This document shows, piece after piece, positions 1 through 64,000 of a DNA stretch of 64,000 nucleotides. The notes beneath the pieces are model-generated. The model was not told where the DNA came from. It searched no databases and worked only from the letters and a program-made list of their open reading frames with translations. Position numbers and translations under genes: made by a program. Source of the DNA: Candidatus Micrarchaeota archaeon (GTDB taxonomy: Archaea > Micrarchaeota > Micrarchaeia > Anstonellales > Bilamarchaeaceae); the NCBI GenBank assembly GCA_043821365.1, contig JBDRCX010000006.1:288001-352000 (forward strand), written 5' to 3'. Each line of letters begins with the position of its first letter. Positions within the stretch are counted from its first letter, which is position 1.

Positions 1-113
1 TTTCTTTTTACAAGCCCAACCATTAATAGTAACTATTGTTGTTTTTTGTTCTCTGGCTGGTCGATGGTCTATGTTAGTTACTAACATGTTATAATTTGAG
101 TTAGATTGAGTAT

Positions 114-1421
114 TTAAATATTCTCATTTATTGTTTTTTCTAGCTCTAGTCTACGAAGTTCTAATCTTTCTTTTGATTTGTATTCCATGGTCAGTCTAAT
201 TATTGGTTCTGTGCCTGATGCTCTTATTAGAAACCACCCATCTTCTTCGTCTACTCTCACTCCATCATCCTGTCTTATCTTTCCTTCCATTCGCAATTCA
301 GTCACTATTTTTCTTAATCTTTCCATTGCTTTGTGTTTGTTGTTAGTTTTGTATTTTCCTCTGAAAATTGGATTTTGTTTATACTTTTTCTTCAATATTG
401 AAAATTTGTCATTAGTTGCAAATATCTCTGCAAATTTAGCCACTGCAAGTACTGCATCTGGAACATGCACTCCTTTTTTGTAAATATATTCGCCACAAGG
501 TTCTCCACCAAACAATGCGCCTTCTCCTTCAAGAACATCTCCAACATATGTACTTCCAACTGGGGTTATGTATATTCTCCCTCCTGCGTTCTCTACAACT
601 TCTCTTATTACAAGTGATGATTCAACAGTCGTAACTATTTTTTTATTATTGTTTTTTGTAATCTCATGCTCTATCATCATTGCAAGTTGCACATCAAATG
701 GAAGAATCTCCCCTTTTTCATCTATTATAACGCATCTATCCCCATCTCCATCATGCGCTATAGCAAAATCAGCTTCAATTTCCCTTACAAACTTTGGTAA
801 ATATGAAATGTTTTCCTCAGATGGCTCTGATTGGCGATTAAAGCCATCAGTTGATGAATTAACACTAATAACTTCACATCCAAGATCTGTTAAAAGATAA
901 GGAGTTATTGATGCTGCAGCACCGTTACAGTCAACAACAATTTTTGGTTTTTTTCGTGAAATTTCTATACTATCAACCATTTCAATTACTTGATTTTTGT
1001 GTTCTTCGATTATACCTCTATCGTGTATTATTCGTCCACTTGCCCCTCCCTCTTTTTTCCAATTTCGATAGTCTTTTGCTATCTCTTTTTCTAATAATTT
1101 TCCAATTTCCTTACTATGCTCAATTAGTTTCAATCCATTGTATTCTGGTGGATTGTGGGATGCAGTTAGCATTATGCCTCTACAATTATGTTTTTTTGTT
1201 GCAAAAGCAACTGTTGGTGTTGGAGCAATTCCAATATCAATTACATCTGATTGTGATGAGAAAGCACCAACTACTGCTGCTTTAAATAATGATAAACCAC
1301 TTTCTCTTATATCTCTTCCAATGACTAGTTTTCCGTCAGAAAATACTGCAGCTATGCCTGTTGCTAATTCTTCAGTTATTTCTTTACCGTAGACTCCTCT
1401 TATCCCTGATGTACCAAACAT
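114..1421 (-). CDS. glmM: Phosphoglucosamine mutase / phosphomannomutase (alpha-D-phosphohexomutase)
   Basis: MFGTSGIRG N-terminus, catalytic TASHNP, metal loop DGDGDR, GGEPCG and RASGTEP motifs. Substrate specificity not resolvable. Confidence 0.9.
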   Translation of the reverse strand: MFGTSGIRGVYGKEITEELATGIAAVFSDGKLVIGRDIRESGLSLFKAAVVGAFSSQSDVIDIGIAPTPTVAFATKKHNCRGIMLTASHNPPEYNGLKLIEHSKEIGKLLEKEIAKDYRNWKKEGGASGRIIHDRGIIEEHKNQVIEMVDSIEISRKKPKIVVDCNGAAASITPYLLTDLGCEVISVNSSTDGFNRQSEPSEENISYLPKFVREIEADFAIAHDGDGDRCVIIDEKGEILPFDVQLAMMIEHEITKNNNKKIVTTVESSLVIREVVENAGGRIYITPVGSTYVGDVLEGEGALFGGEPCGEYIYKKGVHVPDAVLAVAKFAEIFATNDKFSILKKKYKQNPIFRGKYKTNNKHKAMERLRKIVTELRMEGKIRQDDGVRVDEEDGWFLIRASGTEPIIRLTMEYKSKERLELRRLELEKTINENI

Positions 1422-1461
1422 TCCACATGATAGTTTCTTAGAAACGTATTTATTTGTATAG

Positions 1462-2856
1462 ATGGCAAGAATATCAGGTGGTTTCTTGTCAGCTATAGAT
1501 GACGTAATGAAATATATCGCTACAAACGAAATTAGGTGGATAGATCTTCAATTTTTTGACATTAAAGGTTCACTACATAGAGTCAGTGTTTCGAATAGAA
1601 AATTAGAGGAAGCAAGTTTTGGAAGTGGAATTCACGCAGCTGATCTAGGTGAAGTTTTTGGTCCAACTGACCAAGGTGAACTGATCCTCCTCCCAGATCC
1701 TGATACAATTGCAAGACTCCCGTGGGAACCAGCAACTGTCAGACTTATTTGTGATGTTCTTGTTGCAGTTAAAAAAGAAAGATTTCTCAAGGATTCAAGA
1801 TATGTGGCAGAAAGAATGGAAACAAATCTAAGCGCTGCAGGAATCAAGAATTGTTATGTTGGTAGTGAAGTTGATTGTTATTTATTTGATACAACCACTG
1901 TTGATAAGACAAATGGTGCTCGCGGTTCATCTCTTCTTATGGACTCAAGAGAAGCAAAATGGGGGCCATCAGTTATCTCTAATGAAGATACTGGTGCATA
2001 TGTTCCCACGCCACATGATTCAATGTATTCTGCAAGAACACAAATTTCCGAAACATTAGAGGATAGTTTTGGTGTTCTTGTTGATTCACATAGGCATGGC
2101 AAGTCTCCAACAGCACAACAGACATTTGAATTAGGGGCCAGAACTTTGAAATCAGCTGGCGATGCTGTCAATACTCTTAAATTTATCACGAAAAACCTTG
2201 CAACTGCTGTTAACGCATCAACTACCTTCATGCCATATCCTGTTGAAGGTGAAAAAGGAAACTCGTTCTCTGTTTCTGTGAGTTTATGGAAAACAAGCGA
2301 ACAAAACATTCTCTATGATGGAAAAGAATCCTATGGTCAATTGAGCCAGTCTGGAAGATATTTCATAGGTGGGTTACTTGAGCATGCTCAAGCATTATCA
2401 CTGTTTACAGCACCAATTCCAAATTCATATAGAAAACTGGCTGCTGATGATCTAGCTTTTGGCTGGAGTGTGTCTGATCCAAATGCACTTGTGCACGTAC
2501 CATCTTACAAGAAAAACATAAAGGAAAGCAAGAGAGTTGTTTACAAGGCATGTGATCCTTCTGCAAATCCATATCTAGCACAATCTCTTTTAGTTGCAGC
2601 TGGTTTAGATGGTATCAAAAAGAAGATCGATCCTGGTGATCCAACAGAATCTGACAAGAAAAAGAAGCGTGTTCCAAAATCGCTGCCAATCAGCCTTTAT
2701 GAAGCAACAAAAGCTCTTGAAAGCGATACTGCATTCCTTAAAGGAATTGTTTCCACTGAACTTTTGGGTGATTATCTTGATCTCAAACTCAGGCAACATA
2801 AAGAATCTCTAAAAGGAGTTACTGGTTTGGAACTAAGAAATTACTTCAATGTATGA
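1462..2856 (+). CDS. Glutamine synthetase type I homologue, probably catalytically dead
   Basis: GS-fold motifs (IDLQFFDI, LLPDPDT, TFMPYP, NSYRKL, DPSANPYLA), but most metal, Glu and ATP ligands are substituted. Confidence 0.85.
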   Translation: MARISGGFLSAIDDVMKYIATNEIRWIDLQFFDIKGSLHRVSVSNRKLEEASFGSGIHAADLGEVFGPTDQGELILLPDPDTIARLPWEPATVRLICDVLVAVKKERFLKDSRYVAERMETNLSAAGIKNCYVGSEVDCYLFDTTTVDKTNGARGSSLLMDSREAKWGPSVISNEDTGAYVPTPHDSMYSARTQISETLEDSFGVLVDSHRHGKSPTAQQTFELGARTLKSAGDAVNTLKFITKNLATAVNASTTFMPYPVEGEKGNSFSVSVSLWKTSEQNILYDGKESYGQLSQSGRYFIGGLLEHAQALSLFTAPIPNSYRKLAADDLAFGWSVSDPNALVHVPSYKKNIKESKRVVYKACDPSANPYLAQSLLVAAGLDGIKKKIDPGDPTESDKKKKRVPKSLPISLYEATKALESDTAFLKGIVSTELLGDYLDLKLRQHKESLKGVTGLELRNYFNV

Positions 2857-2877
2857 AAGAAACCTACGGTTTCTTTC
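2855..2877. terminator. 10-bp stem hairpin at the end of the GS-like gene
   Basis: gaaagaaacc-tac-ggtttctttc followed by a T-rich tract. Confidence 0.5.
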
Positions 2878-2942
2878 TAACTTTCTTTTTTTGCCATTTA
2901 AGAAGTGAATAAAAATATAACTAGTAGTAATAGTTTTCCAAC

Positions 2943-3047
2943 GGGCCCATAGTCGAATGGTTAAGACGACGCTCTTACGTCGGTATGCTATTACGGCATA
3001 CGGAGAGAAAACAGCGTAGATTCGCAGTTCGATCCTGCGTGGGCCCA
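2943..3047 (+). tRNA. tRNA-Val(TAC) with 32-nt intron
   Basis: Acceptor GGGCCCA/TGGGCCC, anticodon stem ACGCT/AGCGT, TAC at 2976-2978, T-arm CGCAG-TTCGATC-CTGCG; intron about 2979-3010 with GTATGC/GCATAC hairpin; no encoded CCA. Confidence 0.9.
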
Positions 3048-3128
3048 TTTCTATTTCTTTATTGTGTTCATTTATGTCAAAGAAAGGTTTTTATACTAAT
3101 TGTAATAAATATCCACAAGAGGTTACTC

Positions 3129-4280
3129 ATGGATATCGTTTCAAAACCATCTGATATCACGCGGTTAGATCAAACTGCACAATCTTTAGTTGAATGGTCT
3201 TTAGTTCCACTTGGGAGTATTCTACGGACACATGCCTATTCATATCCTAATTGGGGCATTCAAATCACACCAAAAAATATCGAATGGATAATTACAATGT
3301 CTAAATCAGCTTACTATGATGAATGGACAGAGACAGACGCATCAATGAATGATCTTATCGCTAGGGCATGCCGGGCTGCAAATATGCTTGACGCCAATAC
3401 TCTTCTGAATACTAGAATTGGTTTATATGGTGCAGAAGTATTGCAAGCACTTGCACTAGAAAATCCATCTAAGTTATTCGAGGTAGTTGATATTGGAGCA
3501 GGCCCAGGAGGGTCAAGTGCTGCTCTTTTAGATCAACTTAGGAAAAGAGGAGTTTCAAATGTACATCTTACAATTTTAGATCCGTCTAATAAACGTCTTG
3601 ATAGTGCGATGGAACGTTTGGGACAGTACGTGGATGTGTGTCGTGTTGATAGATGTATAGGCACAGTTGCTGATATCGATAGGTTCCATCGGCATTCTGC
3701 TGATCTTATCATTACAAATGCAGCAATACATCACGAGTCATTTAATACTCACCTCCCAGCAATTCTTAGAGTTTTAAAACAAGGGGCAAAACTTGTCAGT
3801 GGGGATTGGCATGAAGGAACCTATGAGAGTCCTGCGAGGTCTTATTGGGTTTATTATGTTCTTCAGCATCCATTTGAAGATCACTCTGATATCTATGCAT
3901 TTATAAAAGAAGGAAAAAATCTAAGGAAATTTCATGAAAGAAACGAGTTGAAAGATTTTCGTTTGTTATTTCAACTTAGTAAAGATGATGTTCTCAGTGC
4001 GTTTACTAACCTAACTCCTAATGAAAGAGCTGCATGCGCAGGTGGTATAAGATATTGGCATGAGATGGGAAAACATCTTGCACTAGAAGGAAGAAAGAGA
4101 ATGTCACCAGAGGTTCTTATCCAATGCCATGAACGAGTTGCAAAACGTTTAGAAGCATTAAGAAATGCTGGTTTTACTTTTGATAGAGAGGATTTGTCTA
4201 AATATAGAGAACTTCTAAAAAGAAGGGGATATGGAGAATTAACTGCCGTTATGGTTGCTAGGAGGAGTTTGACTAGGTGA
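3129..4280 (+). CDS. Class I SAM-dependent methyltransferase (orphan-type)
   Basis: VVDIGAGPGG motif I, ILDPS, DLIITNAAIHH. Start moved to ATG 3129 because the longer ORF runs through the tRNA. Confidence 0.75.
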   Translation: MDIVSKPSDITRLDQTAQSLVEWSLVPLGSILRTHAYSYPNWGIQITPKNIEWIITMSKSAYYDEWTETDASMNDLIARACRAANMLDANTLLNTRIGLYGAEVLQALALENPSKLFEVVDIGAGPGGSSAALLDQLRKRGVSNVHLTILDPSNKRLDSAMERLGQYVDVCRVDRCIGTVADIDRFHRHSADLIITNAAIHHESFNTHLPAILRVLKQGAKLVSGDWHEGTYESPARSYWVYYVLQHPFEDHSDIYAFIKEGKNLRKFHERNELKDFRLLFQLSKDDVLSAFTNLTPNERAACAGGIRYWHEMGKHLALEGRKRMSPEVLIQCHERVAKRLEALRNAGFTFDREDLSKYRELLKRRGYGELTAVMVARRSLTR

Positions 4281-4874
4281 TCTTTTCTGGTTTTTTCTAC
4301 CTCTAGTTACAAAACCAACTATTTGCAAAACAACTGTTGCAGCTCCTAAAACTATCAAAGAAACTTCAGCTAAATTAATGGAATTTCCTTTGAAAAGTCC
4401 ATTGGCTTTCATTACGAAGTGTATTGTCACTAGAATAAAAGCCAGATAATTGAATTGCTGAATTCTTTTCCACCAAACCGCACCAAGCTTTTTTATGGCA
4501 AAATCACATGATGTTATTGTTAATAAAAATAACAAAATCAGTGCTACCGTTCCAATAGCCATTGGAGGCACTGAGAATATACCATTAATATCCCAGCTAA
4601 AATAATGTGCCATTGAGAGGAAAACATGCAATAATACAAATACAAAACTTGCTATTCCAATTGCTCTTCTTGGTTCGACAATTTGTGCAAATTCCTTTGG
4701 CCAGAGTGTAACGAGAGGACCAATTAACAAAGTTATACACAAGAGTAAATAGGCTGCCAATGCAGAGAATCTTACGAATGCAACTGTTGTGGATTCTGAG
4801 TTCATTGTCTCATAAAAACCCAACAAAACCATTCCAATTATTATTAATAAAAATAAAAAACTAGATTTTTGCAT
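4239..4874 (-). CDS. Ferric reductase-like transmembrane protein (MsrQ/YedZ-like)
   Basis: About 6 TM helices, RRAIG...LLH, LTITS, WKRIQQFNY...IH heme-ligand pattern. Confidence 0.8.
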   Translation of the reverse strand: MQKSSFLFLLIIIGMVLLGFYETMNSESTTVAFVRFSALAAYLLLCITLLIGPLVTLWPKEFAQIVEPRRAIGIASFVFVLLHVFLSMAHYFSWDINGIFSVPPMAIGTVALILLFLLTITSCDFAIKKLGAVWWKRIQQFNYLAFILVTIHFVMKANGLFKGNSINLAEVSLIVLGAATVVLQIVGFVTRGRKNQKRSPSQTPPSNHNGS

Positions 4875-4877
4875 TTT

Positions 4878-5234
4878 TTATCCCACTATTCCAATTGTCA
4901 TATTAAGTAATTTTTGTCTTGCATCGTAGTCATGTTTTGAATCAAATATGTCACTGACATCGTTACCACAATTTGGTGCAAACATTCCACCTGCATGATT
5001 TTCTGCAAATACCTCTGGTATGCTAGCAACCATGTTATCAACAACCACCCAACAATCATCTGTTGTATTGTGTTTTGCAACATCATTCATTGTTAGTTTA
5101 CTCAGGTTAGCTGAGTTATTCTGCACTACCACCGTAGTGTTATCAAATGCCTGATTATTATTCTGTTCGACTGTGGCACATCCAAGCAGCAGTAGTGCTG
5201 CAGCTATTAAAATCAAATATTTCATATAAGCCAC
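4878..5234 (-). CDS. Cytochrome b5-like heme-binding lipoprotein
   Basis: Lipobox-like LLLGC; VAKHNTTDDCWVVV, HAGG, CGNDVSDIFDSKH b5 motifs. Confidence 0.8.
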   Translation of the reverse strand: MAYMKYLILIAAALLLLGCATVEQNNNQAFDNTTVVVQNNSANLSKLTMNDVAKHNTTDDCWVVVDNMVASIPEVFAENHAGGMFAPNCGNDVSDIFDSKHDYDARQKLLNMTIGIVG

Positions 5235-5273
5235 CCGCTTCTTTTTCCTGGCTAATATTTATAATTCTCCCTA

Positions 5274-5831
5274 CTATCTCATGAATCTTGGTTGAAATGG
5301 TGGTTTTGTAAATAAGTAATATTTTTCTTTCCCTTCTAGTTCACTCATTATTCTTTGTACAAATACCCCTGTTGGGTCTGCTAAACTCGGAACTCTTTTG
5401 TGAAGATCAGCTATGGATTCAAATGGTTTTATTTCTCTTTCTTTGAGTATTGCCTCCATATTCTTTTTTCCTATACCAGGCAGCAAATCAAGAGTGTGAA
5501 CTCTTATTGATATTGGCTTTGCATTATTTATGAATTTTATGAAATCCATTTCTCTTTCAACTACTGCTTTTTTTACCATACTTGGAAGAAATTCTCTGGC
5601 TCCATTGGTAAGGTCGTTATAGCTTAATCTCCCTTTTATGTGTGATATTTCTTTTCTTCCTTCTCTTCCAACACAAACTTTTTGGCCAAGGACTATGGTT
5701 GCTTGTGCTGTAACTGTAGCTTCAAGTAATGTAAAAAATTGTGTACCTAGGAGTTGAACTATGGGTTCTATCTTTATTGCGTCTGCTCTTCCTGCTGATA
5801 AATACTCCACCACCCATGCATAATCTTCCAT
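5274..5831 (-). CDS. DUF655 family putative RNA-binding protein
   Basis: EDYAWVVEYL, FTLLE, LDLLPGIGKK HhH motif; conserved position downstream of rpl21e-rpoF. Confidence 0.85.
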   Translation of the reverse strand: MEDYAWVVEYLSAGRADAIKIEPIVQLLGTQFFTLLEATVTAQATIVLGQKVCVGREGRKEISHIKGRLSYNDLTNGAREFLPSMVKKAVVEREMDFIKFINNAKPISIRVHTLDLLPGIGKKNMEAILKEREIKPFESIADLHKRVPSLADPTGVFVQRIMSELEGKEKYYLFTKPPFQPRFMR

Positions 5832-5844
5832 AAGCTTCCCCTCC

Positions 5845-6171
5845 TTACGCCAATTCTTTAAGGATTTTCTCTATCTCTTCATCTGTCATCTCTATCCTAT
5901 ACTTTACTAGGATTGCCTTTAAAGTTGCTGGGTTTTTTGGATGTATATCAACTATCTTAACAGCCAAGTCTTCGTTTATTTTTTCATTCTTCTTTAAATT
6001 TTCAACTAGTTTCTTTGCTTTATCCTCATCTATAGTTGAAAATCTTTGAGAGTTTTCTAAAGCCTGGTTCTGTTCATATCCAAGCTCACCCTCCTCATTT
6101 CTTTTTGTTAATATCTCTTTTGCTTCACCAACTAAGGTTGGTTTAGAAGATTTGATTTCCATTAATATCAC
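5845..6171 (-). CDS. rpoF: RNA polymerase subunit F (Rpo4)
   Basis: GELGYEQNQALE, AVKIVDIHPKN; synteny with rpl21e. Confidence 0.85.
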   Translation of the reverse strand: MILMEIKSSKPTLVGEAKEILTKRNEEGELGYEQNQALENSQRFSTIDEDKAKKLVENLKKNEKINEDLAVKIVDIHPKNPATLKAILVKYRIEMTDEEIEKILKELA

Positions 6172-6446
6172 CCCGATAATTTTAAGTGTACCGCACCCAC
6201 AACTATGTCTTTGGTCGTTTTGAAGTCCCTAACCTTGACAACATATCCTCTGCCTCTTTTTTCAATAACAACGCCGTGTTTTCCGGTATATCTCAAATGA
6301 GGCAGTCCAGTATATTTTGCCATAGGGCTAATAATTACCTTATCTCCGACGTTGAACTTTTGTACAAGCTTTGCTACGCTGGTTCTGCTCTTTCCCCTGA
6401 GCTGTCGTGTCCTTTTACTAAATGCGCCTTTTGAAGGTTTAACCAT
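6168..6446 (-). CDS. rpl21e: 50S ribosomal protein L21e
   Basis: MVKPSKG...RTRQL, FNVGDKV, PHLRYTGKHG, VHLK. Confidence 0.95.
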   Translation of the reverse strand: MVKPSKGAFSKRTRQLRGKSRTSVAKLVQKFNVGDKVIISPMAKYTGLPHLRYTGKHGVVIEKRGRGYVVKVRDFKTTKDIVVGAVHLKLSG

Positions 6447-6510
6447 TGTGATCACAGAAATTAGTTTGTACGATGTTGATGAGAGAAAGTCTTTTTAAAC
6501 AATTGCCTCC

Positions 6511-6543
6511 TTTATAAATGTTAAGTTTAGTCTTATAGGTGGT
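6511..6543 (+). promoter_or_regulatory. Putative TATA box and Shine-Dalgarno for tbp
   Basis: TTTATAAA at 6511-6518 and AGGTGGT at 6537-6543 before the TTG start at 6547. Confidence 0.5.
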
Positions 6544-6546
6544 ATT

Positions 6547-7107
6547 TTGGCAAAACAACCTGATTTTGTAATTACGAATATGGTAGCGTCTGCATCGCTT
6601 GGTCTAGAACTTGATCTTTATGCTTTAGCAAACAAGATTCCAGAGATAGAATATGAACCAGAACAATTTCCTGGCGCTATTCTAAAATTCAAGGATCCAA
6701 AAGCATCCTTACTTCTTTTCAAGAACGGAAAAGTTGTTTGTGTTGGGTGTAAGAAAAGAGAATTGATTGAAAAAACAATACAAAAAACAATCAAAATGTT
6801 AACTCCCTATGCAAAAAGAATTACTAAAACAAAAAAACCACACATCGAAATTACAAATATTGTTGCATCTGCAGCACTTAATCTTGATCTTGATCTTTAC
6901 AAAATTGCTTATAAAATAAAAGATGTTGAATATGAACCAGAACAATTTCCTGGCGCTATTCTAAAATTCAAGGATCCAAAAGCATCCTTACTTCTTTTCA
7001 AGAACGGAAAAGTAATCTGTGCAGGGGCTAAGAATGAGAAGGAAATTCGTATTGTGCTAGCAAAGGCAAAAACTCTTCTTAAGCCATATGCTGAAAAACC
7101 ACGTTAA
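6547..7107 (+). CDS. tbp: TATA-box binding protein
   Basis: Two TBP repeats: ITNMVAS/ITNIVAS, EYEPEQFPGAI, LLFKNGKV. Confidence 0.97.
   Translation: MAKQPDFVITNMVASASLGLELDLYALANKIPEIEYEPEQFPGAILKFKDPKASLLLFKNGKVVCVGCKKRELIEKTIQKTIKMLTPYAKRITKTKKPHIEITNIVASAALNLDLDLYKIAYKIKDVEYEPEQFPGAILKFKDPKASLLLFKNGKVICAGAKNEKEIRIVLAKAKTLLKPYAEKPR
6649..7013 (+). repeat. 86-bp perfect direct repeat inside tbp (6649-6734 = 6928-7013)
   Basis: Base-by-base identity from gaatatgaaccagaac to aagaacggaaaagt. Confidence 0.95.
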
Positions 7108-7118
7108 AAGGGGTATAT

Positions 7119-7703
7119 GTGAGACTACTGGCAATAGTATTCCTCTTCATATACTTTTTATCAGTTGTAAATGGTGCCCTTGGTCTTACTACTGTTTATG
7201 ATTGCGAAACAAAAAGAGATGGTGCTGGGCATCTAGTCTATTATACGGATTCTCTAAAAATCAAATGTTATCACTCAGCTGCCATGACATCTGCTTACAT
7301 TGGGGATGTTGGCCAGGCAAAAGTCATATGTGAGTCTATCTGGATGGATTTTGGTAGTGCGATTGCACCAGACGGAAGCGATCTAAAAAAATCAGCAGAA
7401 CTTGAATCCAATGCATGTTATTATGACGTTGCTAAAATAGTAAGAGATCCTGTAATATGCCAGCGTATAACCAAAAAGTACGATTACAATACTGAGTTGT
7501 TTGGGGATGTAGTCAATCAGGATAACTGCATTCAGGAAGTTTGTAATCTTGCTCAGATAGTTCCACAGAATTATTATGGTGCTGCGGTTCCAACTACTAC
7601 GAGTGGTCTTTGTCCTGCGATTGCTAATACATCTGACAATCTGTGCAGTGTGCTATTTGTGTTGCCTCTATTTTTTCTTGCTATCTGGAGATTTAGTAAT
7701 TAA
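7119..7703 (+). CDS. Secreted, C-terminally anchored Cys-rich protein
   Basis: N-terminal signal peptide, CYYDVA...DPVICQRI Cys pattern, C-terminal TM helix; GTG start. Confidence 0.65.
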   Translation: MRLLAIVFLFIYFLSVVNGALGLTTVYDCETKRDGAGHLVYYTDSLKIKCYHSAAMTSAYIGDVGQAKVICESIWMDFGSAIAPDGSDLKKSAELESNACYYDVAKIVRDPVICQRITKKYDYNTELFGDVVNQDNCIQEVCNLAQIVPQNYYGAAVPTTTSGLCPAIANTSDNLCSVLFVLPLFFLAIWRFSN

Positions 7704-7709
7704 TAAAAT

Positions 7710-7997
7710 TTATTCTAGATCCATCAGTTCCAAGGCTTTCTTAACACTCATTCCTTCTCTTATGCCCAGATCCTCAGCCCATGATGTTGCTACTCTTATC
7801 TTTGCTCTTTTCATATCATCAAGGCATTTTACTCCAGTTACAAATGCTGCAATATCCCCAACTTTCTCTGCTGTTTCTTTATCTATGTAACTGCATGCTA
7901 TGTATCCTTTTTTTGCTTTCACAACAATTAGTGGTAGATTTCCTATGTCCTGTCTTAATGCAATATATTTCTTTCCCTCAAAGGAAATTTCATCCAT
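7710..7997 (-). CDS. DUF1805 (YunC) family protein
   Basis: LIVVKAKKGYIACSYID, AAFVTGVK, LGIREGMSVKKAL; start set at MDEISF. Confidence 0.85.
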   Translation of the reverse strand: MDEISFEGKKYIALRQDIGNLPLIVVKAKKGYIACSYIDKETAEKVGDIAAFVTGVKCLDDMKRAKIRVATSWAEDLGIREGMSVKKALELMDLE

Positions 7998-8238
7998 ACA
8001 TGTCCCTCTCTCTGCGGCGTTGCGCTTGTTGTTTTTTCTTTTCAAATATTTTTCTATGTTTTGCGCAACTAATGCAATAATACACATCTCTAAATCCAGT
8101 GTAAGTTACATTACCTTCTTTGAGATCGGTAGTAAAATGTGTTCTTGTATTGTATTCAACTGCTTTATCACGTGGAACTGATCTACCACATGATGAACAT
8201 GATTCCAGTCGTTCTCTGCCGCGTCTTTTATTTCCCAT
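7990..8238 (-). CDS. rps26e: 30S ribosomal protein S26e
   Basis: CSSCGRSVPRDKAV and YCISCAKHRKI Zn-finger signature. Confidence 0.9.
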   Translation of the reverse strand: MGNKRRGRERLESCSSCGRSVPRDKAVEYNTRTHFTTDLKEGNVTYTGFRDVYYCISCAKHRKIFEKKKQQAQRRRERDMYG

Positions 8239-8247
8239 ATGGTCGCC

Positions 8248-9012
8248 TCATATTTTAAATTTCCCAAGACAGATGCCACTCAGGCGAAATAACAATGCAT
8301 CGTTGAGTTTAAATAGTTTGTTATTAATCAGAGGTCCAAATTTTGTTTTTCCGTCGTTATTTATTGGTGTTCCAATGACCGGATTGAAAGCAGGCATTAA
8401 AATAAATTTTATTTTTTTATTGAATTTTTTATAATATTTTTTTATATTTTCTTCATCTACATCTGCAACAACCCAGACTGGTTCAATGTGTTTTTTACCA
8501 AATGCATCTTGGTTCGATATCATTGGGTGTTGGTGCCCTGCAATCAAATATTTACAACACATAAGTTCTTTTGCTGGCCAAGAGTGTCCGTGGATTAGCC
8601 CAAGTCCTTCATATACAAATCCACCTGCTGGTTTTACTTCTACATTACCACAGTTTTCAATTCCGCCATGGAGCGAACGGCTATCCGTTCGCGACAGTCG
8701 GAATTGTTTCTCAATTCCGCCATCATGATTTCCCTTCACTATTATGATTTTGCAAAGCATGGATAATTTTGCCAATATATTTTCTGTTGTTCTATCTAAC
8801 ATTGTTATATCCTCTTTCACATCTCCCAGCAGAATTAGTGTTTTTACTTTATGTCCAATTATCAAATTTTTTAATTTTTGAAAAAGCCTGTTACTGAAAT
8901 CACTATCATATATGCCTTTTCGTAATAGTTTATTTTCCATTCCAAAATGGGTATCACCAACAACTAGTGCGCCTTTGTGAAGAATGGCAGGGGCATCATA
9001 AATAATTTTCAT
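8248..9012 (-). CDS. Calcineurin-like metallophosphoesterase with an 18-aa in-frame insertion
   Basis: GDTHFG, LGDVKE, GNHD, HGH, GHQHP, MPAFN motifs. Confidence 0.88.
   Translation of the reverse strand: MKIIYDAPAILHKGALVVGDTHFGMENKLLRKGIYDSDFSNRLFQKLKNLIIGHKVKTLILLGDVKEDITMLDRTTENILAKLSMLCKIIIVKGNHDGGIEKQFRLSRTDSRSLHGGIENCGNVEVKPAGGFVYEGLGLIHGHSWPAKELMCCKYLIAGHQHPMISNQDAFGKKHIEPVWVVADVDEENIKKYYKKFNKKIKFILMPAFNPVIGTPINNDGKTKFGPLINNKLFKLNDALLFRLSGICLGKFKI
8657..8723 (-). mobile_element. Intragenic palindromic element, copy 1 (54-bp in-frame insertion, 13-bp direct repeats)
   Basis: tcaattccgccat at 8657-8669 and 8711-8723 flanks the hairpin gcgaacgg-ctat-ccgttcgc; the protein shows a duplicated GGIE. 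Confidence 0.8.
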
Positions 9013-9065
9013 TATTTTTTATTTACCTATTACAACTTTAATTCATTCTCATCTTAATTGGTTTT

Positions 9066-10910
9066 ATGGTCCTTCATTTCAGACATGATGTTGTGCGATC
9101 TTCACAAAAAGAACTGATGCAAGATATTTACGATTCAATTTCAAATCGTCAAAATTTTATGGCCCAGGCGCCTACGGGCTCAGGAAAAACAGATGCCAGT
9201 ATCTCAGCAGCACTTTCATATGCACTTGAAAATGATCTTACTGTGTTTTTTCTAACTCCAAAAATATCTCAACATAAAATAGCTATTGATGTGGCAACAG
9301 GAATTGCAAAAAAACACAAACTAAATATTCGTTCAGTTGACATTCTTGGCCGCGCTCATTGTTGTATTGATAATTCCCTGCGTGAGTTGGATGCTGATGG
9401 ATTTCAAAGTGCATGTATGAAAAAAAGAAAAGACAAAACATGCCCATATTATATTAATGCACACGGTTATTCCCGTTTGGATCAAGCAAAGGCAGAAACA
9501 AAATTCAAAGCAATTTTGGGAGATTATGGAAGTGGTAAAGGCCATCATGAGCTTATTGATCTTGGAAAAGATTCTAGTTGCTGTCCATATGAGTGGTTAT
9601 TGAAACTCGGTTCGATTTCCAATCTTATTGTTGCTGATTACTATCATTTGTTGGTGCCACATATTCAAGTGCAATTTTTATCTAAGATAAAAAAATCAAT
9701 TGACAAATCAATAGTGATAGTTGATGAGGCTCACAATCTTTCAGCAAGAATACGTTCAAGTTTATCAAGAAGAGTGAGTAGTTTTAGTTTTTCACGTGCT
9801 GCGAAAGAGTTGAGAGCTCTTAAATTCAATCCAGGAAAATTAGATACTGAGTTTGACAGATGGGCAGAAAACATTCTGAAAGGAAAGAAAGAAATTGCAA
9901 TTTCAATGGAAGATTTTCATAGGATGATTGAAGGTTTGGGGGTGTCAAGCGATGAACTTGCCATGAAACTTGAAGAGGTTGGTTTGGAAATAATTATGAA
10001 TACCGGCAAAAAAAGTTCTTCTCTTCACCTGGCTCATTTTCTTAATGATTGGCCAACTGGTGATCAAAATTCAGTAAGGATTCTGAAAACAGATGGGAAA
10101 TATTTTTTTCTGTCTAAAAAAACTCTTGATCCGTCACCTGCAACTGGAGTGCTAAATGATTTTTATTCATCTGTTCTCATGAGCGGTACGCTAGTACCCC
10201 TCCATATGCACAGAGATGTTCTGGGTCTTGATCCTGAAAGAACCATTATGAAAACTTATTCATCTCCATTTAGTGAATCTAACACTGTCAATATTATTAC
10301 AAGAAATATTACAACAAAATATTCTTCAAGAGGGCCACAAAGCTACCTATCAATTGCAAAAAAGATAGATGCAATAGTTTCAAAAACACCTGGAGGCTCT
10401 GCCATCTTTTTCCCTTCATATAAAGTCATGAATGAAGTTCTTGAACTTATATTCACTCAGAATCTACATATCCAAAAACCTGATATGAAACCAGCAGATA
10501 TCCGTCAACTAATTAAAAATTTTAAACACGGTGGGGTGTTGTGCGGAGTTCAGGGAGGGTCACTTTCAGAAGGGGTTGACTATTGTGATGGAGAAATAAA
10601 AACAATCATAATAGTTGGGCTTGCATTGGATGAAATGAGTTTGGAAATCAAAGCACTTATTGATTATTACGATCAGAAATTCGGCCGTGGTTGGGACTAT
10701 GGTTATCTTTATCCTGGTACTCTCAAGGCATTACAAGCAGCTGGAAGAGCCCTTAGGAAGGAAACTGATAGAGTGGCAGTTGTCTATATGGATGAAAGAT
10801 TCAATTGGCCGAAATATAATATAGTTTTCGATAAGAAAACTAAATTCCTACTTACAAACAAACCTGAAGAACTTGTTGATGATTTTTGGAAAAACAAATA
10901 CCATTTATAA
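9066..10910 (+). CDS. xpd: XPD/Rad3 Fe-S DNA helicase
   Basis: APTGSGKT, Fe-S cysteines with CPYE, DEAHN, MSGTL, SEGVDY, QAAGRALR. Confidence 0.92.
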   Translation: MVLHFRHDVVRSSQKELMQDIYDSISNRQNFMAQAPTGSGKTDASISAALSYALENDLTVFFLTPKISQHKIAIDVATGIAKKHKLNIRSVDILGRAHCCIDNSLRELDADGFQSACMKKRKDKTCPYYINAHGYSRLDQAKAETKFKAILGDYGSGKGHHELIDLGKDSSCCPYEWLLKLGSISNLIVADYYHLLVPHIQVQFLSKIKKSIDKSIVIVDEAHNLSARIRSSLSRRVSSFSFSRAAKELRALKFNPGKLDTEFDRWAENILKGKKEIAISMEDFHRMIEGLGVSSDELAMKLEEVGLEIIMNTGKKSSSLHLAHFLNDWPTGDQNSVRILKTDGKYFFLSKKTLDPSPATGVLNDFYSSVLMSGTLVPLHMHRDVLGLDPERTIMKTYSSPFSESNTVNIITRNITTKYSSRGPQSYLSIAKKIDAIVSKTPGGSAIFFPSYKVMNEVLELIFTQNLHIQKPDMKPADIRQLIKNFKHGGVLCGVQGGSLSEGVDYCDGEIKTIIIVGLALDEMSLEIKALIDYYDQKFGRGWDYGYLYPGTLKALQAAGRALRKETDRVAVVYMDERFNWPKYNIVFDKKTKFLLTNKPEELVDDFWKNKYHL

Positions 10911-10940
10911 ATATTATTAACCACACTCCTTCCTGATAAA

Positions 10941-11606
10941 ATGGTTATTCTTAGATGTAGGGCTGACCAAGTTGGTACTGGCGCACTATCAACTGTCTAT
11001 TATAAATCACATGGAACTAGAGTGGTTGCACTATTCCGAAGATACCACGGGAATGGTGGTCGTTGGGATGGGTTACTTCAGCTTGGGCCAGGTGGTATTG
11101 CAAGAAATGGAGAAACTCCAAGGGCCACTCTTTGTAGGGAATTCCCAGAAGAACTTCCACAGCTTACGCGTTTTATGGAAACAGGAAAAGTGAAAATTTA
11201 CGGTTTTGATAATGATGGTGTCCTTGGTATACCTGCATTTGTTACTGCCAATCCTCGTAGACCACCTTTCAATGTTCATATGTTTTTAGTTGAAATCTCT
11301 CCAGAAGCAGCGGCTGTTCTCTCTAGCGGAATACCATCTGACCTGGCTGTTTTAGCTAATAGGATGGTTAGTTCACTTTCCAATTACAGGGCAATGGAAA
11401 CAGAATGGACCCTCAGTGTCATCAATTCGATAAAATTATTATTTGAAATTATACCTCCAGCATCTGAGGAGCTATCTTTTCCTTTATTTGTTCCTACTGA
11501 TTTAGTTAGTTTGATGATTAAATATTCTCCAGGTAGTTTTATGCCACATTATTCTGCATCATGTCAGCACGAAACTAATTATGATTTGTTGATGAAAACA
11601 AAATAG
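10941..11606 (+). CDS. Nudix-like hydrolase
   Basis: GGIARNGETPRATLCREFPEEL approximates the Nudix box. Confidence 0.6.
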   Translation: MVILRCRADQVGTGALSTVYYKSHGTRVVALFRRYHGNGGRWDGLLQLGPGGIARNGETPRATLCREFPEELPQLTRFMETGKVKIYGFDNDGVLGIPAFVTANPRRPPFNVHMFLVEISPEAAAVLSSGIPSDLAVLANRMVSSLSNYRAMETEWTLSVINSIKLLFEIIPPASEELSFPLFVPTDLVSLMIKYSPGSFMPHYSASCQHETNYDLLMKTK

Positions 11607-11621
11607 TATTGCAACAGAAGA

Positions 11622-12626
11622 TCAACTCTTTATCGGATAATACTTCTTTCCCATTGGATAATAAGTATATGTGTGCTCATGAAAAACTAGGAGCGAATCA
11701 TAGCTTTTTATCAAATTTGAAAAATTTGTCCTTAGTTCCAACATTAATTTTCTAAATGAGTCATAATTGTCGATTTCAACATCAAGTTCTATGTTCCAGT
11801 CTCCCAAGCAAAGGTCAATGTCAATTATGTTGGGGTGTTGGGTAACGTGATTTAGAAATCGATTCAATTCCTTTCCGTCAAATGAGTCAACTCTTACTAG
11901 TACTTTATAACTTAAGAAATTAATTTTGTTTCTGTCAAGAACAACTCTGGCTCCTTGTATTATGCCACTTTCCTTCATTTTCTTTATCCTGTAACTTACT
12001 GCAGTTGGTGTTACTTTCAATTCCTTTGCAATATCAACTAAGCGATTTCTAGCATCTTTTGATAGAATTGCAAGTATCTTTTTATCAAGTTCATCTATTC
12101 TCGGATTTGGATCTACTTCCCCACCAAATAATGGTACTTCCGCCCTAGTTCTTTCACCAATAAGATAGCCACGTTTTGAATTGTATGCTGTTTCTACGAT
12201 TGAAACAGATATGTTTTCAAAATATTTTCCATATCCCCCAAAAAGTTCCCTATAAACTTTGTAAAGATGATGGGTGTCATTTGCCCATACGCCTATGAAC
12301 ATATCAAAACGCCCATCACAGGTGTCTACAAGTCCAACATCAAGATGGTTACTAAAAAATTCTATGATTTCATTTTCTAATTTTTTGTCAACATTTTTAT
12401 ATTTAAGATAGAATTTGAAAAACGTATATCCTAATTTTGCTTCGTTTACGATCACACAACAGCGTCGTAAAACTCCTCTTCTTTGCATTTCTGTAATTCT
12501 ATATCCAACTACTTGTTTTGAAAGCCTTGTTTTTTTGGCTATTATTGATGCGGGCTGGAATCCATTCTCATCAAGATGAAACAGAATCTGTCTATCTTTC
12601 CAGTCTATCCCTCCAAAAGGCTTCAT
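11622..12626 (-). CDS. Tandem Lrp/AsnC family transcriptional regulator
   Basis: Two wHTH plus RAM modules (DWKDRQILFHL..., DELDKKILAIL...DAR). Confidence 0.9.
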   Translation of the reverse strand: MKPFGGIDWKDRQILFHLDENGFQPASIIAKKTRLSKQVVGYRITEMQRRGVLRRCCVIVNEAKLGYTFFKFYLKYKNVDKKLENEIIEFFSNHLDVGLVDTCDGRFDMFIGVWANDTHHLYKVYRELFGGYGKYFENISVSIVETAYNSKRGYLIGERTRAEVPLFGGEVDPNPRIDELDKKILAILSKDARNRLVDIAKELKVTPTAVSYRIKKMKESGIIQGARVVLDRNKINFLSYKVLVRVDSFDGKELNRFLNHVTQHPNIIDIDLCLGDWNIELDVEIDNYDSFRKLMLELRTNFSNLIKSYDSLLVFHEHTYTYYPMGKKYYPIKS

Positions 12627-12777
12627 ATATTGTTTTTGTAAAAAATCAATATAAGCTTATTGAATCACATATGTTCCTTGGTTTTTTGTTTTTAATATAA
12701 TTTTTAGCGAATTTTTATTGTTTAGTAAAAAAATTTGTTAAGTTATTTAATATAGTATTTGTGTTAATAAATCTAAT

Positions 12778-14343
12778 ATGGTGGGCAATAAAATAGTTCT
12801 TATTCAACCGGAGATCAAAGCTGGAAGTTCATTAGGTGTAAGAAAAACTCCAGCGTCAATACAGCACCTTGGTGGTCAATTACAATCAGAAGGATTTAAT
12901 GTATTCTTGAAGCACGAACCAGTAACAGAAGGCCTTGTACGTTCAATTATCGATACTGGTACAAATGCAGTTGGTATCTCAACCATGACTTCAAATTTTA
13001 GGGAAGGGGAAAAACTTGCATTTATGCTTAAACAAGCAGATCCATTGTTAACTATTATAATTGGTGGGTGGCACCCATCTGGCTGTGCAAGATCCTACCT
13101 TTCTGGGCAGGAATCAGAATCAATTAATGAAGTTCTTAGTCCAAACACTCCTTTTGATTTGATGGTTTTTGGAGAAGGTGAGTTAGTTCTACCAGAAATT
13201 CTAAGGTGCCTATCTAATGGCAGATCTATAGACTTTCCTGGTGTTGGTATTTTCAAGGATGGTAGAATAAAAATTACAGGACCTGTAACTGTTCAATTAG
13301 ATTCAGTTGCCGATCCAATTTGGGGTAGTCTAGATATCAATAGCTATAGAGATCTACGTAGTGGTGCTTTGGATCTAAGCATACATACACAGCGTGGCTG
13401 TCCTTGGGGCTGCGGATATTGTTCTACTCCCATTGTTTCTGGCAAGGCACTGCGAAGTTTAAGTATTGAGAAAGTGATCGCTCAGTTAATTGAAGTTGCA
13501 GAAAAATTCAAACCACAAGTGATCACATTTACTAATGAAGATCCACTCCTCAATCTATCCTATTTCAGAGAATTAGTTGCCAGATTGAACATGATCAATT
13601 TCTCACAAAGGTATGGGGTCTCAATAGATATATTCGCTAGTATTGTCGATATTCATAGATTAATGTCTGAACCAAAATATCAAGGAATGGTAGATGAGAT
13701 AAAAAATGCTGGAATATCTAGTTTCACCATTGGTATTGAAAGTTTCAATCCAAAAATTTTGAGAAAATATGGTAAGTTGGCTATGATCACAGCAACAATG
13801 ACAAGAGAAGAAAGGTCCAGGTTCAAATCTTTAGATGAAAAAACTCAAGATGCCATGCTTGTCAAACATTATTTCGATAGGGTTCGGGCAGCCATAACAT
13901 TCTCTCAACAGCACGGTATTCTATGTGTTGGAGATTATATGATCGGAAATCCTGGCGAAACTACTGAAGAAGTATTAAGAGGGTTTTCAATGTTTTCTGC
14001 CATCAAAGGATTGCATGTGGCATACATCCCCCAATTCACTCCATTTCCAGGAACTCAAATCTGGTCTGAGTGTTATCCAGACGTCAAAAGAATTGATGGT
14101 AAGATAGCCTGGGAACTATTTGATGCAAGTCATAGCGTCTATTCAAGTGGTATGCCAGAAAACTTACGAGAAATGCTTGAGGTAGAATTTTATACTTCAG
14201 AAAGGTATCTATCTGATATGCATATTGCAATTAATGCTGGGTTTTTACCATCGCAATTTTTCAAAAATCGGTTTGATTTTATGCAACGAACCTTTGGAAA
14301 TTCTGAAAAACTAGATGCTATTCTACGATCACTTCAGTCATAG
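12778..14343 (+). CDS. Cobalamin-binding radical SAM protein
   Basis: N-terminal B12-binding region (IIIGGWHPS, FGEGE), RGCPWGCGYC CxxxCxxC motif, GIESFN. Confidence 0.85.
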   Translation: MVGNKIVLIQPEIKAGSSLGVRKTPASIQHLGGQLQSEGFNVFLKHEPVTEGLVRSIIDTGTNAVGISTMTSNFREGEKLAFMLKQADPLLTIIIGGWHPSGCARSYLSGQESESINEVLSPNTPFDLMVFGEGELVLPEILRCLSNGRSIDFPGVGIFKDGRIKITGPVTVQLDSVADPIWGSLDINSYRDLRSGALDLSIHTQRGCPWGCGYCSTPIVSGKALRSLSIEKVIAQLIEVAEKFKPQVITFTNEDPLLNLSYFRELVARLNMINFSQRYGVSIDIFASIVDIHRLMSEPKYQGMVDEIKNAGISSFTIGIESFNPKILRKYGKLAMITATMTREERSRFKSLDEKTQDAMLVKHYFDRVRAAITFSQQHGILCVGDYMIGNPGETTEEVLRGFSMFSAIKGLHVAYIPQFTPFPGTQIWSECYPDVKRIDGKIAWELFDASHSVYSSGMPENLREMLEVEFYTSERYLSDMHIAINAGFLPSQFFKNRFDFMQRTFGNSEKLDAILRSLQS

Positions 14344-14582
14344 TTCATTATCAATTTTATCATTTTTACTTTTCTTGATTTGCATTTCTGACACATGGGG
14401 AGTAAGTTTGTTTTGAACATTCCACCACACTTGCACTTTTTTGGTGTGGGTTCCCCTCTTTCAACACCCTTCAATTCATCACATAATTCGCAACGGTATG
14501 CCTCTATGGTAAATGTGCCGCCTTCATGGGCTTCAAATTTGTTTTTACATTTTTCACATTCAAATTCAGCAAGATGACCCAT
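14334..14582 (-). CDS. Small multi-Zn-ribbon protein
   Basis: CEKC, CELC, CKC and CQKC pairs. Confidence 0.65.
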   Translation of the reverse strand: MGHLAEFECEKCKNKFEAHEGGTFTIEAYRCELCDELKGVERGEPTPKKCKCGGMFKTNLLPMCQKCKSRKVKMIKLIMNYD

Positions 14583-14673
14583 AACTAACCCCTACTCTAA
14601 TTATCTATAAATATATATCCTCATTTCCGAAGCAAGATATTAAATCACTTCAACCCAAGTACCTATAGGTTAA

Positions 14674-15849
14674 ATGTTACTCACGATAAAATACGCCCCG
14701 AAGAAAATAGAAGATCTTTTGGGGAACCATGAAAAACTGGAACACATAAGACAATGGATTCTCCAGTGGATTAGTGGTAAAACTAGAAAGCCATTATTGA
14801 TCTATGGTTCACCTGGAGTTGGTAAAACATCACTTGTTTACGCCCTAAAAGAGCAGTATGACCTTGAGATAATAGAAATGAATGCAAGCGAGCTTCGAAA
14901 TAAGGGGAGGGTTGAGAGAATACTTGGACAATCTGCCCTTGCAGGAAGTCTTTTTGGAAAAACACGTTTAATCCTGATTGATGACGCTGATGTTCTAGCT
15001 GGTAGGAAAGATAGTGGTGGAGCAACTGCAATCAAAAATTTTCTATCTATTTCACCATGCCCAGCAATAGTTACTGCAACTGATGCTTGGAATAAGTCTC
15101 TTTCAGCTATCAGATCAGAATGCGAACTTATTGAATTTAAAAAAATCAGTAAACTTTCAATAAAAAAACACTTGGAAAAAATAGTAAAATTGGAGAAATT
15201 ACCTATCTCATCAGATACTATAGACGCAATAGTAGAAATGGCAGATGGTGATGTTAGGGCAGCACTCAATGATCTCCAGTCATTTGGCCCAAGTTCAAGG
15301 ACACATGAAAAAGATATATTCCAAATAGTGCGTGGCATTCTCAAAGGAGAAACATATTCCTCTGTAAAAGAAATCATGGGCGGCGATGTTGATTATAATA
15401 TGATTAAACTCTGGATTGATGAAAACATTCCATATGAGTACGAAACTAAAGAGGATGTTGCAGCTGGTTATGATTCTCTTTCCAAAGCAGATATCTTCGA
15501 TGGTAGGATAAAAAAAACCCATTGGCAGATGCTCAAATATTCAATTGATTTGGCTACTGCAGGCGTTGCTCTGGCTAAAAAAAATGTTTATAGGAAATTT
15601 ACAAAATATAATTTTCCAAATTATTTGAGGAGCATGTCTCGCTCAATTGAAAGAAGAGCGATGCTAAAATCCATTGGAACTAAAATTGGGAAACATGTTC
15701 ACACAAACTCAAAAGATTCTTTAGTTTACCTTCCTTTGCTTAAAGAATATGGAAAATCAGACATACAAAAACTAAGAGTATTTTATGATTTTAGTGACGA
15801 AGAACTAGCATTTATTTTAGAAACTAGCGTCAGCAAAGTGAAAAAATAA
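14674..15849 (+). CDS. rfcL: Replication factor C large subunit
   Basis: KYAPK, GSPGVGKT, EMNASELR, GDVRAALNDLQ, WIDEN. Confidence 0.93.
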   Translation: MLLTIKYAPKKIEDLLGNHEKLEHIRQWILQWISGKTRKPLLIYGSPGVGKTSLVYALKEQYDLEIIEMNASELRNKGRVERILGQSALAGSLFGKTRLILIDDADVLAGRKDSGGATAIKNFLSISPCPAIVTATDAWNKSLSAIRSECELIEFKKISKLSIKKHLEKIVKLEKLPISSDTIDAIVEMADGDVRAALNDLQSFGPSSRTHEKDIFQIVRGILKGETYSSVKEIMGGDVDYNMIKLWIDENIPYEYETKEDVAAGYDSLSKADIFDGRIKKTHWQMLKYSIDLATAGVALAKKNVYRKFTKYNFPNYLRSMSRSIERRAMLKSIGTKIGKHVHTNSKDSLVYLPLLKEYGKSDIQKLRVFYDFSDEELAFILETSVSKVKK

Positions 15850-17334
15850 CTAATAATCAGTCATTTTTGTTTGCCCTTTTGCTTTTTTAACCCCACTATG
15901 CTCTTTTTTCTCACCTTTATTCTTTTGCATTTTTGTCAATATGCTCTTCATCTTTTTCTCTTTGTTATTAGCTGCATAATAGTAATATTCATCTCGAGTT
16001 CCTTTTGTCATTAAGACAATTACCTGGCCTTCCTTTAGTCTGGCAGCTCTTCCTCTTCTTTGTATGCTTCTTATTTCACTTGGCACCGGTTCATAGAAAA
16101 TAACAACATCAACAGCTGGTATATCCAACCCTTCTTCCCCGATGCAAGAAGCAACCATAACATCAAATTTTCCTTCTCTGAATTCAGCAATTGTTTGTTC
16201 TTGTATTTTTTTCGTTACACCATCTTTTTTACCTACAAACTGCTTTGCACTAATCTCATTTTCTTTAAGCACATCTTCGATTCTTGCAATTTGAGCCCGA
16301 TATTGTACAAATACAATGATTTTCTTTCCAGCTAATTTTTTTATAACATCAATAAGGATTTTCATTTTCGGGTGATCCTCATCTTTTTGACAGAGAATGG
16401 TTACTGTTGAAATTCCTGGTTCTGATAATAAAATTTTAGCAGATTTACTTTCTTTTTCTTTTAGTTTTTCCAAATATGAGCGCATTGGATATATGCCTTG
16501 TGTTTCCAGAAGTTCTGTCATGTGAAGAAGATGAAGTAGAATAGAGTATTGTACAAGTGCGGGGTATTTGATGCTATGAGGGATATTCAAGATACGCTGA
16601 CGAAGTGCCATAAACCTGCCCTTATGTTTTAATGGAGGTGGAAAGCCCATTCCAGCTAATCGTTCTGCATATTTTGATGTTAGTTTGTTGAGTTCTTTTC
16701 GTATATCTTTGAAATGATCTGAAAGCTCAACTGGTATCCAACTTATGGTGCTTTTTTGGACATATGGGGCAACGTCAACGTCATTCTGGTCTCTTATTTC
16801 AACATTGTCAATTTTCAAAGTAGTCATTACTTCTCTTATTCTATCGTGCCTGCCTCCCGGTGATGCAGTTAGACCAACAAAAAGAGTTTTACCATCAGAA
16901 TATTCATGGAGTTTTTCTGAAACATAAGTGTATGCATAGTTTCCAATCGACCTATGGCATTCATCAAAGACAACTAATGAAAAATGCGGTTCCAACACTT
17001 TTTTTTCAATGTCATTTTTGATAGTTTGCGGAGTACTAATAATTATGTCTGTGTTGTACATTTCCTTTCTTTTTTTTGGTGCAACTTCACCACTAACTAA
17101 TGCAACATTTTTCTCACTAAGTTCAAGAGTTTTTATCACTGATGCAAAATGCTGTTTGGCAAGTGGTTTTGTTGGTGTTAAAAACAAACACCTGCCTTCT
17201 TTCATTTTATCTTGAATTAGCATAAGTGCAATGAGTGTTTTCCCAATTCCAGTTGGCAGTACAACTAGTGTGTTCCCATGCTGTTTTATCGAATTATATA
17301 TTGATAGCTGGTAAGCTCTTGGAACTAATTGCAC
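15850..17334 (-). CDS. hef: Hef/FANCM-like SF2 helicase (helicase domain only)
   Basis: PRAYQ, LPTGIGKT, DECH, GLTASPG, EEGLDIP, QRRGRAAR; no C-terminal ERCC4 nuclease domain. Confidence 0.88.
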   Translation of the reverse strand: MQLVPRAYQLSIYNSIKQHGNTLVVLPTGIGKTLIALMLIQDKMKEGRCLFLTPTKPLAKQHFASVIKTLELSEKNVALVSGEVAPKKRKEMYNTDIIISTPQTIKNDIEKKVLEPHFSLVVFDECHRSIGNYAYTYVSEKLHEYSDGKTLFVGLTASPGGRHDRIREVMTTLKIDNVEIRDQNDVDVAPYVQKSTISWIPVELSDHFKDIRKELNKLTSKYAERLAGMGFPPPLKHKGRFMALRQRILNIPHSIKYPALVQYSILLHLLHMTELLETQGIYPMRSYLEKLKEKESKSAKILLSEPGISTVTILCQKDEDHPKMKILIDVIKKLAGKKIIVFVQYRAQIARIEDVLKENEISAKQFVGKKDGVTKKIQEQTIAEFREGKFDVMVASCIGEEGLDIPAVDVVIFYEPVPSEIRSIQRRGRAARLKEGQVIVLMTKGTRDEYYYYAANNKEKKMKSILTKMQKNKGEKKEHSGVKKAKGQTKMTDY

Positions 17335-17443
17335 ACTCCCTTTACTTATTTTACCTTTTTAACAATGTCTAAGTGGTAAAACATGGTTTTAAAAGGCGTT
17401 TTATGCATATATTTAGTGGGTATTTGAAAGAAGGAGGGGTATC

Positions 17444-18688
17444 ATGCGTACTTTACAAGGTGGGAAAGTTTCTCAGGCAATTACTAGAACACGAGAACGC
17501 CTTAGAACCAGATTACACGAATTCATGGATTTATTCTCTGATCCCTTTACTTTAGCTCCAAATTATGCTCTCCCTGGAGGTGGAGCAATTCGAGCTTTAC
17601 CTGACCCAAAAATGTCAGGAATAATGTTTTTTGATACTGGAAAATCTCACCCAAGCAAATCAGCATCAGATCAAATTTCAAAATGGAATTCATTGGGTGT
17701 TCTCTTACCTGGTGAAAAACCAGATAAAGAAAAAAGATACATGGTTTATTCACGAGCACAAAAAGAAATATCTAGAATTTTGAAACAAGAAACTGCATGC
17801 CATGAATATCTTGCTTATGAATCAGCAAAATTGTTGGGTTCTGATCCTATGGTTGCAAGATATACTGCTCATCTTGTTGTTGGTGCTGGTGCAGAAGATT
17901 TTGTTTTTATGCCAGGTGGCAAATTAACTAATATCTGCCTTACTGATCCCGCGGTTTTAAAAACAAAAAATGCTGAGCTTGCAGCTGCGCTTAAGTTAAT
18001 GCCAAGAGAGAAACCAACATTTTTCGGGACCATGCTTCACGTTGTTGCTGCTTTAGGTAGATTTTTCACTAATAATAGGGCAGACCTTGATGCTTTAAAT
18101 CGTCCTTATTTTGCACATTTTTACGATGGAAATAGTGGTTTGAATATGATGGATGGTGAGTTGAAATTTCAAAGTGCACTAAGCAGAATAAAACTATACT
18201 GGGAGTTTGCTTCAAGTCTTTATAAAAAAAATGACATGCCAAATACATTCACTGCACTTGGACATATCATGCATTTAGTTCAGGATCTTCATGCACCTGC
18301 TCATGTTCATAATGATACTCATGGTCCAGGAAATCGTGATTCTTTAGAAGCTTGGACAACTCGTAGTGATTATCTTCACATTGCCAGGTTATCAGATGAA
18401 CCAAACGTTAGGATCTGGAATGGAAAAACTCTTTCACCTCCAAAACCAGATGAGAGTTGGACTCCTGAAAATCTCAGTTCAAAACTTACTGAGTTTATTG
18501 ATGCAATGGTAAGAAATACACAAAGATTCAGAAGTGTTGATGCAGTGGGCACTGATCCTGGGCAAGATATGCAGGGTAAGCTGACTGCTCAGGAATGTTA
18601 TGACCAGGCAAAAGTTCTCATACCAGCTGCAATCGTAGATGCTGCACAATTAGTTGCAAATTTCCTTGATTTCCATAGAAGAAACTAG
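17444..18688 (+). CDS. Zn-dependent phospholipase C / S1-P1 nuclease fold protein
   Basis: CHEYLA, HFYD and LGHIMHLVQDLHAPAHVHND Zn-ligand pattern. Confidence 0.65.
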   Translation: MRTLQGGKVSQAITRTRERLRTRLHEFMDLFSDPFTLAPNYALPGGGAIRALPDPKMSGIMFFDTGKSHPSKSASDQISKWNSLGVLLPGEKPDKEKRYMVYSRAQKEISRILKQETACHEYLAYESAKLLGSDPMVARYTAHLVVGAGAEDFVFMPGGKLTNICLTDPAVLKTKNAELAAALKLMPREKPTFFGTMLHVVAALGRFFTNNRADLDALNRPYFAHFYDGNSGLNMMDGELKFQSALSRIKLYWEFASSLYKKNDMPNTFTALGHIMHLVQDLHAPAHVHNDTHGPGNRDSLEAWTTRSDYLHIARLSDEPNVRIWNGKTLSPPKPDESWTPENLSSKLTEFIDAMVRNTQRFRSVDAVGTDPGQDMQGKLTAQECYDQAKVLIPAAIVDAAQLVANFLDFHRRN

Positions 18689-19558
18689 TTACATTAAGTT
18701 CTTGTAAAGAACAGAGACATCACTTTTATCCAAATCATGATGTGCTAGTGGTTCTTCTTTTATTTGTGGAAGATTATCCTCATAGGTAGGTCTGTTTTCC
18801 TTGTAGAAAATACCTATGGGTAACTTTTCATAATCTGTTTTTTCAGCTTCAAATGCCTTTTCCAATGCCATCATTCTATCTGAACTATTATGGCAGGCTT
18901 CTTCGAGTTTGTAAACTCTTTTTGTGAAGAAATCATAGGTATTCAGCCTATTGAATGTGACGCATGGCTGTAACACATCCAAAAGTGCAAATCCCTTGTG
19001 CGCAATTGCTTCTTTCATGAGCATTTTCATATGATTCATGTCGCCAGCATATGCTCTTGCTACAAATGTTGCTCCACCTACAATACCCATTGTTATTGGA
19101 TTGAATGGGGTTTCAATAACACCTTTAGGTGTTGTTTTTGTTTTCATCCCAAGCTGCGAAGTTGGTGATGCCTGCCCTGTTGTAAGTCCATAGATCTGAT
19201 TATCATGAACTATGTAAGTAAGATCATAATTTCTTCTCATAATGTGGACAAAATGGCCCGAACCAATTCCATAACCATCTCCATCTCCACCCATTGCAAT
19301 TACTGTGAGTTTATTATTTGCAAGTTTTATTCCAGAAGCAACTGGAAGTGATCGTCCATGCAATCCTTCGAATCCATATGTGTTAAGATAATGAGGGCTT
19401 TTCCCGCTACATCCTATTCCGGATGAAATTGCCACATTGTATGGTTCAATACCAAGTTCTACTATTGCACTTTTTAGTCCAGCTATTATTGCATGGTCCC
19501 CACAACCAGGACACCATTGTGATTTATCCTTTACATTCAATTCAGTAATTTGAACCAT
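18689..19558 (-). CDS. korB: 2-oxoacid:ferredoxin oxidoreductase beta subunit
   Basis: WCPGCG, SGIGCS, LHGR, GGDGDG TPP motif, QPCVTFN. Confidence 0.95.
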   Translation of the reverse strand: MVQITELNVKDKSQWCPGCGDHAIIAGLKSAIVELGIEPYNVAISSGIGCSGKSPHYLNTYGFEGLHGRSLPVASGIKLANNKLTVIAMGGDGDGYGIGSGHFVHIMRRNYDLTYIVHDNQIYGLTTGQASPTSQLGMKTKTTPKGVIETPFNPITMGIVGGATFVARAYAGDMNHMKMLMKEAIAHKGFALLDVLQPCVTFNRLNTYDFFTKRVYKLEEACHNSSDRMMALEKAFEAEKTDYEKLPIGIFYKENRPTYEDNLPQIKEEPLAHHDLDKSDVSVLYKNLM

Positions 19559-19566
19559 AAGATCAC

Positions 19567-21399
19567 CTACAATCCGTATCTACTTGGAGAATAATACTCC
19601 ATATCGTCTTTTTCCAGAACAACAATTTCCTTTGGTCCTTTGTATTCTGCATTTTTCAATTTTTCAATTTCATCTGCAATTTGTTCTGGCAAAAACGGTC
19701 TTCCGTTGAATTTTAAAAGATGGAAATCCATTTCAACAGAAGCAGTTTCCCTTAACACTCCTGCAAATTGCGCAGTTGAATTATTTTCTATCATTATTGT
19801 TACTTTTGCCCCTCTCACTGCTTTTTTCACTGTTTTCTCGTCAAGAGGGTAAAGATGAGTAAAATGAACAAATTTTGCTTTTATTCCTTTTTTCTCCAAT
19901 AATGGAAGAGCATCAATTACTGATAGTTTCTGTGATCCCCACCCAAGCAAAACAACATCTGCATCTTTTGCTGTTGAACCATATGTTTCTGGTTGATCGA
20001 GTTCTTTCATTAATGATGTGAGTTTTTTTGCTCTTTTTTGTACCTGCATTGTCCTCATACTAAAACTTTCTGAACTAAATCCATGCTCATCATGTTCGTA
20101 TGATGATGCAACATGATTTCCATTCGGTGTTCCTGGAAAAACTCTTTCAGATACTCCATCATCAGTGAATGCATATCGTTTCCATCTTGTCATTGGAGGC
20201 AATGTCGGAAGTTCTTTTACGATTTTCCCTCGTTCTATTTTCACTTTTTTATGTTTGAATTCTTCAGTTGAAAATACACTTTCCCCAAGATGTTTATCAG
20301 TTAGTATGATTACTGGAATTTGGTATTTTTCAGCAAGATTAGCTGCCTTTGCAGTAAGTTCAAAACATTCAGTTACATCTCCTGGTGCCAAAACAACTCG
20401 TAAAAATTCGCCTTGTGATGCATGGAGTGCAAATCTCAAATCTCCTTGTTCTGTCCATGTTGGCATACCTGTGCTTGGTCCAACCCGCTGTGCAATAGCA
20501 ACAACAACCGGTGTTTCGCTAATTGCAGCAAGGCCAAGTGCTTCTGTCATAAGAGCAAATCCACCGCCTGATGTTCCTACCATTGCACGTGCTCCTGCAA
20601 ATGCAGCTCCAATTGCATAATTCATTGCTGCAATTTCATCTTCTGTTTGCTTTACAACCAAGCCAAATGTTTGTTCGTTCTCAATCATATAATGGAGTAT
20701 TGTCGAAGCTGGAGTCATGGGGTATGCTGAATAGAATTTCACACCGCCTTGTATTGCTCCAAGTGTTACTGCTTCATTACCGGTTATTACTAATTTTCTC
20801 TTATGTGAAATTGGCTTTATGTTCTTGCCATTTATGTTGTTGTTTTTTACAAAATCATAGCCAACTTTTGCTGCATTAATATTTGCCTTTACGATTTCTG
20901 GACCTTTCCTTCCAAATTCATCCTGCATAATTTCGGTTAACATATCAAATGGATAATCAACAACTGCCAGCGCTGCCCCGAGTGCAACTGTGTTTTTCAT
21001 TTGTTCTGTTCCGCCAGCATCTTGTGTTAATTTTGAAAGTGGCACTGGGTGCATCTTCACATCTGGCCGAATCTTGAATTTGCTAATATCTATAAGCTGA
21101 TCATAAATGATCATCCCACCATTTGCTACTGTTCCCATGTGGTAAAAAACAGCGTCTTTGTTGAGTGCAATTACTAAGTCTTGTTCTTGGACTGGTGAGT
21201 TTATTTCCTTATCACTGATACGTATTTGGACCGTGTTATGCCCTCCTCTTATCAATGATGGATATTCTGGATATCCAACTGCATTGTATCCTCCTCTTGT
21301 AAAGCATTTGATCATGAGTCTTCCGGTTGTCATTACTCCGGCCCCGGCGCGGCCAGCAATCTTACATGTAAATTCCATATTATCATTCCTACTAGTCAT
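19567..21399 (-). CDS. korA: 2-oxoacid:ferredoxin oxidoreductase alpha (gamma-alpha fusion) subunit
   Basis: GRAGAGV, YPSLIRGG, YPMTPAS, EDEIAA, TSGGG, GPSTGMPT. Confidence 0.95.
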   Translation of the reverse strand: MTSRNDNMEFTCKIAGRAGAGVMTTGRLMIKCFTRGGYNAVGYPEYPSLIRGGHNTVQIRISDKEINSPVQEQDLVIALNKDAVFYHMGTVANGGMIIYDQLIDISKFKIRPDVKMHPVPLSKLTQDAGGTEQMKNTVALGAALAVVDYPFDMLTEIMQDEFGRKGPEIVKANINAAKVGYDFVKNNNINGKNIKPISHKRKLVITGNEAVTLGAIQGGVKFYSAYPMTPASTILHYMIENEQTFGLVVKQTEDEIAAMNYAIGAAFAGARAMVGTSGGGFALMTEALGLAAISETPVVVAIAQRVGPSTGMPTWTEQGDLRFALHASQGEFLRVVLAPGDVTECFELTAKAANLAEKYQIPVIILTDKHLGESVFSTEEFKHKKVKIERGKIVKELPTLPPMTRWKRYAFTDDGVSERVFPGTPNGNHVASSYEHDEHGFSSESFSMRTMQVQKRAKKLTSLMKELDQPETYGSTAKDADVVLLGWGSQKLSVIDALPLLEKKGIKAKFVHFTHLYPLDEKTVKKAVRGAKVTIMIENNSTAQFAGVLRETASVEMDFHLLKFNGRPFLPEQIADEIEKLKNAEYKGPKEIVVLEKDDMEYYSPSRYGL

Positions 21400-21525
21400 G
21401 GTACGGACTTTATCGATTGAGTTCGTAGCTAATTTAAAAGTATCTAATAGCTAATCGACAGCTGTCGTGCTATAAAATATGCTATTAATTACGTCTTTTT
21501 ATATCTTTTGCAACATAATAAAACC

Positions 21526-22704
21526 ATGACAAATCCTACTGTTCATAGAATTCAGTTTGGTAAAATTGTTCTTCCAGGTCCTTCAACTTGCTGTGGCGAT
21601 ACTGGCCATGTGATGGGTTTTGGGAAAAAACCAGCTGGCGCAAGAAAATTTTTGTCTTTGGTTGGTGGTCAAGAAGATCCTGTTTTTAGACAATTAAAGG
21701 AAGGGATGGGGATTTTAAGATCAAATCGTCTTCCAGCCAATACTTTGTATTCTGAGAATGATCCTGCAGTTGTTGCTTTTACAAGTGCACTTGCACATGG
21801 AACTGTTCAAGGGGATTTGTATGCTTTAATTGAACGCCTTATCGATACTCGCCCAGATCTAATGATTGATACTCCATCCGGACAAAGAATTGTTGATCTA
21901 GAGTTTGAAGTACAACATCCAAGACCATTTGAATCAGGGTATCACTTTCGTCTTGATAGTGAGTTTCATGTTCCTGATATATTACCAACTGCGGCCGTAT
22001 TGCTAAATCAATCAGAAAGAAGGTTTGGAGAGTTGGGTTCAGGTGCTGAATTGATTATGCAAGCACATATTACCGAACCATATATTCTTGCAGTTTCTGT
22101 TCTTCGTCATTTTGGCTATGATGCATACCCAGCTCAGGCAGTTGTTCCAAATAATGCAAACACAGTTCGTTTTCATCCAATAATTACTGTTATTGATCAG
22201 GACAAAGAATACCCACTTACAACGTTTGATCTTTTGCGTATTCATCCACCAATGGGCTCAATTGATATTATCAGTGATGTTGCTATGGTAGGTGCAACGT
22301 ATGCTGCATTAGCCGAAGCAAGAGTTAGGCATTTAACTGTTGAAATGCTTCGTCAGCATAAAGAAGGAAGAGAACTTTCAATGGATGAACTAACAAATCA
22401 ATTACGAAGAATTGCAGATGTACTTTTTGAAGCACATAAAAGATGGCCGGGGTGTCATTACATTAGCAATGCTTTGGTTTATGCATTTGAAGATTTTTCA
22501 AATACATTATTTACGATTAATCATGCAAATTTACAAGCTGAACTAGTCAAAACCCAACAATCCGGCAAGAGTCTTGGTTTTGATTTACAAGCTACAGTTG
22601 GGAAGTTCGCAGTAGAAGCAAGAATCACTGCTGAAAGATTTGCTAATTTTGTAAGATCCGTACTTGCACAAAAAATAGATCAATATGAAGCAACCAGTAA
22701 ATAA
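21526..22704 (+). CDS. Hypothetical protein
   Basis: Long ORF of about 390 aa; no family recognised. Confidence 0.65.
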   Translation: MTNPTVHRIQFGKIVLPGPSTCCGDTGHVMGFGKKPAGARKFLSLVGGQEDPVFRQLKEGMGILRSNRLPANTLYSENDPAVVAFTSALAHGTVQGDLYALIERLIDTRPDLMIDTPSGQRIVDLEFEVQHPRPFESGYHFRLDSEFHVPDILPTAAVLLNQSERRFGELGSGAELIMQAHITEPYILAVSVLRHFGYDAYPAQAVVPNNANTVRFHPIITVIDQDKEYPLTTFDLLRIHPPMGSIDIISDVAMVGATYAALAEARVRHLTVEMLRQHKEGRELSMDELTNQLRRIADVLFEAHKRWPGCHYISNALVYAFEDFSNTLFTINHANLQAELVKTQQSGKSLGFDLQATVGKFAVEARITAERFANFVRSVLAQKIDQYEATSK

Positions 22705-22708
22705 AATT

Positions 22709-22806
22709 CGGGCCCGACGGGATTTGAACCCGTATCCCGAGGTATCTCCTACAATTAGGAGGGGCATTCGAAGCCTCGTCGGTTATCCAGGTTGCCAAAC
22801 GGGCCC
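22709..22806 (-). tRNA. tRNA-Arg(TCG) with 24-nt canonical 37/38 intron
   Basis: GGGCCCG/CGGGCCC acceptor, CGAGG-CTTCGA|A-CCTCG anticodon arm, A20, T-arm ACGGG-TTCAAAT-CCCGT; intron 22744-22767 forms a BHB (CTTC/GGAG). Confidence 0.9.
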
Positions 22807-23532
22807 TTTTTCTATCTTTATTTCTTTCCGTAGTATTGATAATCGTTCTGCATAAGTTGTATTTGGTGGGCAATGACCATATCTCATCCAAATGTCATAT
22901 CTACTAGATTTCACATGATTATTCATACCTATCATGTTCATCCATTTAATTGCTCTACCCCCAGTTATCCAAATTCTATATGCATTTGACCATTTTGAAT
23001 TTTGAGGGTATACAATATCGCTACAATGTCTAATCTCTAGACTATTAAGAATATCTTTTGTTTCATCAAAAAGAGATTTGGACGTAGTGGTCAAATTTAT
23101 CACTGGATAATAATGGCATGTTCTTTTGAATTCACGGTATTTTCCAGTACTTCGTTTGAACGAAAGTGATCCATCGGTATCAACTAAACCCCTTAAAAAA
23201 GCACATTTGATTTGCAAGCTTTGGGTCTTCATTATAAATTTGGGAATTGAAACAATGTAGCTTTTTCTACCATAAGGAAATCCTAGTGAATGCATTTTTT
23301 CTATTATTTTCTTCTCTCTAATAACGAATCCATATGTGCTTCGTTTAGGAAAAATTCTTCCATTGATTACAGTTCGAAAAACTTTACTAAATAGCGGAAT
23401 TACTATATTTCTATAGTAAATCTCTTCTTCTAATGAACCACTCACATCCAGCTCCCTATTATGGTTCTTATTTCTCAAATGGCCATCTCCAGCATGGATT
23501 CCACATATCTCTGCAAGTTCTATATCCCCCAT
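22783..23532 (-). CDS. LAGLIDADG homing endonuclease 1 (overlaps the tRNA-Arg 5' end)
   Basis: LAEICGIHAGDGH and FLRGLVDTDGS motifs; the stop codon lies in the tRNA D-loop. Confidence 0.9.
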   Translation of the reverse strand: MGDIELAEICGIHAGDGHLRNKNHNRELDVSGSLEEEIYYRNIVIPLFSKVFRTVINGRIFPKRSTYGFVIREKKIIEKMHSLGFPYGRKSYIVSIPKFIMKTQSLQIKCAFLRGLVDTDGSLSFKRSTGKYREFKRTCHYYPVINLTTTSKSLFDETKDILNSLEIRHCSDIVYPQNSKWSNAYRIWITGGRAIKWMNMIGMNNHVKSSRYDIWMRYGHCPPNTTYAERLSILRKEIKIEKGPVWQPG

Positions 23533-23693
23533 ATCTGATACACAAATCCATAACTTATCTATTTTTCGGGGGACACATCATTTCCTAGATGGTTTAGACC
23601 ACGGACCCTTGAGTTGATTGGCTGTGTAATGTTCTTAATTTAATCATCCTTGTGGTAGAGTGGTTAAAAATGTTTTTATATACTGATTGTATT

Positions 23694-24395
23694 ATGCGTT
23701 TTAGAGACATTACTGCCACTGGAAAACATAGGTCATGGCTACCTGAATGGGGCAAACCCTATTCCCCTGGTTTCAAACATGCTGAAGTTCGTCCACTTTT
23801 AGAGGAAATGGACAGAAAAGGAATGCTTGGTAGAATGTTCTTAGATTGTGGTAGTGGCAGCAAAAAATCTGATTTTTATCCTGTAAATGGTAAGCGTGTA
23901 ATTCGTGTGGATGTTGGTATGCCTTATGGGTATTCAAGAGATGGTAATGTTCTTGAACTTAGGGTAGATGTCGAAACACTAACATTGGCCACACTGGTTG
24001 ATCTTTACCGTAGTCTTCCTAAGGAATGCCACTTTGCCGGTTCAGCTATTAATATTGTGCCAGATACTCTCATAGTGGTTGATCTCCTTAACTATGTTAA
24101 TTTCAGAGATGTCATACCACGACTTATGGATATGCTTCGTTATGGTGGTAGGGCAGTTATCAGTAACTTTGCTGGCATGGGAATTACAGAATTACTTTCA
24201 CAGGATGGAGTGAAAAACAATTTACAATTTTTAGAATTCTTATCTGAGTGTAAATTCAGACTCGAACATCTTACTTTTCCGCCTTTATTTCCACCGTCGT
24301 GGGTTCCACGTTCTGAACCACCTGCTCCATATCCGTCAATAGCTACTACTCTGAGAGATAATGGGAGCATGATATTGGTTCTGGTGAAAGATTAG
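23694..24395 (+). CDS. Methyltransferase-like orphan protein
   Basis: FLDCGSG motif I, IRVDV, LLNYV; ATG at 23694 preferred over GTG 23652. Confidence 0.6.
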   Translation: MRFRDITATGKHRSWLPEWGKPYSPGFKHAEVRPLLEEMDRKGMLGRMFLDCGSGSKKSDFYPVNGKRVIRVDVGMPYGYSRDGNVLELRVDVETLTLATLVDLYRSLPKECHFAGSAINIVPDTLIVVDLLNYVNFRDVIPRLMDMLRYGGRAVISNFAGMGITELLSQDGVKNNLQFLEFLSECKFRLEHLTFPPLFPPSWVPRSEPPAPYPSIATTLRDNGSMILVLVKD

Positions 24396-25301
24396 CTATT
24401 TTGTTAAAACTTCGCAACCATCTTTTGTTACCAAAATTGTGTGCTCTGCTTGTGAAACCAGCCCTCTACTAACTTCTCTTAAAACAGGATAGCCTCGTAT
24501 GAATTGGTTTTGCAACAATTCTTTCAGCGCAGCACTCACAAGCAATTTTGATGGGAATTCCTTTCTCACCCATCGTTCAGCAAACGGAAGCATTCCGTAA
24601 TTTTTTATTACATAATCAACTATCTTTCTTGACTGCCTCATTCTTACATTTGCTGGGGAATAAAGAGAAAATATTTCTACCTGTTCCAAATCTTCAACAT
24701 ATCCACTCCCAGTTGTTGCAAAAGGTTCAACAGCAAAAATATCTCCTTCTTTGAGTTTGTAAATATCTTTTGTTCTTATGTTTGGTATCTCAACACCAGC
24801 ATGCAATTGGTTTGATTTTATCATATGTCCTGAAAGATTTGAGATTGGTTTGAAACCGTACTTGTTTATTGTTTCTTCTATCAAACCCCCAATTTCACCA
24901 ACTCCTACGTCTGGTTTAATTGCGTCTATTGCATTCTGAAGAGCTTCTTCTGATGCTTTAACAAGAGTTTCATTTTTTCCACTCATATCAATTGTGTAAG
25001 CAGTATCTGAAAGCGCACCATCGATTTCTATTCCAAGGTCTATCTTTACTAGGGCATCATCCTCCATCAAACGTTCTGAATCAAATTCTGGAGTGTAATG
25101 TGCTGCTATTTCATTAATTGAAATATTTACCGGAAATGCTGGTTTTCCTCCTTCATCCTTTATGCTTTGCTCTATCATATCAGCAATGTCCAATAATGAT
25201 TCCCCTACCATTATCAAACGTTTACTTTCTTCACGTATTTTTGCTGCTATTTTTCCCGCAGTTCTAAATTTTTCTAATTCATCATCAGACATGAGTATCA
25301 C
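24396..25301 (-). CDS. map: Methionine aminopeptidase type II
   Basis: AFPVNISINEIAAHYTP, KIDLG, DTAYT, LSGH, AVEPF, QAEHT. Confidence 0.96.
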   Translation of the reverse strand: MILMSDDELEKFRTAGKIAAKIREESKRLIMVGESLLDIADMIEQSIKDEGGKPAFPVNISINEIAAHYTPEFDSERLMEDDALVKIDLGIEIDGALSDTAYTIDMSGKNETLVKASEEALQNAIDAIKPDVGVGEIGGLIEETINKYGFKPISNLSGHMIKSNQLHAGVEIPNIRTKDIYKLKEGDIFAVEPFATTGSGYVEDLEQVEIFSLYSPANVRMRQSRKIVDYVIKNYGMLPFAERWVRKEFPSKLLVSAALKELLQNQFIRGYPVLREVSRGLVSQAEHTILVTKDGCEVLTK

Positions 25302-25392
25302 GTTTAATATGCTGTTTTCAGTTTAAAAAATGCGTCTATATTGATGAATTTATGTGACACATGTTTAAATATAAAAATCAAGCGTTTATCTC

Positions 25393-25662
25393 ATGGAACT
25401 TTGTTTTCGTCAACGTGGTTCTACAGAGCGAAGTACGAAACGCCCAGTTCCAATCATAAAAGCAATAAAAAGGATTCCAGTTCCGGATTTTGATCCAAAT
25501 TGGGTACCTCCTGGAGCACTTGAAAAACTTAGAAAAGAACAGCAGCCTCCAAAAGAGGATCGTCCGCGATTGGAATTACCACTTTATGATGAACCACCAC
25601 CAGGATGGCAACCAAGAAATGAAACACCAAAAGAAGAGCGTGGTGTTGTTATTCAAATCTAA
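25393..25662 (+). CDS. Pro-rich small hypothetical protein
   Basis: 89-aa ORF filling an intergenic gap, with TTTAAATA upstream. Confidence 0.55.
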   Translation: MELCFRQRGSTERSTKRPVPIIKAIKRIPVPDFDPNWVPPGALEKLRKEQQPPKEDRPRLELPLYDEPPPGWQPRNETPKEERGVVIQI

Positions 25663-25663
25663 T

Positions 25664-26521
25664 CTATCTCATTACAAGTCGTCTTTTTACTTCATACAAT
25701 TTTCCTAAGTCAGGAACATCAAATCTTGGCGGTCTAAATGGTTTGACTGACCCTATCTCTCTAATCCATGGTACTTTGTCAGGAGGATCAATTATCCTGA
25801 TCTCTCGTGGTCCTGTTGTTACAAATCTTCCCTCTTCATCTCTTTGTACATTTGGTATACTTATTTTCCCTCGCACAAGGCGTCGGTCTATTACTTTTCT
25901 TGCCTTTCTCCATTCATGCGATTCAAGAATACTATAATCAAGCAATAAAAGTACATCTACAGTTGCACATCTCATTACTGTTCTCAAAAATCTTCCTGCT
26001 GCTTCTAATGTGGCACCAGTCATCACATCATTTTCCAAAAGCAAAATTCGTTTACCTTCAAGCGATTCTGTTATGTGTTCAATTGGTGCCACCTTTCTCA
26101 ATGTATCAGAGTTCATTCTTTTTGTTAGTATATTTGTAACATCCCATCCGACCAAATCAAAAATATAACTAAGCCAAAGTCCTTTGACTGCATTTCCAAC
26201 AGCACAATCATATCTTTCACGCAATTCATGCGCAGCTGTCCATGTTGCTTCAATATTACCTACTTGCGATGCATATGGATATTGAAATGTTCCAATCCTA
26301 TTGTGTGCATCTCTAAGAATTCCTATTTCTTCATCTGTGATAGCTCGTCTATCGATTGCAGTTGTAACTATCTCAACTAACTTTGTTTGTACTCCTTCGA
26401 GATATTCTCTAAATTTTCTCTCGAATTGTACCATCAAATCTGTTAATCCACGTTGTGCCAGTCCTTCCTGAGTGTAATATGCTTCTCGTGGCATCTCTGA
26501 TGGTGTTCCTTTTGTGCCCAT
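25664..26521 (-). CDS. Phosphoribosyltransferase-like domain protein
   Basis: ILLLENDVMTGATL resembles the PRPP-binding loop; start set at MGTKG. Confidence 0.55.
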   Translation of the reverse strand: MGTKGTPSEMPREAYYTQEGLAQRGLTDLMVQFERKFREYLEGVQTKLVEIVTTAIDRRAITDEEIGILRDAHNRIGTFQYPYASQVGNIEATWTAAHELRERYDCAVGNAVKGLWLSYIFDLVGWDVTNILTKRMNSDTLRKVAPIEHITESLEGKRILLLENDVMTGATLEAAGRFLRTVMRCATVDVLLLLDYSILESHEWRKARKVIDRRLVRGKISIPNVQRDEEGRFVTTGPREIRIIDPPDKVPWIREIGSVKPFRPPRFDVPDLGKLYEVKRRLVMR

Positions 26522-26592
26522 ATTTATATACGTATTACCATATCTTTTTATTGCTATCCTTATCCTCATTAATACTTCTTCACATAATTAGT

Positions 26593-29148
26593 ATGATGCC
26601 AAGCGTAGCAGAATTAATCCGAGAAAGGTTTGGCGAGCTTACCCCCATTCAAAAAATTGCCATGCCCAATGTTCTTGCTGGAAAAAATGTCCTTATTTTA
26701 GCTCCAACTGGTTCTGGGAAAACTGAAAGTGCACTTTTGCCCATCCTAGAAAAGATCAAACTCAACAAAGACAAGACACCTGGTATTAGGGCACTGTACA
26801 TAACTCCACTCCGTGCACTTTCACGTGATCTTAAACAAAGGTTCAACTGGTGGTGTGACAGATTAGATATTTCACATGACATCAGAACTGGCGATACAAC
26901 AATGGCAGAAAGGGCAAAACATAGACGCAATCCCCCCCAAATCCTTCTTACAACTGTGGAATCATTACAGGCACTTTTGCTCGGACGAATAATGCGCAGA
27001 CATCTTTCAACAATTGAATTTGTTATTGTTGATGAGATTCATGATATTTTAGACAATAAACGAGGTGCACAACTTTCGCTTGGTCTTGAACGTCTTAACG
27101 AAATTGCCAAATTCCAAAGACTTGGTATAAGTGCAACAGTTGCAAATGAGTCAGAAGCAGGAAAACTTCTTTTTGGTGATCGTGAATTTCAACTTTGTGA
27201 AAGTGGTAAAAATCGGAAAATGGATTTTAGTGTAGAATCACTTTCAAATGAAAAACGTTTAGAAAGAATAAAAAAATTATCAGAACAAAACCGGTCATTG
27301 GTTTTTGTAAATACGCGAAGTACAGCAGAAGAGATCGGTGCGTCATTGAAAAAAATGAAAGCATCAATAGGGGTTCATCATGGTTCCCTTGCAAAAGAAG
27401 TTAGATTAACTACAGAAGATGATTTCAAAAGCAGCAAGATCAATTCTATCCTATGCACATCTTCTCTTGAATTAGGAATTGATGTTGGGGATGTTTCATT
27501 AGTTTTGCAATATGGTTCTCCTCACCAAGTTTTTCGTTTAATACAAAGAGTTGGAAGATCTGGCCACAGTCTTGAGAAAACACCCAAAGGAATTATTTTC
27601 AGTTCAGATTTTGATGATAATCTTGAAAGTGAAGTAATAACAGTACTTGCAAAAAACGGGTGGATGGAAGATAAAAAAGTCGAGAGGGGTGCATTAGATG
27701 TCATTGCACACCAGATTATTGGAGTGTGTATTGATTTCGGAAGAATAGAACTTTCAAAAATACACCAAATACTTTCACGATCATATGCATATGGTATTGA
27801 TTTCAATAAACTAAGGATGGTTGCGCTTCAGCTTTTTTCTGAAGGACTAATATATTATGATGAAACTCCTAAGGATGTTCTAGTCAAAACAACCAGAAGA
27901 GCAATAATCTACTATTCCACATTTATCAGTACTATACCAAAAACTAAAAAATTTCTTCTTCGTGATATATCTGCCAACCGATTTATTTCAAGTTTAGATG
28001 AAGAATTTGTTGTTAATCTAGAGGCAGGATCAAGTTTTCTTTCCCATGGTCTTCCATGGCACGTGATAGATATTACAGAAAAAGAAGTGCTTGCAGAACC
28101 AACATCTGGTTTGGACATAATGATACCTTCTTGGACTGGGGAAGATATCCCTGTTTCTTTTGATGTTGCACAAGAAGTTGGAAAGATGCGTTCAGTTAAA
28201 GCGATTTCTCCCCTTCCTGATCATAAGATCATCGTCATAGAGCTAGTTGAAGACTTGATTGTTGTTCATGCTTGTTTTGGTACAAAAGTAAATGAAGCGA
28301 TTGCACGTGTGTTCTCAAAACAAATTTCCAGTTTAATTGGGGAAAGTGTGATCGCAGTTTCTGATCCATATAGAATTATGATAAAATTGCCATTTCCACT
28401 AAAAGAAGAAAATATACAAAGTGCTTTTGAAAATGTCAGGAATGTCAAGAACCAATTGTCTGATGCACTCGAACATTCTTCAATGTTAAAATTCAAATTC
28501 CTTCATGTTGCGAGGATGTTTGGTTTGCTTTCAGTTGAAGGAACCATGAATTCAAGATATATTCAGATGCTCCGACACTCAGTTGTTTATGAAGAAACAA
28601 TACGTTCTATTTTTTTCAGATATTTTGATGTTGAAAAAACTGAAGAAATTTTGAAAGATACTAGAAATGGAAAAATAAAATTAATTTACGATGTTAGAAA
28701 AAAACCAAGTTTCTTTGCACAAATAGGTCTTGAAAGAATGTCCGGGGCAGATTCTGTTGGTGCATTTGAACCTCGTGAAAGAATAGTTTCTGCATTTAAG
28801 GAGAATGTTCTCTCGAAAACAGTACGCTTAATCTGTCTTAATTGCAAAGCAACAAGATTTATGCATCTTGCTGGTGCACCTGAAAAAATTGTTTGCCATA
28901 AATGCAATCAACCTTCGTTGGCTATTGTAAATAAAGAGGGTGAGCCAAAACATGATGCGGAATTTTCTGCAGGCTTAATCCGTGCTTACGGAAAAAAAGC
29001 ACTTATTGCTCTTTCTACTTATGGTATTGGTCCACAAACAGCTGATCGTGTTCTAAGACGATTGCATAAAACAGAAGAAGCGTTTTATCTTGATCTGATT
29101 GAAGCACAAAAGAATTTTATTAAAAATAAAAAATATTGGAAATTGTAA
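26593..29148 (+). CDS. lhr: Lhr-family SF2 helicase
   Basis: LTPIQ, APTGSGKT, DEIH, HHGSL, SSLELGIDVG, QRVGRSGH, DVIAHQI; C-terminal Zn-ribbon; start near MMPSVAE. Confidence 0.92.
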   Translation: MMPSVAELIRERFGELTPIQKIAMPNVLAGKNVLILAPTGSGKTESALLPILEKIKLNKDKTPGIRALYITPLRALSRDLKQRFNWWCDRLDISHDIRTGDTTMAERAKHRRNPPQILLTTVESLQALLLGRIMRRHLSTIEFVIVDEIHDILDNKRGAQLSLGLERLNEIAKFQRLGISATVANESEAGKLLFGDREFQLCESGKNRKMDFSVESLSNEKRLERIKKLSEQNRSLVFVNTRSTAEEIGASLKKMKASIGVHHGSLAKEVRLTTEDDFKSSKINSILCTSSLELGIDVGDVSLVLQYGSPHQVFRLIQRVGRSGHSLEKTPKGIIFSSDFDDNLESEVITVLAKNGWMEDKKVERGALDVIAHQIIGVCIDFGRIELSKIHQILSRSYAYGIDFNKLRMVALQLFSEGLIYYDETPKDVLVKTTRRAIIYYSTFISTIPKTKKFLLRDISANRFISSLDEEFVVNLEAGSSFLSHGLPWHVIDITEKEVLAEPTSGLDIMIPSWTGEDIPVSFDVAQEVGKMRSVKAISPLPDHKIIVIELVEDLIVVHACFGTKVNEAIARVFSKQISSLIGESVIAVSDPYRIMIKLPFPLKEENIQSAFENVRNVKNQLSDALEHSSMLKFKFLHVARMFGLLSVEGTMNSRYIQMLRHSVVYEETIRSIFFRYFDVEKTEEILKDTRNGKIKLIYDVRKKPSFFAQIGLERMSGADSVGAFEPRERIVSAFKENVLSKTVRLICLNCKATRFMHLAGAPEKIVCHKCNQPSLAIVNKEGEPKHDAEFSAGLIRAYGKKALIALSTYGIGPQTADRVLRRLHKTEEAFYLDLIEAQKNFIKNKKYWKL

Positions 29149-29149
29149 T

Positions 29150-29572
29150 CTATTCTATTCTTGCTCGCATCAGAGGTTCTTTGGAATATAATAATGCTAA
29201 AACCAACACTGTTCCAATTATGGTTTCTATCCACATTCCTAATCCAGCCAACACCCCGATTGATGCAGTTACCCAAATTGCAGCAGCAGTTGTTATCCCA
29301 GATGGTTTTGCCATGCCCTCTTTCCAAATAACAGCAAGTCCAAGAAAACCAACACCAGCAACTATCTGGGCTATCACCCTTGTTGGGTCATAACTGTTGC
29401 TATATGGTAGAAACATATCTGCAACTGAAACTATTGTGAATACAGCAGAACCTAGTGAGATCAATGCAAATGTTCTCACTCCTGCTGGTTTGTGCTTTCT
29501 TGATAAACCTATTAACAGTCCTATGGCCACAGCAGCTACAAGTCTTATTACTGCTTCCAATTCACTTACCAT
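29150..29572 (-). CDS. MgtC/SapB family membrane protein
   Basis: GLLIGL, AGVRTF, DPTRVIAQIVAGVGFLG, GITTAAAIW. Confidence 0.9.
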   Translation of the reverse strand: MVSELEAVIRLVAAVAIGLLIGLSRKHKPAGVRTFALISLGSAVFTIVSVADMFLPYSNSYDPTRVIAQIVAGVGFLGLAVIWKEGMAKPSGITTAAAIWVTASIGVLAGLGMWIETIIGTVLVLALLYSKEPLMRARIE

Positions 29573-29673
29573 ACTCGATATTCTGTGACAGTGCTTTATA
29601 AACTTTCATCGAACCACGTTAGCCATGCCAAGAACGTCGAAACGTTCTTGAGTATCGTAACCGGAGGTTCTCA

Positions 29674-30252
29674 ATGCACAGACAAGTTGGTTTGGTACAA
29701 TCAGGTGGAAACAGCGGAAATAAATTCCGTCAATTCACTTTACGTGCTGAAGGCATCCAAGTTCTTCCTCAAAATACAGTAGAAAATATGGTGCATACAC
29801 TTCATCGTCGTTCCGCTCATTCAATTCTGTCAAGATATTCTGCTGCAAAAAAAACATTACAAGAACAATTTGGTGGTGTTGTTGAACTGGTGCAGGTTCA
29901 TAATGGTGCAATAAGAATAGCTGCTAGACTTGAATTCCTTACTGACCATTTACGGCTTGATGAAAAATTACATTCACTTGTTGTTGGTATGGGTTTTGAT
30001 TTGGTACTTCATCATAGGGTTAGACCAACAGAAGAGCATGTATATATCATAAGTGAAAGTAGGTACAAATCAACCGCTGACTTTTCAGCAGTTGCACATA
30101 TTACTGAAAATCTTCTTCGTCTTGCAAAGATGTTGGAACAATATACTGTTGAATTGCCAGATAATGTAGTGAGACTTCCTATTGGTGAAACAACTCCAAC
30201 TTCTGTTCGAAGTTGCACATTCGAGAACCGGAGGGTGGCACTAGGCACATGA
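29674..30252 (+). CDS. Hypothetical protein
   Basis: 192-aa ORF; no family recognised. Confidence 0.55.
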   Translation: MHRQVGLVQSGGNSGNKFRQFTLRAEGIQVLPQNTVENMVHTLHRRSAHSILSRYSAAKKTLQEQFGGVVELVQVHNGAIRIAARLEFLTDHLRLDEKLHSLVVGMGFDLVLHHRVRPTEEHVYIISESRYKSTADFSAVAHITENLLRLAKMLEQYTVELPDNVVRLPIGETTPTSVRSCTFENRRVALGT

Positions 30253-30280
30253 TTATTAATTTTATCTAAGTGCACATATA

Positions 30281-30832
30281 ATGCGTTTGCCAAGTTTTAT
30301 TATCTATGCTCTATTTGCACTTATATTTGTTCTAATGCTCTTTATGGCATTTAATATTTTTGATCATACTTTATTACTTATTCTTATCACAATCGATATC
30401 CTATTATTTTTCTGTCTTCTCTATCTGTTCATCACTCAAAGATTATCAAAAGAAATAGATTTTACAAAATATCCAATTGAGGTTCCAGTGCTTGGCATGC
30501 ATGAAAGAGCAAAAATTCTTCCAGATTTTATCCTACAAGAGGATGTTAGTGGAGTTGCTCCGAAAATGGTTTTCTTTCAAGATCATTTTGAGTTCAATCC
30601 AAGTGCCATTGGTATCAGACCAAGAAATAAGCGTTATTCTGAAGTTGAATTGGTAGATGTTACTCATTTTTTGTTTATGGATACAGTTAAATTTACCTTC
30701 AAAGGCAATCTCGCTCTTTCTATTCAACTATTACACAAGAAAAATCTTATCCTGCTTCTTAAATTTCTTAACAAAAAAGGATGCATATTTTCTCCAAAGA
30801 CAAAAAAACTGCTAAAACAAAATCCTTCCTAA
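30281..30832 (+). CDS. Hypothetical membrane protein (2 TM plus soluble domain)
   Basis: Two N-terminal hydrophobic helices. Confidence 0.6.
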   Translation: MRLPSFIIYALFALIFVLMLFMAFNIFDHTLLLILITIDILLFFCLLYLFITQRLSKEIDFTKYPIEVPVLGMHERAKILPDFILQEDVSGVAPKMVFFQDHFEFNPSAIGIRPRNKRYSEVELVDVTHFLFMDTVKFTFKGNLALSIQLLHKKNLILLLKFLNKKGCIFSPKTKKLLKQNPS

Positions 30833-30861
30833 TTTTAATTTCTTACTCTCTTTATCCTATC

Positions 30862-30924
30862 ATGTTCAAACAAACAATTGTTGTTCGTGCTGATCTAAAG
30901 ATGAACCGCGGAAATGACGTCTAA
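30862..30924 (+). pseudogene. Orphaned 5' fragment of pth2 (MFKQTIVVRADLKMNRG-NDV*)
   Basis: 12 of 17 residues identical to the N-terminus of the intact Pth2 at 31894; similarity ends at the endonuclease ATG. Confidence 0.85.
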
Positions 30925-31909
30925 TCCTGTTTATAAACGACCAAAAATCTATTTTTTTATGAAACGATATTGGGATAAGAAATATTTGAAAAAACAATTA
31001 CGTGCTGGCAAGACTTATCTAACCATTGCTAAAGAAAATAATATCTCTAGTACTACTGTTCAAAGAGCATTAAATACATATGAGCTAACGAAACCAAGGT
31101 ACGATTGGAATCAGAAAGAACTCGCTCTTCTAAAACGATACTACTGCCGCACATCCTATCCAAATCTGATTCTACCTCATAGGACTTTAAGTTCTATCTA
31201 CCATAAAGCTACTCGTCTTGGTCTGAAAAGTTCTAATCATTTTAGGAAATATAAAATTAACACAAATTTTTTCAAAAAATGGACAAAATCGATGGCATAT
31301 CTGCTTGGATGGATGTTTAGTGATGGGAATATGGCGGATGATTGCCGTTCATTCAGATTAAAATTGGCGATTAAAGATCAAGGAATTTTATATGTCCTTA
31401 AGCGTGCCATGAACGCAAATGTTCCGATACGTGTTCATTCACAATTAGTTCCCTCTAAAAAATATTATGCTCAGTATGCTAATCTAAGAGTTACTAATAT
31501 CGAAATGTATAATGATCTCGTTCGCCTTGGGTGCACTCAAAACAAAGTGCACAAATTTATTCCACCCAACATTCCGCCAGTTTTTGTTAGTCATTTCATC
31601 CGTGGATATTTCGACGGAGATGGGTCTATCTATTTTAATAAACCTAATACTATCAGAATTAGATTCGTTGGTTCCAATCGTACTTTCATTCTTTGGCTGG
31701 CTACTTATTTTAATAAAAAATTGTGCTGTCCATTTAACTTCAAAAAAACTCCAATTGCAAAAAAATTATGGCAATGCGAGTATTATGGCGATAATGCACG
31801 TAATCTATGCAAGTGGATGTACCGTGGTTGTGAGAATCTTTATCTTAAACGAAAACGAAAACGCTTTATTGACCATCTGAAAAAGAGAATGTTATGTTCA
31901 AGCAGATAA
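30914..31909 (+). CDS. LAGLIDADG homing endonuclease 2 with N-terminal HTH-like region
   Basis: MAYLLGWMFSDGN and FIRGYFDGDGS motifs. Confidence 0.9.
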   Translation: MTSNPVYKRPKIYFFMKRYWDKKYLKKQLRAGKTYLTIAKENNISSTTVQRALNTYELTKPRYDWNQKELALLKRYYCRTSYPNLILPHRTLSSIYHKATRLGLKSSNHFRKYKINTNFFKKWTKSMAYLLGWMFSDGNMADDCRSFRLKLAIKDQGILYVLKRAMNANVPIRVHSQLVPSKKYYAQYANLRVTNIEMYNDLVRLGCTQNKVHKFIPPNIPPVFVSHFIRGYFDGDGSIYFNKPNTIRIRFVGSNRTFILWLATYFNKKLCCPFNFKKTPIAKKLWQCEYYGDNARNLCKWMYRGCENLYLKRKRKRFIDHLKKRMLCSSR

Positions 31910-32244
31910 TCGTTATGCGGAAAGATCTCAAAATGTCTGTGGGTAAGCTTTTAGCACAATCTTCTCATGCGTCACTTTCAGCTTACAAAAAAGTCTCAAA
32001 ATCAAATCCAGAAATTGCAAAAAGTTGGGAGGCCGAAGGTCAGAAAAAAGTTGTTTTGAAAGTAAACAGCGAAAAAGATTTATTCGAATTTTTTCAAAAA
32101 GGAAAAGATGCAGGAATACCCTGCGAAATCATTAGGGATGCAGGACACACTCAACTAGAACCTGGAACATATACTTGTTTTGGCGCTGGCCCATGGGACG
32201 AAAAACTCTTAGATGAGATTTTCGGAAAATTGAAATTACTTTGA
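31894..32244 (+). CDS. pth2: Peptidyl-tRNA hydrolase 2
   Basis: KQIIVMRKDLKMSVGK..AQ..HA, GQKKVVLK, RDAGHTQLEPGT.T. Confidence 0.95.
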   Translation: MFKQIIVMRKDLKMSVGKLLAQSSHASLSAYKKVSKSNPEIAKSWEAEGQKKVVLKVNSEKDLFEFFQKGKDAGIPCEIIRDAGHTQLEPGTYTCFGAGPWDEKLLDEIFGKLKLL

Positions 32245-32780
32245 TTTTTATGCAAGTTTTTCTATTTCATTGTTGGGGTGGAGATGGCAAAAGTTGCTGG
32301 TCATTTTGGTTAACCAATCGTCTTAAAGAAAAAAATATCTCGGTTCTATCCCCTGATTTTCCGGATACAAATTTTCCTAAATTAGAAAAATGGCTAGAAA
32401 CTATCCGTTCAAATCAAGGAAAATTTGATAAAAAAGAGGATTGGGTTTTTATTGGTCATTCACTTGGTTGTCCCACCATCTTAAGATTGCTTGAATCATT
32501 TGAGAAAGATGAACATGTGAAAAAAGTAATTTTAGTTGCAGGATTTGCAAAAGATCTTGGAATTCCAGATATAAAGAATTTCGTCGATCAAAAATTCAAC
32601 TGGGAAAAAATCAACTCGGTTTGTGATGAATTTGTTGTAATAAATTCTGATGATGATCCTTTTATTGAATTGAACGAAGGAGAAAGGTTGGCAAAAATGC
32701 TTAATACAAAACTGATTGTTGAGCACAATGGTGGTCACATAAATAATCTACACTATGCTCGTTTGTTAGAATTTCTCTAA
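32241..32780 (+). CDS. RBBP9/YdeN alpha/beta hydrolase
   Basis: W..WL, GHSLG nucleophile elbow, SDDDPFI, GGHIN. Confidence 0.88.
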   Translation: MIFMQVFLFHCWGGDGKSCWSFWLTNRLKEKNISVLSPDFPDTNFPKLEKWLETIRSNQGKFDKKEDWVFIGHSLGCPTILRLLESFEKDEHVKKVILVAGFAKDLGIPDIKNFVDQKFNWEKINSVCDEFVVINSDDDPFIELNEGERLAKMLNTKLIVEHNGGHINNLHYARLLEFL

Positions 32781-33262
32781 CCTCCAGTCCAACAACTCGC
32801 CGGTGTTATCATTTTTTCTTTATCTTCTTTACTATATTCTTTATCCATAATCCTATATCCAGTATATTTTTCTTCTACTGGATCCATATCAGGTCCAGGG
32901 GGAGGAAGATAAAAACTTTCTTCTATCTCATTGACAATATAGTCTTTTTCAATTTCTAAACACCATTCTTTTACTATTATTTTTTCCGGCATATCATCTC
33001 CAAAAACATTATTGAAAATCCGCTTGAATTTTTCCGGTGCTGTTTTAGGGTCAAATTCCTTTTCAAAAGTTGTTCCAAGATATAATCTCGCTGGGGGCAC
33101 ACCAATTTCTTTATTTTTTCCATTTATTTCTACAAAAAACCTTTCACTAGTAACGTAAGCTCCAGTATATGTTCCTACATCAATAAATAATGCAGTTTCA
33201 AAGTACACACATCTTTTCCCACTAAATGGAGCTTCCATTTCTTTACCAGTGAATTTGACCAT
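32777..33262 (-). CDS. Hypothetical acidic protein
   Basis: 161-aa ORF (APFSGKRCVYF); no family recognised. Confidence 0.6.
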   Translation of the reverse strand: MVKFTGKEMEAPFSGKRCVYFETALFIDVGTYTGAYVTSERFFVEINGKNKEIGVPPARLYLGTTFEKEFDPKTAPEKFKRIFNNVFGDDMPEKIIVKEWCLEIEKDYIVNEIEESFYLPPPGPDMDPVEEKYTGYRIMDKEYSKEDKEKMITPASCWTGG

Positions 33263-33369
33263 AAAGAATTAGTTGAGTTATAAAATAAAAACGTGCTTGA
33301 AACTGCGGTTTCAAGATAGGCAATTTTGATAAATAGGGGTGCGGGGATGTGCCCCGCAACAAAAAGAAA

Positions 33370-33590
33370 TGCCACGGGCCTGATTTGAACAAGCGACCCC
33401 ACCGTTTCCAAACTTTTTGAAAACATCATTGTTGCAAAACAACAATGCGCCCATAAAAACGATAGTTCGTTTTTATAGGGAAGTTTGACCGAACTGGGAT
33501 TCCAGTTAAGATACTTCAGCTTCACAGATTCTTTTAGTTAAAAAATTCCTAAAAGAAACAGGTGTGCTCTCCCAACTGAGCTACCGTGGC
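33370..33590 (-). tRNA. tRNA-Phe(GAA) with two introns (30/31: 33521-33560; 37/38: 33405-33513)
   Basis: Exons GCCACGG...GAGCACACC / GCTGAAG / ACGGTG...CCGTGGCA rebuild CACCG-CTGAAGA-CGGTG; BHB at both introns (CACA/TGTG; CTGA/TTGG). Confidence 0.88.
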
Positions 33591-33607
33591 ATTTAGTATT
33601 TTAGTTG

Positions 33608-34243
33608 TTAACGGAAAGATTCTAAAATAGTATTTATTCTCCTCCTTTTATGTGGATTTGAGGATCCTATGTCATTATTCCATTTAGCTAGCATCTTCAT
33701 TCCATATATGGAGATTTTATAACTACCATTTCCTGCATGTCTATAATTTATTCGAAATCCCATCTCAATCAATGTTTTGTATACCTGTATTAACAATGTT
33801 TGATTCGAATTTGTTATCTCCAGTGTGGGGTAGCTCTCGATGCCTTTTTTATGTGATGTAAACACAGACCCATCAGTGTCGAATAAACCCCTAATGAAAG
33901 CTTTTAGTAGTTTTTTAGTGACACTTATTCTTGGCGGGATTCCAAATTTACACTTTAATGTTCTAGGTGGTATCCCTATTTTATTTGTGATAAACTGGTA
34001 AAATTTTTTAGAATATATAGTTAATCGCAATCCCCTACTCCTCACCCTATAATATGGTTTTTTTATTCTGGAATGAACAAAGAAGTAGATATAGTCAAAA
34101 TATTCTCTATCTGTTATGATGTTCCCGGTTAATGTTATCTCGTATTTTCTTCCATTAGACCATATATTCCCGTCTCCCATCACTGCCCCACAAAATTCTG
34201 AAATCATTTCATCAATAAAATAATCTTCCATAGTATTTCTCAT
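33608..34243 (-). CDS. LAGLIDADG homing endonuclease 3 (17 nt upstream of tRNA-Phe)
   Basis: SEFCGAVMGDGN and FIRGLFDTDGS motifs. Confidence 0.9.
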   Translation of the reverse strand: MRNTMEDYFIDEMISEFCGAVMGDGNIWSNGRKYEITLTGNIITDREYFDYIYFFVHSRIKKPYYRVRSRGLRLTIYSKKFYQFITNKIGIPPRTLKCKFGIPPRISVTKKLLKAFIRGLFDTDGSVFTSHKKGIESYPTLEITNSNQTLLIQVYKTLIEMGFRINYRHAGNGSYKISIYGMKMLAKWNNDIGSSNPHKRRRINTILESFR

Positions 34244-34487
34244 TTGCTATTCTTTATCTCTATGATCCTGTTTTTGATGTGCCTGCCCATCAAAAATACT
34301 ATTTTAAATGTTATTTACCATATATTTCCATTACAGACAAGTAAAAAAAGATTTCATTTAGCCTTTGATAGGTTTATGAAGTCTTTCAACCCCAGTAAAT
34401 TTTTTCAGTTTAGCTGTTATTGAGGTTTTCTACCACAAATATTCCAAAGTAGTCAGAGGTAAATAAGGGGATGGTAGGTTCATCCCT

Positions 34488-34736
34488 ATGATATTAAGAG
34501 CAATTGCGAAATTACATTTCATCGTTGGTCTGGGTATGTTCTTATTTGTAGGGCTAATGGTTGTCTCTGACGATGTTGATGCCCGTGCTCTTCTTCTTTT
34601 GCCCATAGTGATAATGTTTATGGCAGCTAAAATCCTTCATACAATTGATCAAGCAAACGAACTAGAGGATATGATGTATCGTTATAAAAAGAGAATTTCA
34701 GACCCACTACCTACCGAAGCGTCTTTTTCTTCTTGA
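34488..34736 (+). CDS. Small 2-TM membrane protein
   Basis: Two hydrophobic helices in an 82-aa ORF. Confidence 0.5.
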   Translation: MILRAIAKLHFIVGLGMFLFVGLMVVSDDVDARALLLLPIVIMFMAAKILHTIDQANELEDMMYRYKKRISDPLPTEASFSS

Positions 34737-35414
34737 ATACTCATTAATTGCAGCAGTAAAATCCTTTTTTGAAAAGTCTGGCCATAGTTTTTTTGCAAAG
34801 TAAAATTCACTATAGCATGTTTGCCATGGCATAAGACCCGAAAGTCTTTGTTCACCTGATGTTCTTATTACTAAATCAGGATCAGGAAGACCTTTTGTAT
34901 ACATGGAGTTACTCAAGGTTGTTTCATCAACTTTTCTAATTCCTTTTGCTAAAATATCGTTTACTGCATCAACTATCTCTTCACGTCCGCCATAGGATAA
35001 AAGAAGATTAAGTTGGTATTTCCTTTTTCCTCCTGAAGTTATTTGTTCTGCTTTTTTTATCATGCTTTGGATCTCAGAAGGGAATAACCCTGTTCTCCCA
35101 AAAAATCTCACTCTTAATTCATTCTTATTTCTATCATCACTGTCTATTGCTTTTTTCAAATTCTCCTTAAATAATCCAAACAGATCTTTTATTTCATCTT
35201 TGTCTCTCTTGAAATTATCTGTGGAAAATCCCCACATGGTAAGCATTGCCACGTCAAATTCTTTGCACCATTTGAGAACATCGCCAATTTTTTGAATTCC
35301 CTTGGCGTAACCTTCATGCTTAGTGAGTTTGTGTTTTTTGCTCCAACGTCTGTTCCCATCTGGCACGATGGCGATATGATTAGGTATTGTAACCTCCACC
35401 ATTAGTTTAATCAC
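34707..35414 (-). CDS. uppS: cis-prenyltransferase (UppS family)
   Basis: HIAIVPDGNRRW, WGFSTDNFKR, SYGGREEI, IRTSGEQRLSG. Confidence 0.95.
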   Translation of the reverse strand: MIKLMVEVTIPNHIAIVPDGNRRWSKKHKLTKHEGYAKGIQKIGDVLKWCKEFDVAMLTMWGFSTDNFKRDKDEIKDLFGLFKENLKKAIDSDDRNKNELRVRFFGRTGLFPSEIQSMIKKAEQITSGGKRKYQLNLLLSYGGREEIVDAVNDILAKGIRKVDETTLSNSMYTKGLPDPDLVIRTSGEQRLSGLMPWQTCYSEFYFAKKLWPDFSKKDFTAAINEYSRRKRRFGR

Positions 35415-36455
35415 CTAATATAATATTTGATTCAGTTTCTTCTTTTTAGCTGCAATTTTTAGTTCTTTTGCTATCCTTCTTCCAACACTCATTCTATCTT
35501 TATAATAATAAACAGAATAAGGTGAACCTTCTGGGAACACATTTGTCCCAGCAACTATTCTCGCACTTATTTCAAAAGCATAAATCTGAAGGTCTTCAGT
35601 GATTATTGTTTCCACACAAAATGGTCCAAGCAAACCACCAAACAAATCAAAGGAGGTTTCACTTATTTTTCTTCCAATTTCCATATACTCCGGAAGCAAT
35701 GATTCTCGAAGAACCATAGGCTCGTTACCTACAACTGTGAAAGCAAGATCAATATTCATACCAAGTGAAACTGCCCGTGCAATTTCATCAGCACTGCTCT
35801 CCACTCTTCTGTCAACCCCAAGCATCTCCAATCTTCCTTGCTTTGTTGGGTATCCTGTTTTTCCAAATGAAGAGAAAAAGAAATGCGGGTATGCCCTTAC
35901 CCCAACTATGAATTCTTGGATTATGCATTCTTTGTTGCCAACCTTTTTCTTGAACTCTGCCTCAGAACCAACAACCATATATCCTCTTCCGCCTTTGGCT
36001 CCAGCAAATTTCACCATGGCAGGACCACCGATCTCATTAGGCCTGTATATTTTTGGTGTTTTGATACCTGCTTTTTCAAGCCAAGTATACATCTTTTCTC
36101 TACTTCTTTCCCAAACTATGCTTTGTCTGTTTCCATATATGGGTATTCTCAAATCATCAAATTTCTCCCCTATGTATTCTACAAATGAACCGTGGGGGAT
36201 GATGATAGCATTTTTTGCAACCAGATCATCAAATGGTATGTTATCATAACTATCGACTTCTATGAATTCGTCTGGTCTGCCAAGAGGAAAAGATTCGTAT
36301 AGTTTTCTCTTACCTTTTTGTACTATGCCTATGGTTTTTATCCCTTCTTCTCTTGCACCTTTGAAAATTTGAAGAGAGGAATGTGAACAAATAGTAGCTA
36401 TCTTGAAATTCTTATAACCAGAGACAATATCGTCTATTTTTTTCTTGTCAAGCAT
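35415..36455 (-). CDS. purP: PurP (FAICAR synthetase, ATP-grasp)
   Basis: IATICSHSSLQI, IPHGSFVEY, GAKGGRGY, FEISARIVAGTN. Confidence 0.92.
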   Translation of the reverse strand: MLDKKKIDDIVSGYKNFKIATICSHSSLQIFKGAREEGIKTIGIVQKGKRKLYESFPLGRPDEFIEVDSYDNIPFDDLVAKNAIIIPHGSFVEYIGEKFDDLRIPIYGNRQSIVWERSREKMYTWLEKAGIKTPKIYRPNEIGGPAMVKFAGAKGGRGYMVVGSEAEFKKKVGNKECIIQEFIVGVRAYPHFFFSSFGKTGYPTKQGRLEMLGVDRRVESSADEIARAVSLGMNIDLAFTVVGNEPMVLRESLLPEYMEIGRKISETSFDLFGGLLGPFCVETIITEDLQIYAFEISARIVAGTNVFPEGSPYSVYYYKDRMSVGRRIAKELKIAAKKKKLNQILY

Positions 36456-36683
36456 ATCCTGATTGAAGATAAACTTCTTAAAAAACCTTATGTTGCGTCC
36501 AAATAATAAAATTAGTTAAATCTGTTGAAAAATAATCTCTTTATTTTCAATGGTTTTCCGTATTTGAATGCCAACCGAAGGATAAAGTTCATACTACTAT
36601 TATGGTTGTTATAGTTTATAAACTATTGTGTTTATACATTTATTACAAAAAGCACTTAAAAACAACGAGGGAAATTGTTTTCA

Positions 36684-37913
36684 ATGAAATGTGTTATTCT
36701 TGCAGCAGGTGAAGGAACACGGCTGAGGCCGTTAACTGAGACCAGACCAAAACCAATGCTTTATGCTGCAGGCAAGCCTATAATCTACCATTTATTGAAA
36801 GAAGTAAAAAAAGCAGGGATCCAAGAAGTCATTATTATTGTAAGATACAAAAAAGAAAATTTAATTCAATATCTTTCGAAAAATAATCTTGGTCTAACAA
36901 TCAAATTCATTGAACAAGGAAAGGAAAATGGAACTGGTGCGGCCCTTCTTTCTGCTGAAAAAGAAATAAACGATACTTTTGTTGTTTTGGCTGGGGATAT
37001 TGTAACTGAAGCATCTGTTATCAGAAAAGTCATTGATAATCATAAAGGAAACATTACTCTTGCTTTGAAAAAAGTTTCAAATCCTCATTTATATGGGGTT
37101 GTTGAACTTTCTGGGGATAAAATTAGTTTATTTGAAGAAAAGGCCAAACATCCGAAAACCGATCTTGCAAATCTTTCTGTTTATTGCATGGAACCAACTA
37201 TTTTTTCTGAATTAAAATCAGTTGGAAAATCTGAAAGAGGAGAATATGAACTTGTGAGTTTGTTTATTGGATCAAAGGGAGTTGTTGTTGATGGATATTG
37301 GAAAGACATTGCTTATCCTTGGGATCTTTTTGATGCAAATGAATTTTTACTTTCTAAAATGGAATCAAAATCTGGTCATATAGAAAATTCAACAATAAAT
37401 GGAAAAGTGATAATGGAAGAAGGAGCAAAGATAATAAGCAGTTATGTTGAAGGTTGTGCCTATGTTGGTGAAAACACGATAATTGGTCCAAACGCTTACT
37501 TAAGGGGGGCCAATTCAATCGGAGCCAACTGTTCCATTGGTGGGGGCACAACTGTGAAAAACAGTATTCTCTTAGATAATGTTAATGCTAAACATCTCAC
37601 CTATATTGGTGATAGTATTATTGGTGAAAATGTTAACTTTGGTTCTGGCACTCAAATTGCAAATTATAGGTTTGATAGCGGTTACATAAACGTAATGACT
37701 GAAAGAGGCTGGACAAATTCTGGAAAGAAAAAACTTGGTGTTTTTGTCGGAGATAATACTAGATTTGGAGTACTATCCTGTACCATGCCAGGAAAACTAA
37801 TTGGAAGTGATTGTTGGATTGGTTCTGGCGTTGTTGTAAAGGAAAATCTTAATTCAAATAATCATATTTTTGTAAAACAGGAAATTATTATTACCAAAGA
37901 AAAAAATGAGTGA
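36684..37913 (+). CDS. glmU: Bifunctional sugar-1-phosphate nucleotidyltransferase / acetyltransferase (archaeal GlmU)
   Basis: LAAGEGTRLRPLT..RPKPM, hexapeptide repeats, HLTYIGDS, KKLGVFVGD. Confidence 0.9.
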   Translation: MKCVILAAGEGTRLRPLTETRPKPMLYAAGKPIIYHLLKEVKKAGIQEVIIIVRYKKENLIQYLSKNNLGLTIKFIEQGKENGTGAALLSAEKEINDTFVVLAGDIVTEASVIRKVIDNHKGNITLALKKVSNPHLYGVVELSGDKISLFEEKAKHPKTDLANLSVYCMEPTIFSELKSVGKSERGEYELVSLFIGSKGVVVDGYWKDIAYPWDLFDANEFLLSKMESKSGHIENSTINGKVIMEEGAKIISSYVEGCAYVGENTIIGPNAYLRGANSIGANCSIGGGTTVKNSILLDNVNAKHLTYIGDSIIGENVNFGSGTQIANYRFDSGYINVMTERGWTNSGKKKLGVFVGDNTRFGVLSCTMPGKLIGSDCWIGSGVVVKENLNSNNHIFVKQEIIITKEKNE

Positions 37914-38400
37914 TTCTATTTATCTGATAATCGGAATTGATCCTGGAATTAATGTTGGATATGCAGCTCTTGATTTAAACGGAAAACTAGTTGGTGCTGG
38001 AGTTACCAAACAGAAAAATGCAAATAAGGTTGTTGGTTTAATTTCTCAAATTGGAATTCCACTTCTTGTTGCTTGTGATGTTTCAAAACCACCTTCTTTT
38101 GTAAAATCCGTTGCAGCAAAGTTTAATGTAAAAGTTTTTTCCCCAAGCAAGAATCTTACTCAGGAATCCAAAAGGTTCATGGCGAAAAATAGAAATTTTT
38201 CGACTGTCGCGAATTATAAAATTCGCTCCATGGCTCCTGATGCAATGGACATACACGTTAGAGATGCATATGCTGCTGCAATTAAAGCATATAGAAAATA
38301 TTCAAATCGTTTTAGGAGAATCGATAAGATTTATTCTGATAAAGCTGAAGAATACAAAAGGTTAGTTCTAGAAGGAAAACCAGTTGGGAAATTTGATTAA
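37906..38400 (+). CDS. DUF460-like RNase H-fold protein with a 17-aa in-frame insertion
   Basis: IIGIDPGINVGYAALDLNG, VACDVSKPP, HVRDAYAAA. Confidence 0.8.
   Translation: MSDSIYLIIGIDPGINVGYAALDLNGKLVGAGVTKQKNANKVVGLISQIGIPLLVACDVSKPPSFVKSVAAKFNVKVFSPSKNLTQESKRFMAKNRNFSTVANYKIRSMAPDAMDIHVRDAYAAAIKAYRKYSNRFRRIDKIYSDKAEEYKRLVLEGKPVGKFD
38178..38234 (+). mobile_element. Intragenic palindromic element, copy 2 (51-bp in-frame insertion, CATGGC direct repeats)
   Basis: catggc at 38178-38183 and 38229-38234; core cgactgtcgcgaa-loop-ttcgctccatgg is shared with copy 1. Confidence 0.8.
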
Positions 38401-38439
38401 TTTATATATTTAAAAATCTATCCATACAAGACCATCTTT

Positions 38440-38826
38440 ATGAACAGAATTAGATTTAATGGCAGAGGTAGCCATTTGTTGGCAGACAGTTTGAGCGTAA
38501 GATTCGGAGATACTAAAGTAAGTGATACTGTTATTAGGAGAAGACTTACTGACGTCGTAGCAACAATAAAGATGGACAGAAGTTTACCACCATTTTTATT
38601 CGGCTTTTCTCGTGGAGATAAAGTACTTATGGTTGAACCTCCACATCAAACAACAAGAGAAGCACATGAACATGAAAAACGTGCATTTGTTGGTATGCTT
38701 AATGATACACTTACTGATGCAAGAATCCGAGAAAGCAGAGCAGGTAAGAAAACATATCCAGCTGCAAAATCGCATCTTGCAAGAGTAGAATTTGTTGCAG
38801 GAATGGTTGAAGGGCTTCTTTCTTAG
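38440..38826 (+). CDS. Hypothetical protein
   Basis: 128-aa Arg-rich ORF. Confidence 0.55.
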   Translation: MNRIRFNGRGSHLLADSLSVRFGDTKVSDTVIRRRLTDVVATIKMDRSLPPFLFGFSRGDKVLMVEPPHQTTREAHEHEKRAFVGMLNDTLTDARIRESRAGKKTYPAAKSHLARVEFVAGMVEGLLS

Positions 38827-38835
38827 TCTGATTCT

Positions 38836-39141
38836 ATGCACGTGACTGTGAAAAGAGGACGAATCACTAGTATCTCCGGTACAATACAAACAAATGAAGG
38901 AGATGCTAGGTGTAAATTTTTTCCTACTACTAAAAGTTTATTCATATTTGGTGAATATGGGGGAAGACGTGCAACTCCTGATGAAATGCAGGCATTTAGA
39001 TTTGAATTTTTTGGTAGAAAATCAGAAGTTTTAGATGAATTAGATCGTCAGACTACTAAAGGAGAAGTAAGAACAGGAACAAGAGTAAAGGCATCTCGTC
39101 TTGTAAAAGCAACTCCCTTAGTTGAAAGTGTCTTCTGCTAG
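38836..39141 (+). CDS. Hypothetical protein
   Basis: 101-aa Arg-rich ORF. Confidence 0.5.
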   Translation: MHVTVKRGRITSISGTIQTNEGDARCKFFPTTKSLFIFGEYGGRRATPDEMQAFRFEFFGRKSEVLDELDRQTTKGEVRTGTRVKASRLVKATPLVESVFC

Positions 39142-39187
39142 TTTTTTATTATCTAACAAACACGAATCCCTCAGATTTTAAGTTGTC

Positions 39188-39289
39188 TTTGAAGCCGCAG
39201 CTTCAAAACAGTCAAAATTTCTGAAAGAAATTTTAACTTGTACTTGAACGGTAATCCGTTCAAGATTCGCGAAAATTCTTCGAATTTTC
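39188..39289. repeat. Cluster of four perfect hairpins upstream of tRNA-Leu
   Basis: tttgaagc-cgca-gcttcaaa; aaaatttct-gaa-agaaatttt; cttgaacgg-taat-ccgttcaag; gaaaattc-ttc-gaattttc. Confidence 0.8.
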
Positions 39290-39294
39290 ACGAT

Positions 39295-39430
<136 letters not shown>

Positions 39431-39470
39431 TATCCAAACAAATAAATGAACTTTTGTTGTCAACTTCCAT

Positions 39471-39917
39471 ATGGAAAAATATATCGAAAAAATTCTTTTT
39501 GAAAATATTGTAAAAAACATTTTTCTAATCATATTTTTAGTTTTATTATTTGGTCCCATCAATGATTATCTGATATATAATACACAACTCAGTACTGATG
39601 CTCCATTAGCAGGGGATACTCTTGTTGCAATATCAATACTTGCAGTTGTTGCATGCTTTGGGAATTTTGCATTTACCTATGAAAAAATACATTTCAAAAG
39701 TTTTTTTGAAAGAATGCTTGGTCATGCAATTACTGGAATTGTAATGTTAATAATTGGAATTTCACTTATTTTCACATCAACACTTCTCTATTTTCTAATT
39801 GGAGATTTTATAGTAGTAAATTTCCTGCTCCTTCTACTATATGTTTCAATGGTTATCTATGACTTTTGGGATTTGTTAAAGGCAATAAGGCTTGTTAGAG
39901 AGGATAAACGATCTTAA
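39471..39917 (+). CDS. 4-TM membrane protein
   Basis: Four hydrophobic helices. Confidence 0.7.
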   Translation: MEKYIEKILFENIVKNIFLIIFLVLLFGPINDYLIYNTQLSTDAPLAGDTLVAISILAVVACFGNFAFTYEKIHFKSFFERMLGHAITGIVMLIIGISLIFTSTLLYFLIGDFIVVNFLLLLLYVSMVIYDFWDLLKAIRLVREDKRS

Positions 39918-39939
39918 AATAAGCTGATTATATTATTTC

Positions 39940-41052
39940 ATGGCTTTTAGATTCCAAGACCCACAACAAATTTCTACTTTCCTAAGCACTGATAGGTCTG
40001 GTGTACAATTCACTCCAGAATATTCTCATAGTCATTTTTTCTTTGCAGTTTCTAATAGTTCATACAGAGTCAAAGCAGCTGATCTAATGAGAGAACAGGC
40101 AGCTATTATGCAAGAGATATTTCGCACATCAGGAAAAACAAAATGCACTGTTTTCTACACAAGGGAGTTTAATCCATCAAATTTAATGGATCAATTTTTC
40201 TCTCTTAATCCAGAACTAAAGAAAATGTATGCAAGAGGAAGACTGGAATTCCAACTTATTCCCCATAAGATGAAGATCTGGGCCCAGGACTTTGGTCAGG
40301 GCGCACTAAGAAAAGATGGCAGTTATGAGTTTATGACTGGTATTGAAGTGGATCCAAAAGTCCAAAACATCTCTAGAGCAAATATCAATTCTTTTTATGA
40401 AAAAATCCCAGTAACTCAAATTCCATTAGCTTTTGAAGGTGGAGATGTCGCCACAACTATGCTTGACGGCAAAAAAACAGTGGTGATAGGACCGCAAACT
40501 GCAAATACCACAAGAATTTATTATGAAAGATTAGGGTATAAAATTTCAGACAATGAAATAAAAAAAATTCTGCAACATGCTTTCAATGCTGATAAAATTA
40601 TTCTGCTTGGTTGCGATAATAACACTTACCTAACAATACCCTATATATTCCATCTTGACCAGGCAATTTTCTTTCCAAAAGCAGATGTAGCAGTAATAAT
40701 AGATCCTGATTCTATAACTGATAAAAGAATGCATGATGGGTTAGTTGAATATTCAAGACAATTAGAGGAAGCTGGATTTAAAGTTATAAAAATTCCAAGT
40801 ACTGTTGACCACATCAAAAAATATCAGGCGTATGTCAATTCTATTGCATTGACATCTGATACTGTCAAAATACTAATGCCAAGCTTTGGCGATTCTTTAC
40901 TTGAACAAAAAATCAAGGAAATTCTTGAGTTGAATGGTTTTCAGGTTGTTTTTATTGCAAATACCACCTACCCTGGTCAGGGAAATATACACTGTATAAC
41001 TGGTGGTTTTGCTAGATTAGTTGATGCAATGACCCCTAAAAAAATCGTTTAA
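39940..41052 (+). CDS. Pentein-superfamily deiminase (agmatine or peptidylarginine deiminase-like)
   Basis: WAQD, EGGD, FHLD and GNIHCIT catalytic Asp/His/Asp/Cys pattern. Confidence 0.75.
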   Translation: MAFRFQDPQQISTFLSTDRSGVQFTPEYSHSHFFFAVSNSSYRVKAADLMREQAAIMQEIFRTSGKTKCTVFYTREFNPSNLMDQFFSLNPELKKMYARGRLEFQLIPHKMKIWAQDFGQGALRKDGSYEFMTGIEVDPKVQNISRANINSFYEKIPVTQIPLAFEGGDVATTMLDGKKTVVIGPQTANTTRIYYERLGYKISDNEIKKILQHAFNADKIILLGCDNNTYLTIPYIFHLDQAIFFPKADVAVIIDPDSITDKRMHDGLVEYSRQLEEAGFKVIKIPSTVDHIKKYQAYVNSIALTSDTVKILMPSFGDSLLEQKIKEILELNGFQVVFIANTTYPGQGNIHCITGGFARLVDAMTPKKIV

Positions 41053-41393
41053 CCCATTGCAGCAACTGCCAATTTTCTATCTTTATTTGTTGGCCATTTA
41101 TATTCCCACCAAGTCCACAATGCACCTGATGCAACTGCTTCATCATTTGAAAAAAGTAGTTCAACTGCTTTTTTGTATTTTTTTCCATCCAGAAAAACTT
41201 TTGTGAGTTCAGAAGAAGCAGCATATCTTTGTTTGGGATCATTGCTTTTGAGCATTTCTTGCCTGCTTGATAGTTGTCCTATTTGGCTGCCATTAACATG
41301 ACTAATCATTGGTTTGATATCTTTAAAAGTGCCACATGCAGTTATTGCTACAAAACCCAAAGCAGCCATTCTTAATTTTTGCATACACTTCAT
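41049..41393 (-). CDS. Putative lipoprotein
   Basis: Lipobox-like AITAC followed by a helical region. Confidence 0.5.
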   Translation of the reverse strand: MKCMQKLRMAALGFVAITACGTFKDIKPMISHVNGSQIGQLSSRQEMLKSNDPKQRYAASSELTKVFLDGKKYKKAVELLFSNDEAVASGALWTWWEYKWPTNKDRKLAVAAMG

Positions 41394-41428
41394 CTATTAT
41401 ATATTATACTTTAATTTGGTTTACTCTT

Positions 41429-42997
41429 TTAAACAAAATCAAATTTATCAACATCAAAAACTCCCTTATCTGAAATTTTCAAATGCGGCAAAACTAACAA
41501 TCCCATAAATGAAAGTGTCATGAATGGCGAATGCATTTTACAACCTAATTTTTTCACTATTTTTGTAAGTTTTTCGTATTTTTCTGCAACTTTCTCTCCG
41601 TTTTCATCTGTCATCAATCCTGCAAAAGGTAATCTTAGTACATACTTTTGTTTGCCATCATAAACAACAAGTCCGCCTTTTGCCATTATAATCTCATTTG
41701 CAACTTTGCAAATTGATTCATCATCAGTACCAACAATCCCTATGTTATGCGAATCATGCATTACACTTGAACCAAAAGCACCTTTTTTCATCCCAAATTT
41801 TTTTACAAAACCAATCGCTGGTTTTGTTTTTTTATAGCGATTTATTATGACTATTTTTAGAATGTCTTTTTTCAAGTTTATTCTATTTGTTTCCCTTAGT
41901 TTGTTAGTGATCAAACTCCCATCTATGGCTTCAATTACTGGAAGCTGTTTTGCAATTTTTAAATCATTGATTGTAATTTTCTTTGCTGAAAATTTGTTTA
42001 TTTTATTCTCTTTTATTCTTTTCATTTTTACTTTCCCATGTTTGTAAATTTGTTTTCCATTGATCCATGTTTCCTTTACATTAAAATTTTTCAAATTATT
42101 AACAATAATAAAATCAGAATTATCGTCTTCTCTCAAAAGTCCACAGTCCAAACCATAATGTTCAACTGGATTTTTTGTTGCACTTTTTATTGCTGTTATC
42201 GGGTCAATCCCAAGTTTAACGCATTTTTCAAGAATTTTATTTATATGGCCTTTAAATAAATCATCTGGGTGGCTATCGTCTGTACACAACATACATTTTC
42301 CAGTTTTAAGAATTGGATAAATCTCATCTAAGTTCTTTGCTGCTGATCCTTCTCGTACAATAATTTTCATCCCTTTTTTCATTTTCTCTTTTGCTTCATT
42401 TAACATATAGCATTCATGATCCGTTTCTATGCCTGCAGAAATATATCTGTCCAAATCCGTTCCAACTAATCCTGGTGCATGCCCATCAATTCTTTTTGAA
42501 TATTTTTTAGCAATTTTTATTTTTTCCATAATTTCTGGATCGCGATTGATTACACCCGGGTAATTCATTACCTCAGCAAGGAATTTTATTTCATTCTTTT
42601 TCAATAATTTTTCTATTTCTTTTTTTCCAAGTTTTGCTCCGTTAGTTTCAAAACCAGTTGCTGGGACACAAGAAGATGCACCGAAATAGAATTTCAACGG
42701 AACTTTTTTTGCATTTTTTATCATGAAATTAATCCCATTGATTCCACAAACATTTGCTATTTCATGTGGGTCTGCAACAACTGCAACTGTGCCTTGTTTG
42801 ATTGCTAATCTTGCAAACTCGCTTGGAATCAACATCGAACTTTCAGTATGCACATGCGCATTGACTAACCCCGGGAGGATATACCTTTTTGGAGCCTTTC
42901 CAATTCTTTTTATTTTTCTTATTTTTTTATCAAAAGTGATCTCAACAGAATAAATTTTTTCCTGGAAAACATCAACCATATGTCCAATTATCTTCAT
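41429..42997 (-). CDS. ade: Adenine deaminase
   Basis: HVHTESSM, DPHEIANV, DGHAP, REGSAAKN, CTDD, HDSHN. Confidence 0.93.
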   Translation of the reverse strand: MKIIGHMVDVFQEKIYSVEITFDKKIRKIKRIGKAPKRYILPGLVNAHVHTESSMLIPSEFARLAIKQGTVAVVADPHEIANVCGINGINFMIKNAKKVPLKFYFGASSCVPATGFETNGAKLGKKEIEKLLKKNEIKFLAEVMNYPGVINRDPEIMEKIKIAKKYSKRIDGHAPGLVGTDLDRYISAGIETDHECYMLNEAKEKMKKGMKIIVREGSAAKNLDEIYPILKTGKCMLCTDDSHPDDLFKGHINKILEKCVKLGIDPITAIKSATKNPVEHYGLDCGLLREDDNSDFIIVNNLKNFNVKETWINGKQIYKHGKVKMKRIKENKINKFSAKKITINDLKIAKQLPVIEAIDGSLITNKLRETNRINLKKDILKIVIINRYKKTKPAIGFVKKFGMKKGAFGSSVMHDSHNIGIVGTDDESICKVANEIIMAKGGLVVYDGKQKYVLRLPFAGLMTDENGEKVAEKYEKLTKIVKKLGCKMHSPFMTLSFMGLLVLPHLKISDKGVFDVDKFDFV

Positions 42998-43145
42998 GTC
43001 TGTCTATCATTTACTATGTTTAAATTTTTTTGTTAAATTTTAGTCAGTATAGCATTATTACTGGGATCAAGCCCCCTGAACTAAATAAATCTGATTTATA
43101 AACATATTGTTTCAAATAGTATAAAGTAGTGTGGGAGGATTAGTT

Positions 43146-46100
43146 ATGGGTGGGCCAAGATTAACTAGATCAGAAGACAAACATTTATATTCTCATTCTG
43201 AGAGGTGTAGACCAGGCCATGGAAGCAATGTTTTCAGGCGTTATTTTGGTATTGGATTAACATCCTTATTGTTATTTGGAGGTATTAATATGGCTACTAC
43301 TGTTAGACCGGCTGCGGCTCAGGAACATAAAGAGGATCAACGTATAACTCAAGCTAAAGAACAATTGGCAGGAGCAATTTCTGCAATTGGCAGTTCTTTT
43401 TCTCAATCTAGAGATTTTGGCATTCCAAATCCATCAGTAAATGCTTCAAGTAGATTAGTTAGTGGTGAAGAAGGTTTAGTTACTCTTCTTGCTCAACATA
43501 ATGGAAGATTAAGACAAATGACTGGTGGGGTAGATGTTTTCCCAGTTACTGGTTCTACCTCTGAAGAACAATTTGTGTCATTAAATGCTTGGCTTGGAAA
43601 AGAGCACAAAGCATGTCCTGATTGTACTGTTTCACCTGCTATGGAAGGACGAACAGCAACAAGTCCTATTGATCAGGCAACACTTGATGTTATTAATACA
43701 AGAATTCAAAGCGCACTGACTACTCCAGGTGCATTTTCTGCTGCAGCTGCTGTAGCTGCTGTAACTACAGTTCATAGACCAGCAGGAGAAGAAACCCGTA
43801 CAGAAAGATTACCTGCAGACATTGTACCAAAACCAATTATTAGTGATGCGTTATATACTGGAGTTGTTTCAGAGCTTGATTTGATTATTGAAAATCCAGA
43901 ATCAACTCCAGTGGGACATGAAGCTTTACGCCACAGAGAAAAACTTGCAACACTTAAAGCTGGTGGCGAAGCAAAACAAGATGATTTACGTGTTGCTTAC
44001 AGGGCAGCCAAAGTTTTTTCAGTTGCGCATATTGATGCATCAACACGACTTAGGGATGATGCATTGGCTGCAGAAAGAGAAGCCGCAAGACTAGAAGCAG
44101 AGAGAGCAAGAGTTCCACCTGCAGAAAGAGAAGCACAAGCGTATCATCATTCTATGGTTACAAAGGCACTAGAAATAGCATCACAATCAACTGCTATCTT
44201 GGGTTCTTATAAGCCAACTGAACCAGGTGTCCGTGCTGCTTATGATAAAATGACTGAAAGACTTAATGCGCTTTCACAACAATGTACTTCTTTACAAGGA
44301 AAACCAAAAGTAACATTTGAAGAAGCAAATGAAGTTTATACTCAAACATTGTTGGCTGCGGATGCAGTTGCAACAATGGATATTTTGATGAAATATGCAA
44401 GTGTAAATGGATTGGCGGGTCTTTCTGGCCGTCCAGCTACTGAATTCTGGAAATCCTATACTGGTCTTGTAAGTTTAATTGGAAAAGAAGGCACAACCGA
44501 ATCACAATATGATGATGCTGTTGCTGGTCTGTATTCTGAGGTTTCAGGTAAATTAACAACAACTATTTCTTCTGACATTCGAAGTTCTGTAGAAGCAATT
44601 GCTCGTCTTCGTATAAGAAAAGCAGGGTTCTATTTTGAGCGTGCCAGAGTTACAATGACAGCAGGAGAAACACTATCATTGGAATCTACTCAACTTATGT
44701 TGGATCAAGCAATGCGCGCAGTTGAAGATTCCGGAGCTACTGTTCCAAATGAAATGTTGGAATTATCAAAACAATGGCGTGCATCATCTACTGATCCAGT
44801 GCTTTTGTACTCACTTGCACATAGTTTAATTTCAATTCGTGAAGCAGAATTATGGACATCTGATAAAACAGCATCTATGCGTCCATCTACAACTGATCCA
44901 GCCACTCTTCAAGCTGCAAGAACAAGAGTTGAACTTGCAAAACAAGCATTTATGTGGAACTTTAGCAAACCACAATTAGATCCAACTTATTATCTAAACA
45001 TGTCAACTGCATTGGCAGATGATGCAATCCACATGGTTGTTCCTGCACTAAGATTTACTGAAGGTTCTGCAGGAGTTAAATCTGGTTTTGAATATAATAA
45101 TACTGGTCCAGGAATGCCAAATCAATTTGATTCTGCAATGTTAGTTGAAAGAAGCCATCTTGTGGTATTAGCTGCAGTTAGAGATCTTGATCTAAGAAGT
45201 GCAATACAACTTCATTCAGCAAAACAAGATACACGTGGTGACTATGCTCTGCCAGGTTTATTCTCAAGATTAACAACAGCAGAACGATTAGCAACAGGGT
45301 TGCCAACATTTGATCAATCAAAAGGCAGAGTTTATCTTCTTGGTGCTGATCCAGACTTGAATATGAGTGGTGCTGTTTTACATGATGCACCTGGGTTTGA
45401 TAGATATGGTTTAGGTTATTCAGTTGCAAGAAGGGAAGCAGTTCTCACTGCCAATGCAAGTTCACCATATCTACTGAGGAGTTCTGGGTTTTTAAGTGAA
45501 CTTAATATCACAACTGGTCAATTTGTTAGTGGCCAGATAACAGGACAACAATTACTCACAACTGTAGCTGATAAAAGAATTGCAGAATTAGAAGCAAGGC
45601 TTGGCACAGTTCTTGAAAGAAATATAACCATCGCAGAACTTCCTAATCGTAATCCAGGTGAGGAAAGAGTTTACTATGTTACTAGAGCTAAAGAAGCACT
45701 TGAACAGGCCAGAACATTAAGAGGCCAGACTGATCTAGTATCATTACAAAGATCAATTGAAGTTGCTGAACTTGGACTTGAAGGTCTTTCAACTGCTCAC
45801 CTCACAGGGTTAGTTCCAGAACAGTCATTGGAATTTCCATGCGAAGTTACAGCTCTTGATACAAGGAGACTGGGTCCTGCTATCTATATGATTGCACATG
45901 CAGATGTTTCTGTAAACGTAGATGGTTCAGTCCAATCATTGGCTGAATATGAAAGAGTTGAAGGAAAACAAAGACTCCTTTACAGCTGGCAATTTTATAC
46001 AAACCCTGGTTTTGATAGTAACTATTACCTCGTTAATCCAAAATATGGAGCTGAACGTGAACCTGAATTCATTGGTAGGGTTGTTCGTGGAATGGAATTT

Positions 46101-46400
46101 AGTGATGGGACAACAGGTGATGCTGTTGTTGCTATAAGACAAATTGAGAATCGTTGGGTTGATGTAACTGCAGCAGATGGAACAACCCTAGTTATGTACA
46201 GATTACAAAAAACTCCTGAACCTTCACCAGGAACAATAGCTGCTGAAAGTTTCAGAGCTGTTGATGAGGGAGAAGGCAGCATCATGGATGTTTTAGATGC
46301 GGTTTCAGTTAAAACTGCAATTCCAGATGGAGTTGTTAGATTCAAAGGATTTGAAAGTTCTAAGACCAATGCAGGTCTTGTGATTACAAAAATTAAATAA
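43146..46400 (+). CDS. Giant secreted protein with a Tat-like signal peptide
   Basis: GGAGGA SD before ATG 43146; VFRRYFG followed by a hydrophobic core and PAAA-QE; mostly helical, with a beta-rich C-terminus. Confidence 0.75.
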   Translation: MGGPRLTRSEDKHLYSHSERCRPGHGSNVFRRYFGIGLTSLLLFGGINMATTVRPAAAQEHKEDQRITQAKEQLAGAISAIGSSFSQSRDFGIPNPSVNASSRLVSGEEGLVTLLAQHNGRLRQMTGGVDVFPVTGSTSEEQFVSLNAWLGKEHKACPDCTVSPAMEGRTATSPIDQATLDVINTRIQSALTTPGAFSAAAAVAAVTTVHRPAGEETRTERLPADIVPKPIISDALYTGVVSELDLIIENPESTPVGHEALRHREKLATLKAGGEAKQDDLRVAYRAAKVFSVAHIDASTRLRDDALAAEREAARLEAERARVPPAEREAQAYHHSMVTKALEIASQSTAILGSYKPTEPGVRAAYDKMTERLNALSQQCTSLQGKPKVTFEEANEVYTQTLLAADAVATMDILMKYASVNGLAGLSGRPATEFWKSYTGLVSLIGKEGTTESQYDDAVAGLYSEVSGKLTTTISSDIRSSVEAIARLRIRKAGFYFERARVTMTAGETLSLESTQLMLDQAMRAVEDSGATVPNEMLELSKQWRASSTDPVLLYSLAHSLISIREAELWTSDKTASMRPSTTDPATLQAARTRVELAKQAFMWNFSKPQLDPTYYLNMSTALADDAIHMVVPALRFTEGSAGVKSGFEYNNTGPGMPNQFDSAMLVERSHLVVLAAVRDLDLRSAIQLHSAKQDTRGDYALPGLFSRLTTAERLATGLPTFDQSKGRVYLLGADPDLNMSGAVLHDAPGFDRYGLGYSVARREAVLTANASSPYLLRSSGFLSELNITTGQFVSGQITGQQLLTTVADKRIAELEARLGTVLERNITIAELPNRNPGEERVYYVTRAKEALEQARTLRGQTDLVSLQRSIEVAELGLEGLSTAHLTGLVPEQSLEFPCEVTALDTRRLGPAIYMIAHADVSVNVDGSVQSLAEYERVEGKQRLLYSWQFYTNPGFDSNYYLVNPKYGAEREPEFIGRVVRGMEFSDGTTGDAVVAIRQIENRWVDVTAADGTTLVMYRLQKTPEPSPGTIAAESFRAVDEGEGSIMDVLDAVSVKTAIPDGVVRFKGFESSKTNAGLVITKIK

Positions 46401-46410
46401 GGGTGGAAAA

Positions 46411-46596
46411 ATGAGATGTACAAGAGAATCGGAGGGAAGGAAACCTGAATCTGTTAGTCAACGAAATCCAGCAATTAAATTTGCAGCTGCAGCAGCACGC
46501 GGATTGGTTTTAACAACTGGATTCGGTTTAACTCTTGTTGCGTCACCGGGACAATTTATTAATTCTGGCGTCCCAATACCATTAGCATTCACGTGA
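46411..46596 (+). CDS. 61-aa small protein with a hydrophobic segment
   Basis: Fills the gap between two large genes; GGGTGG SD-like motif upstream. Confidence 0.45.
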   Translation: MRCTRESEGRKPESVSQRNPAIKFAAAAARGLVLTTGFGLTLVASPGQFINSGVPIPLAFT

Positions 46597-46607
46597 GGTG
46601 ACTAAAT

Positions 46608-48842
46608 ATGGCACAAACGCAACAAGATAGGGGTATGGTTAGTGGAAACAGTGATTTTAGCGCTATAACTAGCCAGTGGAAACATTCTACTTCAAGGAGT
46701 GAAGATCCTGGAATTGTATTAAATGGTGGGTCAATTTTTGCACGAGCAGCAAACTTTGTAGTTATACATGACATGATTAAATTTTTAGAAGGCCCAAGGC
46801 CAAAAGAAGGAACCCCTGAAAGGGCAACCTATGATGAAGCAATTCAAGGAATAGGTGGTGGGGAAAAAGAAACAACAATTTGGATGTTGAAGAAAATGCA
46901 CGGTGTCATCCTAATTGATCTTTCTAGAGCTGTTCATTCAAGACAGGATCTTGCAGATGAAAATCTTGCCGAATCAACCGAAAGAGTTTTGTTAGATCTT
47001 TCTAAAGGAGTTGGTACTCTTGATCAAAATTATGCTGAATATCTTCAAACTGATGTTTATCAATCAATAGCTAGATTATATGAGAGTTTAAGTAGAACAT
47101 CAAGTGCTGAAGATGCGCCATTAGCTAGACGATCACTTGGTGTTGCAGAATCTCCAGTTTATAGAAGATACCCAGATACAGATCAAAGAAGAGTTGTGTT
47201 CGAAAGAGTTTCTGAACAACAACCTGGATTTTATGGGAATGCTAGTTTATCTGATTCACTTGTTTCTGCCTTTGGTGGTAATCAGGATCAAGCAAACCAA
47301 TTTTTAGAATCTGTTCTCAAAGGCTACAAAGCAATTGCACTGGGTGAAAGCACTTCTCAAGCAGTTAGTGGTCTTCAAACAGCATTAGCCAATCTAAAAG
47401 CATCTGGTTCAAGGATTGCAGATGATCCTGCATTTAAAGCAGCTGAACAAGCACTTTCAAACGGAGATCTGAAAGGAGCGTTACAGAGTCTTTATGATAT
47501 TCGTCCACTTCAAGGTTTGTGGCAGAACTTAGACAAGTTTACTGTCGTTACGATGGACAATCTTGCTTTTACATATCTTGATGTTAGGGGTATGGTTGAA
47601 ATAAAAATCAGAGGAAAAGAAGGAGGCCCTACTCCTGAAGAATTATTTGAGAGGGCAAGAGCACAACTAAACCCAACAAGCACTGAATTTTTTGGTTTCA
47701 CGAAAATACGTTTTGGTGCCCATTACAAACTAAATCAATACTATGGAAGAGCTGATACTTATGAACTAAATCCATCAACTGCAGAGTTGACTAGGGTTTC
47801 ATCCGATCCTTTGAGTGGTCTTGGGCATGTTATAACTGCTCCATTTGAAGCCTACATGTCAGGTATAGTGAAAGGTATGCCATATCATATTGTACTTTAT
47901 ACAGAGCCAGGAGTTGAAACATGGAAACTTGATGAAGCAAGTATCAGAACAATTGATTCTTCGGGACAAACAGCCATCCAAAAAATAAAACTCGATGATA
48001 CTAATTTCCATTTAGGTCCAACTGGTCTTGAATTCCAAATGCCGGGTACTGGCGAAAGAAGGCTATTCAGCGTTCAAAGTGTTGGTCTTGAATTCACTGG
48101 TTCAAGTGCAAGATCTCATTTTGTTGATCAAGTGATTTTGTATACTAGACTCGAAGGTACTGCATATGAATCAGGGGGGTTTGCTATTATGGGAAGAGCC
48201 AGAGTTAGTGCGGCACTGAATGTAGGAAGTACAATTGAAGAAAAGCCATCTGGAGCATTTACAATAAGAGGAGAGCCAGTTAACTTCGTCATTAGTAATA
48301 ACGACGGTACTTTCCTTGTTGGTCCAGTTGCTGATGCAACCTACGAAATTACTGGAAGTGAAGCATATAGACACATGGTCCATTGGGGTGCAGGTGCACA
48401 CTTTGCATGGGTTGAGCCAAAATATGGAGTTCAACTAGGTGCAGGATTTGGTTATGGTAGAGTTGGCGAATTGGGTCCATCTCCACATGGTGGATTTACT
48501 GGTTCATTGAATGTTACTGTGCCATTTGGTGGAGGTAGAACTGCTCCAGCCAAAGCAGTAGAAGCACGAGATATCCCAGCAATCTATGGAACTGCAGTTG
48601 AATTTGCAGCACAACCAGAAGCATTGGTTAATGGCCCAGCTGGCCAAGCTCTTGCGCAACAAACAGCAGCAATGATCGATAGAAATCTTGCTGATTCAAG
48701 TGATGCAGAGCGTATACGTACTGATGTTGACTACAAGGCTGCAATAATTGCATTAAGAGAAGGTGATCTTGAGTCAGGAGTAACTTTGTTAAGAAAAGTT
48801 GCTGAAAAATACCCGACTGTTTTCACCAAAGCAGGTGAATGA
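46608..48842 (+). CDS. Hypothetical protein, C-terminal half a candidate transmembrane beta-barrel
   Basis: GAGGTGA SD; repeated alternating Gly/aromatic strands in residues about 365-645. Confidence 0.7.
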   Translation: MAQTQQDRGMVSGNSDFSAITSQWKHSTSRSEDPGIVLNGGSIFARAANFVVIHDMIKFLEGPRPKEGTPERATYDEAIQGIGGGEKETTIWMLKKMHGVILIDLSRAVHSRQDLADENLAESTERVLLDLSKGVGTLDQNYAEYLQTDVYQSIARLYESLSRTSSAEDAPLARRSLGVAESPVYRRYPDTDQRRVVFERVSEQQPGFYGNASLSDSLVSAFGGNQDQANQFLESVLKGYKAIALGESTSQAVSGLQTALANLKASGSRIADDPAFKAAEQALSNGDLKGALQSLYDIRPLQGLWQNLDKFTVVTMDNLAFTYLDVRGMVEIKIRGKEGGPTPEELFERARAQLNPTSTEFFGFTKIRFGAHYKLNQYYGRADTYELNPSTAELTRVSSDPLSGLGHVITAPFEAYMSGIVKGMPYHIVLYTEPGVETWKLDEASIRTIDSSGQTAIQKIKLDDTNFHLGPTGLEFQMPGTGERRLFSVQSVGLEFTGSSARSHFVDQVILYTRLEGTAYESGGFAIMGRARVSAALNVGSTIEEKPSGAFTIRGEPVNFVISNNDGTFLVGPVADATYEITGSEAYRHMVHWGAGAHFAWVEPKYGVQLGAGFGYGRVGELGPSPHGGFTGSLNVTVPFGGGRTAPAKAVEARDIPAIYGTAVEFAAQPEALVNGPAGQALAQQTAAMIDRNLADSSDAERIRTDVDYKAAIIALREGDLESGVTLLRKVAEKYPTVFTKAGE

Positions 48843-48843
48843 T

Positions 48844-51843
48844 ATGAAATATTTTTTTGCTTTTCTTTTATTAAGTTCTGTTCTGTTTGCAACTAATGTT
48901 AATGCAGATTTTGAACAGCAAAGTTCTGGTTATCAAACAGATACTAGTATGCAATTTACAACTAGTTTTGTTCTGTCTCTTCATTCAGGTGAAGTAATTA
49001 GTGGTGACCCAAATGATCTTGAGACTGGTGATTCAGTTTGTACTGGCGCAAGATTAACAATAACCCCAACTGTAAATGCAAAATGGGCAACTAGTGGAGG
49101 ATCTCCAGATTTTGATGCGGATGCAATTTTCCCAGTTTGCGATCCTGCATATGAACCATACTGTCCATCAACCTCAAGTCTTGGTTCTGTTTCAAATAAC
49201 CGTAATATAAATTGGTTGTCTTCTTCTAGACGCAGTTATTTTGTATCACATTTTTCAAGTCCAAATGATTATCTTTATGGTTATTCAGATCATTCTAATC
49301 TTGCTGAACTTCAAAGTGTTTATAATGAACTTTCACCATTTTCATCCCAGCCTGTGACTTACCATGTTGAATTTGGCGGTCCAACTTACAGTAACAAAAG
49401 AGGGGAAGTTGGAGTTTATTGCGATGGTACTCTAAGATTAAGTGGCGGTGGTGGATCTACTACTAGAGCATCACCATTTTCTACTTCAAGCTGGACATCA
49501 AGTACAATTAATACTCCTGGAAGCTATGATTTCAAAACACAAATAGAAGGCATTGATTGTTTTGGAGTTGTTCTAAAATATCCTACAAATCTAAATGATG
49601 GTCATTCAGAATTTTTCTATATGAACTTTTATACTGACAATCTTCCAAGTATAACAAGTCCAGCTGCTGTTTCAACAGTTACAATTGATATTGAGGAAGA
49701 CGGTGGTGAATGTTCAATTGCTCTTGGAACACAACCAATAGAAATAACCTATGGCAGTCAAATTGGAGATCTACAAAATTTCATGGTTAAAGCACAAATA
49801 AGGAATACTGGTGCAGATGCAATTAACCTTACTGGTTCAATTGTCAGTTCTAATGCTGATTATGTTGCACTTGCATTCCCAACAGCTAGCTGTGGTGTTC
49901 TTGGAATACCCCCAGCATTGTGTCCTGCTTCAAATGGATTTGAAACTTCTCTTTCTGCAGGTGTCTCTAGGTATGTTTATATCTGGTTAGTTGATACAGA
50001 TGCTGCTGCAAGCGGTGGTACAACCTTAACAGTTTATGCTGAGACTTCCTCTCCTATGTGTGGGGATGCAGAAGAATGTTCAGTCGATATTGATTTAACA
50101 GGGCCAATAACATGTGAAGTAGTTCCTGATCCTATGGATGTTCCTGAGAATTATGAACAAAGATTCAATGTTACTTGTACTGACCTTGACCTTGATCCAA
50201 TTGCATGTTCAGGAACTGATTGGGCATGGGTACCTGGAACTTTCGGTACAATTTCTACACATACAAATACCTATGTGCTTGCCACTCCAACAGCAGCAGT
50301 TGGTTCAACTGGTGAAATTGAATATACCTCTGATGATGTGGCGGTTTGCAGTGCTCAGGTTACAGTTTTACCTGATATTGACACTCCAGTTGAATGTACA
50401 ATAGTTCCACCAAATGCAGATGTTGGTCAAATGGAACTTGCACAATTCAATGTTACTTGTATTAATTCACTAGGCGATGAGATTCCATGTGCCAGTACTA
50501 ATTGGTACTGGGAAATGGGATTCTCCGGATATTTTGTCACTCAAACTGAGGAAGATGCAACTGTTTATTCTGATGAAGCAGTTGGTTCAACTGGCGAGCT
50601 TTTCTTTGAACCTTCAATTTATGCAATTTGTTCTGCAAATATGACTATAATCTCACCAACATATGTGTGTGTTTTTGATCCTGATGATGTTATTGTAAAT
50701 ATGACTGATTCACAACACTTCAATTTCACCTGCTATGAAAATCTTGCTGAGACAGACCCTGATGATGCAGAATATAATCTAATCAATACTCTTACTGGTG
50801 TTTTATCAAATGATGATATTCATGGTGTTGATTATACTGCTCCTGCGCTTGGTACTGAAGGAGATGTTGAAGGAATTGGTTATTTTGATACAGGCACTCA
50901 TATAATTGGTGCAGTTGATTGGGCGCATGTACTTGTTCCAGATGAAAATTCACCAACTGATTGTACAATCACTCCTGCTGTTTATTCAATGGGCCCATAC
51001 GAATGGGCAACATTCGAGGTTGAATGTACAAATTTCTTTGGGGTGCCAGTTGCCTGCGTTGGTAATAATTGGTATTGGGGAGATGGACTTACTGGGGGTT
51101 TTATATCAGCAACAAATACTGAAGCTGAAGCATATTCAACATCTTCAGTTGGTTCAACTGGTAAACTTTATTATGCATCAATTGATGCCCTTTGTTTCTC
51201 AGATGTAACCTTGATTGCACCAACATATGTCTGCGATCTTACTCCAGACAGTGTTGTGTTAGCATATTCAGACAGTCAGCACTTTGACTTTGCATGTACT
51301 GTAGCTGGAGTCGCAACTGCTCCTGATGACTCTGATTATCAGCTTGTTGATGGTTTAACAGGAAGCCTGTCAAACCCAGCAATTAATGGTGTTGATTATG
51401 ATGCACCTGCTGTTGACAGCCAAGGTAATGTGCTTGCAGTTGGAACATTCAATGCTGCTCCAGCACCATTGGGTGGTGCAGTTGATCTTTCATTTGTAAG
51501 GGTTCAAAACGACACAGAAGAATGCGTTGGTGATGACTGCAATCCAGGGGACAGTGATGATTGTAGAATTCTTGCACCAAGCCCATGGTTTGTTTCAGAA
51601 GGAACTAGTGCCTGGGTTGGAATCATGTGTGGTGTTGATGGTGACGAAGTTTGCTCAAGTGTTGTTTGGAGCCTAGGTCCACCAACTGCTGGTTGGGTTC
51701 ATAACGGTAACAATCATGGAACATGGTATACCATCACAGGGAATCCAGGACAAACAGGAACACTTTATGCAGAAGTTGGCACTGATGCAGAATGTTACAG
51801 AGATTTTGAAATCGTTGAGCAAGACTGCGATGATTTATCTTAA
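48844..51843 (+). CDS. Secreted acidic Cys-rich protein with tandem ~90-aa Ig-like repeats (adhesin candidate)
   Basis: Signal peptide MKYFFAFLLL...VNA; six C-terminal repeats with C...F.VTC...C...W.W...VGSTG...C pattern. Confidence 0.8.
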   Translation: MKYFFAFLLLSSVLFATNVNADFEQQSSGYQTDTSMQFTTSFVLSLHSGEVISGDPNDLETGDSVCTGARLTITPTVNAKWATSGGSPDFDADAIFPVCDPAYEPYCPSTSSLGSVSNNRNINWLSSSRRSYFVSHFSSPNDYLYGYSDHSNLAELQSVYNELSPFSSQPVTYHVEFGGPTYSNKRGEVGVYCDGTLRLSGGGGSTTRASPFSTSSWTSSTINTPGSYDFKTQIEGIDCFGVVLKYPTNLNDGHSEFFYMNFYTDNLPSITSPAAVSTVTIDIEEDGGECSIALGTQPIEITYGSQIGDLQNFMVKAQIRNTGADAINLTGSIVSSNADYVALAFPTASCGVLGIPPALCPASNGFETSLSAGVSRYVYIWLVDTDAAASGGTTLTVYAETSSPMCGDAEECSVDIDLTGPITCEVVPDPMDVPENYEQRFNVTCTDLDLDPIACSGTDWAWVPGTFGTISTHTNTYVLATPTAAVGSTGEIEYTSDDVAVCSAQVTVLPDIDTPVECTIVPPNADVGQMELAQFNVTCINSLGDEIPCASTNWYWEMGFSGYFVTQTEEDATVYSDEAVGSTGELFFEPSIYAICSANMTIISPTYVCVFDPDDVIVNMTDSQHFNFTCYENLAETDPDDAEYNLINTLTGVLSNDDIHGVDYTAPALGTEGDVEGIGYFDTGTHIIGAVDWAHVLVPDENSPTDCTITPAVYSMGPYEWATFEVECTNFFGVPVACVGNNWYWGDGLTGGFISATNTEAEAYSTSSVGSTGKLYYASIDALCFSDVTLIAPTYVCDLTPDSVVLAYSDSQHFDFACTVAGVATAPDDSDYQLVDGLTGSLSNPAINGVDYDAPAVDSQGNVLAVGTFNAAPAPLGGAVDLSFVRVQNDTEECVGDDCNPGDSDDCRILAPSPWFVSEGTSAWVGIMCGVDGDEVCSSVVWSLGPPTAGWVHNGNNHGTWYTITGNPGQTGTLYAEVGTDAECYRDFEIVEQDCDDLS

Positions 51844-51909
51844 TTTTTTTATTTAGTTTAATTTACCTAGCTGTGCCGCTCTGTTTTCTATTTGTTGTAA
51901 CTAACTAGT

Positions 51910-51936
51910 GGGGTCTAAGGGGGCGTAGCCCCCTTA
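51910..51936. repeat. GC-rich hairpin between convergent genes
   Basis: ggggtc-taagggggc-gta-gccccctta. Confidence 0.65.
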
Positions 51937-51946
51937 ATTAAACAAA

Positions 51947-54511
51947 CTACATTGATTTAAACTCAACTATCATCTTTTCGAGTTCATCACTTGTCTGATA
52001 AATTATTGAGCTGCTCTCAGCTTCCATCTTTATAATTAGGGGAACTGTTGAAGCTGTTGAATTCATAATGTTCTGAAAATGACTCTTGTCACTGTTGTTC
52101 TTGAATACAATTATTGTAATCCCACTTTTTATTGTTGTTAATAATCTAGTGAGGAAGTCTTCTACCTTGATTCCTTTTTCGTAAATATGAATATACATCT
52201 GCTGTCCCATCACAGTTAGTACTGTGTCTGAATTCTTTGCCTCCCCAATAAGTGTAAATGGGATTGCGTTATTCACACAAATATCTCTTATTTTTCTCAT
52301 CATTGCAAGATATTCAATTGTTCTTTTGCTTTGTCCTTCCCAGTTTACCTTACCATAATATCCAAGTGATTCTTTTACCAAATCTCTTTTTTCCATCTCC
52401 TGAAGAATAAATTCAACATTATAGTCTGTTATGTATATTGGTTTACCTTGGTGTAGCACTTGTTTGAACGCGTTTTTTATCTCTCCTGGTGTTAGTGGGG
52501 TGTTCTCCCAGCGATAATTCTCATTAACCTTGTCAAATAAATTCAAAATAACATCTGCTTGGAGAGGTATTTTAGTTTTTGTTATTGGGGGGAAATCTGG
52601 TATATCTAATGAATAATATGTTTCTTCTTGCCTTGCAAATACCATACCAACTCCCATAATTCCTCCTGTAAATATTATAACAAGCCATACAACTGGATTT
52701 TCTAGAGGAGTTGACATTCTTGGGTGGGGGATATCAACTACTGTCGTAAGCTTTCCTGATGTAAATTCAAATTTATGTGTTTCCCCTATTGGCAATCTAT
52801 CATTTCCAGTATAAGAACCAACATTCACATCCAAATATTCACTATTACTAAAACTATATTCACCAAATCTACCATCGTCGACCTTAACTGTTATTTGGCT
52901 TAGTTTAAGTGCTTCATCATCCATAGTTACGTAAAATCTATATACTGAAGGTTTATCTTTTACCCCGCCAATGTATGTTACTTCTGGGGTTATAACCTTC
53001 ATGTATGTTTGTGCATATTCCTTTCCATTGTCATCTTCAAGATTTACTAGGTATTCGCCTTTCTCCACATAGACTCTAATGTCAAATGATCTATCTGCCT
53101 GGACATTAACATTTCCCTGTGGGAGGGTCTGCATGTCAGTTCCATTAATATCTTCGATAATTATTGACATGCTTGGCTGGGATGGAACAGGTTCACGAAG
53201 AAGTGCATTTATTCTTACTGGACTATCAGAAATATTCGTTGGTACGACGTTTCCACTTGATTCTATGAACATTTGATTTGGTGTTTGCAATTCAATTCTC
53301 TTGAATAACATCTCTTTTATCGGTGTGGATACTTTTTCCGAGTATCCGGTAAATTCAACCTTCACTGTCGTGTTGCTTTCTTGGAAAGTTTCTGAGAAAA
53401 AATATGATGTTCCATTGTAACCATCTTGGTTCTCGAAATAATATGTTTTGGTGTTTGAACTTGGGCTTATCCATGCTGTTTTGAATATGACATTTGAAAC
53501 ATCATTTGCTGCGCTAGTATAATTCCCCCTCCATCCCCCATCAAGGGTTTGTGGGAAAAATAGGAAAGCACCATCCCCTTTTTTTATTACACTAATGCCC
53601 CCATATAGGGTACTTGCTGTCCACTTGCTCCTTGCATTTACTAAATAAAGAGGCTGATAAATATGCAGTTCCTGAGTTGGGCTTATTGGACTTGTTTCAT
53701 CAAATGTAACTGGTAGGCTACTTACAACGCTTGTTGGTGTATCAGTTACCAATGTACCGTCTAATATTTTTGTGAATTTCTGTCCTAAGTATATAACTAC
53801 TATGCCTCGGTCTGCTAACTTATCCATAGATACTAAACTGTCAATACCTAACATTTCCTTTGGTATTACTCCGCTTGGTACAATAACTATTCCACCCTGC
53901 GGCAGTGTTTCTAATTGTCTTATCGTTATTTCATTTAGCATAAGATTTCTTTTCTTCAGTTCCGTCCTAAGGCTATATAAAAAGTCAGGATAGCTATCTG
54001 CCTCAAGTTTTTCACTATTTAAAATAAAAATTTCAGTAGGTATTTTCTGGTTGAATGTTGTTATGTTGATCGTATAATTGTCTATGTTACTTGTTTTGTA
54101 ATCTATCACTACCCCTGCGATGTGGGTGGGCGTGTTCTTCTGCCCAGACATCAATATAGATCCGTCTATTAACATATTTTCTATTGTGGGTCTCTCCATC
54201 TCTTCCTGCGTTAGCCCTGTTCCCGGAGCAAGAACCTGTGTTGTGAGGTATATCCACCCAACTGCAAGTATGATAATCGCTATTAAGGCAAATGCCCCAA
54301 AAATCCCAAAACTAAATCCTCCTTTTGGAGGTTCTGGCAATGCCCTAGTCTCTTTTTTCTCTTGTTTTTTTGGTGGTTTTATAAATGTTTTAATTGCGTC
54401 TTTGATCTTTTCTATTGGGGGACGTTCTTTTATTTTGTAGTTCACAGTCTGGTGGTATTTTTTTCTGATGTCGAAGTTGTAAATTTTTTTCCTTATTCTT
54501 GTTTCTGGCAT
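51947..54511 (-). CDS. Large 2-TM membrane protein with a ~500-aa extracellular domain
   Basis: TM near residues 68-90 and 608-628; last gene of the ATPase operon. Confidence 0.75.
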   Translation of the reverse strand: MPETRIRKKIYNFDIRKKYHQTVNYKIKERPPIEKIKDAIKTFIKPPKKQEKKETRALPEPPKGGFSFGIFGAFALIAIIILAVGWIYLTTQVLAPGTGLTQEEMERPTIENMLIDGSILMSGQKNTPTHIAGVVIDYKTSNIDNYTINITTFNQKIPTEIFILNSEKLEADSYPDFLYSLRTELKKRNLMLNEITIRQLETLPQGGIVIVPSGVIPKEMLGIDSLVSMDKLADRGIVVIYLGQKFTKILDGTLVTDTPTSVVSSLPVTFDETSPISPTQELHIYQPLYLVNARSKWTASTLYGGISVIKKGDGAFLFFPQTLDGGWRGNYTSAANDVSNVIFKTAWISPSSNTKTYYFENQDGYNGTSYFFSETFQESNTTVKVEFTGYSEKVSTPIKEMLFKRIELQTPNQMFIESSGNVVPTNISDSPVRINALLREPVPSQPSMSIIIEDINGTDMQTLPQGNVNVQADRSFDIRVYVEKGEYLVNLEDDNGKEYAQTYMKVITPEVTYIGGVKDKPSVYRFYVTMDDEALKLSQITVKVDDGRFGEYSFSNSEYLDVNVGSYTGNDRLPIGETHKFEFTSGKLTTVVDIPHPRMSTPLENPVVWLVIIFTGGIMGVGMVFARQEETYYSLDIPDFPPITKTKIPLQADVILNLFDKVNENYRWENTPLTPGEIKNAFKQVLHQGKPIYITDYNVEFILQEMEKRDLVKESLGYYGKVNWEGQSKRTIEYLAMMRKIRDICVNNAIPFTLIGEAKNSDTVLTVMGQQMYIHIYEKGIKVEDFLTRLLTTIKSGITIIVFKNNSDKSHFQNIMNSTASTVPLIIKMEAESSSIIYQTSDELEKMIVEFKSM

Positions 54512-54529
54512 TTATCTCCCACCATCTAA

Positions 54530-55291
54530 TTACCGTACAATCTCCAAATATCCTTCGTTTACAAGTTTATTCAGTAGTTCTTCTACGCGTGCATTTGAAA
54601 CACTATATAATTTTGTGAACTCACCGATGTTTATGGATCCATTATGTTCTGCAATCCATTCTTGTAATTTTGCTTTGAGTGCATCTTCGCTCAAGCCCTC
54701 AAGCTCCTTAACTCTAATGGAAAGCTCGTCATTTTTGCTTTTTAAGTCATAGTTTTGTGTTGTCAATGCTTGATTTTGTTCATTTAGTCTGTTTATTTTT
54801 TTCTTGTAATCATCAACTTCTTTTTTAAGAGAATCATAGGAAGTGAAAAGTTTGGTGTAATCCATTGTTACTGAACCAGTCAATTCCTTTACTGCATTTT
54901 CAATAAGTTGGTATAATGTCTTTTGATCTACTTCGTAAGTCCCTTCAACCAAACTCAAAATGTTAAGTAAATATCTAAGAATGTCCATACGTCTCTTGTT
55001 CGGTCCAATTTCAGGTGGGATGGTATATAATATGTCTAATCCATCTTCTTTTAGTTTAATGATGGAAAATAAGTATGGATTTTTGTTTATGTCCCTGCTT
55101 TCAACATAAAGTATGTTTAGGACATCTTTCTCTGGTGCTATTTCAAGGAAGGATATTGAACGTAACAATCCGCCCAGGTCTTTTAGTTTTCCTTTTTTTA
55201 ACTTTCCTTTTATTTTGAATCCATCTACCTGTGGTGGATGGGTTTCTTCTTTTGCACCTTGTGGTTTTGGTTTGATTGGTAGATCAGGCAT
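54530..55291 (-). CDS. Coiled-coil protein with C-terminal wHTH-like region
   Basis: Heptad region YDSLKKEV...KELEG. Confidence 0.7.
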   Translation of the reverse strand: MPDLPIKPKPQGAKEETHPPQVDGFKIKGKLKKGKLKDLGGLLRSISFLEIAPEKDVLNILYVESRDINKNPYLFSIIKLKEDGLDILYTIPPEIGPNKRRMDILRYLLNILSLVEGTYEVDQKTLYQLIENAVKELTGSVTMDYTKLFTSYDSLKKEVDDYKKKINRLNEQNQALTTQNYDLKSKNDELSIRVKELEGLSEDALKAKLQEWIAEHNGSINIGEFTKLYSVSNARVEELLNKLVNEGYLEIVR

Positions 55292-55296
55292 TTATC

Positions 55297-55719
55297 TCAC
55301 CTTTTTTTCTTCGTTCGTTTTTTTACTGGCCTTTTCTTTTTTACCTGTTTTAGTACTAGTGGTTCTTTGAAAACTGCTGGGGTGTATTTGAATATTGGAA
55401 GTGCAATAACTGCTCCTGCAAGTATAAATGCAGAAATAATAGGCCACAAATCTAACCGTCCTGATAAGACTATGGAAAGTATTATTACTACAAGTATAAG
55501 TCCTGCAAGTACGGTTGCAATCATCATGCTTTTTTCAAATGATTTTCTTCTTTCAGAATGGTTCTGAAGATCTTTGGCACAAACATACAGCTCATTCATT
55601 TGAGCTACGCCGAATTTTCTTTTTACTGCCCTTATGGTTGTTATTATCCTGTCCTCTTTTATCGGCAAGGCTTCTTTACCATCCACATTTGTTTGACAAA
55701 TTACACAAACCTTTCCCAT
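55297..55719 (-). CDS. Zn-ribbon plus 2-TM membrane protein
   Basis: CVIC...YVCAKDLQNH, two TM helices, basic tail. Confidence 0.7.
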   Translation of the reverse strand: MGKVCVICQTNVDGKEALPIKEDRIITTIRAVKRKFGVAQMNELYVCAKDLQNHSERRKSFEKSMMIATVLAGLILVVIILSIVLSGRLDLWPIISAFILAGAVIALPIFKYTPAVFKEPLVLKQVKKKRPVKKRTKKKR

Positions 55720-55723
55720 ATAA

Positions 55724-57304
55724 TCACTCTAATGTAACCTGACTTACATCTCTTCCAATACCGCCGCTTTTCTTCAAGTCAACTTTACCAAATATGTTTA
55801 TCACTGTCATATCATCTATTCCTGCATCTTTGAGGAATTCATTTATGTTTCGACGTGCTATACCACTTCTCTCAAGCATAATAACAAATGATACAACATC
55901 CATACGTCTGCTGTTCTTTTCAAATGATTTTGCAAAATCTTCGACCTTATCATCTGCCAATCCGAATTGACGTAATCTTCTTCTGAAATCTTCTTTTTGG
56001 AATGAAACACTTCTAGACACGGATACATCCCTCCTTTGTTTTTCTGTTAAAACTTCCGTCATATCCAAGAAAAATTCTCTACTTGGTTCTTCCCCTTCTA
56101 TCTTATCTATGAGGAAAGTTGATGCATATGGTACTTGTGAAGTTAAGGACAGGTTGACGGCACACTGTCCAACACCTAATCTGCTTATTTCATCACGCAT
56201 ATAATTGCTGAAATTTAATGATCCCTGAAGATAATCAAGGAACTTTTCAAATTTGACTTTAAGCATAAATGTGGTTCCTACGTTGCTGAATATTGCCTCA
56301 CTTATATCTGTTGGGTTCTGCGACGCTATAATCATAGCGAAATTATATTTTCTACCTTCTCTGACTATCATGACTGCGTCGCTGTTTTCATCCTTTCCTA
56401 TTTTCCAAGCCTCATCCAAAACCACCAACAACCTAAGTCCTTTGTGGTGCGCCCAACCTTCAAGTCTCATTTTTTCTTTTATGAACTGGAGTATGGTAAG
56501 GGCAGCCAGTGCTCTTGCAGTTTCATCAGGAAGACCAGACAAATCAAGGTCAACAAGACCCGAACTTACAAGTTGGTCGAGCTTCACTGTACTTTGTTGT
56601 GCGAAGAAATCTTCACCTGGTTTTGTAAATTGTTTAAGTCTGTAAATTGCATTTTCAAGTTCTGCTGGAAATTCATATGACCCTACCTGTGCCTGTTCAG
56701 TTAATATTCTTACAACATCTTTGAGTGTTGGTGCTATGAGTGGTTTACCTAGTTCATCTTTCTGTTCATGAGCATCCATTCTGAATTTCCCTTCGATATA
56801 TACTTTTTCTATGGCCTGCTCGGTCAGCCTTCTTTGTTCCGGATAATTTCCAATATCAGTAAGAAGTTCAAGTGTTCTCATAACTTGTTTTATACGATCG
56901 TATGGTTTCATTCCACCAAGGTCAAGTAGGTTGAGGTAGGATCCTCTACCAAGTGCAACTACCTTACCATCAGTTTGTCTTACCCAATCTCTATATTCTC
57001 CTGCCCAGTCGATTATAAGTGCATTACTATTCCAAACAAATGCGGTTCTAAGCAAAAATGTCTTGATAAAATAACTTTTACCTGCACCAGATATCCCAAC
57101 AACTGCTATGTGTGGATTGGCTATGCCCTGGTAACTCCAGTAAAACGGTACATTGAATATTTTCGTTCTTCCTATATAGATAGAATCTGTTGGGTCTGGG
57201 AAAAGGACATCCATCGGGGGTTCTGGAGGCCTGACAAGAATGTTTCTTCGTGATACAGCACTATTTGGAACTTTGGATAGATACAGTTTTCCCCCTATTG
57301 GCAT
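55724..57304 (-). CDS. VirB4/HerA-like (DUF87) ATPase
   Basis: NPHIAVVGISGAGKS Walker A, IIDWAGEY, LVVLDEAW Walker B, REGRKY, ASQ. Confidence 0.88.
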   Translation of the reverse strand: MPIGGKLYLSKVPNSAVSRRNILVRPPEPPMDVLFPDPTDSIYIGRTKIFNVPFYWSYQGIANPHIAVVGISGAGKSYFIKTFLLRTAFVWNSNALIIDWAGEYRDWVRQTDGKVVALGRGSYLNLLDLGGMKPYDRIKQVMRTLELLTDIGNYPEQRRLTEQAIEKVYIEGKFRMDAHEQKDELGKPLIAPTLKDVVRILTEQAQVGSYEFPAELENAIYRLKQFTKPGEDFFAQQSTVKLDQLVSSGLVDLDLSGLPDETARALAALTILQFIKEKMRLEGWAHHKGLRLLVVLDEAWKIGKDENSDAVMIVREGRKYNFAMIIASQNPTDISEAIFSNVGTTFMLKVKFEKFLDYLQGSLNFSNYMRDEISRLGVGQCAVNLSLTSQVPYASTFLIDKIEGEEPSREFFLDMTEVLTEKQRRDVSVSRSVSFQKEDFRRRLRQFGLADDKVEDFAKSFEKNSRRMDVVSFVIMLERSGIARRNINEFLKDAGIDDMTVINIFGKVDLKKSGGIGRDVSQVTLE

Positions 57305-58119
57305 CAGACCACACTCTCTTCAAGTTCCTGAGGAGTTATTGGGAAAAAGCGGTCCCATTCAAAACACTTCATCATTTCGTCTCCAGTAAGTAAGCTTACC
57401 TCGACATTCAAAGCATTTTCAAGGTTACCTCTAAGTTCTTTTGCTTGTGAACGTACCACAGACATTGCTGCATCTTTACTTATACCAACTGCTGTTGTTT
57501 GTGCATATGCAATAATGCCCATCGGTTTAACTCCCTTAACTAATCTAGCAAGTTCATTGTCTTCTTTTTGAACTTCTCTCTCAAATTTGTCCATTTTCAG
57601 TACATCTGGCTGTGCCTTGTCTCTTTCACGTGCAAGTTTTAGCTGTGCTTCAGCTCTTCTTGTTTCAATTGATTTCCTTTTTGCTGTTACATCTTCTACG
57701 TAAAGCATATATGAGATTTTTGTGACGTATTTTATGTTTGAAATTGCACGCTCAAAAAATTGACTATAAATTAAATTTTCCTCTTGTGTTTTTTCTGTTG
57801 CGGATTCAAAAATTTTCATTCCCAGAAAAGCAGATGCATAGTAAACTCCCCCGACGTTTTTTACAATAACATCTTGACTCGGAGGGATTTCGTATCCGCT
57901 ATCAGTCATCATTACTATGTTTGTTCTGGTCGTTACTAATGGTATCATTATGTATCCATATCTCCAAAACAACACTCCAAGAAGTGCTCCAGTTCCAGCG
58001 GCCAATCCACCTAATATGGAGAGTATTCCACCTCCTCCAATTAATGCAAAGAGTGCTCCTAAAACTCCTACTGCTATAGCACCTATAGTATATGTTTTAG
58101 ATCCACTTACTGCCGTCAT
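57304..58119 (-). CDS. Membrane protein resembling PrgI/VirB3 fused to a VirB4 N-terminal-like domain
   Basis: Gly-rich TM hairpin, coiled coil, C-terminal AYAQTTA...ELRGNL...LL...F...FFP; stop overlaps the ATPase ATG. Confidence 0.6.
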   Translation of the reverse strand: MTAVSGSKTYTIGAIAVGVLGALFALIGGGGILSILGGLAAGTGALLGVLFWRYGYIMIPLVTTRTNIVMMTDSGYEIPPSQDVIVKNVGGVYYASAFLGMKIFESATEKTQEENLIYSQFFERAISNIKYVTKISYMLYVEDVTAKRKSIETRRAEAQLKLARERDKAQPDVLKMDKFEREVQKEDNELARLVKGVKPMGIIAYAQTTAVGISKDAAMSVVRSQAKELRGNLENALNVEVSLLTGDEMMKCFEWDRFFPITPQELEESVV

Positions 58120-58171
58120 ATATTACCTCTTAATTCTAATTAGCTGCGAAAGTATATAAAGACTGGCAACA

Positions 58172-59479
58172 TCATTCAACAGCTTCTTCTACAATTCTTT
58201 TTGCACTACCAATATATGTAGAATATTTGAATATTTCGTCTGCTTCATTTGCTCCAAGCAATCCACTTTCCAAAACAAGCTCTTTCAGGTGTCTTTTTTT
58301 TGCAAATGCCTCATGAGCCATGTTTCTTACTTTCTCATGTGCATCCTGTCTTCCCATATCCTTCTTCTCAACCAAATATATCATCAATCTCTCTGCTAGA
58401 ATAAGGCCGTTTGTCAATTCTAGATTTTTCTTTATGTTATCAGGATAGAAAACAAGTCCACTCACTATCTTTGTTATTTCATGGGCCATATAATCAACAG
58501 TGACAAAACTCTCACTGAAAATAGCTCGTTCATTTGCACTGTTAGTAAGATCTCTTTCATGTTCTAGGGCGTTATTCTCAATAGCAGTTAGCACATTTGC
58601 ACGAACAAGGCGTGCAAGGGAGCAGATCCGTTCACTTTTATGCGGGTTTCTTTTCTGAGGCATTGTGGATGAACCAACTTGTTTTGCACTGAATGCTTCT
58701 GAAACTTCAAGAATCTCTGTTCTTTGGAGGTTTCTTATCTCCTTGGCTATTTTTTCAAATAATGATGCAGTTGTGGCAAGTATAAATACTATCTCTGCAT
58801 GACGATCTCTCTGGATGACCTGATTTGTAATTTTTGCACTTTCTAATCCAAGTTCTGCCATGACTATCTTCTGTATCTTTTGCCCATCCTTACCGAAAGT
58901 TGCCATTGTTCCAACTGCGCCGGACATCTTACCAACGGCTATTCTTTTTTTTGCTTCTTTCAATCTCTCTAAATTACGTCTTAATTCTTGATAATAAAGT
59001 GCAAATTTCATGCCGTATGTTGTTGGTACTGCATGCTGTCCATGTGTTCTCCCCACACAAACGGTTTCTTTATGTTGCAATGCTAGTTTTTTCAATTCTT
59101 TACCAAAGTTTTCCAATTGTTTTTCAATTATTTCCATTGCATCAAGGAAAATCAATGCAGTTGCTGTATCTTCAATGTCATAACTAGTAGCACCAAGATG
59201 AACATACTTACCAGCATCTCCTGCTTGTTCTGTAAGTGCTTTTACCATTGCCATAAGGTCATGTTGTATCTGAGATTCTATCTCCACAACTCGTTCATGT
59301 TTTACTTTTTTCATTGCCTGTTCTATTTTTCCAGGAGCATCTTTTGGTATGTTCCCAAGTTGTGCATGTGCTTTTGCTAAAGCCACCTCTACACGCATCC
59401 ATTTGTTTATTTTATTCTGGTCCTCAAAAACACTATTCATCTCTGTCCTGTATCTTTCTTCAAATGGAGAAATTGCCAT
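58172..59479 (-). CDS. purB: Adenylosuccinate lyase
   Basis: HLGATSYDI, GRTHGQHA, GAVGT, GSSTMPQKRNP, EHERDL. Confidence 0.96.
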   Translation of the reverse strand: MAISPFEERYRTEMNSVFEDQNKINKWMRVEVALAKAHAQLGNIPKDAPGKIEQAMKKVKHERVVEIESQIQHDLMAMVKALTEQAGDAGKYVHLGATSYDIEDTATALIFLDAMEIIEKQLENFGKELKKLALQHKETVCVGRTHGQHAVPTTYGMKFALYYQELRRNLERLKEAKKRIAVGKMSGAVGTMATFGKDGQKIQKIVMAELGLESAKITNQVIQRDRHAEIVFILATTASLFEKIAKEIRNLQRTEILEVSEAFSAKQVGSSTMPQKRNPHKSERICSLARLVRANVLTAIENNALEHERDLTNSANERAIFSESFVTVDYMAHEITKIVSGLVFYPDNIKKNLELTNGLILAERLMIYLVEKKDMGRQDAHEKVRNMAHEAFAKKRHLKELVLESGLLGANEADEIFKYSTYIGSAKRIVEEAVE

Positions 59480-59513
59480 ATAATTCTATCATTACCTTAT
59501 CTTTTAAAATTAA

Positions 59514-60260
59514 GTGAAACAAAACCAAGTTATGGTTAAAACTCGGATTATAAAAAAGCAGGATAAATCTTACATTGAATTACCTTCCGAGATGGCCAAA
59601 TATGATGAAGTTGAAATTTTTTCACTTAAAGAAGGATATTATCTTATCTCGGTGCCATTGGGTGAAACCCACGGGTCAACGTCATCTACAATAAACGAAA
59701 GAGAAAAGGCAGTTTTGAAAAAATTACTATCGATAAAATTTGAGAATAGAACCCCCCCACATATATCTAAAGTACTTGATGATGACGAGAGAAATGTTCT
59801 CGAAGACTTAGGAAAAAAAGGCTTAGTTAATCTTTTCAAGGGCCGTAAATATGTTGATGGTGTTTATAGCATTCCAACCAGCACATACACTCTTGTTAGT
59901 GGACAAAGTCAACAACCAAACCAACCTATAGGTCCAATTGCAGTTTTGAATAGTCGTGGGTTTCTTATTGTTAATGATAAGCGCGAAGCACACACTCTCT
60001 CTGAGAAACTTTCACAGGAGATGAAAAAAGGGGCATTTTTGGGGGTAAAGGGCTTTGATAATAAATTTTACATCGTCAGTAGAGACTATTTTACTTCGGC
60101 AAGGGTAAGGATTATTGATTTTCTAAAGCAAGATTCTGATATTCAATCAATAGTTTCAACAACAAAACTTGATAGTGACGGGTGCAATGCAGTTTTGAAA
60201 ATAATGGCAGAAAATGGGGAGATTATTGAAAAAAAACGCGGACTTTATGCTTCAGTTTGA
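59514..60260 (+). CDS. Hypothetical protein (AbrB-like N-terminus and wHTH segments)
   Basis: SYIELPSEM N-terminus; 248-aa ORF coupled to the HD gene. Confidence 0.6.
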   Translation: MKQNQVMVKTRIIKKQDKSYIELPSEMAKYDEVEIFSLKEGYYLISVPLGETHGSTSSTINEREKAVLKKLLSIKFENRTPPHISKVLDDDERNVLEDLGKKGLVNLFKGRKYVDGVYSIPTSTYTLVSGQSQQPNQPIGPIAVLNSRGFLIVNDKREAHTLSEKLSQEMKKGAFLGVKGFDNKFYIVSRDYFTSARVRIIDFLKQDSDIQSIVSTTKLDSDGCNAVLKIMAENGEIIEKKRGLYASV

Positions 60261-61387
60261 GGGGTTTCATGATAATTAAAGACGAGATTCACGGTACAAT
60301 AGAATTCGATGAACTTGAAGAAAGAATAATAGATAGTGTGCATTTCCAAAGACTCCGTAGAATCAAACAAATGTCCATAACTAATCTTGTTTATCCTGGA
60401 GCTAACCACACGCGTTTTGAGCATTCGATAGGCACTGCTCATCTTTCAAAAATTATTGCTCAAAGAGTTGGTCTTAATGAGGATGAAATTAGAAAGGTGA
60501 AACTTTATGGTCTTCTTCATGATATTGGTCACACTGCGTTTTCACACGAAGGGGAAGATGTTGTAAAAAAGTATATTGGTGATCATGAACAAATTGGCAG
60601 GAAAAAAATCATTGACGGTGAAATTGCAGACATTTTGTCCGAAAATTTCAAACCGATTGAAATTGCAGATGTTGTAAAATCAACAAATGGCAGCATAATC
60701 GAATCTGATCTTGGTGCAGATAGGATGGATTACCTAAAGAGAGACGCTCTTAATACTGGCGTGGCGTATGGCATCATAGATATCGATCGGATTGTACACA
60801 CCATAAAGATGGATAAAAACCAATTATATATCGAACAAGGTGGTCTTGAAGCGGCTGAAAACCTTCTCATTGCAAGGTTTATGATGTTTTCAACTGTATA
60901 TCTCCATCGCACAGTTAGAATCGCAACTGCAATGCTTTATCGTGCAATTGAAAATGCAATAGCCGACGGAACTATTGCACCCGAACGTTTCATTCAGCTT
61001 GATGATGAGAGTGCAATGGCTGAAATATCCAAATCAAAGATCGGTGGAAAATATGCAGATGCACTAGCAAAACGCCATCTTTACAAAGAAATTTATTCTT
61101 TCCATAAAAATAATTGGGATCCGGATAAAGCAAAAAAATTAGAAAGTGAGTTATGTCAAAAAACCAATCAGGATGTACTTGTTGATTATCCTCATCAATT
61201 TTTCAAATCTGTTGAATTTGAAGTTAATACTGATGATGGATTAAGACCAATTACAGAACTATCTAAACTTGTTCAATCACTAAAACAAACCGAAGAAAAT
61301 CGTATGAAGATATTAATACTTGCAGAAGAATCAGTAAGAAATAAGTTTGGTGAAGAAATAAGAAAATTCATCCAACTGTCATGCTAG
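60257..61387 (+). CDS. HD-domain phosphohydrolase (dNTPase/SAMHD1-like)
   Basis: QRLRRIKQ, HTRFEHSIG, LLHDIGH, ADRMDYL.RD. Confidence 0.92.
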   Translation: MRGFMIIKDEIHGTIEFDELEERIIDSVHFQRLRRIKQMSITNLVYPGANHTRFEHSIGTAHLSKIIAQRVGLNEDEIRKVKLYGLLHDIGHTAFSHEGEDVVKKYIGDHEQIGRKKIIDGEIADILSENFKPIEIADVVKSTNGSIIESDLGADRMDYLKRDALNTGVAYGIIDIDRIVHTIKMDKNQLYIEQGGLEAAENLLIARFMMFSTVYLHRTVRIATAMLYRAIENAIADGTIAPERFIQLDDESAMAEISKSKIGGKYADALAKRHLYKEIYSFHKNNWDPDKAKKLESELCQKTNQDVLVDYPHQFFKSVEFEVNTDDGLRPITELSKLVQSLKQTEENRMKILILAEESVRNKFGEEIRKFIQLSC

Positions 61388-61529
61388 CAACATGAACTAT
61401 TATTACAAATACGAAAACTGCCACTATGAATGCCTTTGGATCAAATTCAATTCCGCTTAATTTTGTATCAGGTGACATACCGACTATACCGGCAGATGCC
61501 ATCGGCATTGTTATTGTGTCTTTTGCCAT
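61368..61529 (-). CDS. secG: Preprotein translocase Sec61beta/SecG subunit
   Basis: PMASAGIV...IEFDP followed by a single TM. Confidence 0.85.
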   Translation of the reverse strand: MAKDTITMPMASAGIVGMSPDTKLSGIEFDPKAFIVAVFVFVIIVHVASMTVG

Positions 61530-61583
61530 AGGTCGCTTTGTAATACGAATGATATATAAGCCTTTGTCATTCCATAATACCTC

Positions 61584-62327
61584 ATGGGAAATGTTTCTAT
61601 TCATAAGACAGTGGACATGAAAAAATTAAAGAACCCGACAATAATTATGGGGTTTCCTGGTACTGGTTTAGTTGGTAGCGTTGCGGCATCTCAACTTGTC
61701 GAATCTTTGCAGATGGGTTTTGGTGGCTATCTTTCTAGTTCTGATTTTGCTCCTTTGGCTGCAATTCATGATTACAAACCAATGCCAGCAGCCAGAATTC
61801 ATTATTCAGAAAAATTCAATATGATTGTTATACTTTCAGAGATGACAATACCAATTGCATCTTCTAATGACGTTGCAGATAAGATATATGATTTTGCGAA
61901 ATCTGTTAATGCATCGTGTATAATTTCACTCGGTGGCATTTCTCTTCAGGACGAAAAAAAGGGAGTTTATGTTGTATCAAGCGATGCAACTGTAATTAAA
62001 GATATCATTAATAAGAAAATTGCCAAACCAATAAAGGAAGGCGCAACAACTGGAGTCACTGGTATTTTACTTACAAAAGGAACCCTTGAACATTTCCCGA
62101 TCACTACTATTTTAGCAGAATCTTCAGAGGAATATCTTGATCCAAGAGCTGCTTCAAATGTACTTAAAGTTCTCACACAAATGATTGGAATTCAAATTAA
62201 TACTACTCGTCTTGATAAAGAGGCATCTGAATTCGCAAAAGACATCCAACAAGCAGTTACAAAAGCAAGAATATCAAAGAAAAAGGGTGGGCCACAGGCA
62301 AGTGAAGGTGGCTCAATGTATGGCTAA
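61584..62327 (+). CDS. PAC2 family proteasome assembly chaperone
   Basis: GFPGTGLVGSVAA, IISLGG, DPRAAS, L.KEA. Confidence 0.88.
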   Translation: MGNVSIHKTVDMKKLKNPTIIMGFPGTGLVGSVAASQLVESLQMGFGGYLSSSDFAPLAAIHDYKPMPAARIHYSEKFNMIVILSEMTIPIASSNDVADKIYDFAKSVNASCIISLGGISLQDEKKGVYVVSSDATVIKDIINKKIAKPIKEGATTGVTGILLTKGTLEHFPITTILAESSEEYLDPRAASNVLKVLTQMIGIQINTTRLDKEASEFAKDIQQAVTKARISKKKGGPQASEGGSMYG

Positions 62328-62358
62328 CCTAATTAAATCTCTTTAACATATAACCATT

Positions 62359-63339
62359 ATGCTTCGCGTTGCTCATGCTACACAAAGCAGGACAGTGCGA
62401 GACTCATCTATCTTTCCAAAAAAAATGTTCAGAACTAGTTTTGGTGTTGATGTTGAATATCTTATGATTCCAAAGCATTCTAGTGGCATTGATCCAAACA
62501 GTCCTACAATTATTTTTTTCAATGGATTTATGCTTCGTTTCTCACAATGGGGGTTTCAGATGCCTAGATATACTGTAAAACACAGTTTGGAAGGGTTTTC
62601 AAATTATAATCTTCTTTTTTTCAATAATCTTGGTCATGGCCATAGTGAAATTAATGGAACAACTACCCATGAATATCTAAAACACTGTGCACAGGCAGTC
62701 TATGAACTTATCCATAGTCTTGGGGCAAATTCCAGAATATTTACTGTGGCACATAGCATGGGAAGCCCGATTTCTTTAGAATTTCAACGTCTTACGGAAG
62801 ATCAAGTTGAAGCAATGGCATTTGTTTCTCCAGTGTTTTCTAATCCATTAAGGGTGTTTCCTCATGCTGATTTTGTTGAACCAAGACTAGAAAGGATCCA
62901 AACTATTCTTGAACGTGCTCATGTCGCATCTACACTTACAAAAACACTCGGGGTGGTGGCATCAGATCTTCCACTTATGGTCTGTCATGCTTTATTTACT
63001 ATGAGAACTGGAAGCAAAATCCGTCGAGAAGCATTTACAAAAAACTTGCAAAAATCATTGGAATTAGATGTTTCTGTTTTCGTTACTGCTCTTCTGTCAC
63101 TGATTCAAACTGGTGATGAAATTGGTTCAAGACTTAGTAGAGTAATACTTCCAAAAAAAGTTATTCTTGGTGATAAGGATTTCATAACTGATAAAAGCAG
63201 GACAGAGCAGATTGTTAGGGAATTAGCACCAGACACTTCAATTGTTGTTATGGAGAATACTTCACACTGGGCAAATTCAGAAAGGCCCAGAAGTGTTAAT
63301 AGAGAATTAGCTGCATTTTTTGATTCTGTGAATCTGTAA
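62359..63339 (+). CDS. Alpha/beta hydrolase
   Basis: NNLGHGHS, AHSMG nucleophile, GDKD, SHWAN.E.P. Confidence 0.82.
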   Translation: MLRVAHATQSRTVRDSSIFPKKMFRTSFGVDVEYLMIPKHSSGIDPNSPTIIFFNGFMLRFSQWGFQMPRYTVKHSLEGFSNYNLLFFNNLGHGHSEINGTTTHEYLKHCAQAVYELIHSLGANSRIFTVAHSMGSPISLEFQRLTEDQVEAMAFVSPVFSNPLRVFPHADFVEPRLERIQTILERAHVASTLTKTLGVVASDLPLMVCHALFTMRTGSKIRREAFTKNLQKSLELDVSVFVTALLSLIQTGDEIGSRLSRVILPKKVILGDKDFITDKSRTEQIVRELAPDTSIVVMENTSHWANSERPRSVNRELAAFFDSVNL

Positions 63340-63696
63340 TCAAACCACTATGGTTTTTTCATTAAGTTTAGCTAACATCTCAATTAATTTTGTTGAATAT
63401 AACGAATATCTACTTCCTTTTTCAGTTGCTTTTTTTGCCTTTTTTCTCTTACCTTCAAGTGCCAATTTAAGTACTCTTGCTGCACATTTGTGGAATTTCA
63501 TATGTATTTCTTTTATTTTACAATATTCTTTTTTGTGTTCACTGTCCAAATAATTAAGCCATTTGCCTAATATGCAATTCTTATCACTGTTGACACTCTT
63601 AACTGTGAATTTCGATTCACCTGTTTCTATTGCTTCGTCTAATAATTGCTTCCAACGCATGTGAGATATTATGGCTTCATTAATGATGTCTCTCAT
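63340..63696 (-). CDS. Stand-alone CZB (chemoreceptor zinc-binding) domain protein
   Basis: H.RWK, CILGKWL, H..FH 3His-1Cys pattern. Confidence 0.85.
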   Translation of the reverse strand: MRDIINEAIISHMRWKQLLDEAIETGESKFTVKSVNSDKNCILGKWLNYLDSEHKKEYCKIKEIHMKFHKCAARVLKLALEGKRKKAKKATEKGSRYSLYSTKLIEMLAKLNEKTIVV

Positions 63697-63798
63697 AACT
63701 ACACCTAAAAAAAGTCTATTTTGTTAGTGTGCTCAAATATATTTAATTGTTACACAACTATAAAAATACCCAATTCCAACTAATTTTGAGGTGAAAAT

Positions 63799-64000
63799 AT
63801 GTTTTGTAGAAAATTTGGAAGGGGTTTAGAAATGCAGGAATCCATTTAGGCAGAAGAAACCACAAATTTCTTTGTTAACTGATTTTGGAAATGATGAAGC
63901 GGTTTATCTAATCAAGTCTGCCATTGGTTTTATCTCCCCCAGAACTCTGATTGTAGATATAACTCATTCTGTTCCAGCATGTAATATCCTTGTTGGAGCG
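63799..64000 (+). pseudogene. SAM hydroxide adenosyltransferase (chlorinase/fluorinase family), partial and apparently frameshifted
   Basis: ISLLTDFG...IVDITHSVP...GA read from 63842; the ATG at 63799 is in another frame and stops at 63847-63849; truncated by the window end. Confidence 0.65.

Follow-up and report, generated by a model that had tools for sequence, protein, structure and literature searches.

Three free-standing LAGLIDADG genes found in a 64,000-nt stretch of a Candidatus Micrarchaeota genome (contig JBDRCX010000006.1, positions 288,001 to 352,000 of the forward strand; hereafter the window) very probably belong to homing cassettes that settle at the ends of conserved genes without an intron or intein, carrying their own putative promoters and, at two of the three loci, supplying a replacement gene end and leaving a stub of the native end behind. 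In the literature searched, the invasion of a gene end by an endonuclease cassette without splicing was not found described for archaea.

Three endonuclease genes and their neighbours

The window carries HEG#1 (22783..23532, minus strand; 249 aa), HEG#2 (30914..31909, plus strand; 331 aa as the longest ORF) and HEG#3 (33608..34243, minus strand; 211 aa), each presenting two visible LAGLIDADG motifs. Profile searches matched all three to Pfam LAGLIDADG_3 (PF14528; E=5.6e-10 and 39.8 bits for HEG#1, E=1e-4 and 23.0 bits for HEG#2, E=2.7e-10 and 40.8 bits for HEG#3); all three scores exceeded the curated cut-off of 22.5 bits, that of HEG#2 barely, and the N-terminus of HEG#2 also gave a weak, sub-threshold helix-turn-helix match. 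An alignment with 17 relatives (A1) revealed that the acidic GDG and DTDG motifs were preserved, with G23-D24-G25 invariant and D122-T123-D124 nearly so. The AF2 model of HEG#3, the one modelled among the three, reached a pLDDT of 92.5 and a pTM of 0.90 and predicted a pseudo-dimeric alpha-beta-beta-alpha-beta-beta-alpha fold, whose best PDB matches by Foldseek were PI-PfuI (1.5e-11), I-Tsp061I (3e-10) and I-DmoI (about 1e-8). By motifs and profile matches, HEG#1–3 are members of the LAGLIDADG family, and site-specific double-strand cleavage of a ~20-bp target is predicted for them. PI-PfuI, I-Tsp061I and I-DmoI are encoded within rRNA introns or inteins, which must be spliced out; they share fold and motifs with the window proteins as their closest structural matches, whereas HEG#1–3 stand alone.

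The first-pass annotation had placed the three genes directly 5′ of, and co-oriented with, tRNA-Arg, pth2 and tRNA-Phe, and this was confirmed: HEG#1 overlaps tRNA-Arg(UCG) by 24 nt, with tRNA nucleotides 1-24 encoding its last 8 codons and stop; HEG#2 overlaps the 5′ end of pth2 by 16 nt; and a 17-nt gap separates the end of HEG#3 from G1 (33590) of tRNA-Phe. Each of the three ORFs has a start and a stop of its own, and the neighbouring genes are whole. Rfam at E<=10 returned no intron match over positions 22000-35000, and no group I or group II intron or intein context was seen there, in agreement with the earlier statement that none of the three lies in an intein or recognisable intron. An intron- or intein-encoded endonuclease was rejected on these grounds, namely the free-standing ORFs, the absence of an Rfam intron family at that threshold and the intact neighbours. 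Moreover, Logan contigs from three runs of two studies, one of them maybe the source sample, spanned the cassette-gene junctions at 100% identity, and no cassette-free joint was seen in these three metagenome runs, a point against homing.

Replaced gene starts at pth2 and tRNA-Arg

The working pth2 gene (peptidyl-tRNA hydrolase; 31894..32244, plus strand; PF01981 E=4e-42) is a hybrid. Its residues 18-116 are 89.9% identical to those of the nearest relative (G024), whereas residues 1-17 reach 64.7%. Upstream of HEG#2, at 30862..30903 on the plus strand, lies a stranded native pth2 start of 42 nt (codons 1-14), directly preceded by the native promoter and continuing in frame to a stop at 30922-30924. 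This stub shares 95.2% nucleotide identity with the empty allele of G015 and 90.5% with that of G024, versus 71% with the working start of its own genome (G000). The orphaned 5′ piece noted in the first-pass annotation is real, positions 30862..30912 matching 12 of 17 N-terminal pth2 residues (tblastn E=0.002).

The pth2 gene was present in 40/40 genomes of the genus, with a member of the HEG#2 clade directly upstream in 4 and an empty allele in 36. The replacement start of the window gene (codons 1-17; 31894..31944, plus strand) carries the variant RKDLKMS.G, common to all four cassette-linked alleles, versus RADL.MGKG in the empty ones. Over residues 1-17 the window gene shares 70.6-82.4% identity with the remaining cassette-linked alleles; one empty allele, that of G015, ties the lowest of these values at 70.6%. 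The endonucleases of the four alleles share 52-54% identity, and the sharing of one variant 5′ end by alleles with such diverged enzymes indicates that the variant end moves with the cassette. Codons 1-17 thus track the cassette and the gene body tracks the host, as in co-conversion. A second pth2 stub was found in G048, which has its own.

A similar arrangement was observed at the tRNA-Arg(UCG) gene (22709..22806, minus strand), which contains a 24-nt anticodon-loop intron; ARAGORN labelled the unspliced gene 'Ser' because of this intron, and the spliced form was called Arg(tcg). The working gene is chimeric: nucleotides 1-72 belong to a foreign sequence type, here type A, and the 3′-terminal 26 nt are native and identical to those of the G024 gene. 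The 18-nt segment at 23591..23608 (minus strand) is a stranded native 5′ end, which matches the type B tRNA-Arg of G024 and not the resident gene. Across the 1.2-Mb genome just 2 sites, this one included, come within 3 edits of the G024 tRNA-Arg 5′ end. What had been noted as a possible orphan at this locus was thereby substantiated. All 11 syntenic loci examined in relatives (11/11) were empty, against the one filled allele of the present genome, and a HEG#1 homologue (L056, in G012) likewise overlaps the 5′ end of a tRNA-Arg(UCG). Type A tRNA-Arg also occurs in many cassette-free genomes, so that type A as a resistant allele is a candidate role only. The comparison with empty alleles proposed in the first-pass annotation bore out its expectation at both genes, with native-like stubs and chimeric working genes, and at both the endonuclease ORF is flanked by a native stub on one side and a foreign gene end on the other, an arrangement that tRNA-Phe does not have.

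Duplicated gene pieces of this kind could also be scars of integrase-type elements that target tRNA genes, or of local illegitimate recombination, the endonuclease gene being a passenger or latecomer. Duplication of a portion of a tRNA gene is a classical trait of integrative elements. In Caldiarchaeum, a stranded tRNA-Thr 5′ fragment was attributed to such elements (PMC3293823), a precedent in favour of this reading. We consider it highly improbable here, since all that separates stub from gene is an endonuclease unit of ~0.7-1.1 kb, without an integrase or any further gene, the two copies of the duplicated sequence have diverged (71% nt at pth2) where att repeats would be identical, the enzyme clades track their targets, and many genes other than tRNA genes present the same layout. 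An integrase-type element in the tRNA gene was rejected in view of the missing integrase between stub and gene and of the divergent repeats.

The tRNA-Phe locus

The tRNA-Phe(GAA) gene (33370..33590, minus strand) consists of exons 33590-33561, 33520-33514 and 33405-33370, with an extra 40-nt intron at 30/31 (33560-33521) and the canonical 108-nt intron at 37/38 (33513-33406). Because of these two introns the gene was missed by Rfam and by default ARAGORN, and the hand-spliced 73-mer was called tRNA-Phe(gaa). The tRNAs of this genome are unusually intron-rich. The first-pass annotation had extended its model, a homing cassette with a replacement 5′ end and no need for splicing, to all three loci; it stood at pth2 and tRNA-Arg and not at tRNA-Phe, where no stub was found and the endonuclease gene is inserted upstream of the TATA box of the tRNA.

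Among 30 tRNA-Phe loci, 7 intact endonuclease genes were found, 7/20 in alleles with the 30/31 intron versus 0/10 in alleles without it, a weak correlation of about p=0.05 if related genomes are treated as independent. This arrangement is more suggestive of collaborative homing than of end replacement, with protection probably given by a co-inherited 30/31 intron. In the collaborative homing reported for cyanophages, the free-standing F-CphI gene lies by an intron-bearing psbA (Zeng et al. 2009; Bonocora & Shub 2009; both as cited in PMC6279837). The tRNA-Phe locus resembles this system in that a free-standing endonuclease gene adjoins a gene with an ORF-less intron that occurs with it and could plausibly interrupt the recognition site, and differs from it in that the intron is an archaeal, enzyme-spliced one at 30/31 and not a group I intron.

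Distribution in the genus and beyond

Each of the six free-standing LAGLIDADG genes in this genome lies against the start of another gene (four tRNAs, pth2 and rtcB), so that their neighbours are not random genome-wide. The neighbourhood survey suggested in the first-pass annotation gave the same picture on a wider scale: within the genus, 53/57 free-standing copies lie against a gene end, and beyond it a tRNA 5′ end was located −48 to +78 nt from the stop codon in 43/79 relatives, which come from DPANN, other archaea and CPR bacteria. At least 490 relatives were returned by one scan, from several archaeal phyla and CPR bacteria. Two generalisations of the annotation were narrowed. The 5′ placement applies to the three window copies, whereas in the genus copies at 5′ ends are co-oriented and copies that face a 3′ end convergently are common. 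Likewise, the targets do include tRNAs and aminoacyl-tRNA synthetases, as expected from a preference for translation genes, but also SOD, inositol-1-phosphate synthase, DnaK and Nre, with rtcB and others completing the list. The patchy distribution may partly reflect losses rather than gains. One relative in the genus (L047) sits within a tRNA-Asn intron.

BLAST clusters of the enzymes mapped one-to-one onto targets, namely pth2, rtcB, MetRS, the tRNA types, inositol-1-phosphate synthase and SOD. Further stubs were detected in the genus at Nre (in frame, E=1e-6), the Obg-like GTPase (6e-5), ThrRS (5e-4), inositol-1-phosphate synthase (0.002) and SOD (0.008), and stubs occur at 8 or more targets in all, in every case at the promoter-proximal flank of the endonuclease gene. 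Searches at the tRNA-Phe, rtcB, MetRS, Trp/TyrRS and DnaK copies found none, indicating that end replacement is not universal. Decayed copies were also found, including a frameshifted one at C6:37299-37944, one carrying a TGA in G016, as well as remnants at tRNA-Phe.

The stub-less copies, together with the insertion upstream of the TATA box at tRNA-Phe, are what would be expected from ordinary intronless homing, as carried out by the free-standing SegF, SegG and SegB genes of T4-like phages, SegB lying in a tRNA cluster (PMC2988022). There too, a free-standing endonuclease gene adjoins its target and spreads by double-strand-break repair with flanking co-conversion; the phage enzymes are GIY-YIG or HNH rather than LAGLIDADG, and their genes lie between genes, without a duplicated or replaced gene end and without a stub. 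If the window genes were of this intergenic type, the stubs would be incidental by-products of sloppy repair, which we consider very unlikely given their constant position at so many targets and the single variant 5′ end of pth2 in four alleles whose endonucleases are so diverged.

The LAGLIDADG proteins might also be domesticated host factors, maturases or regulators of the intron-rich tRNAs, co-transcribed with the tRNA and not mobile. Some LAGLIDADG proteins are maturases, and the bI3 maturase was among the fold matches of the HEG#3 model; moreover, the ORFs run into the tRNA 5′ end, which makes co-transcription possible, and the tRNAs they would serve are rich in introns. Archaeal tRNA introns, however, are spliced by the EndA endonuclease. 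The genes are missing at the same loci in 36/40 genomes for pth2 and at 11/11 tRNA-Arg loci examined, decayed copies are common, both catalytic acidic motifs are kept, and the same design recurs at protein-coding genes and at 3′ ends, so that a host function of this kind appears very improbable and mobile cassettes the far better account.

Putative cassette promoters and the proposed homing cycle

The cassettes appear to bring their own promoter, in which a conserved GCGGAAAT element is followed by a TATA box and, ~22-29 nt further on, by the ATG; the GCGGAAAT element is also present at the radA operon. At pth2 this element marks the left end of the cassette (30908..30915, plus strand), and at tRNA-Arg the left end carries a weak copy, GGAAATGA (23578..23585, minus strand). 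The TATA-like box TTTATAAA (30930..30937, plus strand) lies 22 nt before ATG 30959, the probable true start of HEG#2, which is supported by the HEG#2 homologues aligning only from residue 16-19. A second TATA box, contained in the ~10 codons that end the endonuclease gene, is positioned where it would drive the restored gene. At pth2 it is the TATA-like CTTTATTG (31864..31871, plus strand), within the last codons of HEG#2 and 23-30 nt before the pth2 ATG, the presumed promoter of the restored gene, and an equivalent A/T box occurs at the same place in G016, G017 and G048. At tRNA-Phe, the TATA-like ATTTTAGAAT (33619..33628, minus strand) lies in the terminal codons of HEG#3, about 29-38 nt upstream of G1 of the tRNA, and corresponds in position and type to the TATA box of empty alleles. 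The capture of the target's promoter, which the first-pass annotation had invoked, is not required, the cassette having the GCGGAAAT element and TATA box of its own and the second TATA box in the endonuclease gene end.

In the cycle that we propose, a cassette comprises, from left to right, its own promoter (GCGGAAAT plus a TATA box), the endonuclease gene, the TATA box embedded in the last codons of that gene and, fused to its 3′ end, a copy of the target-gene end that differs at the presumed cut site. The enzyme would cut a cassette-free allele near the gene end, and recombinational repair from a cassette-bearing genome would copy the cassette together with the replacement end; the native end would be displaced as a dead stub, the gene would stay intact, and the new allele would escape further cutting. 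In the window, pth2 and tRNA-Arg fit this scheme; at tRNA-Phe the cassette lies directly upstream of the tRNA promoter and protection would probably come from the 30/31 intron. The left homology arm would measure only about 18-45 nt, a short stretch for recombinational repair, and this counts against the model.

Closest known relatives

The closest known relatives are the fungal mitochondrial mORFs that carry a replacement gene end, described for Allomyces macrogynus atp6 and for Glomus atp6, atp9, cox2 and nad3 (PMC3630166), and in Endoconidiophora C-terminal duplications of atp6 and cob are flanked by homing-endonuclease genes (PMC6279837). As in the cassettes described here, a free-standing LAGLIDADG gene (mORFs may also be GIY-YIG) lies in a conserved gene with a foreign copy of the gene end, the native-end stub is closer to the alleles of close relatives than the inserted copy is, and a hybrid functional gene results without splicing. 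The fungal mORFs, by contrast, belong to organelle genomes and are confined to 3′ ends, where the ORF follows the host gene in the same orientation, whereas the present cassettes lie on archaeal chromosomes, include tRNA genes among their targets, carry two putative promoters each, and replace 5′ ends in co-orientation or 3′ ends with a convergent endonuclease gene, all three window copies being at 5′ ends.

Implications

It is conceivable, though on balance doubtful, that end-replacing LAGLIDADG cassettes constitute a major undescribed class of mobile elements in DPANN archaea and CPR bacteria, which would give rise to non-canonical tRNA introns, to stranded tRNA fragments and, in time, to split tRNA genes, and whose expression would be timed via the radA operon promoter element so that the cut falls when the repair machinery is induced. 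A large family of this kind would supply many diverse natural rare-cutting enzymes, with the neighbouring gene telling the approximate target. For marker genes of these lineages, caution is advisable, as the first or last ~20 codons, and tRNA 5′ halves, may differ in history from the remainder of the gene. The spare gene end and the promoters would give a homing endonuclease a route into essential genes, such as those for tRNAs and aminoacyl-tRNA synthetases, without a self-splicing intron or an intein, and would offer a testable source for three long-standing puzzles of archaeal tRNA genes, namely oddly placed introns, tRNA fragments left stranded, and gene ends that are chimeric or have been exchanged horizontally.

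Free-Standing Endonuclease Genes and Their Neighbors

Three ORFs of the window, which spans C6:288001-352000 of a genome (G000) of 1.2 Mb and 36% G+C, matched Pfam LAGLIDADG_3, and all were found in the positions reported by the first-pass annotation. HEG#1 (22783..23532, minus strand, 249 aa) overlaps by 24 nt the tRNA-Arg(UCG) gene (22709..22806, with a 24-nt intron); HEG#2 (30914..31909, plus strand, 331 aa), which also presented a weak N-terminal helix-turn-helix match, overlaps pth2 (31894..32244) by 16 nt; and HEG#3 (33608..34243, minus strand, 211 aa) ends 17 nt before G1 of tRNA-Phe(GAA). Both catalytic motifs were invariant or nearly so in an alignment with 17 relatives. The AF2 model of HEG#3 (pLDDT 92.5) matched PI-PfuI, I-Tsp061I, and I-DmoI in a fold search, which was the source of the kinship to known structures, as phmmer searches of HEG#2 and HEG#3 against PDB sequences gave no match. 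The same annotation had placed none of these genes in an intein or recognisable intron, and this was borne out: no intein context was detected at the three genes, and Rfam revealed no group I or group II intron, either at the gathering threshold over the whole window or at E ≤ 10 over 22000-35000, tRNA-Arg being the sole match in both scans.

The junctions between the cassettes (endonuclease gene plus replacement gene end) and their genes were bridged at 100% identity by contigs of three public metagenome runs, and the contigs of three DNA runs contained no cassette-free joint with adequate flank at the three sites. Joints skipping 29138-30824, 32745-33366, and 33296-33564 were listed in DNA-run contigs with flanks of only 20-30 nt, and these may come from organisms other than G000. 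The second of them, in a contig of run X2 joining 32744 to 33367 with a flank of only 30 nt, skips a 161-aa ORF (32777..33262, minus strand) and suggests a strain variant devoid of this ORF, an origin from another organism having also been raised.

A Stranded 5′ Piece of pth2

The orphaned 5′ piece claimed upstream at pth2 corresponds to a stub at 30862..30912, which repeats Pth2 residues 1-17 with 12 of the 17 identical. This duplication was detected only by tblastn, and was missed by blastn-short because the DNA is too diverged. The pth2 gene was present in 40/40 genomes of the genus, and the proposed comparison with empty alleles could be performed: a HEG#2 homologue (52-54% identity) was found directly upstream of pth2 in four genomes (G000, G016, G017, and G048), the other 36 being empty. 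The first 42 nt of the stub shared 95.2% identity with the empty allele of G015 and 90.5% with that of G024, versus only 71% with the G000 working start, and G015 further shares the gene upstream and, over the 60-nt promoter region, 92% of the sequence. The working Pth2 was 89.9% identical to that of G024 over residues 18-116 and only 64.7% over residues 1-17, a stretch where the best identities were with other cassette-linked alleles (70.6-82.4%), the empty allele of G015 tying for the lowest value (70.6%). Moreover, all four cassette-linked alleles carry RKDLKMS.G, versus RADL.MGKG in the empty ones. The likeness of the stub to empty alleles, together with the cassette-linked character of the working start, indicates that the stub is the native start and that the working start travels with the cassette. 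A separate stub, about 22 codons long and scrambled in its target region, is present in G048, and the stub was lost in G016 and G017. The break falls at codons 14-17 of pth2, which likely correspond to the cut region. A metagenome contig from a co-occurring strain departs from G000 at 30845, just before the stub, and was not identifiable as an empty pth2 allele.

Chimeric tRNA-Arg and Intron-Bearing tRNA-Phe

Empty alleles were also available for tRNA-Arg, since a syntenic tRNA-Arg(UCG) without the endonuclease gene was found in eleven relatives. The 5′ halves of these genes fall into two D-arm types with compensatory differences, and the comparison revealed that the G000 gene is chimeric: nucleotides 1-72 are of type A (92% identical overall to G007), and the final 26 nt match exactly those of the nearest relative, G024, itself of type B. 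The orphaned piece that had been proposed as possible at this site is matched by 18 nt at 23608..23591 (minus strand), directly left of the cassette, which match the type-B 5′ end and constitute one of only two sites genome-wide within 3 edits of the type-B 17-mer. A HEG#1 homologue of G012 likewise overlaps the 5′ end of a tRNA-Arg(UCG) gene.

The tRNA-Phe(GAA) gene carries introns of 40 nt at 30/31 and 108 nt at 37/38, whose removal leaves a 73-mer identified as tRNA-Phe(GAA). These two introns hide the gene from Rfam, and default ARAGORN missed it as well. Introns are present in most of the tRNA genes detected in G000 and measure 90-180 nt in several (Thr 135, Pro 128, Ser 178, and Cys 126). 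Default tRNA finders miss many of these genes; without intron mode, a single tRNA was called in the 64-kb window. No stub was found at tRNA-Phe. In empty tRNA-Phe alleles, G1 is preceded by a TATA box at a distance of about 27-30 nt, and in filled ones a similar box falls within the ~10 final codons of the endonuclease gene; therefore, the insert lies upstream of the tRNA-Phe promoter. Among 30 tRNA-Phe loci of the genus, the 20 with the 30/31 intron included seven intact endonuclease genes (five at the 5′ end and two convergent at the 3′ end) and about four remnants, versus no intact gene and one remnant in the 10 loci devoid of it, such as L228 of G004, all counts coming from related genomes. 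These counts fit collaborative homing, in which an intron splitting the putative target would protect the resident allele.

Targets across the Genus and Beyond

Each of the six free-standing LAGLIDADG genes of G000 adjoins the start of a gene, their targets being tRNA-Arg, tRNA-Phe, initiator tRNA-Met (with a frameshifted copy), a fourth tRNA, pth2, and rtcB. The neighborhood survey that had been suggested as a check likewise placed most copies at gene ends. Among 57 free-standing copies from the genus, sorted by position relative to the neighbor gene, 23 were co-oriented and just before or overlapping a tRNA 5′ end, and 13 were co-oriented just before a protein gene (pth2, rtcB, MetRS, Trp/TyrRS, DnaK, Nre, and others). 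Convergent copies were found at tRNA 3′ ends (4/57) and at the 3′ ends of protein genes (12/57; SOD, inositol-1-phosphate synthase, ThrRS, Obg-like GTPase, SAM synthetase, and others); one lies within a tRNA-Asn anticodon-loop intron, and four have no assigned position class. The endonuclease protein clusters map onto targets. At least 490 relatives were found in GTDB, distributed among Micr-, Woese-, Pace-, Nano-, Aenigmat-, Undin-, Alti-, and Hadarchaeota and CPR bacteria, and in 43 of the 79 assessable wider loci a tRNA of the same orientation had its 5′ end between -48 and +78 nt relative to the stop codon, most commonly at offset -14.

Stubs were also recovered at other targets. At Nre, the first 12 codons of the host gene continue in frame into the endonuclease ORF (E=1e-6), and stubs were seen at four 3′-end targets as well, with E values between 6e-5 and 0.008. 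Wherever the arrangement could be resolved, the endonuclease gene was flanked by the stub on its promoter side and by the intact host gene on its stop-codon side. Searches upstream of the cassettes at rtcB, MetRS, Trp/TyrRS, DnaK, and locus L075 gave no stub, nor did those at initiator tRNA-Met and most other tRNAs.

Some individual loci showed further particularities. The intron copy (L047, G044:C21:86700-93000) is a 214-aa LAGLIDADG gene (L047:2945-3586, minus strand) placed wholly inside the canonical 37/38 intron (~0.7 kb) of tRNA-Asn(GUU), with tRNA halves on both sides, and may represent a stage linking the intron-borne and the free-standing forms; no earlier account of a homing endonuclease encoded within an archaeal tRNA intron was found in the literature. 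The LAGLIDADG gene at G000:C6:672778-673858 (L089) stops 4 nt before rtcB, and its counterpart in G053 (L041) has a 45-nt overlap; the rtcB frame is broken after CMPDGH and resumes in another frame, with an intein farther along the gene. In L061 and L073 (from G018 and G005), a second copy of the first 9-10 nt of initiator tRNA-Met (AGCGGGGTA) stands in tandem between the tRNA and the stop codon of the endonuclease gene. The tRNA intron comes right after position 9, and this duplication may be a footprint of the cassette right junction. In L050 (G049:C49:600-6900), a 334-aa LAGLIDADG gene with the GCGGAAAT promoter is directly before a homologue of uppS (undecaprenyl-diphosphate synthase) whose start appears frame-disturbed; the window uppS (34707..35414, minus strand) is intact and without a cassette.

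Relation to Known Mobile Elements

By analogy, the nearest known kind to these putative cassettes is the fungal mitochondrial mORF, which carries a foreign C-terminal gene end, as in Allomyces atp6 and Glomus atp6, atp9, cox2, and nad3 (PMC3630166; see also PMC6279837). The logic is the same, but the archaeal cassettes differ in setting, in having tRNAs as targets, in the replaced end (5′), in orientation rules, and in their built-in predicted promoters. Phage intronless homing is analogous in part, as is collaborative homing. A stranded tRNA-Thr fragment in Caldiarchaeum was put down to integrative elements, with no mention of an endonuclease (PMC3293823), and full-text literature searches retrieved no description of archaeal end-replacing cassettes. 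For these cassettes, we infer DNA cleavage, cut sites, resident-allele resistance, and promoter activity.

A Conserved Putative Promoter Element Shared with the radA Operon

Many of the genus cassettes have a conserved upstream element, GCGGAAAT. In 24 of 50 cassettes, GCGGAAA[TC] was located between -120 and +10 relative to the start codon, versus 0.8% of control windows, with a peak at -51..-57. The bare 8-mer is at chance frequency genome-wide (41 seen versus 41 expected), and it departs from chance only in where it stands with respect to TATA boxes and start codons: in cassettes a TATA-like box comes 8-20 nt after it, with the ATG ~22-29 nt farther on. At the pth2 cassette, TATA-like boxes lie at 30930-30937 and 31864-31871. 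By this spacing, HEG#2 would truly start at the ATG at 30959. At pth2 the element comes directly after the stub and thus marks the cassette left end. Among wider loci, it was limited to Micrarchaeota relatives. Its interpretation as a remnant of the target site or of a tRNA 5′ end was rejected, because it is identical at unrelated targets and absent outside Micrarchaeota.

The GCGGAAAT element and TATA box were also found before a conserved small-ORF/radA operon in 21 of 30 genus genomes (L232-L261; in G000, C6:186948, plus strand, L230). At this operon a conserved palindrome, TTAGTATATAC...GTATATAC, comes next and is probably an operator. In G000, GCGGAAAT has a third copy (G000:C6:707611, minus strand), which precedes a structured region and a 43-aa ORF. 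A hairpin, ACCTTTTTACCAAAAAGGT, lies directly upstream of GCGGAAAT at G000:C6:186920-186947 and G000:C6:707612-707640, as well as inside the tRNA intron of L086, and may be a small mobile or regulatory palindrome. The presence of the same element-plus-TATA arrangement at the radA operon suggests, from sequence comparison, that the cassettes may be co-regulated with the RadA recombinase on which they would depend.

What the first reader, a model, noticed from the sequence alone, without database searches (positions are those of the whole stretch)
30862..32244. pth2 5' end duplicated around a homing endonuclease, with a recoded replacement
The order is stub MFKQTIVVRADLKMNRG, then the endonuclease, whose ATG begins exactly where similarity breaks (GGA A|ATG), then intact MFKQIIVMRKDLKMSVGK... 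Of the 10 identical non-Met residues, 7 use different codons, so this is not a fresh target-site duplication but two diverged alleles. The stub's translation runs over the endonuclease start, allowing coupling. The junction falls in the conserved DLxMxxGK motif, a typical homing target.
Basis: partly seen in the sequence, partly recalled or inferred. Interest (0 to 1): 0.82.

Follow-up and report, generated by a model that had tools for sequence, protein, structure and literature searches.

The report
Splicing-free homing endonuclease cassette in pth2
A selfish endonuclease gene has inserted into the start of an essential archaeal gene (pth2) and brings its own replacement start for that gene, so no splicing is needed; the same design recurs across several phyla of tiny DPANN archaea.

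Summary
The order is: a 17-codon pth2 stub (30862-30924), a two-motif LAGLIDADG ORF (30914/30959-31909), then a complete pth2 (31894-32244). Seven of the ten shared non-Met residues use different codons.

Comparison with relatives decides which copy is native. The window is collinear with its nearest endonuclease-free relative up to 30903 and again from 31894. The stub and its promoter are therefore the native 5' end (95% identity). The working 5' end arrived with the endonuclease.

- Residues 1-21 of the working Pth2 are 67% identical to the closest relative; residues 22-116 are 91% identical.
- The working 5' end carries the Ser15 signature of endonuclease-linked alleles, seen in 0 of 24 endonuclease-free alleles.

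The endonuclease family is distinct, with about 65 protein clusters. In every locus examined pth2 lies directly downstream, in Micrarchaeota, Diapherotrites/Iainarchaeum, Woesearchaeota and Nanoarchaeota, usually overlapping the endonuclease stop codon. Displaced stubs, breaking at codons 17-21, occur in at least nine other genomes. They are decayed, deleted or fused elsewhere.

No intron, intein or assembly artefact fits. The closest known analogue is the fungal mitochondrial mobile ORF that replaces a gene's 3' end; this is its 5' mirror image in archaeal chromosomes. Cleavage, immunity and expression are inferred, not shown. Other first-reader notes in this scan describe this locus, on this genome only.

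The parts
30833..30841 (+). TATA-like box TTTTAATTT of the native pth2 promoter, centred about 25 nt upstream of the stub ATG. This spacing implies a leaderless transcript.
   Evidence: Sequence. The same box and 40-nt upstream block are identical in the endonuclease-free G024 allele and similar in most genus relatives. TATA-like boxes occur in 24 of 29 native pth2 upstream regions. Promoter function is inferred.
30862..30903 (+). Native part of the stub: pth2 codons 1-14 (MFKQTIVVRADLKM), displaced by the insertion.
   Evidence: 95% identical over 42 nt to the G024 pth2 start, E=6e-15. The collinear alignment with the G024 contig ends at 30903.
30904..30924 (+). Left junction: AAC CGC GGA AAT GAC GTC TAA. 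It holds the relic Arg-Gly-Lys codons and the stub's stop codon. The motif CGCGGAAAT (30907-30915) is shared with the left ends of related elements.
   Evidence: CCGCGGAAAT or GTGCGGAAAT precedes the endonuclease gene in G022, G010 and G027. In G022 it lies downstream of a longer native stub, so it appears to travel with the element (inference).
30904..31893 (+). The 990-nt insertion relative to the endonuclease-free relative G024.
   Evidence: blastn of the window against the G024 contig: collinear to 30903, resuming at 31894.
30914..31909 (+). LAGLIDADG homing endonuclease ORF: 331 aa from the first ATG, or 316 aa from Met16 at 30959, where homologues and the public gene call begin.
   Evidence: ORF list. 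Pfam PF14528 at 23 bits against a 22.5-bit cut-off, plus a weak HTH_23 match. The family has about 65 protein clusters at E<1e-40. AlphaFold model pLDDT 91; best PDB matches are I-Tsp061I, an intein endonuclease domain, I-AniI, I-SceI and I-OnuI.
30959..31230 (+). N-terminal helical (helix-turn-helix-like) domain of the endonuclease. It is a probable extra DNA-binding module.
   Evidence: Helices at residues 7-86 of the model; weak Pfam HTH_23 match; conserved across the family. DNA binding is inferred.
31301..31330 (+). LAGLIDADG motif 1 (LLGWMFSDGN), with the invariant Asp.
   Evidence: Columns S121, D122 and G123 are invariant in the 27-sequence alignment; coordinates.
31595..31627 (+). LAGLIDADG motif 2 (FIRGYFDGDGS), with the invariant Asp.
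   Evidence: Columns G220, D221 and G222 are invariant; coordinates.
31894..31909 (+). The 16-nt overlap of the endonuclease's last codons and stop with the start of the resident pth2.
   Evidence: An overlap of 4-67 nt is found in 15 of the 16 family members where both ends could be placed.
31894..31953 (+). Imported replacement 5' module of pth2, about codons 1-20 (MFKQIIVMRKDLKMSVGKLL). It carries the substitutions Lys10, Ser15, Val16 and Leu20 that set endonuclease-linked alleles apart.
   Evidence: Residues 1-21 are 67% identical to G001 against 91% for residues 22-116 (Fisher p=0.009). The best match for residues 1-21 is the endonuclease-linked G027 allele, at 81%. Ser15 occurs in 6 of 6 endonuclease-linked and 0 of 24 endonuclease-free family alleles. 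The right-hand boundary is approximate.
31894..32244 (+). Resident, complete pth2 (116 aa): the functional gene.
   Evidence: Pfam PF01981 covers profile positions 1-115 of 115, E=4e-42. It is the only pth2 match in the genome.

Best explanation
This is a free-standing, two-motif LAGLIDADG homing endonuclease cassette inserted in the 5' coding region of the essential gene pth2 of a Micrarchaeota genome.

The mobile unit consists of the endonuclease gene plus a replacement start for pth2: a start codon and about 20 codons, the first 16 nt of which overlap the end of the endonuclease ORF.

Proposed cycle (inferred):
1. The enzyme cuts endonuclease-free pth2 alleles in the conserved M-G-K-G-K-L-A-A-Q coding stretch, codons about 14-22.
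2. Double-strand-break repair uses an invaded allele as template. The recipient's own 5' end pairs with the donor's stub on the left, and the gene body pairs on the right.
3. Repair copies in the endonuclease gene and the replacement 5' module.

The result is what the window shows: native promoter and a displaced native stub, then the endonuclease, then a complete pth2. The new 5' end differs from the target in amino acids (Ser15, residue 16, residues 20-21) and in most synonymous positions. That divergence would make the invaded allele resistant to cutting and would leave too little identity (longest run 8 nt) for the two copies to recombine and delete the element. No RNA or protein splicing is needed.

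The native promoter probably now drives a stub-endonuclease-pth2 transcript. The resident pth2 would then be translated as a distal cistron rather than from a leaderless mRNA.

Shown here: the anatomy, which copy is native, the family-wide linkage to pth2, the recurrent stubs, and decay stages. Inferred: the cleavage site, immunity, the homing pathway and the expression route.
For: 1. Insertion and polarity. The window is collinear with endonuclease-free G024 up to 30903 and again from 31894. The stub is 95% identical to the G024 pth2 start, and the 40 nt upstream are identical.

2. Mosaic resident gene. Against G001, residues 1-21 are 67% identical and residues 22-116 are 91% (p=0.009). The 5' end is closest to the endonuclease-linked G027 allele, at 81%.

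3. Allele classes. All 24 endonuclease-free alleles of the family read M-G-[KR]-G-K-[LIM]-[AC]-A-Q. All 6 endonuclease-linked alleles read M-S-x-G-K and also deviate at codons 20-23.

4. Family-wide linkage. The endonuclease has about 65 full-length homologous protein clusters, followed by a sharp E-value gap. pth2 lies directly downstream in all 19 family-member loci where downstream sequence was available (18 genome loci plus one ENA record), despite different flanking genes. The endonuclease stop overlaps the pth2 start in 15 of 16 measurable cases.

5. Recurrent stubs. Stubs of native type, breaking at codons 17-21, are present in G022, G044, L046, L047, L050, L053/L038, L058 and L060. In G176 the stub matches its own family's native MKQ... 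start, while the resident copy starts MGYKQ.

6. Life-cycle stages. Stubs are decayed or deleted (G010, G027). Stubs are fused in frame to the endonuclease (P0020; G055). In G044 only the last 46 codons of the endonuclease survive, still joined to the working pth2 start.

7. Patchy distribution. The endonuclease is in 6 of 99 genomes of the family and 4 of 40 of the genus. One endonuclease pair is closer than its hosts' Pth2: G027-G055 at 63% against 53%.

8. Intact enzyme. Both catalytic Asp columns are invariant. The confident two-domain LAGLIDADG model matches I-Tsp061I, I-AniI, I-SceI and I-OnuI.

9. Independent assemblies. Contigs of three runs from two studies bridge both junctions. An endonuclease-free G024-type allele co-occurs in two of these runs.
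Against: - No cleavage, homing or expression data exist, so the target site and the immunity are deduced from allele comparison only.
- The nearest known endonuclease homologue is only 57% identical, and the cassette's GC content (0.34) matches the host's (0.365). This copy may therefore be an old, vertically inherited resident rather than a recent invader.
- Endonuclease and Pth2 identities correlate overall (r=0.68), so most spread may occur within lineages.
- The stub's last four codons (AAC CGC GGA AAT) do not match the native relatives well. The exact breakpoint differs among genomes (codon 14/18 here, about 21 in most), which a single fixed insertion point does not predict.
- Some endonuclease-linked alleles carry a canonical M-G-R-G-K (L052) or L-A-A-Q (L048), and some endonuclease-free Woesearchaeota natively carry GKAC. 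The immunity signature is therefore not universal.
- Signals for translating the resident pth2 are weak in this window, and SD-like tracts occur in only 9 of 18 relatives.
Confidence: 0.85

Rival explanations
1. This is a fixed relic or a domesticated gene. The cassette invaded long ago, no longer moves, and the endonuclease persists because pth2 expression now depends on it. That dependence could arise because the endonuclease ORF carries the ribosome-binding region and start of pth2, or because its helix-turn-helix domain regulates the operon.
For: The nearest homologue is only 57% identical. The composition is host-like. Endonuclease and Pth2 identities correlate. The G044 remnant keeps exactly the 3' part that carries the pth2 start, showing that hosts depend on that piece. 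The family has a conserved N-terminal HTH-like domain.
Against: The ORF is intact, with all 33 invariant family positions and both catalytic Asp residues. The distribution is patchy, in 6 of 99 family genomes, which fits a gain-and-loss cycle better than a host function. Degenerate copies exist (G044, and the TGA-interrupted copy in G027). This rival concerns present activity, not origin, so it overlaps the main explanation.
Confidence: 0.1
2. The insertion is an intron, either group I or archaeal bulge-helix-bulge. It would be spliced so that the stub joins the pth2 body; the second 5' end would then be incidental.
For: The stub and the resident copy are in the same reading frame, 1032 nt apart. 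LAGLIDADG genes often sit in archaeal introns, and the best structural match is the intron-encoded I-Tsp061I.
Against: Rfam finds no family at E<=1 in 30000-34600. Junction pairing is no better than shuffles (z=-0.5), and loose BHB-like hits (6) match chance expectation (about 5). The resident pth2 is complete, with its own start, and is conserved in all relatives. By contrast, stubs are stop-interrupted, deleted or lack a start in G010, G027, G044, G055 and L039, so the protein cannot depend on the stub.
Confidence: 0.02
3. The polarity is reversed. The stub and endonuclease would be the mobile unit, carried in from a previous host and dropped upstream of an untouched native pth2. Alternatively, the stub would be the remnant of an old tandem pth2 duplicate.
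For: The last four stub codons, with the CGCGGAAAT motif, are shared with other elements, so part of the stub does seem to travel with the element.
Against: The first 42 nt of the stub and the promoter are collinear with the nearest relative and 95-100% identical to it. The resident 5' end is the divergent part. The endonuclease ORF physically overlaps the resident start in 15 of 16 relatives. Stub breakpoints cluster at codons 17-21 across phyla, which random decay of a duplicate would not produce.
Confidence: 0.02
4. This is an assembly chimera: two strains' pth2 starts were joined through shared sequence.
For: A G024-type organism shares 46-70 nt at the stub with this genome and co-occurs in the same samples. 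This creates a branch in the assembly graph at 30858-30903.
Against: Window-type contigs with zero differences bridge the stub-to-endonuclease junction (30858-30942, 30858-30976, 30818-31250). Others bridge the endonuclease-to-pth2 junction (30918-32564, 31080-32524, 31288-32257). These come from three runs of two studies. The same architecture occurs in at least nine other independent assemblies, including a single-cell genome.
Confidence: 0.01

Closest known systems
Mobile endonuclease ORFs (mORFs) of fungal mitochondria that replace a gene's C-terminus: atp6 of Allomyces macrogynus, and atp6, atp9, cox2 and nad3 of Glomus (PMC3630166, which cites the Allomyces case as its ref. 48)
   Same: Both have a LAGLIDADG (or GIY-YIG) ORF inserted in a protein-coding gene without an intron or intein. 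Both carry a foreign copy of the gene's terminal segment that becomes the functional one, and both displace the native terminus as an unused remnant. In both, the remnant is closer to relatives than the functional copy is, with heavy synonymous divergence between the two copies.
   Different: This case is the mirror image: the 5' end is replaced rather than the 3' end, so the endonuclease lies between the promoter and the gene, and the gene's start codon sits inside the endonuclease ORF. It is in archaeal chromosomes rather than mitochondria. It is one coherent endonuclease family tied to one target gene across several phyla.
Free-standing phage homing endonucleases and 'intronless homing' (T4 SegF and SegG; the term is used in PMC3984707 and PMC6083498; details here are from general knowledge)
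   Same: The endonuclease gene is not inside an intron or intein. It cuts the endonuclease-free allele of a neighbouring gene and spreads with co-conversion of flanking markers.
   Different: Phage enzymes are GIY-YIG, HNH or similar types that sit between genes. They do not interrupt the target ORF or leave a duplicated gene end. Here a LAGLIDADG gene is inserted within the ORF and rebuilds it.
Archaeal intron- and intein-encoded LAGLIDADG endonucleases (I-Tsp061I, I-DmoI type; intein endonuclease domains; archaeal rRNA group I introns, PMC6125680)
   Same: Same enzyme fold and two-motif monomer design, the same habit of targeting highly conserved sites, and the same host domain. DPANN lineages are rich in such elements.
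   Different: Those elements rely on RNA or protein splicing to keep the host gene functional and sit mostly in rRNA or tRNA genes, or in frame as inteins. This one uses no splicing, and it has an added N-terminal helix-turn-helix-like domain.

Membership tests
LAGLIDADG homing endonuclease, two-motif monomer | Two LAGLIDADG motifs, each ending in a conserved acidic residue | tested here: met
   Motif 1 is LLGWMFSDGN (31301-31330) and motif 2 is FIRGYFDGDGS (31595-31627). Asp columns D122 and D221 are invariant in 27 sequences.
LAGLIDADG homing endonuclease, two-motif monomer | Two alpha-beta-beta-alpha-beta-beta-alpha domains forming a DNA-binding saddle | tested here: met
   AlphaFold model pLDDT 91.3, with the expected helix and strand order in residues 110-290. 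Foldseek top hits are I-Tsp061I (E=2e-7), an intein endonuclease domain, I-AniI, I-SceI and I-OnuI.
LAGLIDADG homing endonuclease, two-motif monomer | Pfam family match above the curated cut-off | tested here: met
   PF14528 scores 23.0 bits against a 22.5-bit cut-off. This is marginal and covers one stretch only. Homologues carry PF14528 in the precomputed table.
LAGLIDADG homing endonuclease, two-motif monomer | Site-specific double-strand cleavage of the endonuclease-free allele | not testable with these tools
   The target is deduced only from allele comparison. An in vitro cleavage assay is needed.
Free-standing homing endonuclease gene (intronless homing) | Not embedded in a self-splicing intron or an intein | tested here: met
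   No Rfam family at E<=1. The stub frame ends in TAA at 30922-30924 and the endonuclease is in another frame, so there is no in-frame intein. BHB-like pairings are at chance level.
Free-standing homing endonuclease gene (intronless homing) | Sporadic distribution among close relatives, with both empty and occupied sites | tested here: met
   Present in 6 of 99 family genomes and 4 of 40 in the genus. There are 24 endonuclease-free alleles. An endonuclease-free allele co-occurs in the same samples.
Free-standing homing endonuclease gene (intronless homing) | Co-conversion of flanking host sequence with the endonuclease gene | tested here: met
   The resident pth2 is a mosaic: residues 1-21 are of the endonuclease-linked type and the body is of the host type. 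This is a comparative inference, not an observed event.
Terminal-replacement mobile ORF (mitochondrial mORF type) | Endonuclease ORF plus a foreign copy of a gene terminus that becomes functional, with the native terminus displaced as a remnant closer to relatives | tested here: met
   The stub is 95% identical to G024, whereas the resident 5' end is 63% identical to the stub at nucleotide level. The resident copy is complete and conserved.
Terminal-replacement mobile ORF (mitochondrial mORF type) | Replacement of the 3' (C-terminal) end, in a mitochondrial genome | tested here: not met
   Here the 5' end is replaced, in a 1.2-Mb archaeal genome. It therefore works like an mORF but is a distinct variant.
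Archaeal BHB intron or group I intron | Ribozyme core or bulge-helix-bulge at the exon-intron junctions, with the host gene intact only after splicing | tested here: not met
   No Rfam hit. Junction pairing z=-0.5. The resident gene is complete without splicing, and stubs are missing or broken in five relatives.
Intein | In-frame insertion with splice-junction residues and Hint-domain blocks | tested here: not met
   There is a stop codon after the stub. The endonuclease is in a different frame and has its own start. No Hint domain appears in the Pfam scan.
Peptidyl-tRNA hydrolase Pth2 (the host gene) | Full-length PF01981 domain | tested here: met
   The match covers profile positions 1-115 of 115, E=4e-42. 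It is a single copy in the genome.

The most novel reading that the evidence does not exclude
The cassette represents a general, so far undescribed way for homing endonucleases to colonise essential archaeal genes without splicing. The element would carry a cleavage-resistant replacement 5' end and expression signals inside its own ORF. The displaced native stub would not be mere debris: it would serve as the promoter and start module that expresses the endonuclease (it is fused in frame in P0020 and G055) and as the left homology arm that allows transfer between distant hosts. If so, DPANN genomes may hold many such '5'-replacement' cassettes at other conserved genes, possibly including the two other LAGLIDADG genes that abut tRNA genes in this window.
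Probability: 0.35. Interest if true: 0.85.

Novelty: new variant of a known kind. Interest (0 to 1): 0.68.

Why it matters
It shows a third way, besides introns and inteins, for a homing endonuclease to live inside an essential chromosomal gene: the element rebuilds the gene's start rather than splicing itself out.

- It defines a new, phylum-spanning LAGLIDADG family with a predictable, highly conserved target, the Gly-Lys-Gly-Lys-Leu-Ala-Ala-Gln coding stretch of pth2. That gives a ready candidate for biochemical characterisation and a possible new meganuclease scaffold with an added helix-turn-helix domain.
- It affects annotation. The stubs are likely to be missed or miscalled, the endonuclease start is ambiguous, and in at least one genome the endonuclease and Pth2 read as a single ORF.
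- It documents gene flow among DPANN archaea. The displaced stub records the host's native allele, while the working gene start is foreign.
- It shows how a selfish element can make itself hard to lose. After invasion the host gene's start lies inside the element, so only internal deletions are tolerated, as seen in G044.

Tried and rejected
- **RNA evidence.** The look-up of sequencing runs listed no RNA holder, so transcription, start sites and splicing could not be examined.
- **Intron.** The Rfam scan of 30000-34600 at E<=1 returned nothing. Co-folding of the two junctions gave z=-0.5 against shuffles. A loose BHB scan gave 6 hits where about 5 are expected by chance.
- **Internal promoter for the resident pth2.** TATA-like words lie 20-38 nt upstream in only 8 of 18 endonuclease-linked genes (24 of 29 native genes), and the sequence is AT-rich. 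This is not supported as a general feature.
- **SD-like tract.** Present in 9 of 18 endonuclease-linked genes against 4 of 29 native genes. It is suggestive only and weak in this window.
- **GKAC as an immunity signature in Woesearchaeota and Nanoarchaeota.** Rejected, because some endonuclease-free relatives have it natively.
- **A tRNA 5' stub upstream of the LAGLIDADG gene at 22783-23532**, suggested by another note of this scan. The local alignment was no better than 278 of 300 shuffles. Likewise, no stub was found upstream of the endonuclease gene at 33608-34243.
- **Foreign composition.** The cassette GC (0.34) and GC3 (0.29) are host-like, so composition gives no signal of recent transfer.
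- **Literature.** Five full-text searches found no description of an endonuclease in pth2 or of 5'-end replacement in archaea. The library is incomplete, so this does not prove that no description exists.
- **Tool errors.** A first genome search with a locus given as 'of' failed, as did a word search containing an apostrophe.
Full report
**1. What is in the window**

Reading 30600-32700 and listing ORFs confirm the layout.
- A short ORF starts at the ATG at 30862 and ends at the TAA at 30922-30924 (MFKQTIVVRADLKMNRGNDV*).
- A 331-codon ORF runs 30914-31909.
- A 116-codon ORF runs 31894-32244.

Pfam identifies the last ORF as a full-length Pth2 (PF01981, E=4e-42). The middle ORF is a LAGLIDADG_3 protein, just above the cut-off, with a weak N-terminal helix-turn-helix match.

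The stub and the resident 5' end lie 1032 nt apart, in register and in frame. They share 12 of 17 residues but only 32 of 51 nucleotides. Third positions match in 6 of 17 codons, and the longest identical run is 8 nt. Seven of the ten shared non-Met residues use different codons.

**2. Which copy is native**

The window lies in a 1.2-Mb, 87%-complete genome. Its family relatives carry NCBI names of Candidatus Micrarchaeota.

A blastn of the window against the contig of the nearest endonuclease-free relative, G024, is collinear at about 78% identity up to 30903. It then resumes at 31894. The stretch 30904-31893 is therefore a 990-nt insertion.

The first 42 nt of the stub are 95% identical to the G024 pth2 start (E=6e-15). 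The 40 nt upstream, including a TATA-like TTTTAATTT centred about 25 nt before the ATG, are identical.

The resident copy is the odd one. Against G001, residues 22-116 are 91% identical but residues 1-21 only 67% (Fisher p=0.009). The best match to residues 1-21 is the endonuclease-linked allele of G027 (81%), whose body is only 63% identical.

So the stub is the host's own displaced 5' end, still attached to its promoter. The working 5' end came with the endonuclease.

**3. Two allele classes**

In the family, all 24 endonuclease-free pth2 genes read M-G-[K/R]-G-K-[L/I/M]-[A/C]-A-Q at codons 14-22. All six endonuclease-linked genes read M-S-x-G-K and also deviate at codons 20-23 and at codon 10.

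This stretch of about 24-30 bp, centred on the Gly-Lys codons where the stub breaks, is the likely recognition site. The substitutions are the likely basis of resistance. Both points are inferences.

**4. The endonuclease family and its fixed address**

The big protein search returns about 65 full-length clusters at E<1e-40 (38-57% identity), followed by a sharp drop to 1e-24.

In genome searches the gene is in 6 of 99 genomes of the family, 4 of 40 in the genus, and in no other family of the order.

Context was examined in every locus fetched. These carry names of Micrarchaeota, Diapherotrites/Iainarchaeum, Woesearchaeota and Nanoarchaeota, and include a single-cell genome. Wherever downstream sequence was available (18 genome loci and one ENA record), pth2 lies immediately downstream on the same strand, although the other neighbours differ.

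The endonuclease stop codon overlaps the pth2 start by 4-67 nt in 15 of 16 measurable cases. In one genome (L056) the two are in one open frame. The start of the working pth2 is thus physically part of the endonuclease ORF, which is direct evidence that it belongs to the mobile unit.

**5. Stubs elsewhere, and the life cycle**

Upstream stubs of native type, breaking at codons 17-21, occur in G022, L046, L047, L050, L053/L038, L058 and L060. In the Woesearchaeota genome G176, the stub (MKQAVLVR...PKGKLVA) matches the native start of eight endonuclease-free genomes of its family, whereas the resident copy starts MGYKQ.

Other states are present.
- The stub is fused in frame to the endonuclease (P0020; a six-codon remnant in G055).
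- The stub and promoter are deleted (G010, G027, L039).
- In G044 only the last 46 codons of the endonuclease remain, between a start-less stub and an intact pth2.

The G044 case shows that, once invaded, the host can shed the endonuclease body but not its 3' end, which now holds the gene's start.

A short motif, CGCGGAAAT (30907-30915), is shared by the left ends of four Micrarchaeota elements. In G022 it lies downstream of a longer native stub. It therefore looks like a relic of Arg-Gly-Lys codons that travels with the element. The window's stub is then probably a hybrid: host codons 1-14 plus element-borne codons 15-18.

**6. The enzyme**

Twenty-seven family members align over their whole length. 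They have 33 invariant positions, including the Asp of both LAGLIDADG motifs.

The AlphaFold model (pLDDT 91.3) has an N-terminal helical domain (residues about 1-90) and two alpha/beta LAGLIDADG domains. Foldseek's best PDB matches are the archaeal intron enzyme I-Tsp061I, an intein endonuclease domain, I-AniI, I-SceI and I-OnuI. Nothing suggests that the window's copy is inactive.

Its start codon is uncertain. The ATG at 30914 lies exactly at the break, but homologues and the public gene call begin at Met16 (30959), and relatives have no ATG at the corresponding place.

**7. Alternatives**

- Intron. Rfam finds nothing at E<=1. The junctions do not pair better than shuffles, and BHB-like hits are at chance level. 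Most telling, the resident gene is complete and conserved everywhere, while stubs are broken or absent in several genomes.
- Intein. The stub frame ends in a stop, and the endonuclease is in another frame.
- Chimera. Contigs of three runs from two studies bridge both junctions with no differences. A G024-type endonuclease-free allele in the same samples explains the graph branch at 30858-30903. The architecture also recurs in many independent assemblies.
- Reverse polarity or old tandem duplicate. Both are contradicted by sections 2, 4 and 5.

**8. Expression (inferred)**

Native pth2 genes mostly have a TATA-like box 20-38 nt upstream (24 of 29) and no SD-like tract (4 of 29), which suggests leaderless mRNAs. 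Endonuclease-linked resident genes show the reverse trend (8 of 18 and 9 of 18).

The simplest reading is that the native promoter now drives a stub-endonuclease-pth2 transcript, and that pth2 is translated as a downstream cistron through the overlap.

Coupling of the stub's translation to the endonuclease is possible in this window, because the stop lies 8 nt past the ATG at 30914. It is not conserved in relatives. No RNA data were available.

**9. Comparison with known systems**

The nearest precedent is the mobile endonuclease ORF of fungal mitochondria. It carries a foreign C-terminal segment of atp6, atp9, cox2 or nad3, and leaves the native C-terminus as a downstream remnant that is closer to relatives than the functional copy (PMC3630166, which also summarises the Allomyces atp6 case).

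The present element follows the same logic at the opposite end of the gene. It is in archaeal chromosomes, and it forms one coherent family bound to one target across phyla.

Phage 'intronless homing' shares the free-standing endonuclease and co-conversion but not the interrupted and rebuilt ORF. Archaeal LAGLIDADG enzymes described so far sit in rRNA or tRNA introns or in inteins (PMC6125680 for group I introns in DPANN rRNA).

Five full-text searches found no report of this arrangement.

**10. Verdict**

I file it as a new variant of a known kind: a terminal-replacement homing cassette. I put 0.85 confidence in the anatomy and origin. Cleavage specificity, immunity and expression remain to be shown.

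Other first-reader notes of this scan describe the same locus and two further LAGLIDADG genes beside tRNA genes in this window. I could not confirm a tRNA stub there.

Noticed in passing
window 33608-34243 (-), with 33370-33592 (-): A second LAGLIDADG ORF (211 aa, PF14528 E=3e-10) lies in a stretch (33423-34299) that is missing at the syntenic place in both G024 and G001. Just downstream are tRNA-like 5' and 3' halves separated by about 150 nt. Neither ARAGORN nor Rfam calls a tRNA there.
   Followed up: partly
window 22709-23532 (-): A third LAGLIDADG ORF (249 aa, 22783-23532) overlaps by 24 nt the 5' end of an intron-containing tRNA (22709-22806; ARAGORN calls it tRNA-Ser cga). A 5' tRNA stub upstream, proposed in another note, was not supported: 278 of 300 shuffles aligned as well.
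   Followed up: partly
L056:1959-3251 (Candidatus Iainarchaeum isolate SI037_bin87): The endonuclease and pth2 are in one reading frame with no stop between them, so a fusion protein of endonuclease and Pth2 is possible.
   Followed up: no
P0020 (protein); L042/L003 (G055): The native pth2 stub is fused in frame to the endonuclease (MLKQVIIVRTDLKMGK then the endonuclease; in G055, MELKQA then the endonuclease). In these genomes the endonuclease would use the old pth2 start codon.
   Followed up: partly
L007:1470-1640 (G044): This is a degenerate element. A stub without a start codon is joined directly to the last 46 codons of the endonuclease, followed by an intact pth2 with a GTG start and a GAGGGGAG tract.
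   Followed up: yes
window 30858-30903, runs X1 and X2: Contigs of a related endonuclease-free organism (G024-type, continuing GGAAAAGGAAAGCTTGCAGCA) occur in the same groundwater and biofilm samples. Possible recipients therefore coexist with the carrier.
   Followed up: partly
window 30907-30915, and L004, L005, L006 upstream of the endonuclease gene: The motif (C)CGCGGAAAT, which contains a CCGCGG palindrome, is conserved at the left end of four Micrarchaeota elements whose proteins are only 49-59% identical. Its role is unknown.
   Followed up: partly
L092 and L093 (G180): One Woesearchaeota-family genome has two pth2 copies on different contigs. One of them has the MEYKQ-type start typical of endonuclease-linked alleles, but no endonuclease motif lies in the 680 nt available upstream.
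   Followed up: no
L040 (G024:C8) against window 32244-33270: G024 has about 900 nt extra between pth2 and the serine-hydrolase gene, and about 1.4 kb extra after it. This neighbourhood is indel-rich.
   Followed up: no

Follow-up and report, generated by a model that had tools for sequence, protein, structure and literature searches.

The Sulfolobales and Desulfurococcales Ced system comprises CedA, CedA1, CedA2 and CedB, together with CedD and CedE, and the Ted system occurs in Thermoproteales (PMC9905601, PMC11868833). Within Ced, the VirB4 N-terminal domain is divided between CedB and CedD, which contain different portions of it (PMC11868833). Patescibacteria, which are ultra-small symbionts with reduced genomes, possess a phylum-wide, chromosomal and relaxase-less T4SS centered on VirB4, which keeps recognizable MPF-FATA parts, VirB2-like pilins and an unsplit VirB4 (PMC12102498). 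In nanohaloarchaea, SPEARE-type proteins combine an ectodomain, a transmembrane (TM) helix and a VirB4/TraG-like ATPase in one giant polypeptide, with a second VirB4 matching PF03135 adjacent to it (PMC10266531). Here we analyzed a five-gene operon that shares features with each of these systems, located in a 64,000-nucleotide stretch of DNA (the window) from a 1.2-Mb, 87% complete Micrarchaeota (DPANN) assembly. The source organism is a congener of Ca. Bilamarchaeum dharawalense. We know of no transport machinery attributed to Micrarchaeota so far, and our literature survey, which was incomplete in coverage, revealed no published description of this system in the phylum.

The operon occupies positions 51947-58119 and consists of five minus-strand genes encoding, in order, proteins of 271, 526, 140, 253 and 854 amino acids (aa). 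All five open reading frames proposed in the initial annotation are present and tightly packed, with intergenic gaps in gene order of -1, 4, 5 and 18 nt. The first of these is the annotated overlap (ATGA) between the stop codon of the 271-aa gene and the start codon of the ATPase gene, and the purB gene said to flank the operon was readily recognized by its family match:

58172-59479, minus strand: purB (TIGR00928, E = 3.5e-151), 52 nt upstream of the operon
58120..58171, minus strand: 52-nt spacer separating purB from the first gene, read from the sequence
57304..58119, minus strand: 271-aa membrane anchor gene (open reading frame)
55724..57304, minus strand: 526-aa ATPase gene (open reading frame)
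55297..55719, minus strand: 140-aa protein gene (open reading frame)
54530..55291, minus strand: 253-aa protein gene (open reading frame)
51947..54511, minus strand: 854-aa protein gene (open reading frame)

The spacer contains TTTATATA, an archaeal TATA-like box, and AGAGGT, a Shine-Dalgarno-like site, so the operon probably has its own promoter there, a function that we infer from these motifs. The GC content of the operon is that of its surroundings. TM prediction and AlphaFold2 models indicated that three of the five products are membrane proteins. The five genes are real, judging by orthologs found in the same order in distant Micrarchaeota.

The 526-aa protein is a P-loop motor of the HerA/FtsK/VirB4 superfamily, VirB4/CedB-like in character, with no TM helix and ~40 residues before the motor. 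It carries a Walker A motif (GISGAGKS, residues 70-77), a Walker B motif (LDEAW, with D297 and E298) and the conserved arginines of REGRKY; G70, G73, G75, K76, S77, D297 and E298 are invariant in 23 ATPase sequences. Its C-terminal ~100 residues (429-526) fold into a helical module, which in some lineages has a gene of its own. Pfam matches were to DUF87 (2.4e-14), AAA_10 (1.2e-13) and the TraG P-loop (1.9e-9), while NCBIfam yielded CedB (6.5e-21), CD1110 VirB4 (5.5e-19), CedD and VirB4_plasma, all ranked above HerA models. The motor aligns end to end with models of bacterial VirB4 proteins (TrwK of R388, TraC of F and the CD1110/PrgJ type of monoderms), with residues 41-379 matching positions 393-721 of 752 in the CD1110 VirB4 model, and the best matches in a plasmid tblastn search were to TraC. 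No curated cut-off was reached: the ATPase scored 74.6 bits against the CedB equivalog NF041017 (cut-off 700, or roughly ten times the score), 67.9 bits against the CD1110 VirB4 model NF045971 (cut-off 325), 35.7 bits against TIGR00929 (cut-off 643), 39.5 bits against TIGR02746 (cut-off 567) and 17.4 bits against FtsK/SpoIIIE PF01580 (cut-off 24, over residues 49-89 only).

Some of these matches are also consistent with a HerA-type ATPase that serves repair, defense or chromosome segregation and is unrelated to envelope transport. DUF87, the best Pfam match, is the HerA central domain, defense HerA chains top the PDB and PADLOC searches, and the coiled-coil 253-aa partner has weak matches to ZapB, YabA and DivIC. 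In the PDB search with the ATPase profile, defense-type HerA chains scored 69 bits versus 54 bits for VirB4, over residues 250-380 only, indicating that the VirB4 and HerA clades cannot be told apart by the motor domain alone. However, HerA matches are confined to the C-terminal half of the motor and the coiled-coil matches are generic. The ATPase has no HAS-barrel match in Pfam, whereas a separate 503-aa HerA elsewhere in the genome has one (PF09378, 1.5e-6), along with DUF87 (2e-34). No NurA, Sir2, DUF4297 or similar partner, nuclease included, was found among the other four operon proteins in Pfam, NCBIfam or PADLOC, and the operon instead encodes three membrane proteins, one with an ectodomain of ~500 aa. 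These results argue against a HerA-NurA-type ATPase and do not refute the initial annotation, and the HerA-type reading, already weakened here, is highly unlikely.

The 271-aa protein begins with two predicted TM helices (~15-50), followed in its AlphaFold2 model (pLDDT 79) by an alpha/beta and helical-hairpin domain at residues 74-260. When this model was searched with Foldseek, the top 10 rows were all TrwK/VirB4 (E = 2e-3, probability 1.0). VIA-align placed residues 74-260 onto residues 221-376 of TrwK (8rtd_g) with a Z score of 11.9 and an r.m.s.d. of 2.9 Å over 146 residues, compared with Z ~8 for the best unrelated rows. Against representative PDB chains, VIA-align results were swamped by helical-hairpin matches, among which only its coverage of the whole model set the VirB4 row (Z 8.0) apart. 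In TrwK, residues 221-376 make up the latter half of the VirB4 N-terminal domain, and only that half is matched. Ordinary sequence searches, in contrast, revealed nothing meaningful in Pfam (including PF03135), NCBIfam, PADLOC, PHROGs or PDB sequences, whether the protein was used singly or as a profile, and just 1 of 29 orthologs matched a VirB4 model (VirB4_plasma, 2.2e-4). The initial annotation had likened this protein to the N-terminal domain of Gram-positive conjugative VirB4 proteins: the VirB4 likeness is evident in the predicted fold though not in ordinary sequence searches, and its Gram-positive character was not sustained, as the match is to TrwK of the Gram-negative R388 and is not Gram-positive-specific.

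Combined, the two proteins amount to 797 aa, near VirB4 length. The proposal that VirB4 is encoded here as two chains, a 271-aa module resembling the N-terminal domain and a 526-aa motor, therefore holds at the level of modeled folds and profile alignments: the anchor resembles TrwK at Z 11.9, the motor aligns with VirB4 and CedB models and a paralogous pair is collinear with CedB. As in Ced, the VirB4 N-terminal domain is only partial and distributed over polypeptides; unlike in Ced and Ted, one gene encodes the N-terminal module and another the motor. The arrangement likewise differs from bacterial VirB4 in being two-chain, in lacking the first half of the N-terminal domain and in scoring under the curated cut-offs. 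VirB3 is fused to VirB4 in some systems, and the N-terminal TM hairpin of the 271-aa protein recalls VirB3. The split is fixed across the phylum, with no fused anchor and ATPase among the hits listed. The 271-aa family has 274 representatives, of which 150 were listed; all but two of these were shorter than 320 aa and none was long enough for an ATPase fusion. Longer ATPase homologs were also considered as fusions and rejected, since all strong hits of 1004-1654 aa were intein-bearing ATPases, and inteins recur in ATPase orthologs.

A second, paralogous system lies ~200 kb from the operon and has in common with it a 271-aa-type protein, the ATPase and a 253-aa-type protein. Its anchor protein matches the CedB profile at positions 9-175 (E = 0.007) and its ATPase at positions 249-549 (E = 2e-26), both halves being collinear with CedB; the ATPase scored 92.7 bits against NF041017, where the cut-off of 700 was again not reached. 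Among named families, CedB gave the highest score with each of the three ATPase paralog types, the Gram-positive VirB4 model also being at the top. In one family (f1), both paralogous systems adjoin the purine-synthesis genes purB and purD, an adjacency that we regard as a curiosity.

The remaining three proteins belong to no known family. The 140-aa protein has a cytoplasmic, Cys-rich and zinc-ribbon-like N-terminal module (CxxC ... C), a TM hairpin at ~64-112 and a Lys/Arg-rich C-terminal tail. C5 and C47 are nearly invariant in an alignment of 21 orthologs, deep families have CxxC...CxxC, and no family match was found in Pfam or NCBIfam. The 253-aa protein is cytoplasmic and comprises a conserved N-terminal domain (~45-140), a coiled coil (~140-205) and a C-terminal winged helix (~210-253), with W212, H216 and G247 invariant. 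Its winged helix weakly matches EAP30/Vps36 in 20 of 25 members (best 5.2e-6), as well as TrmB, GntR and Rrf2, and an ESM Atlas search with the protein returned no clusters other than its own, from Micrarchaeota.

In the 854-aa surface protein, two TM helices, TM1 at 66-92 and TM2 at 603-625, flank an ectodomain. The N-terminus is cytoplasmic and basic, and the cytoplasmic alpha/beta domain at 649-854 begins with a winged-helix-like unit. In the AlphaFold2 model (pLDDT 80), residues 105-158 of the ectodomain form a beta-sandwich, residues 159-348 a flavodoxin/GATase1-like alpha/beta domain and residues 355-600 tandem macroglobulin/FN3-like beta-sandwiches. Foldseek matched the model to alpha2-macroglobulin and C3 MG domains (E = 5e-9), whereas VIA-align matched residues 159-348 to alpha/beta domains of the GH42/ThuA/IFT52 type (Z 8-10.8) and residues 649-722 to YceH (Z 8.0). 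The protein had no Pfam match and no usable ESM Atlas neighbors. Pairwise identity was lowest in the beta-sandwich ectodomains (18-19%), compared with 33% in the cytoplasmic domain.

Overall, 272 of 301 Micrarchaeota genomes encode an ATPase ortholog. Its identity declines with kinship, from ~78-90% for members of the genus to 64-77% for the family, 57-71% for the order and 52-66% for the remaining families of the class. The 253-aa protein followed the same family pattern, with orthologs in 110 of 120 high-quality genomes, and all five genes kept their order in 16 of 16 loci from distant Micrarchaeota, where the flanks differ. A search for related loci with a single protein returned one locus, in Micrarchaeaceae. 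The initial annotation had noted that the window lacks a relaxase, coupling protein or integrase, and the same was true of the whole 87%-complete genome, in which we found no relaxase (PF03432), coupling protein (PF02534), tyrosine integrase (PF00589) or VirB6/TrbL (PF04610). The phylum-wide, kinship-graded conservation argues for a resident chromosomal machine, not a conjugative element, and on sequence grounds the locus is no mobile element. The earlier description of a domesticated machine is thus upheld as far as residence is concerned, but 'domesticated' assumes a mobile ancestor. Convergent giant genes at 43131-51843 were considered as parts of the system and rejected: among the loci fetched, they are adjacent only in the one same-genus locus reaching that far and are missing beside the operon in a family-level locus extending past its last gene.

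We consider it probable that the operon encodes a resident, vertically inherited Micrarchaeota membrane translocation machine built around a two-piece VirB4/CedB-type motor. Beyond the gene anatomy, folds, conservation and lack of mobile-element context documented above, we infer its assembly, oligomeric state, cargo and cargo direction as follows. The 271-aa protein would sit in the membrane through its TM hairpin, comparable to VirB3 or the CedB N-terminus, and it has the fold of that half of the VirB4 N-terminal domain which lies nearer the membrane. The ATPase, apparently translationally coupled to this anchor, most likely docks on its VirB4-like domain and, by analogy with hexameric VirB4, most likely oligomerizes at the cytoplasmic face. 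The 140-, 253- and 854-aa proteins would probably complete an envelope-spanning complex, the conserved part of the last being its cytoplasmic domain, and ATP hydrolysis would drive a macromolecule across the single membrane.

One alternative keeps the same architecture and has it import DNA, either to recombine it or to draw nucleotides from it, in the manner of Ced in Sulfolobales, which is induced by DNA damage; we regard this as possible but doubtful. The rank of CedB for all three ATPase paralog types points in this direction, as do the winged-helix, zinc-ribbon and basic-tail modules on the cytoplasmic side, the possible nucleic-acid-binding modules of the operon comprising a pair of winged helices, one zinc ribbon and tails rich in Lys/Arg. 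Winged helices and zinc ribbons also serve protein-protein contacts. Like Ced and Ted, the system is chromosomal and archaeal, has a VirB4/HerA-like ATPase with a membrane-anchored motor, and lacks a relaxase and coupling protein (PMC9905601). Unlike them, it contains no CedA/TedA-like channel (CedA has 6-7 TM helices) or CedA1/TedC-like pilin recognizable by the Pfam and NCBIfam family models, which also picked out no VirB6/CedA channel or VirB2/CedA1 pilin in the window. In addition, its three partners have no counterpart in Ced, Ted or any described T4SS, every score is far under the CedB cut-off, and the organism is a mesophilic DPANN archaeon rather than a hyperthermophilic crenarchaeon. 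The adjacency of both systems to purB/purD in family f1 favors DNA import as a curiosity only and is limited to one or two families. Moreover, because purB and purD are encoded in the genome, purine synthesis may not be wholly missing, which argues against DNA import.

The surface protein suggests another reading, in which the motor exports proteins or other material to a host, or builds and maintains a contact structure, with the 854-aa protein facing outward. Its macroglobulin/FN3-like beta-sandwiches are of a kind characteristic of surface and adhesion proteins, and no part of the operon evolves faster. As in the SPEARE-type arrangement, a DPANN surface protein with Ig-like ectodomains would be connected through the membrane with an ATPase resembling VirB4, and the nanohaloarchaeal ATPases linked to giant surface proteins are proposed secretion systems (PMC10266531). 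This comparison is one of architecture, and here, unlike there, the surface protein and ATPase are separate and PF03135 is not matched. The Patescibacteria T4SS is reported to be essential for epibiotic growth in these episymbionts (PMC12102498). The Micrarchaeota system is likewise phylum-wide, chromosomal, VirB4-centered and relaxase-less and belongs to very small symbionts whose genomes are reduced, and the two appear analogous, but the Micrarchaeota VirB4 is split and its partners are unrecognizable. Compared with bacterial T4SS more generally, a family search of the 87%-complete genome revealed no VirB6 or VirD4, there is no mobile-element context, and a general family search recognized no VirB2- or VirB8-like protein in the operon. 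We see no evident genes for effectors, signals or chaperones, the organism has no known host, and the giant secreted proteins at 43131-51843 adjoin the operon only in the single same-genus locus mentioned above. We therefore view host contact or export as rather unlikely.

A third possibility is that the motor assembles a surface filament or envelope structure, with VirB4 acting not as a conduit but as a dislocase that pulls small subunits out of the membrane, a role that has been proposed for T4SS pili. A '368-like' family of membrane proteins (310-580 aa, five to six predicted TM helices) forms arrays of one to five paralogs directly upstream of the operon in deep lineages. The family also accompanies the second system and, in the source genome, is found beside giant proteins. 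It had no match in Pfam, NCBIfam or PDB sequences, its relatives being only unnamed Micrarchaeota proteins. Ced and Ted are known to build pili (PMC9905601), which would fit such a role. However, proteins of this size and topology are unlike VirB2-type pilins, none is present in the window, and the cytoplasmic zinc ribbon makes the 140-aa protein unfit for a pilin. An assembly motor is therefore improbable.

Taken as a resident translocation machine, the operon widens the range of VirB4/CedB motors to a form in which the N-terminal module has a membrane-anchored chain to itself and the partners lack known relatives, which bears on the origin and simplification of conjugation-type machines in archaea. 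The ATPase shows roughly the degree of conservation of housekeeping proteins, and inteins have invaded it repeatedly. By analogy with the systems compared here, the machine would be a good candidate for moving DNA or other large molecules across the Micrarchaeota envelope. More tentatively, the operon and its multi-TM family might form the main macromolecule conduit with other cells, for example for the uptake of host DNA, as a counterpart of the essential Patescibacteria chromosomal T4SS; such a conduit would have a split VirB4 core and a set of partners (a coiled-coil winged-helix protein, a zinc-ribbon hairpin protein and a macroglobulin-like surface protein) that occurs in no described secretion or conjugation system. 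These five phylum-wide genes provide a concrete target that can be followed in existing Micrarchaeota co-cultures, and they may bear on how DPANN archaea obtain material from their hosts.

The five minus-strand ORFs that the initial annotation had described were confirmed at window 51947-58119, encoding proteins of 271, 526, 140, 253 and 854 aa with intergenic gaps of -1, 4, 5 and 18 nt. The source assembly, of which the window is G000:C6:288001-352000, spans 1.2 Mb in six contigs and is 87% complete. By the names of near-identical proteins it belongs to Micrarchaeota, family Bilamarchaeaceae, and proteins of the closest genome sampled bear the name Ca. Bilamarchaeum dharawalense. The GC content of the operon matches that of its surroundings, which are laid out as follows.

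58172-59479: purB (TIGR00928, E = 3.5e-151), 52 nt upstream of the operon
43131-51843, plus strand: three large genes (1089, 744 and 1014 aa), convergent on the operon and with no match in Pfam

In the spacer between purB and the operon, a TTTATATA box together with an AGAGGT site points to a probable separate promoter for the operon. The three large genes are probably outside the system, because the 744- and 1014-aa genes also adjoin the operon in L047, the sole fetched locus of the same genus long enough to show them, but are absent beside it in the family-level locus extending past the last gene.

The soluble 526-aa protein belongs to the P-loop ATPases of the HerA/FtsK/VirB4 superfamily, with Pfam matches to DUF87, AAA_10 and TraG P-loop. 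Its top NCBIfam model was CedB (6.5e-21), followed by the Gram-positive VirB4 family CD1110 (5.5e-19; residues 41-379 on profile positions 393-721 of 752) and then by CedD and a mycoplasma ICE VirB4, with HerA models ranked lower and covering only part of the domain; every score fell far under the curated cut-offs, and the models ranked alike for two paralogous types of the ATPase found in the phylum. Top matches in a plasmid collection (tblastn) were F-type TraC. Against PDB sequences, defence-type HerA chains scored highest, over residues 250-380 only, while VirB4 (4ag5) and DptH aligned over the whole domain, so that on these matches the motor domain alone does not settle VirB4 versus HerA. 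A HAS barrel is missing from this protein and present in a separate 503-aa HerA encoded elsewhere in the genome, both of which help to tell the ATPase from HerA and make a role in repair, defence or segregation unlikely.

Walker A, Walker B and an arginine-rich REGRKY segment were invariant across 23 diverse ATPase sequences. Inteins, one or more per cluster, occur at conserved motifs of the ATPase in ten clusters. In the intein-bearing orthologs, which include proteins P0273-P0282, the insertion lies just past the P-loop region, and in some clusters a length of 1320-1654 aa implies two or three inteins. In three of the Micrarchaeota families sampled (f10, f11 and f12), the final ~100 ATPase residues (window residues 429-526) form a separate gene of ~99 aa.

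L036:8485-11628 (genome G006): intein-bearing ATPase ortholog (Intein_splicing, 1.7e-20; LAGLIDADG_3, 8.7e-24)
L032-L036 and L042, for example L034:9284-9583: separate ATPase C-terminal gene / duplicated 271-aa gene

The 271-aa protein, which has two N-terminal transmembrane (TM) helices, had been proposed to resemble the VirB4 N-terminal domain and to form a two-chain VirB4 with the ATPase. The likeness stood at the level of predicted fold but not in sequence searches, which gave no family match. With an AlphaFold2 model computed from 29 orthologs (pLDDT 79), TrwK/VirB4 of plasmid R388 filled all ten best Foldseek rows against the PDB (E = 2e-3, probability 1.0). A second-look structure alignment placed residues 74-260 on TrwK 221-376 (Z 11.9, rmsd 2.9 Å, 146 residues), with unrelated rows reaching Z ~8 at best; by the domain boundaries of the R388 structures, this segment is the half of the VirB4 N-terminal domain immediately before the motor. 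Sequence support for the anchor as the N-terminal part of VirB4/CedB is thin and agrees in direction: a VirB4 model is matched by 1 of the 29 orthologs (2.2e-4), and the paralog from system 2, a paralogous system in the same genome, matches CedB profile positions 9-175 (E = 0.007), with the system-2 ATPase on positions 249-549 (E = 2e-26). Together, the TrwK-like fold and the collinear profile positions argue that the anchor and ATPase genes reproduce the VirB4/CedB layout cut at the linker between N-terminal domain and motor, which bears out the two-chain proposal.

Division of the VirB4 N-terminal domain itself has a precedent in Ced, where different parts of it lie in CedB and in CedD (PMC11868833), and the tandem duplication of the 271-aa gene in f10, f11, f12 and f15 recalls this arrangement. 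A profile of the 271-aa family found 274 representatives among 1.84 billion proteins; the 150 listed were shorter than 320 aa except for two (366 and 466 aa), and none was long enough for an anchor-ATPase fusion. Longer ATPase relatives were rejected as fusions, their extra length consisting of inteins, and on both counts the two-gene split is fixed.

None of the 140-, 253- and 854-aa partners showed likeness to any described component of a T4SS, Ced or T7SS. The smallest combines a Cys-rich, zinc-ribbon-like cytoplasmic module with a TM hairpin and a basic tail, and in the 253-aa cytoplasmic protein a coiled coil separates a conserved N-terminal domain from a C-terminal winged helix, for which most members give weak matches to EAP30/Vps36, TrmB and GntR. 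In its predicted structure (pLDDT 80), the 854-aa protein runs from a basic N-terminus through a TM helix, an ectodomain and a second TM helix to a cytoplasmic domain that opens with a winged-helix-like unit. In the ectodomain, a beta-sandwich is followed by a flavodoxin/GATase1-like alpha/beta domain (Z 8-10.8 against GH42 trimerisation, ThuA and IFT52-type domains) and then by macroglobulin/FN3-like sandwiches in tandem (Foldseek E = 5e-9). No part of the operon is less conserved than the ectodomain beta-sandwiches, at 18-19% pairwise identity versus 33% for the cytoplasmic domain, which is consistent with an outer part that is exposed and an inner part that faces the machine. Nucleic acid would be the leading candidate cargo, because DNA is what the closest named relatives transport and because winged-helix, zinc-ribbon and basic modules abound on the cytoplasmic side. 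Protein export or host contact would be a comparably defensible role, given that the 854-aa ectodomain is adhesin-like and fast-evolving and that parallels exist in nanohaloarchaea and Patescibacteria.

System 2 opens with 162- and 368-aa multi-TM membrane proteins and a 260-aa anchor paralog, continues with an inserted TM-anchored alpha/beta hydrolase (BD-FAE, 1.7e-36) and a 517-aa ATPase with 42% identity to the window ATPase (BLASTP), and ends with a 234-aa coiled-coil winged-helix paralog and a 91-aa ORF of basic character.

G000:C6:~141700-147700 (L059:8756-14654): system 2, outside the window and ~200 kb away
L059:7436-8737: purD, adjoining system 2

Its anchor, ATPase and coiled-coil protein are kept in all six other same-order genomes checked, and these three therefore make up the invariant triad of both systems. 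The multi-TM protein is kept in four of the six (6 kb away in one), and the hydrolase was found in none of them, only in the genome carrying the window. In family f1, each paralogous system adjoins a purine-synthesis gene, purB or purD, and the purD adjacency recurs in one f6 genome; either chance or a connection with nucleotide supply could account for it. Micrarchaeaceae have a third pair, more divergent than these, again with CedB as the top named family of its ATPase (2.2e-20), and f10 and f11 genomes encode comparably divergent ATPase paralogs (open frames of 371-453 aa) in addition to the main operon.

L048:712-3039 (genome G301): ~245-aa anchor-like protein, then 466-aa ATPase
G108:C1:611185-612033: divergent ATPase paralog
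G016:C1:659862-661094: divergent ATPase paralog
G042:C1:287874-288884: divergent ATPase paralog

The 368-aa protein belongs to a family (310-580 aa, 5-6 predicted TM helices) that forms arrays of 1-5 paralogs directly upstream of the operon in f10, f11 and f12. Its conserved motifs lie around LPxGxxLRxFxxTRxxGG and, C-terminally, GxEVDVSxLxRLI, and it had no match in Pfam, NCBIfam or PDB sequences.

L034:142-6077: array upstream of the operon
L036:13292-17449: array upstream of the operon
L035:11159-15713: array upstream of the operon
L033:11318-16142: array upstream of the operon
L071:4216-11826 and L072:3954-10343: arrays at two further sites in the window's genome, one adjoining 1326- and 748-aa proteins

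As a candidate for a VirB6/CedA-like channel this family is the obvious one, and its members may either form that missing channel or serve as surface subunits.

Across Micrarchaeota, an ATPase ortholog was identified in 272 of 301 genomes sampled and not in f13, f17 or most of f14, and the 253-aa protein followed the same family-by-family pattern (110 of 120 high-quality genomes); these tallies take in the unpublished genomes G029 and G198 (2 of the 301 and 1 of the 120), on which none of the conclusions rests. ATPase identity falls from about 78-90% between members of the genus to 64-77% across the family, 57-71% across the order and 52-66% in the remaining families of the class, a gradient typical of vertical descent. 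All five genes are present in identical order in 16/16 loci fetched from distant families, with the purB adjacency kept solely in the window's own family. No relaxase (PF03432), coupling protein (PF02534) or tyrosine integrase (PF00589) was found in the whole 87%-complete genome, and neither was TrbL/VirB6 (PF04610). With its wide vertical distribution, its constant gene order and no mobility genes found in that genome, the locus is therefore a core chromosomal system and not a conjugative element, in line with the resident machine first suggested. PF00589 was present in 14/14 control genomes; the window's genome either lacks the usual XerA-type resolvase, has it in a portion that is not assembled or encodes a version too diverged for detection.

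To our knowledge, VirB4-type ATPases are known solely as membrane-associated motors of type IV secretion-like machines, which serve in conjugation, effector delivery and DNA uptake or release. Ced/Ted import is one of these machines (PMC9905601). No description of this system from Micrarchaeota was found in the literature searched. It is best classed as a T4SS/Ced-type machine that combines a split motor with unrecognised partners, in which, on the most economical reading, the anchor protein would hold an oligomeric ATPase at the membrane and the resulting complex would move a macromolecule across it.
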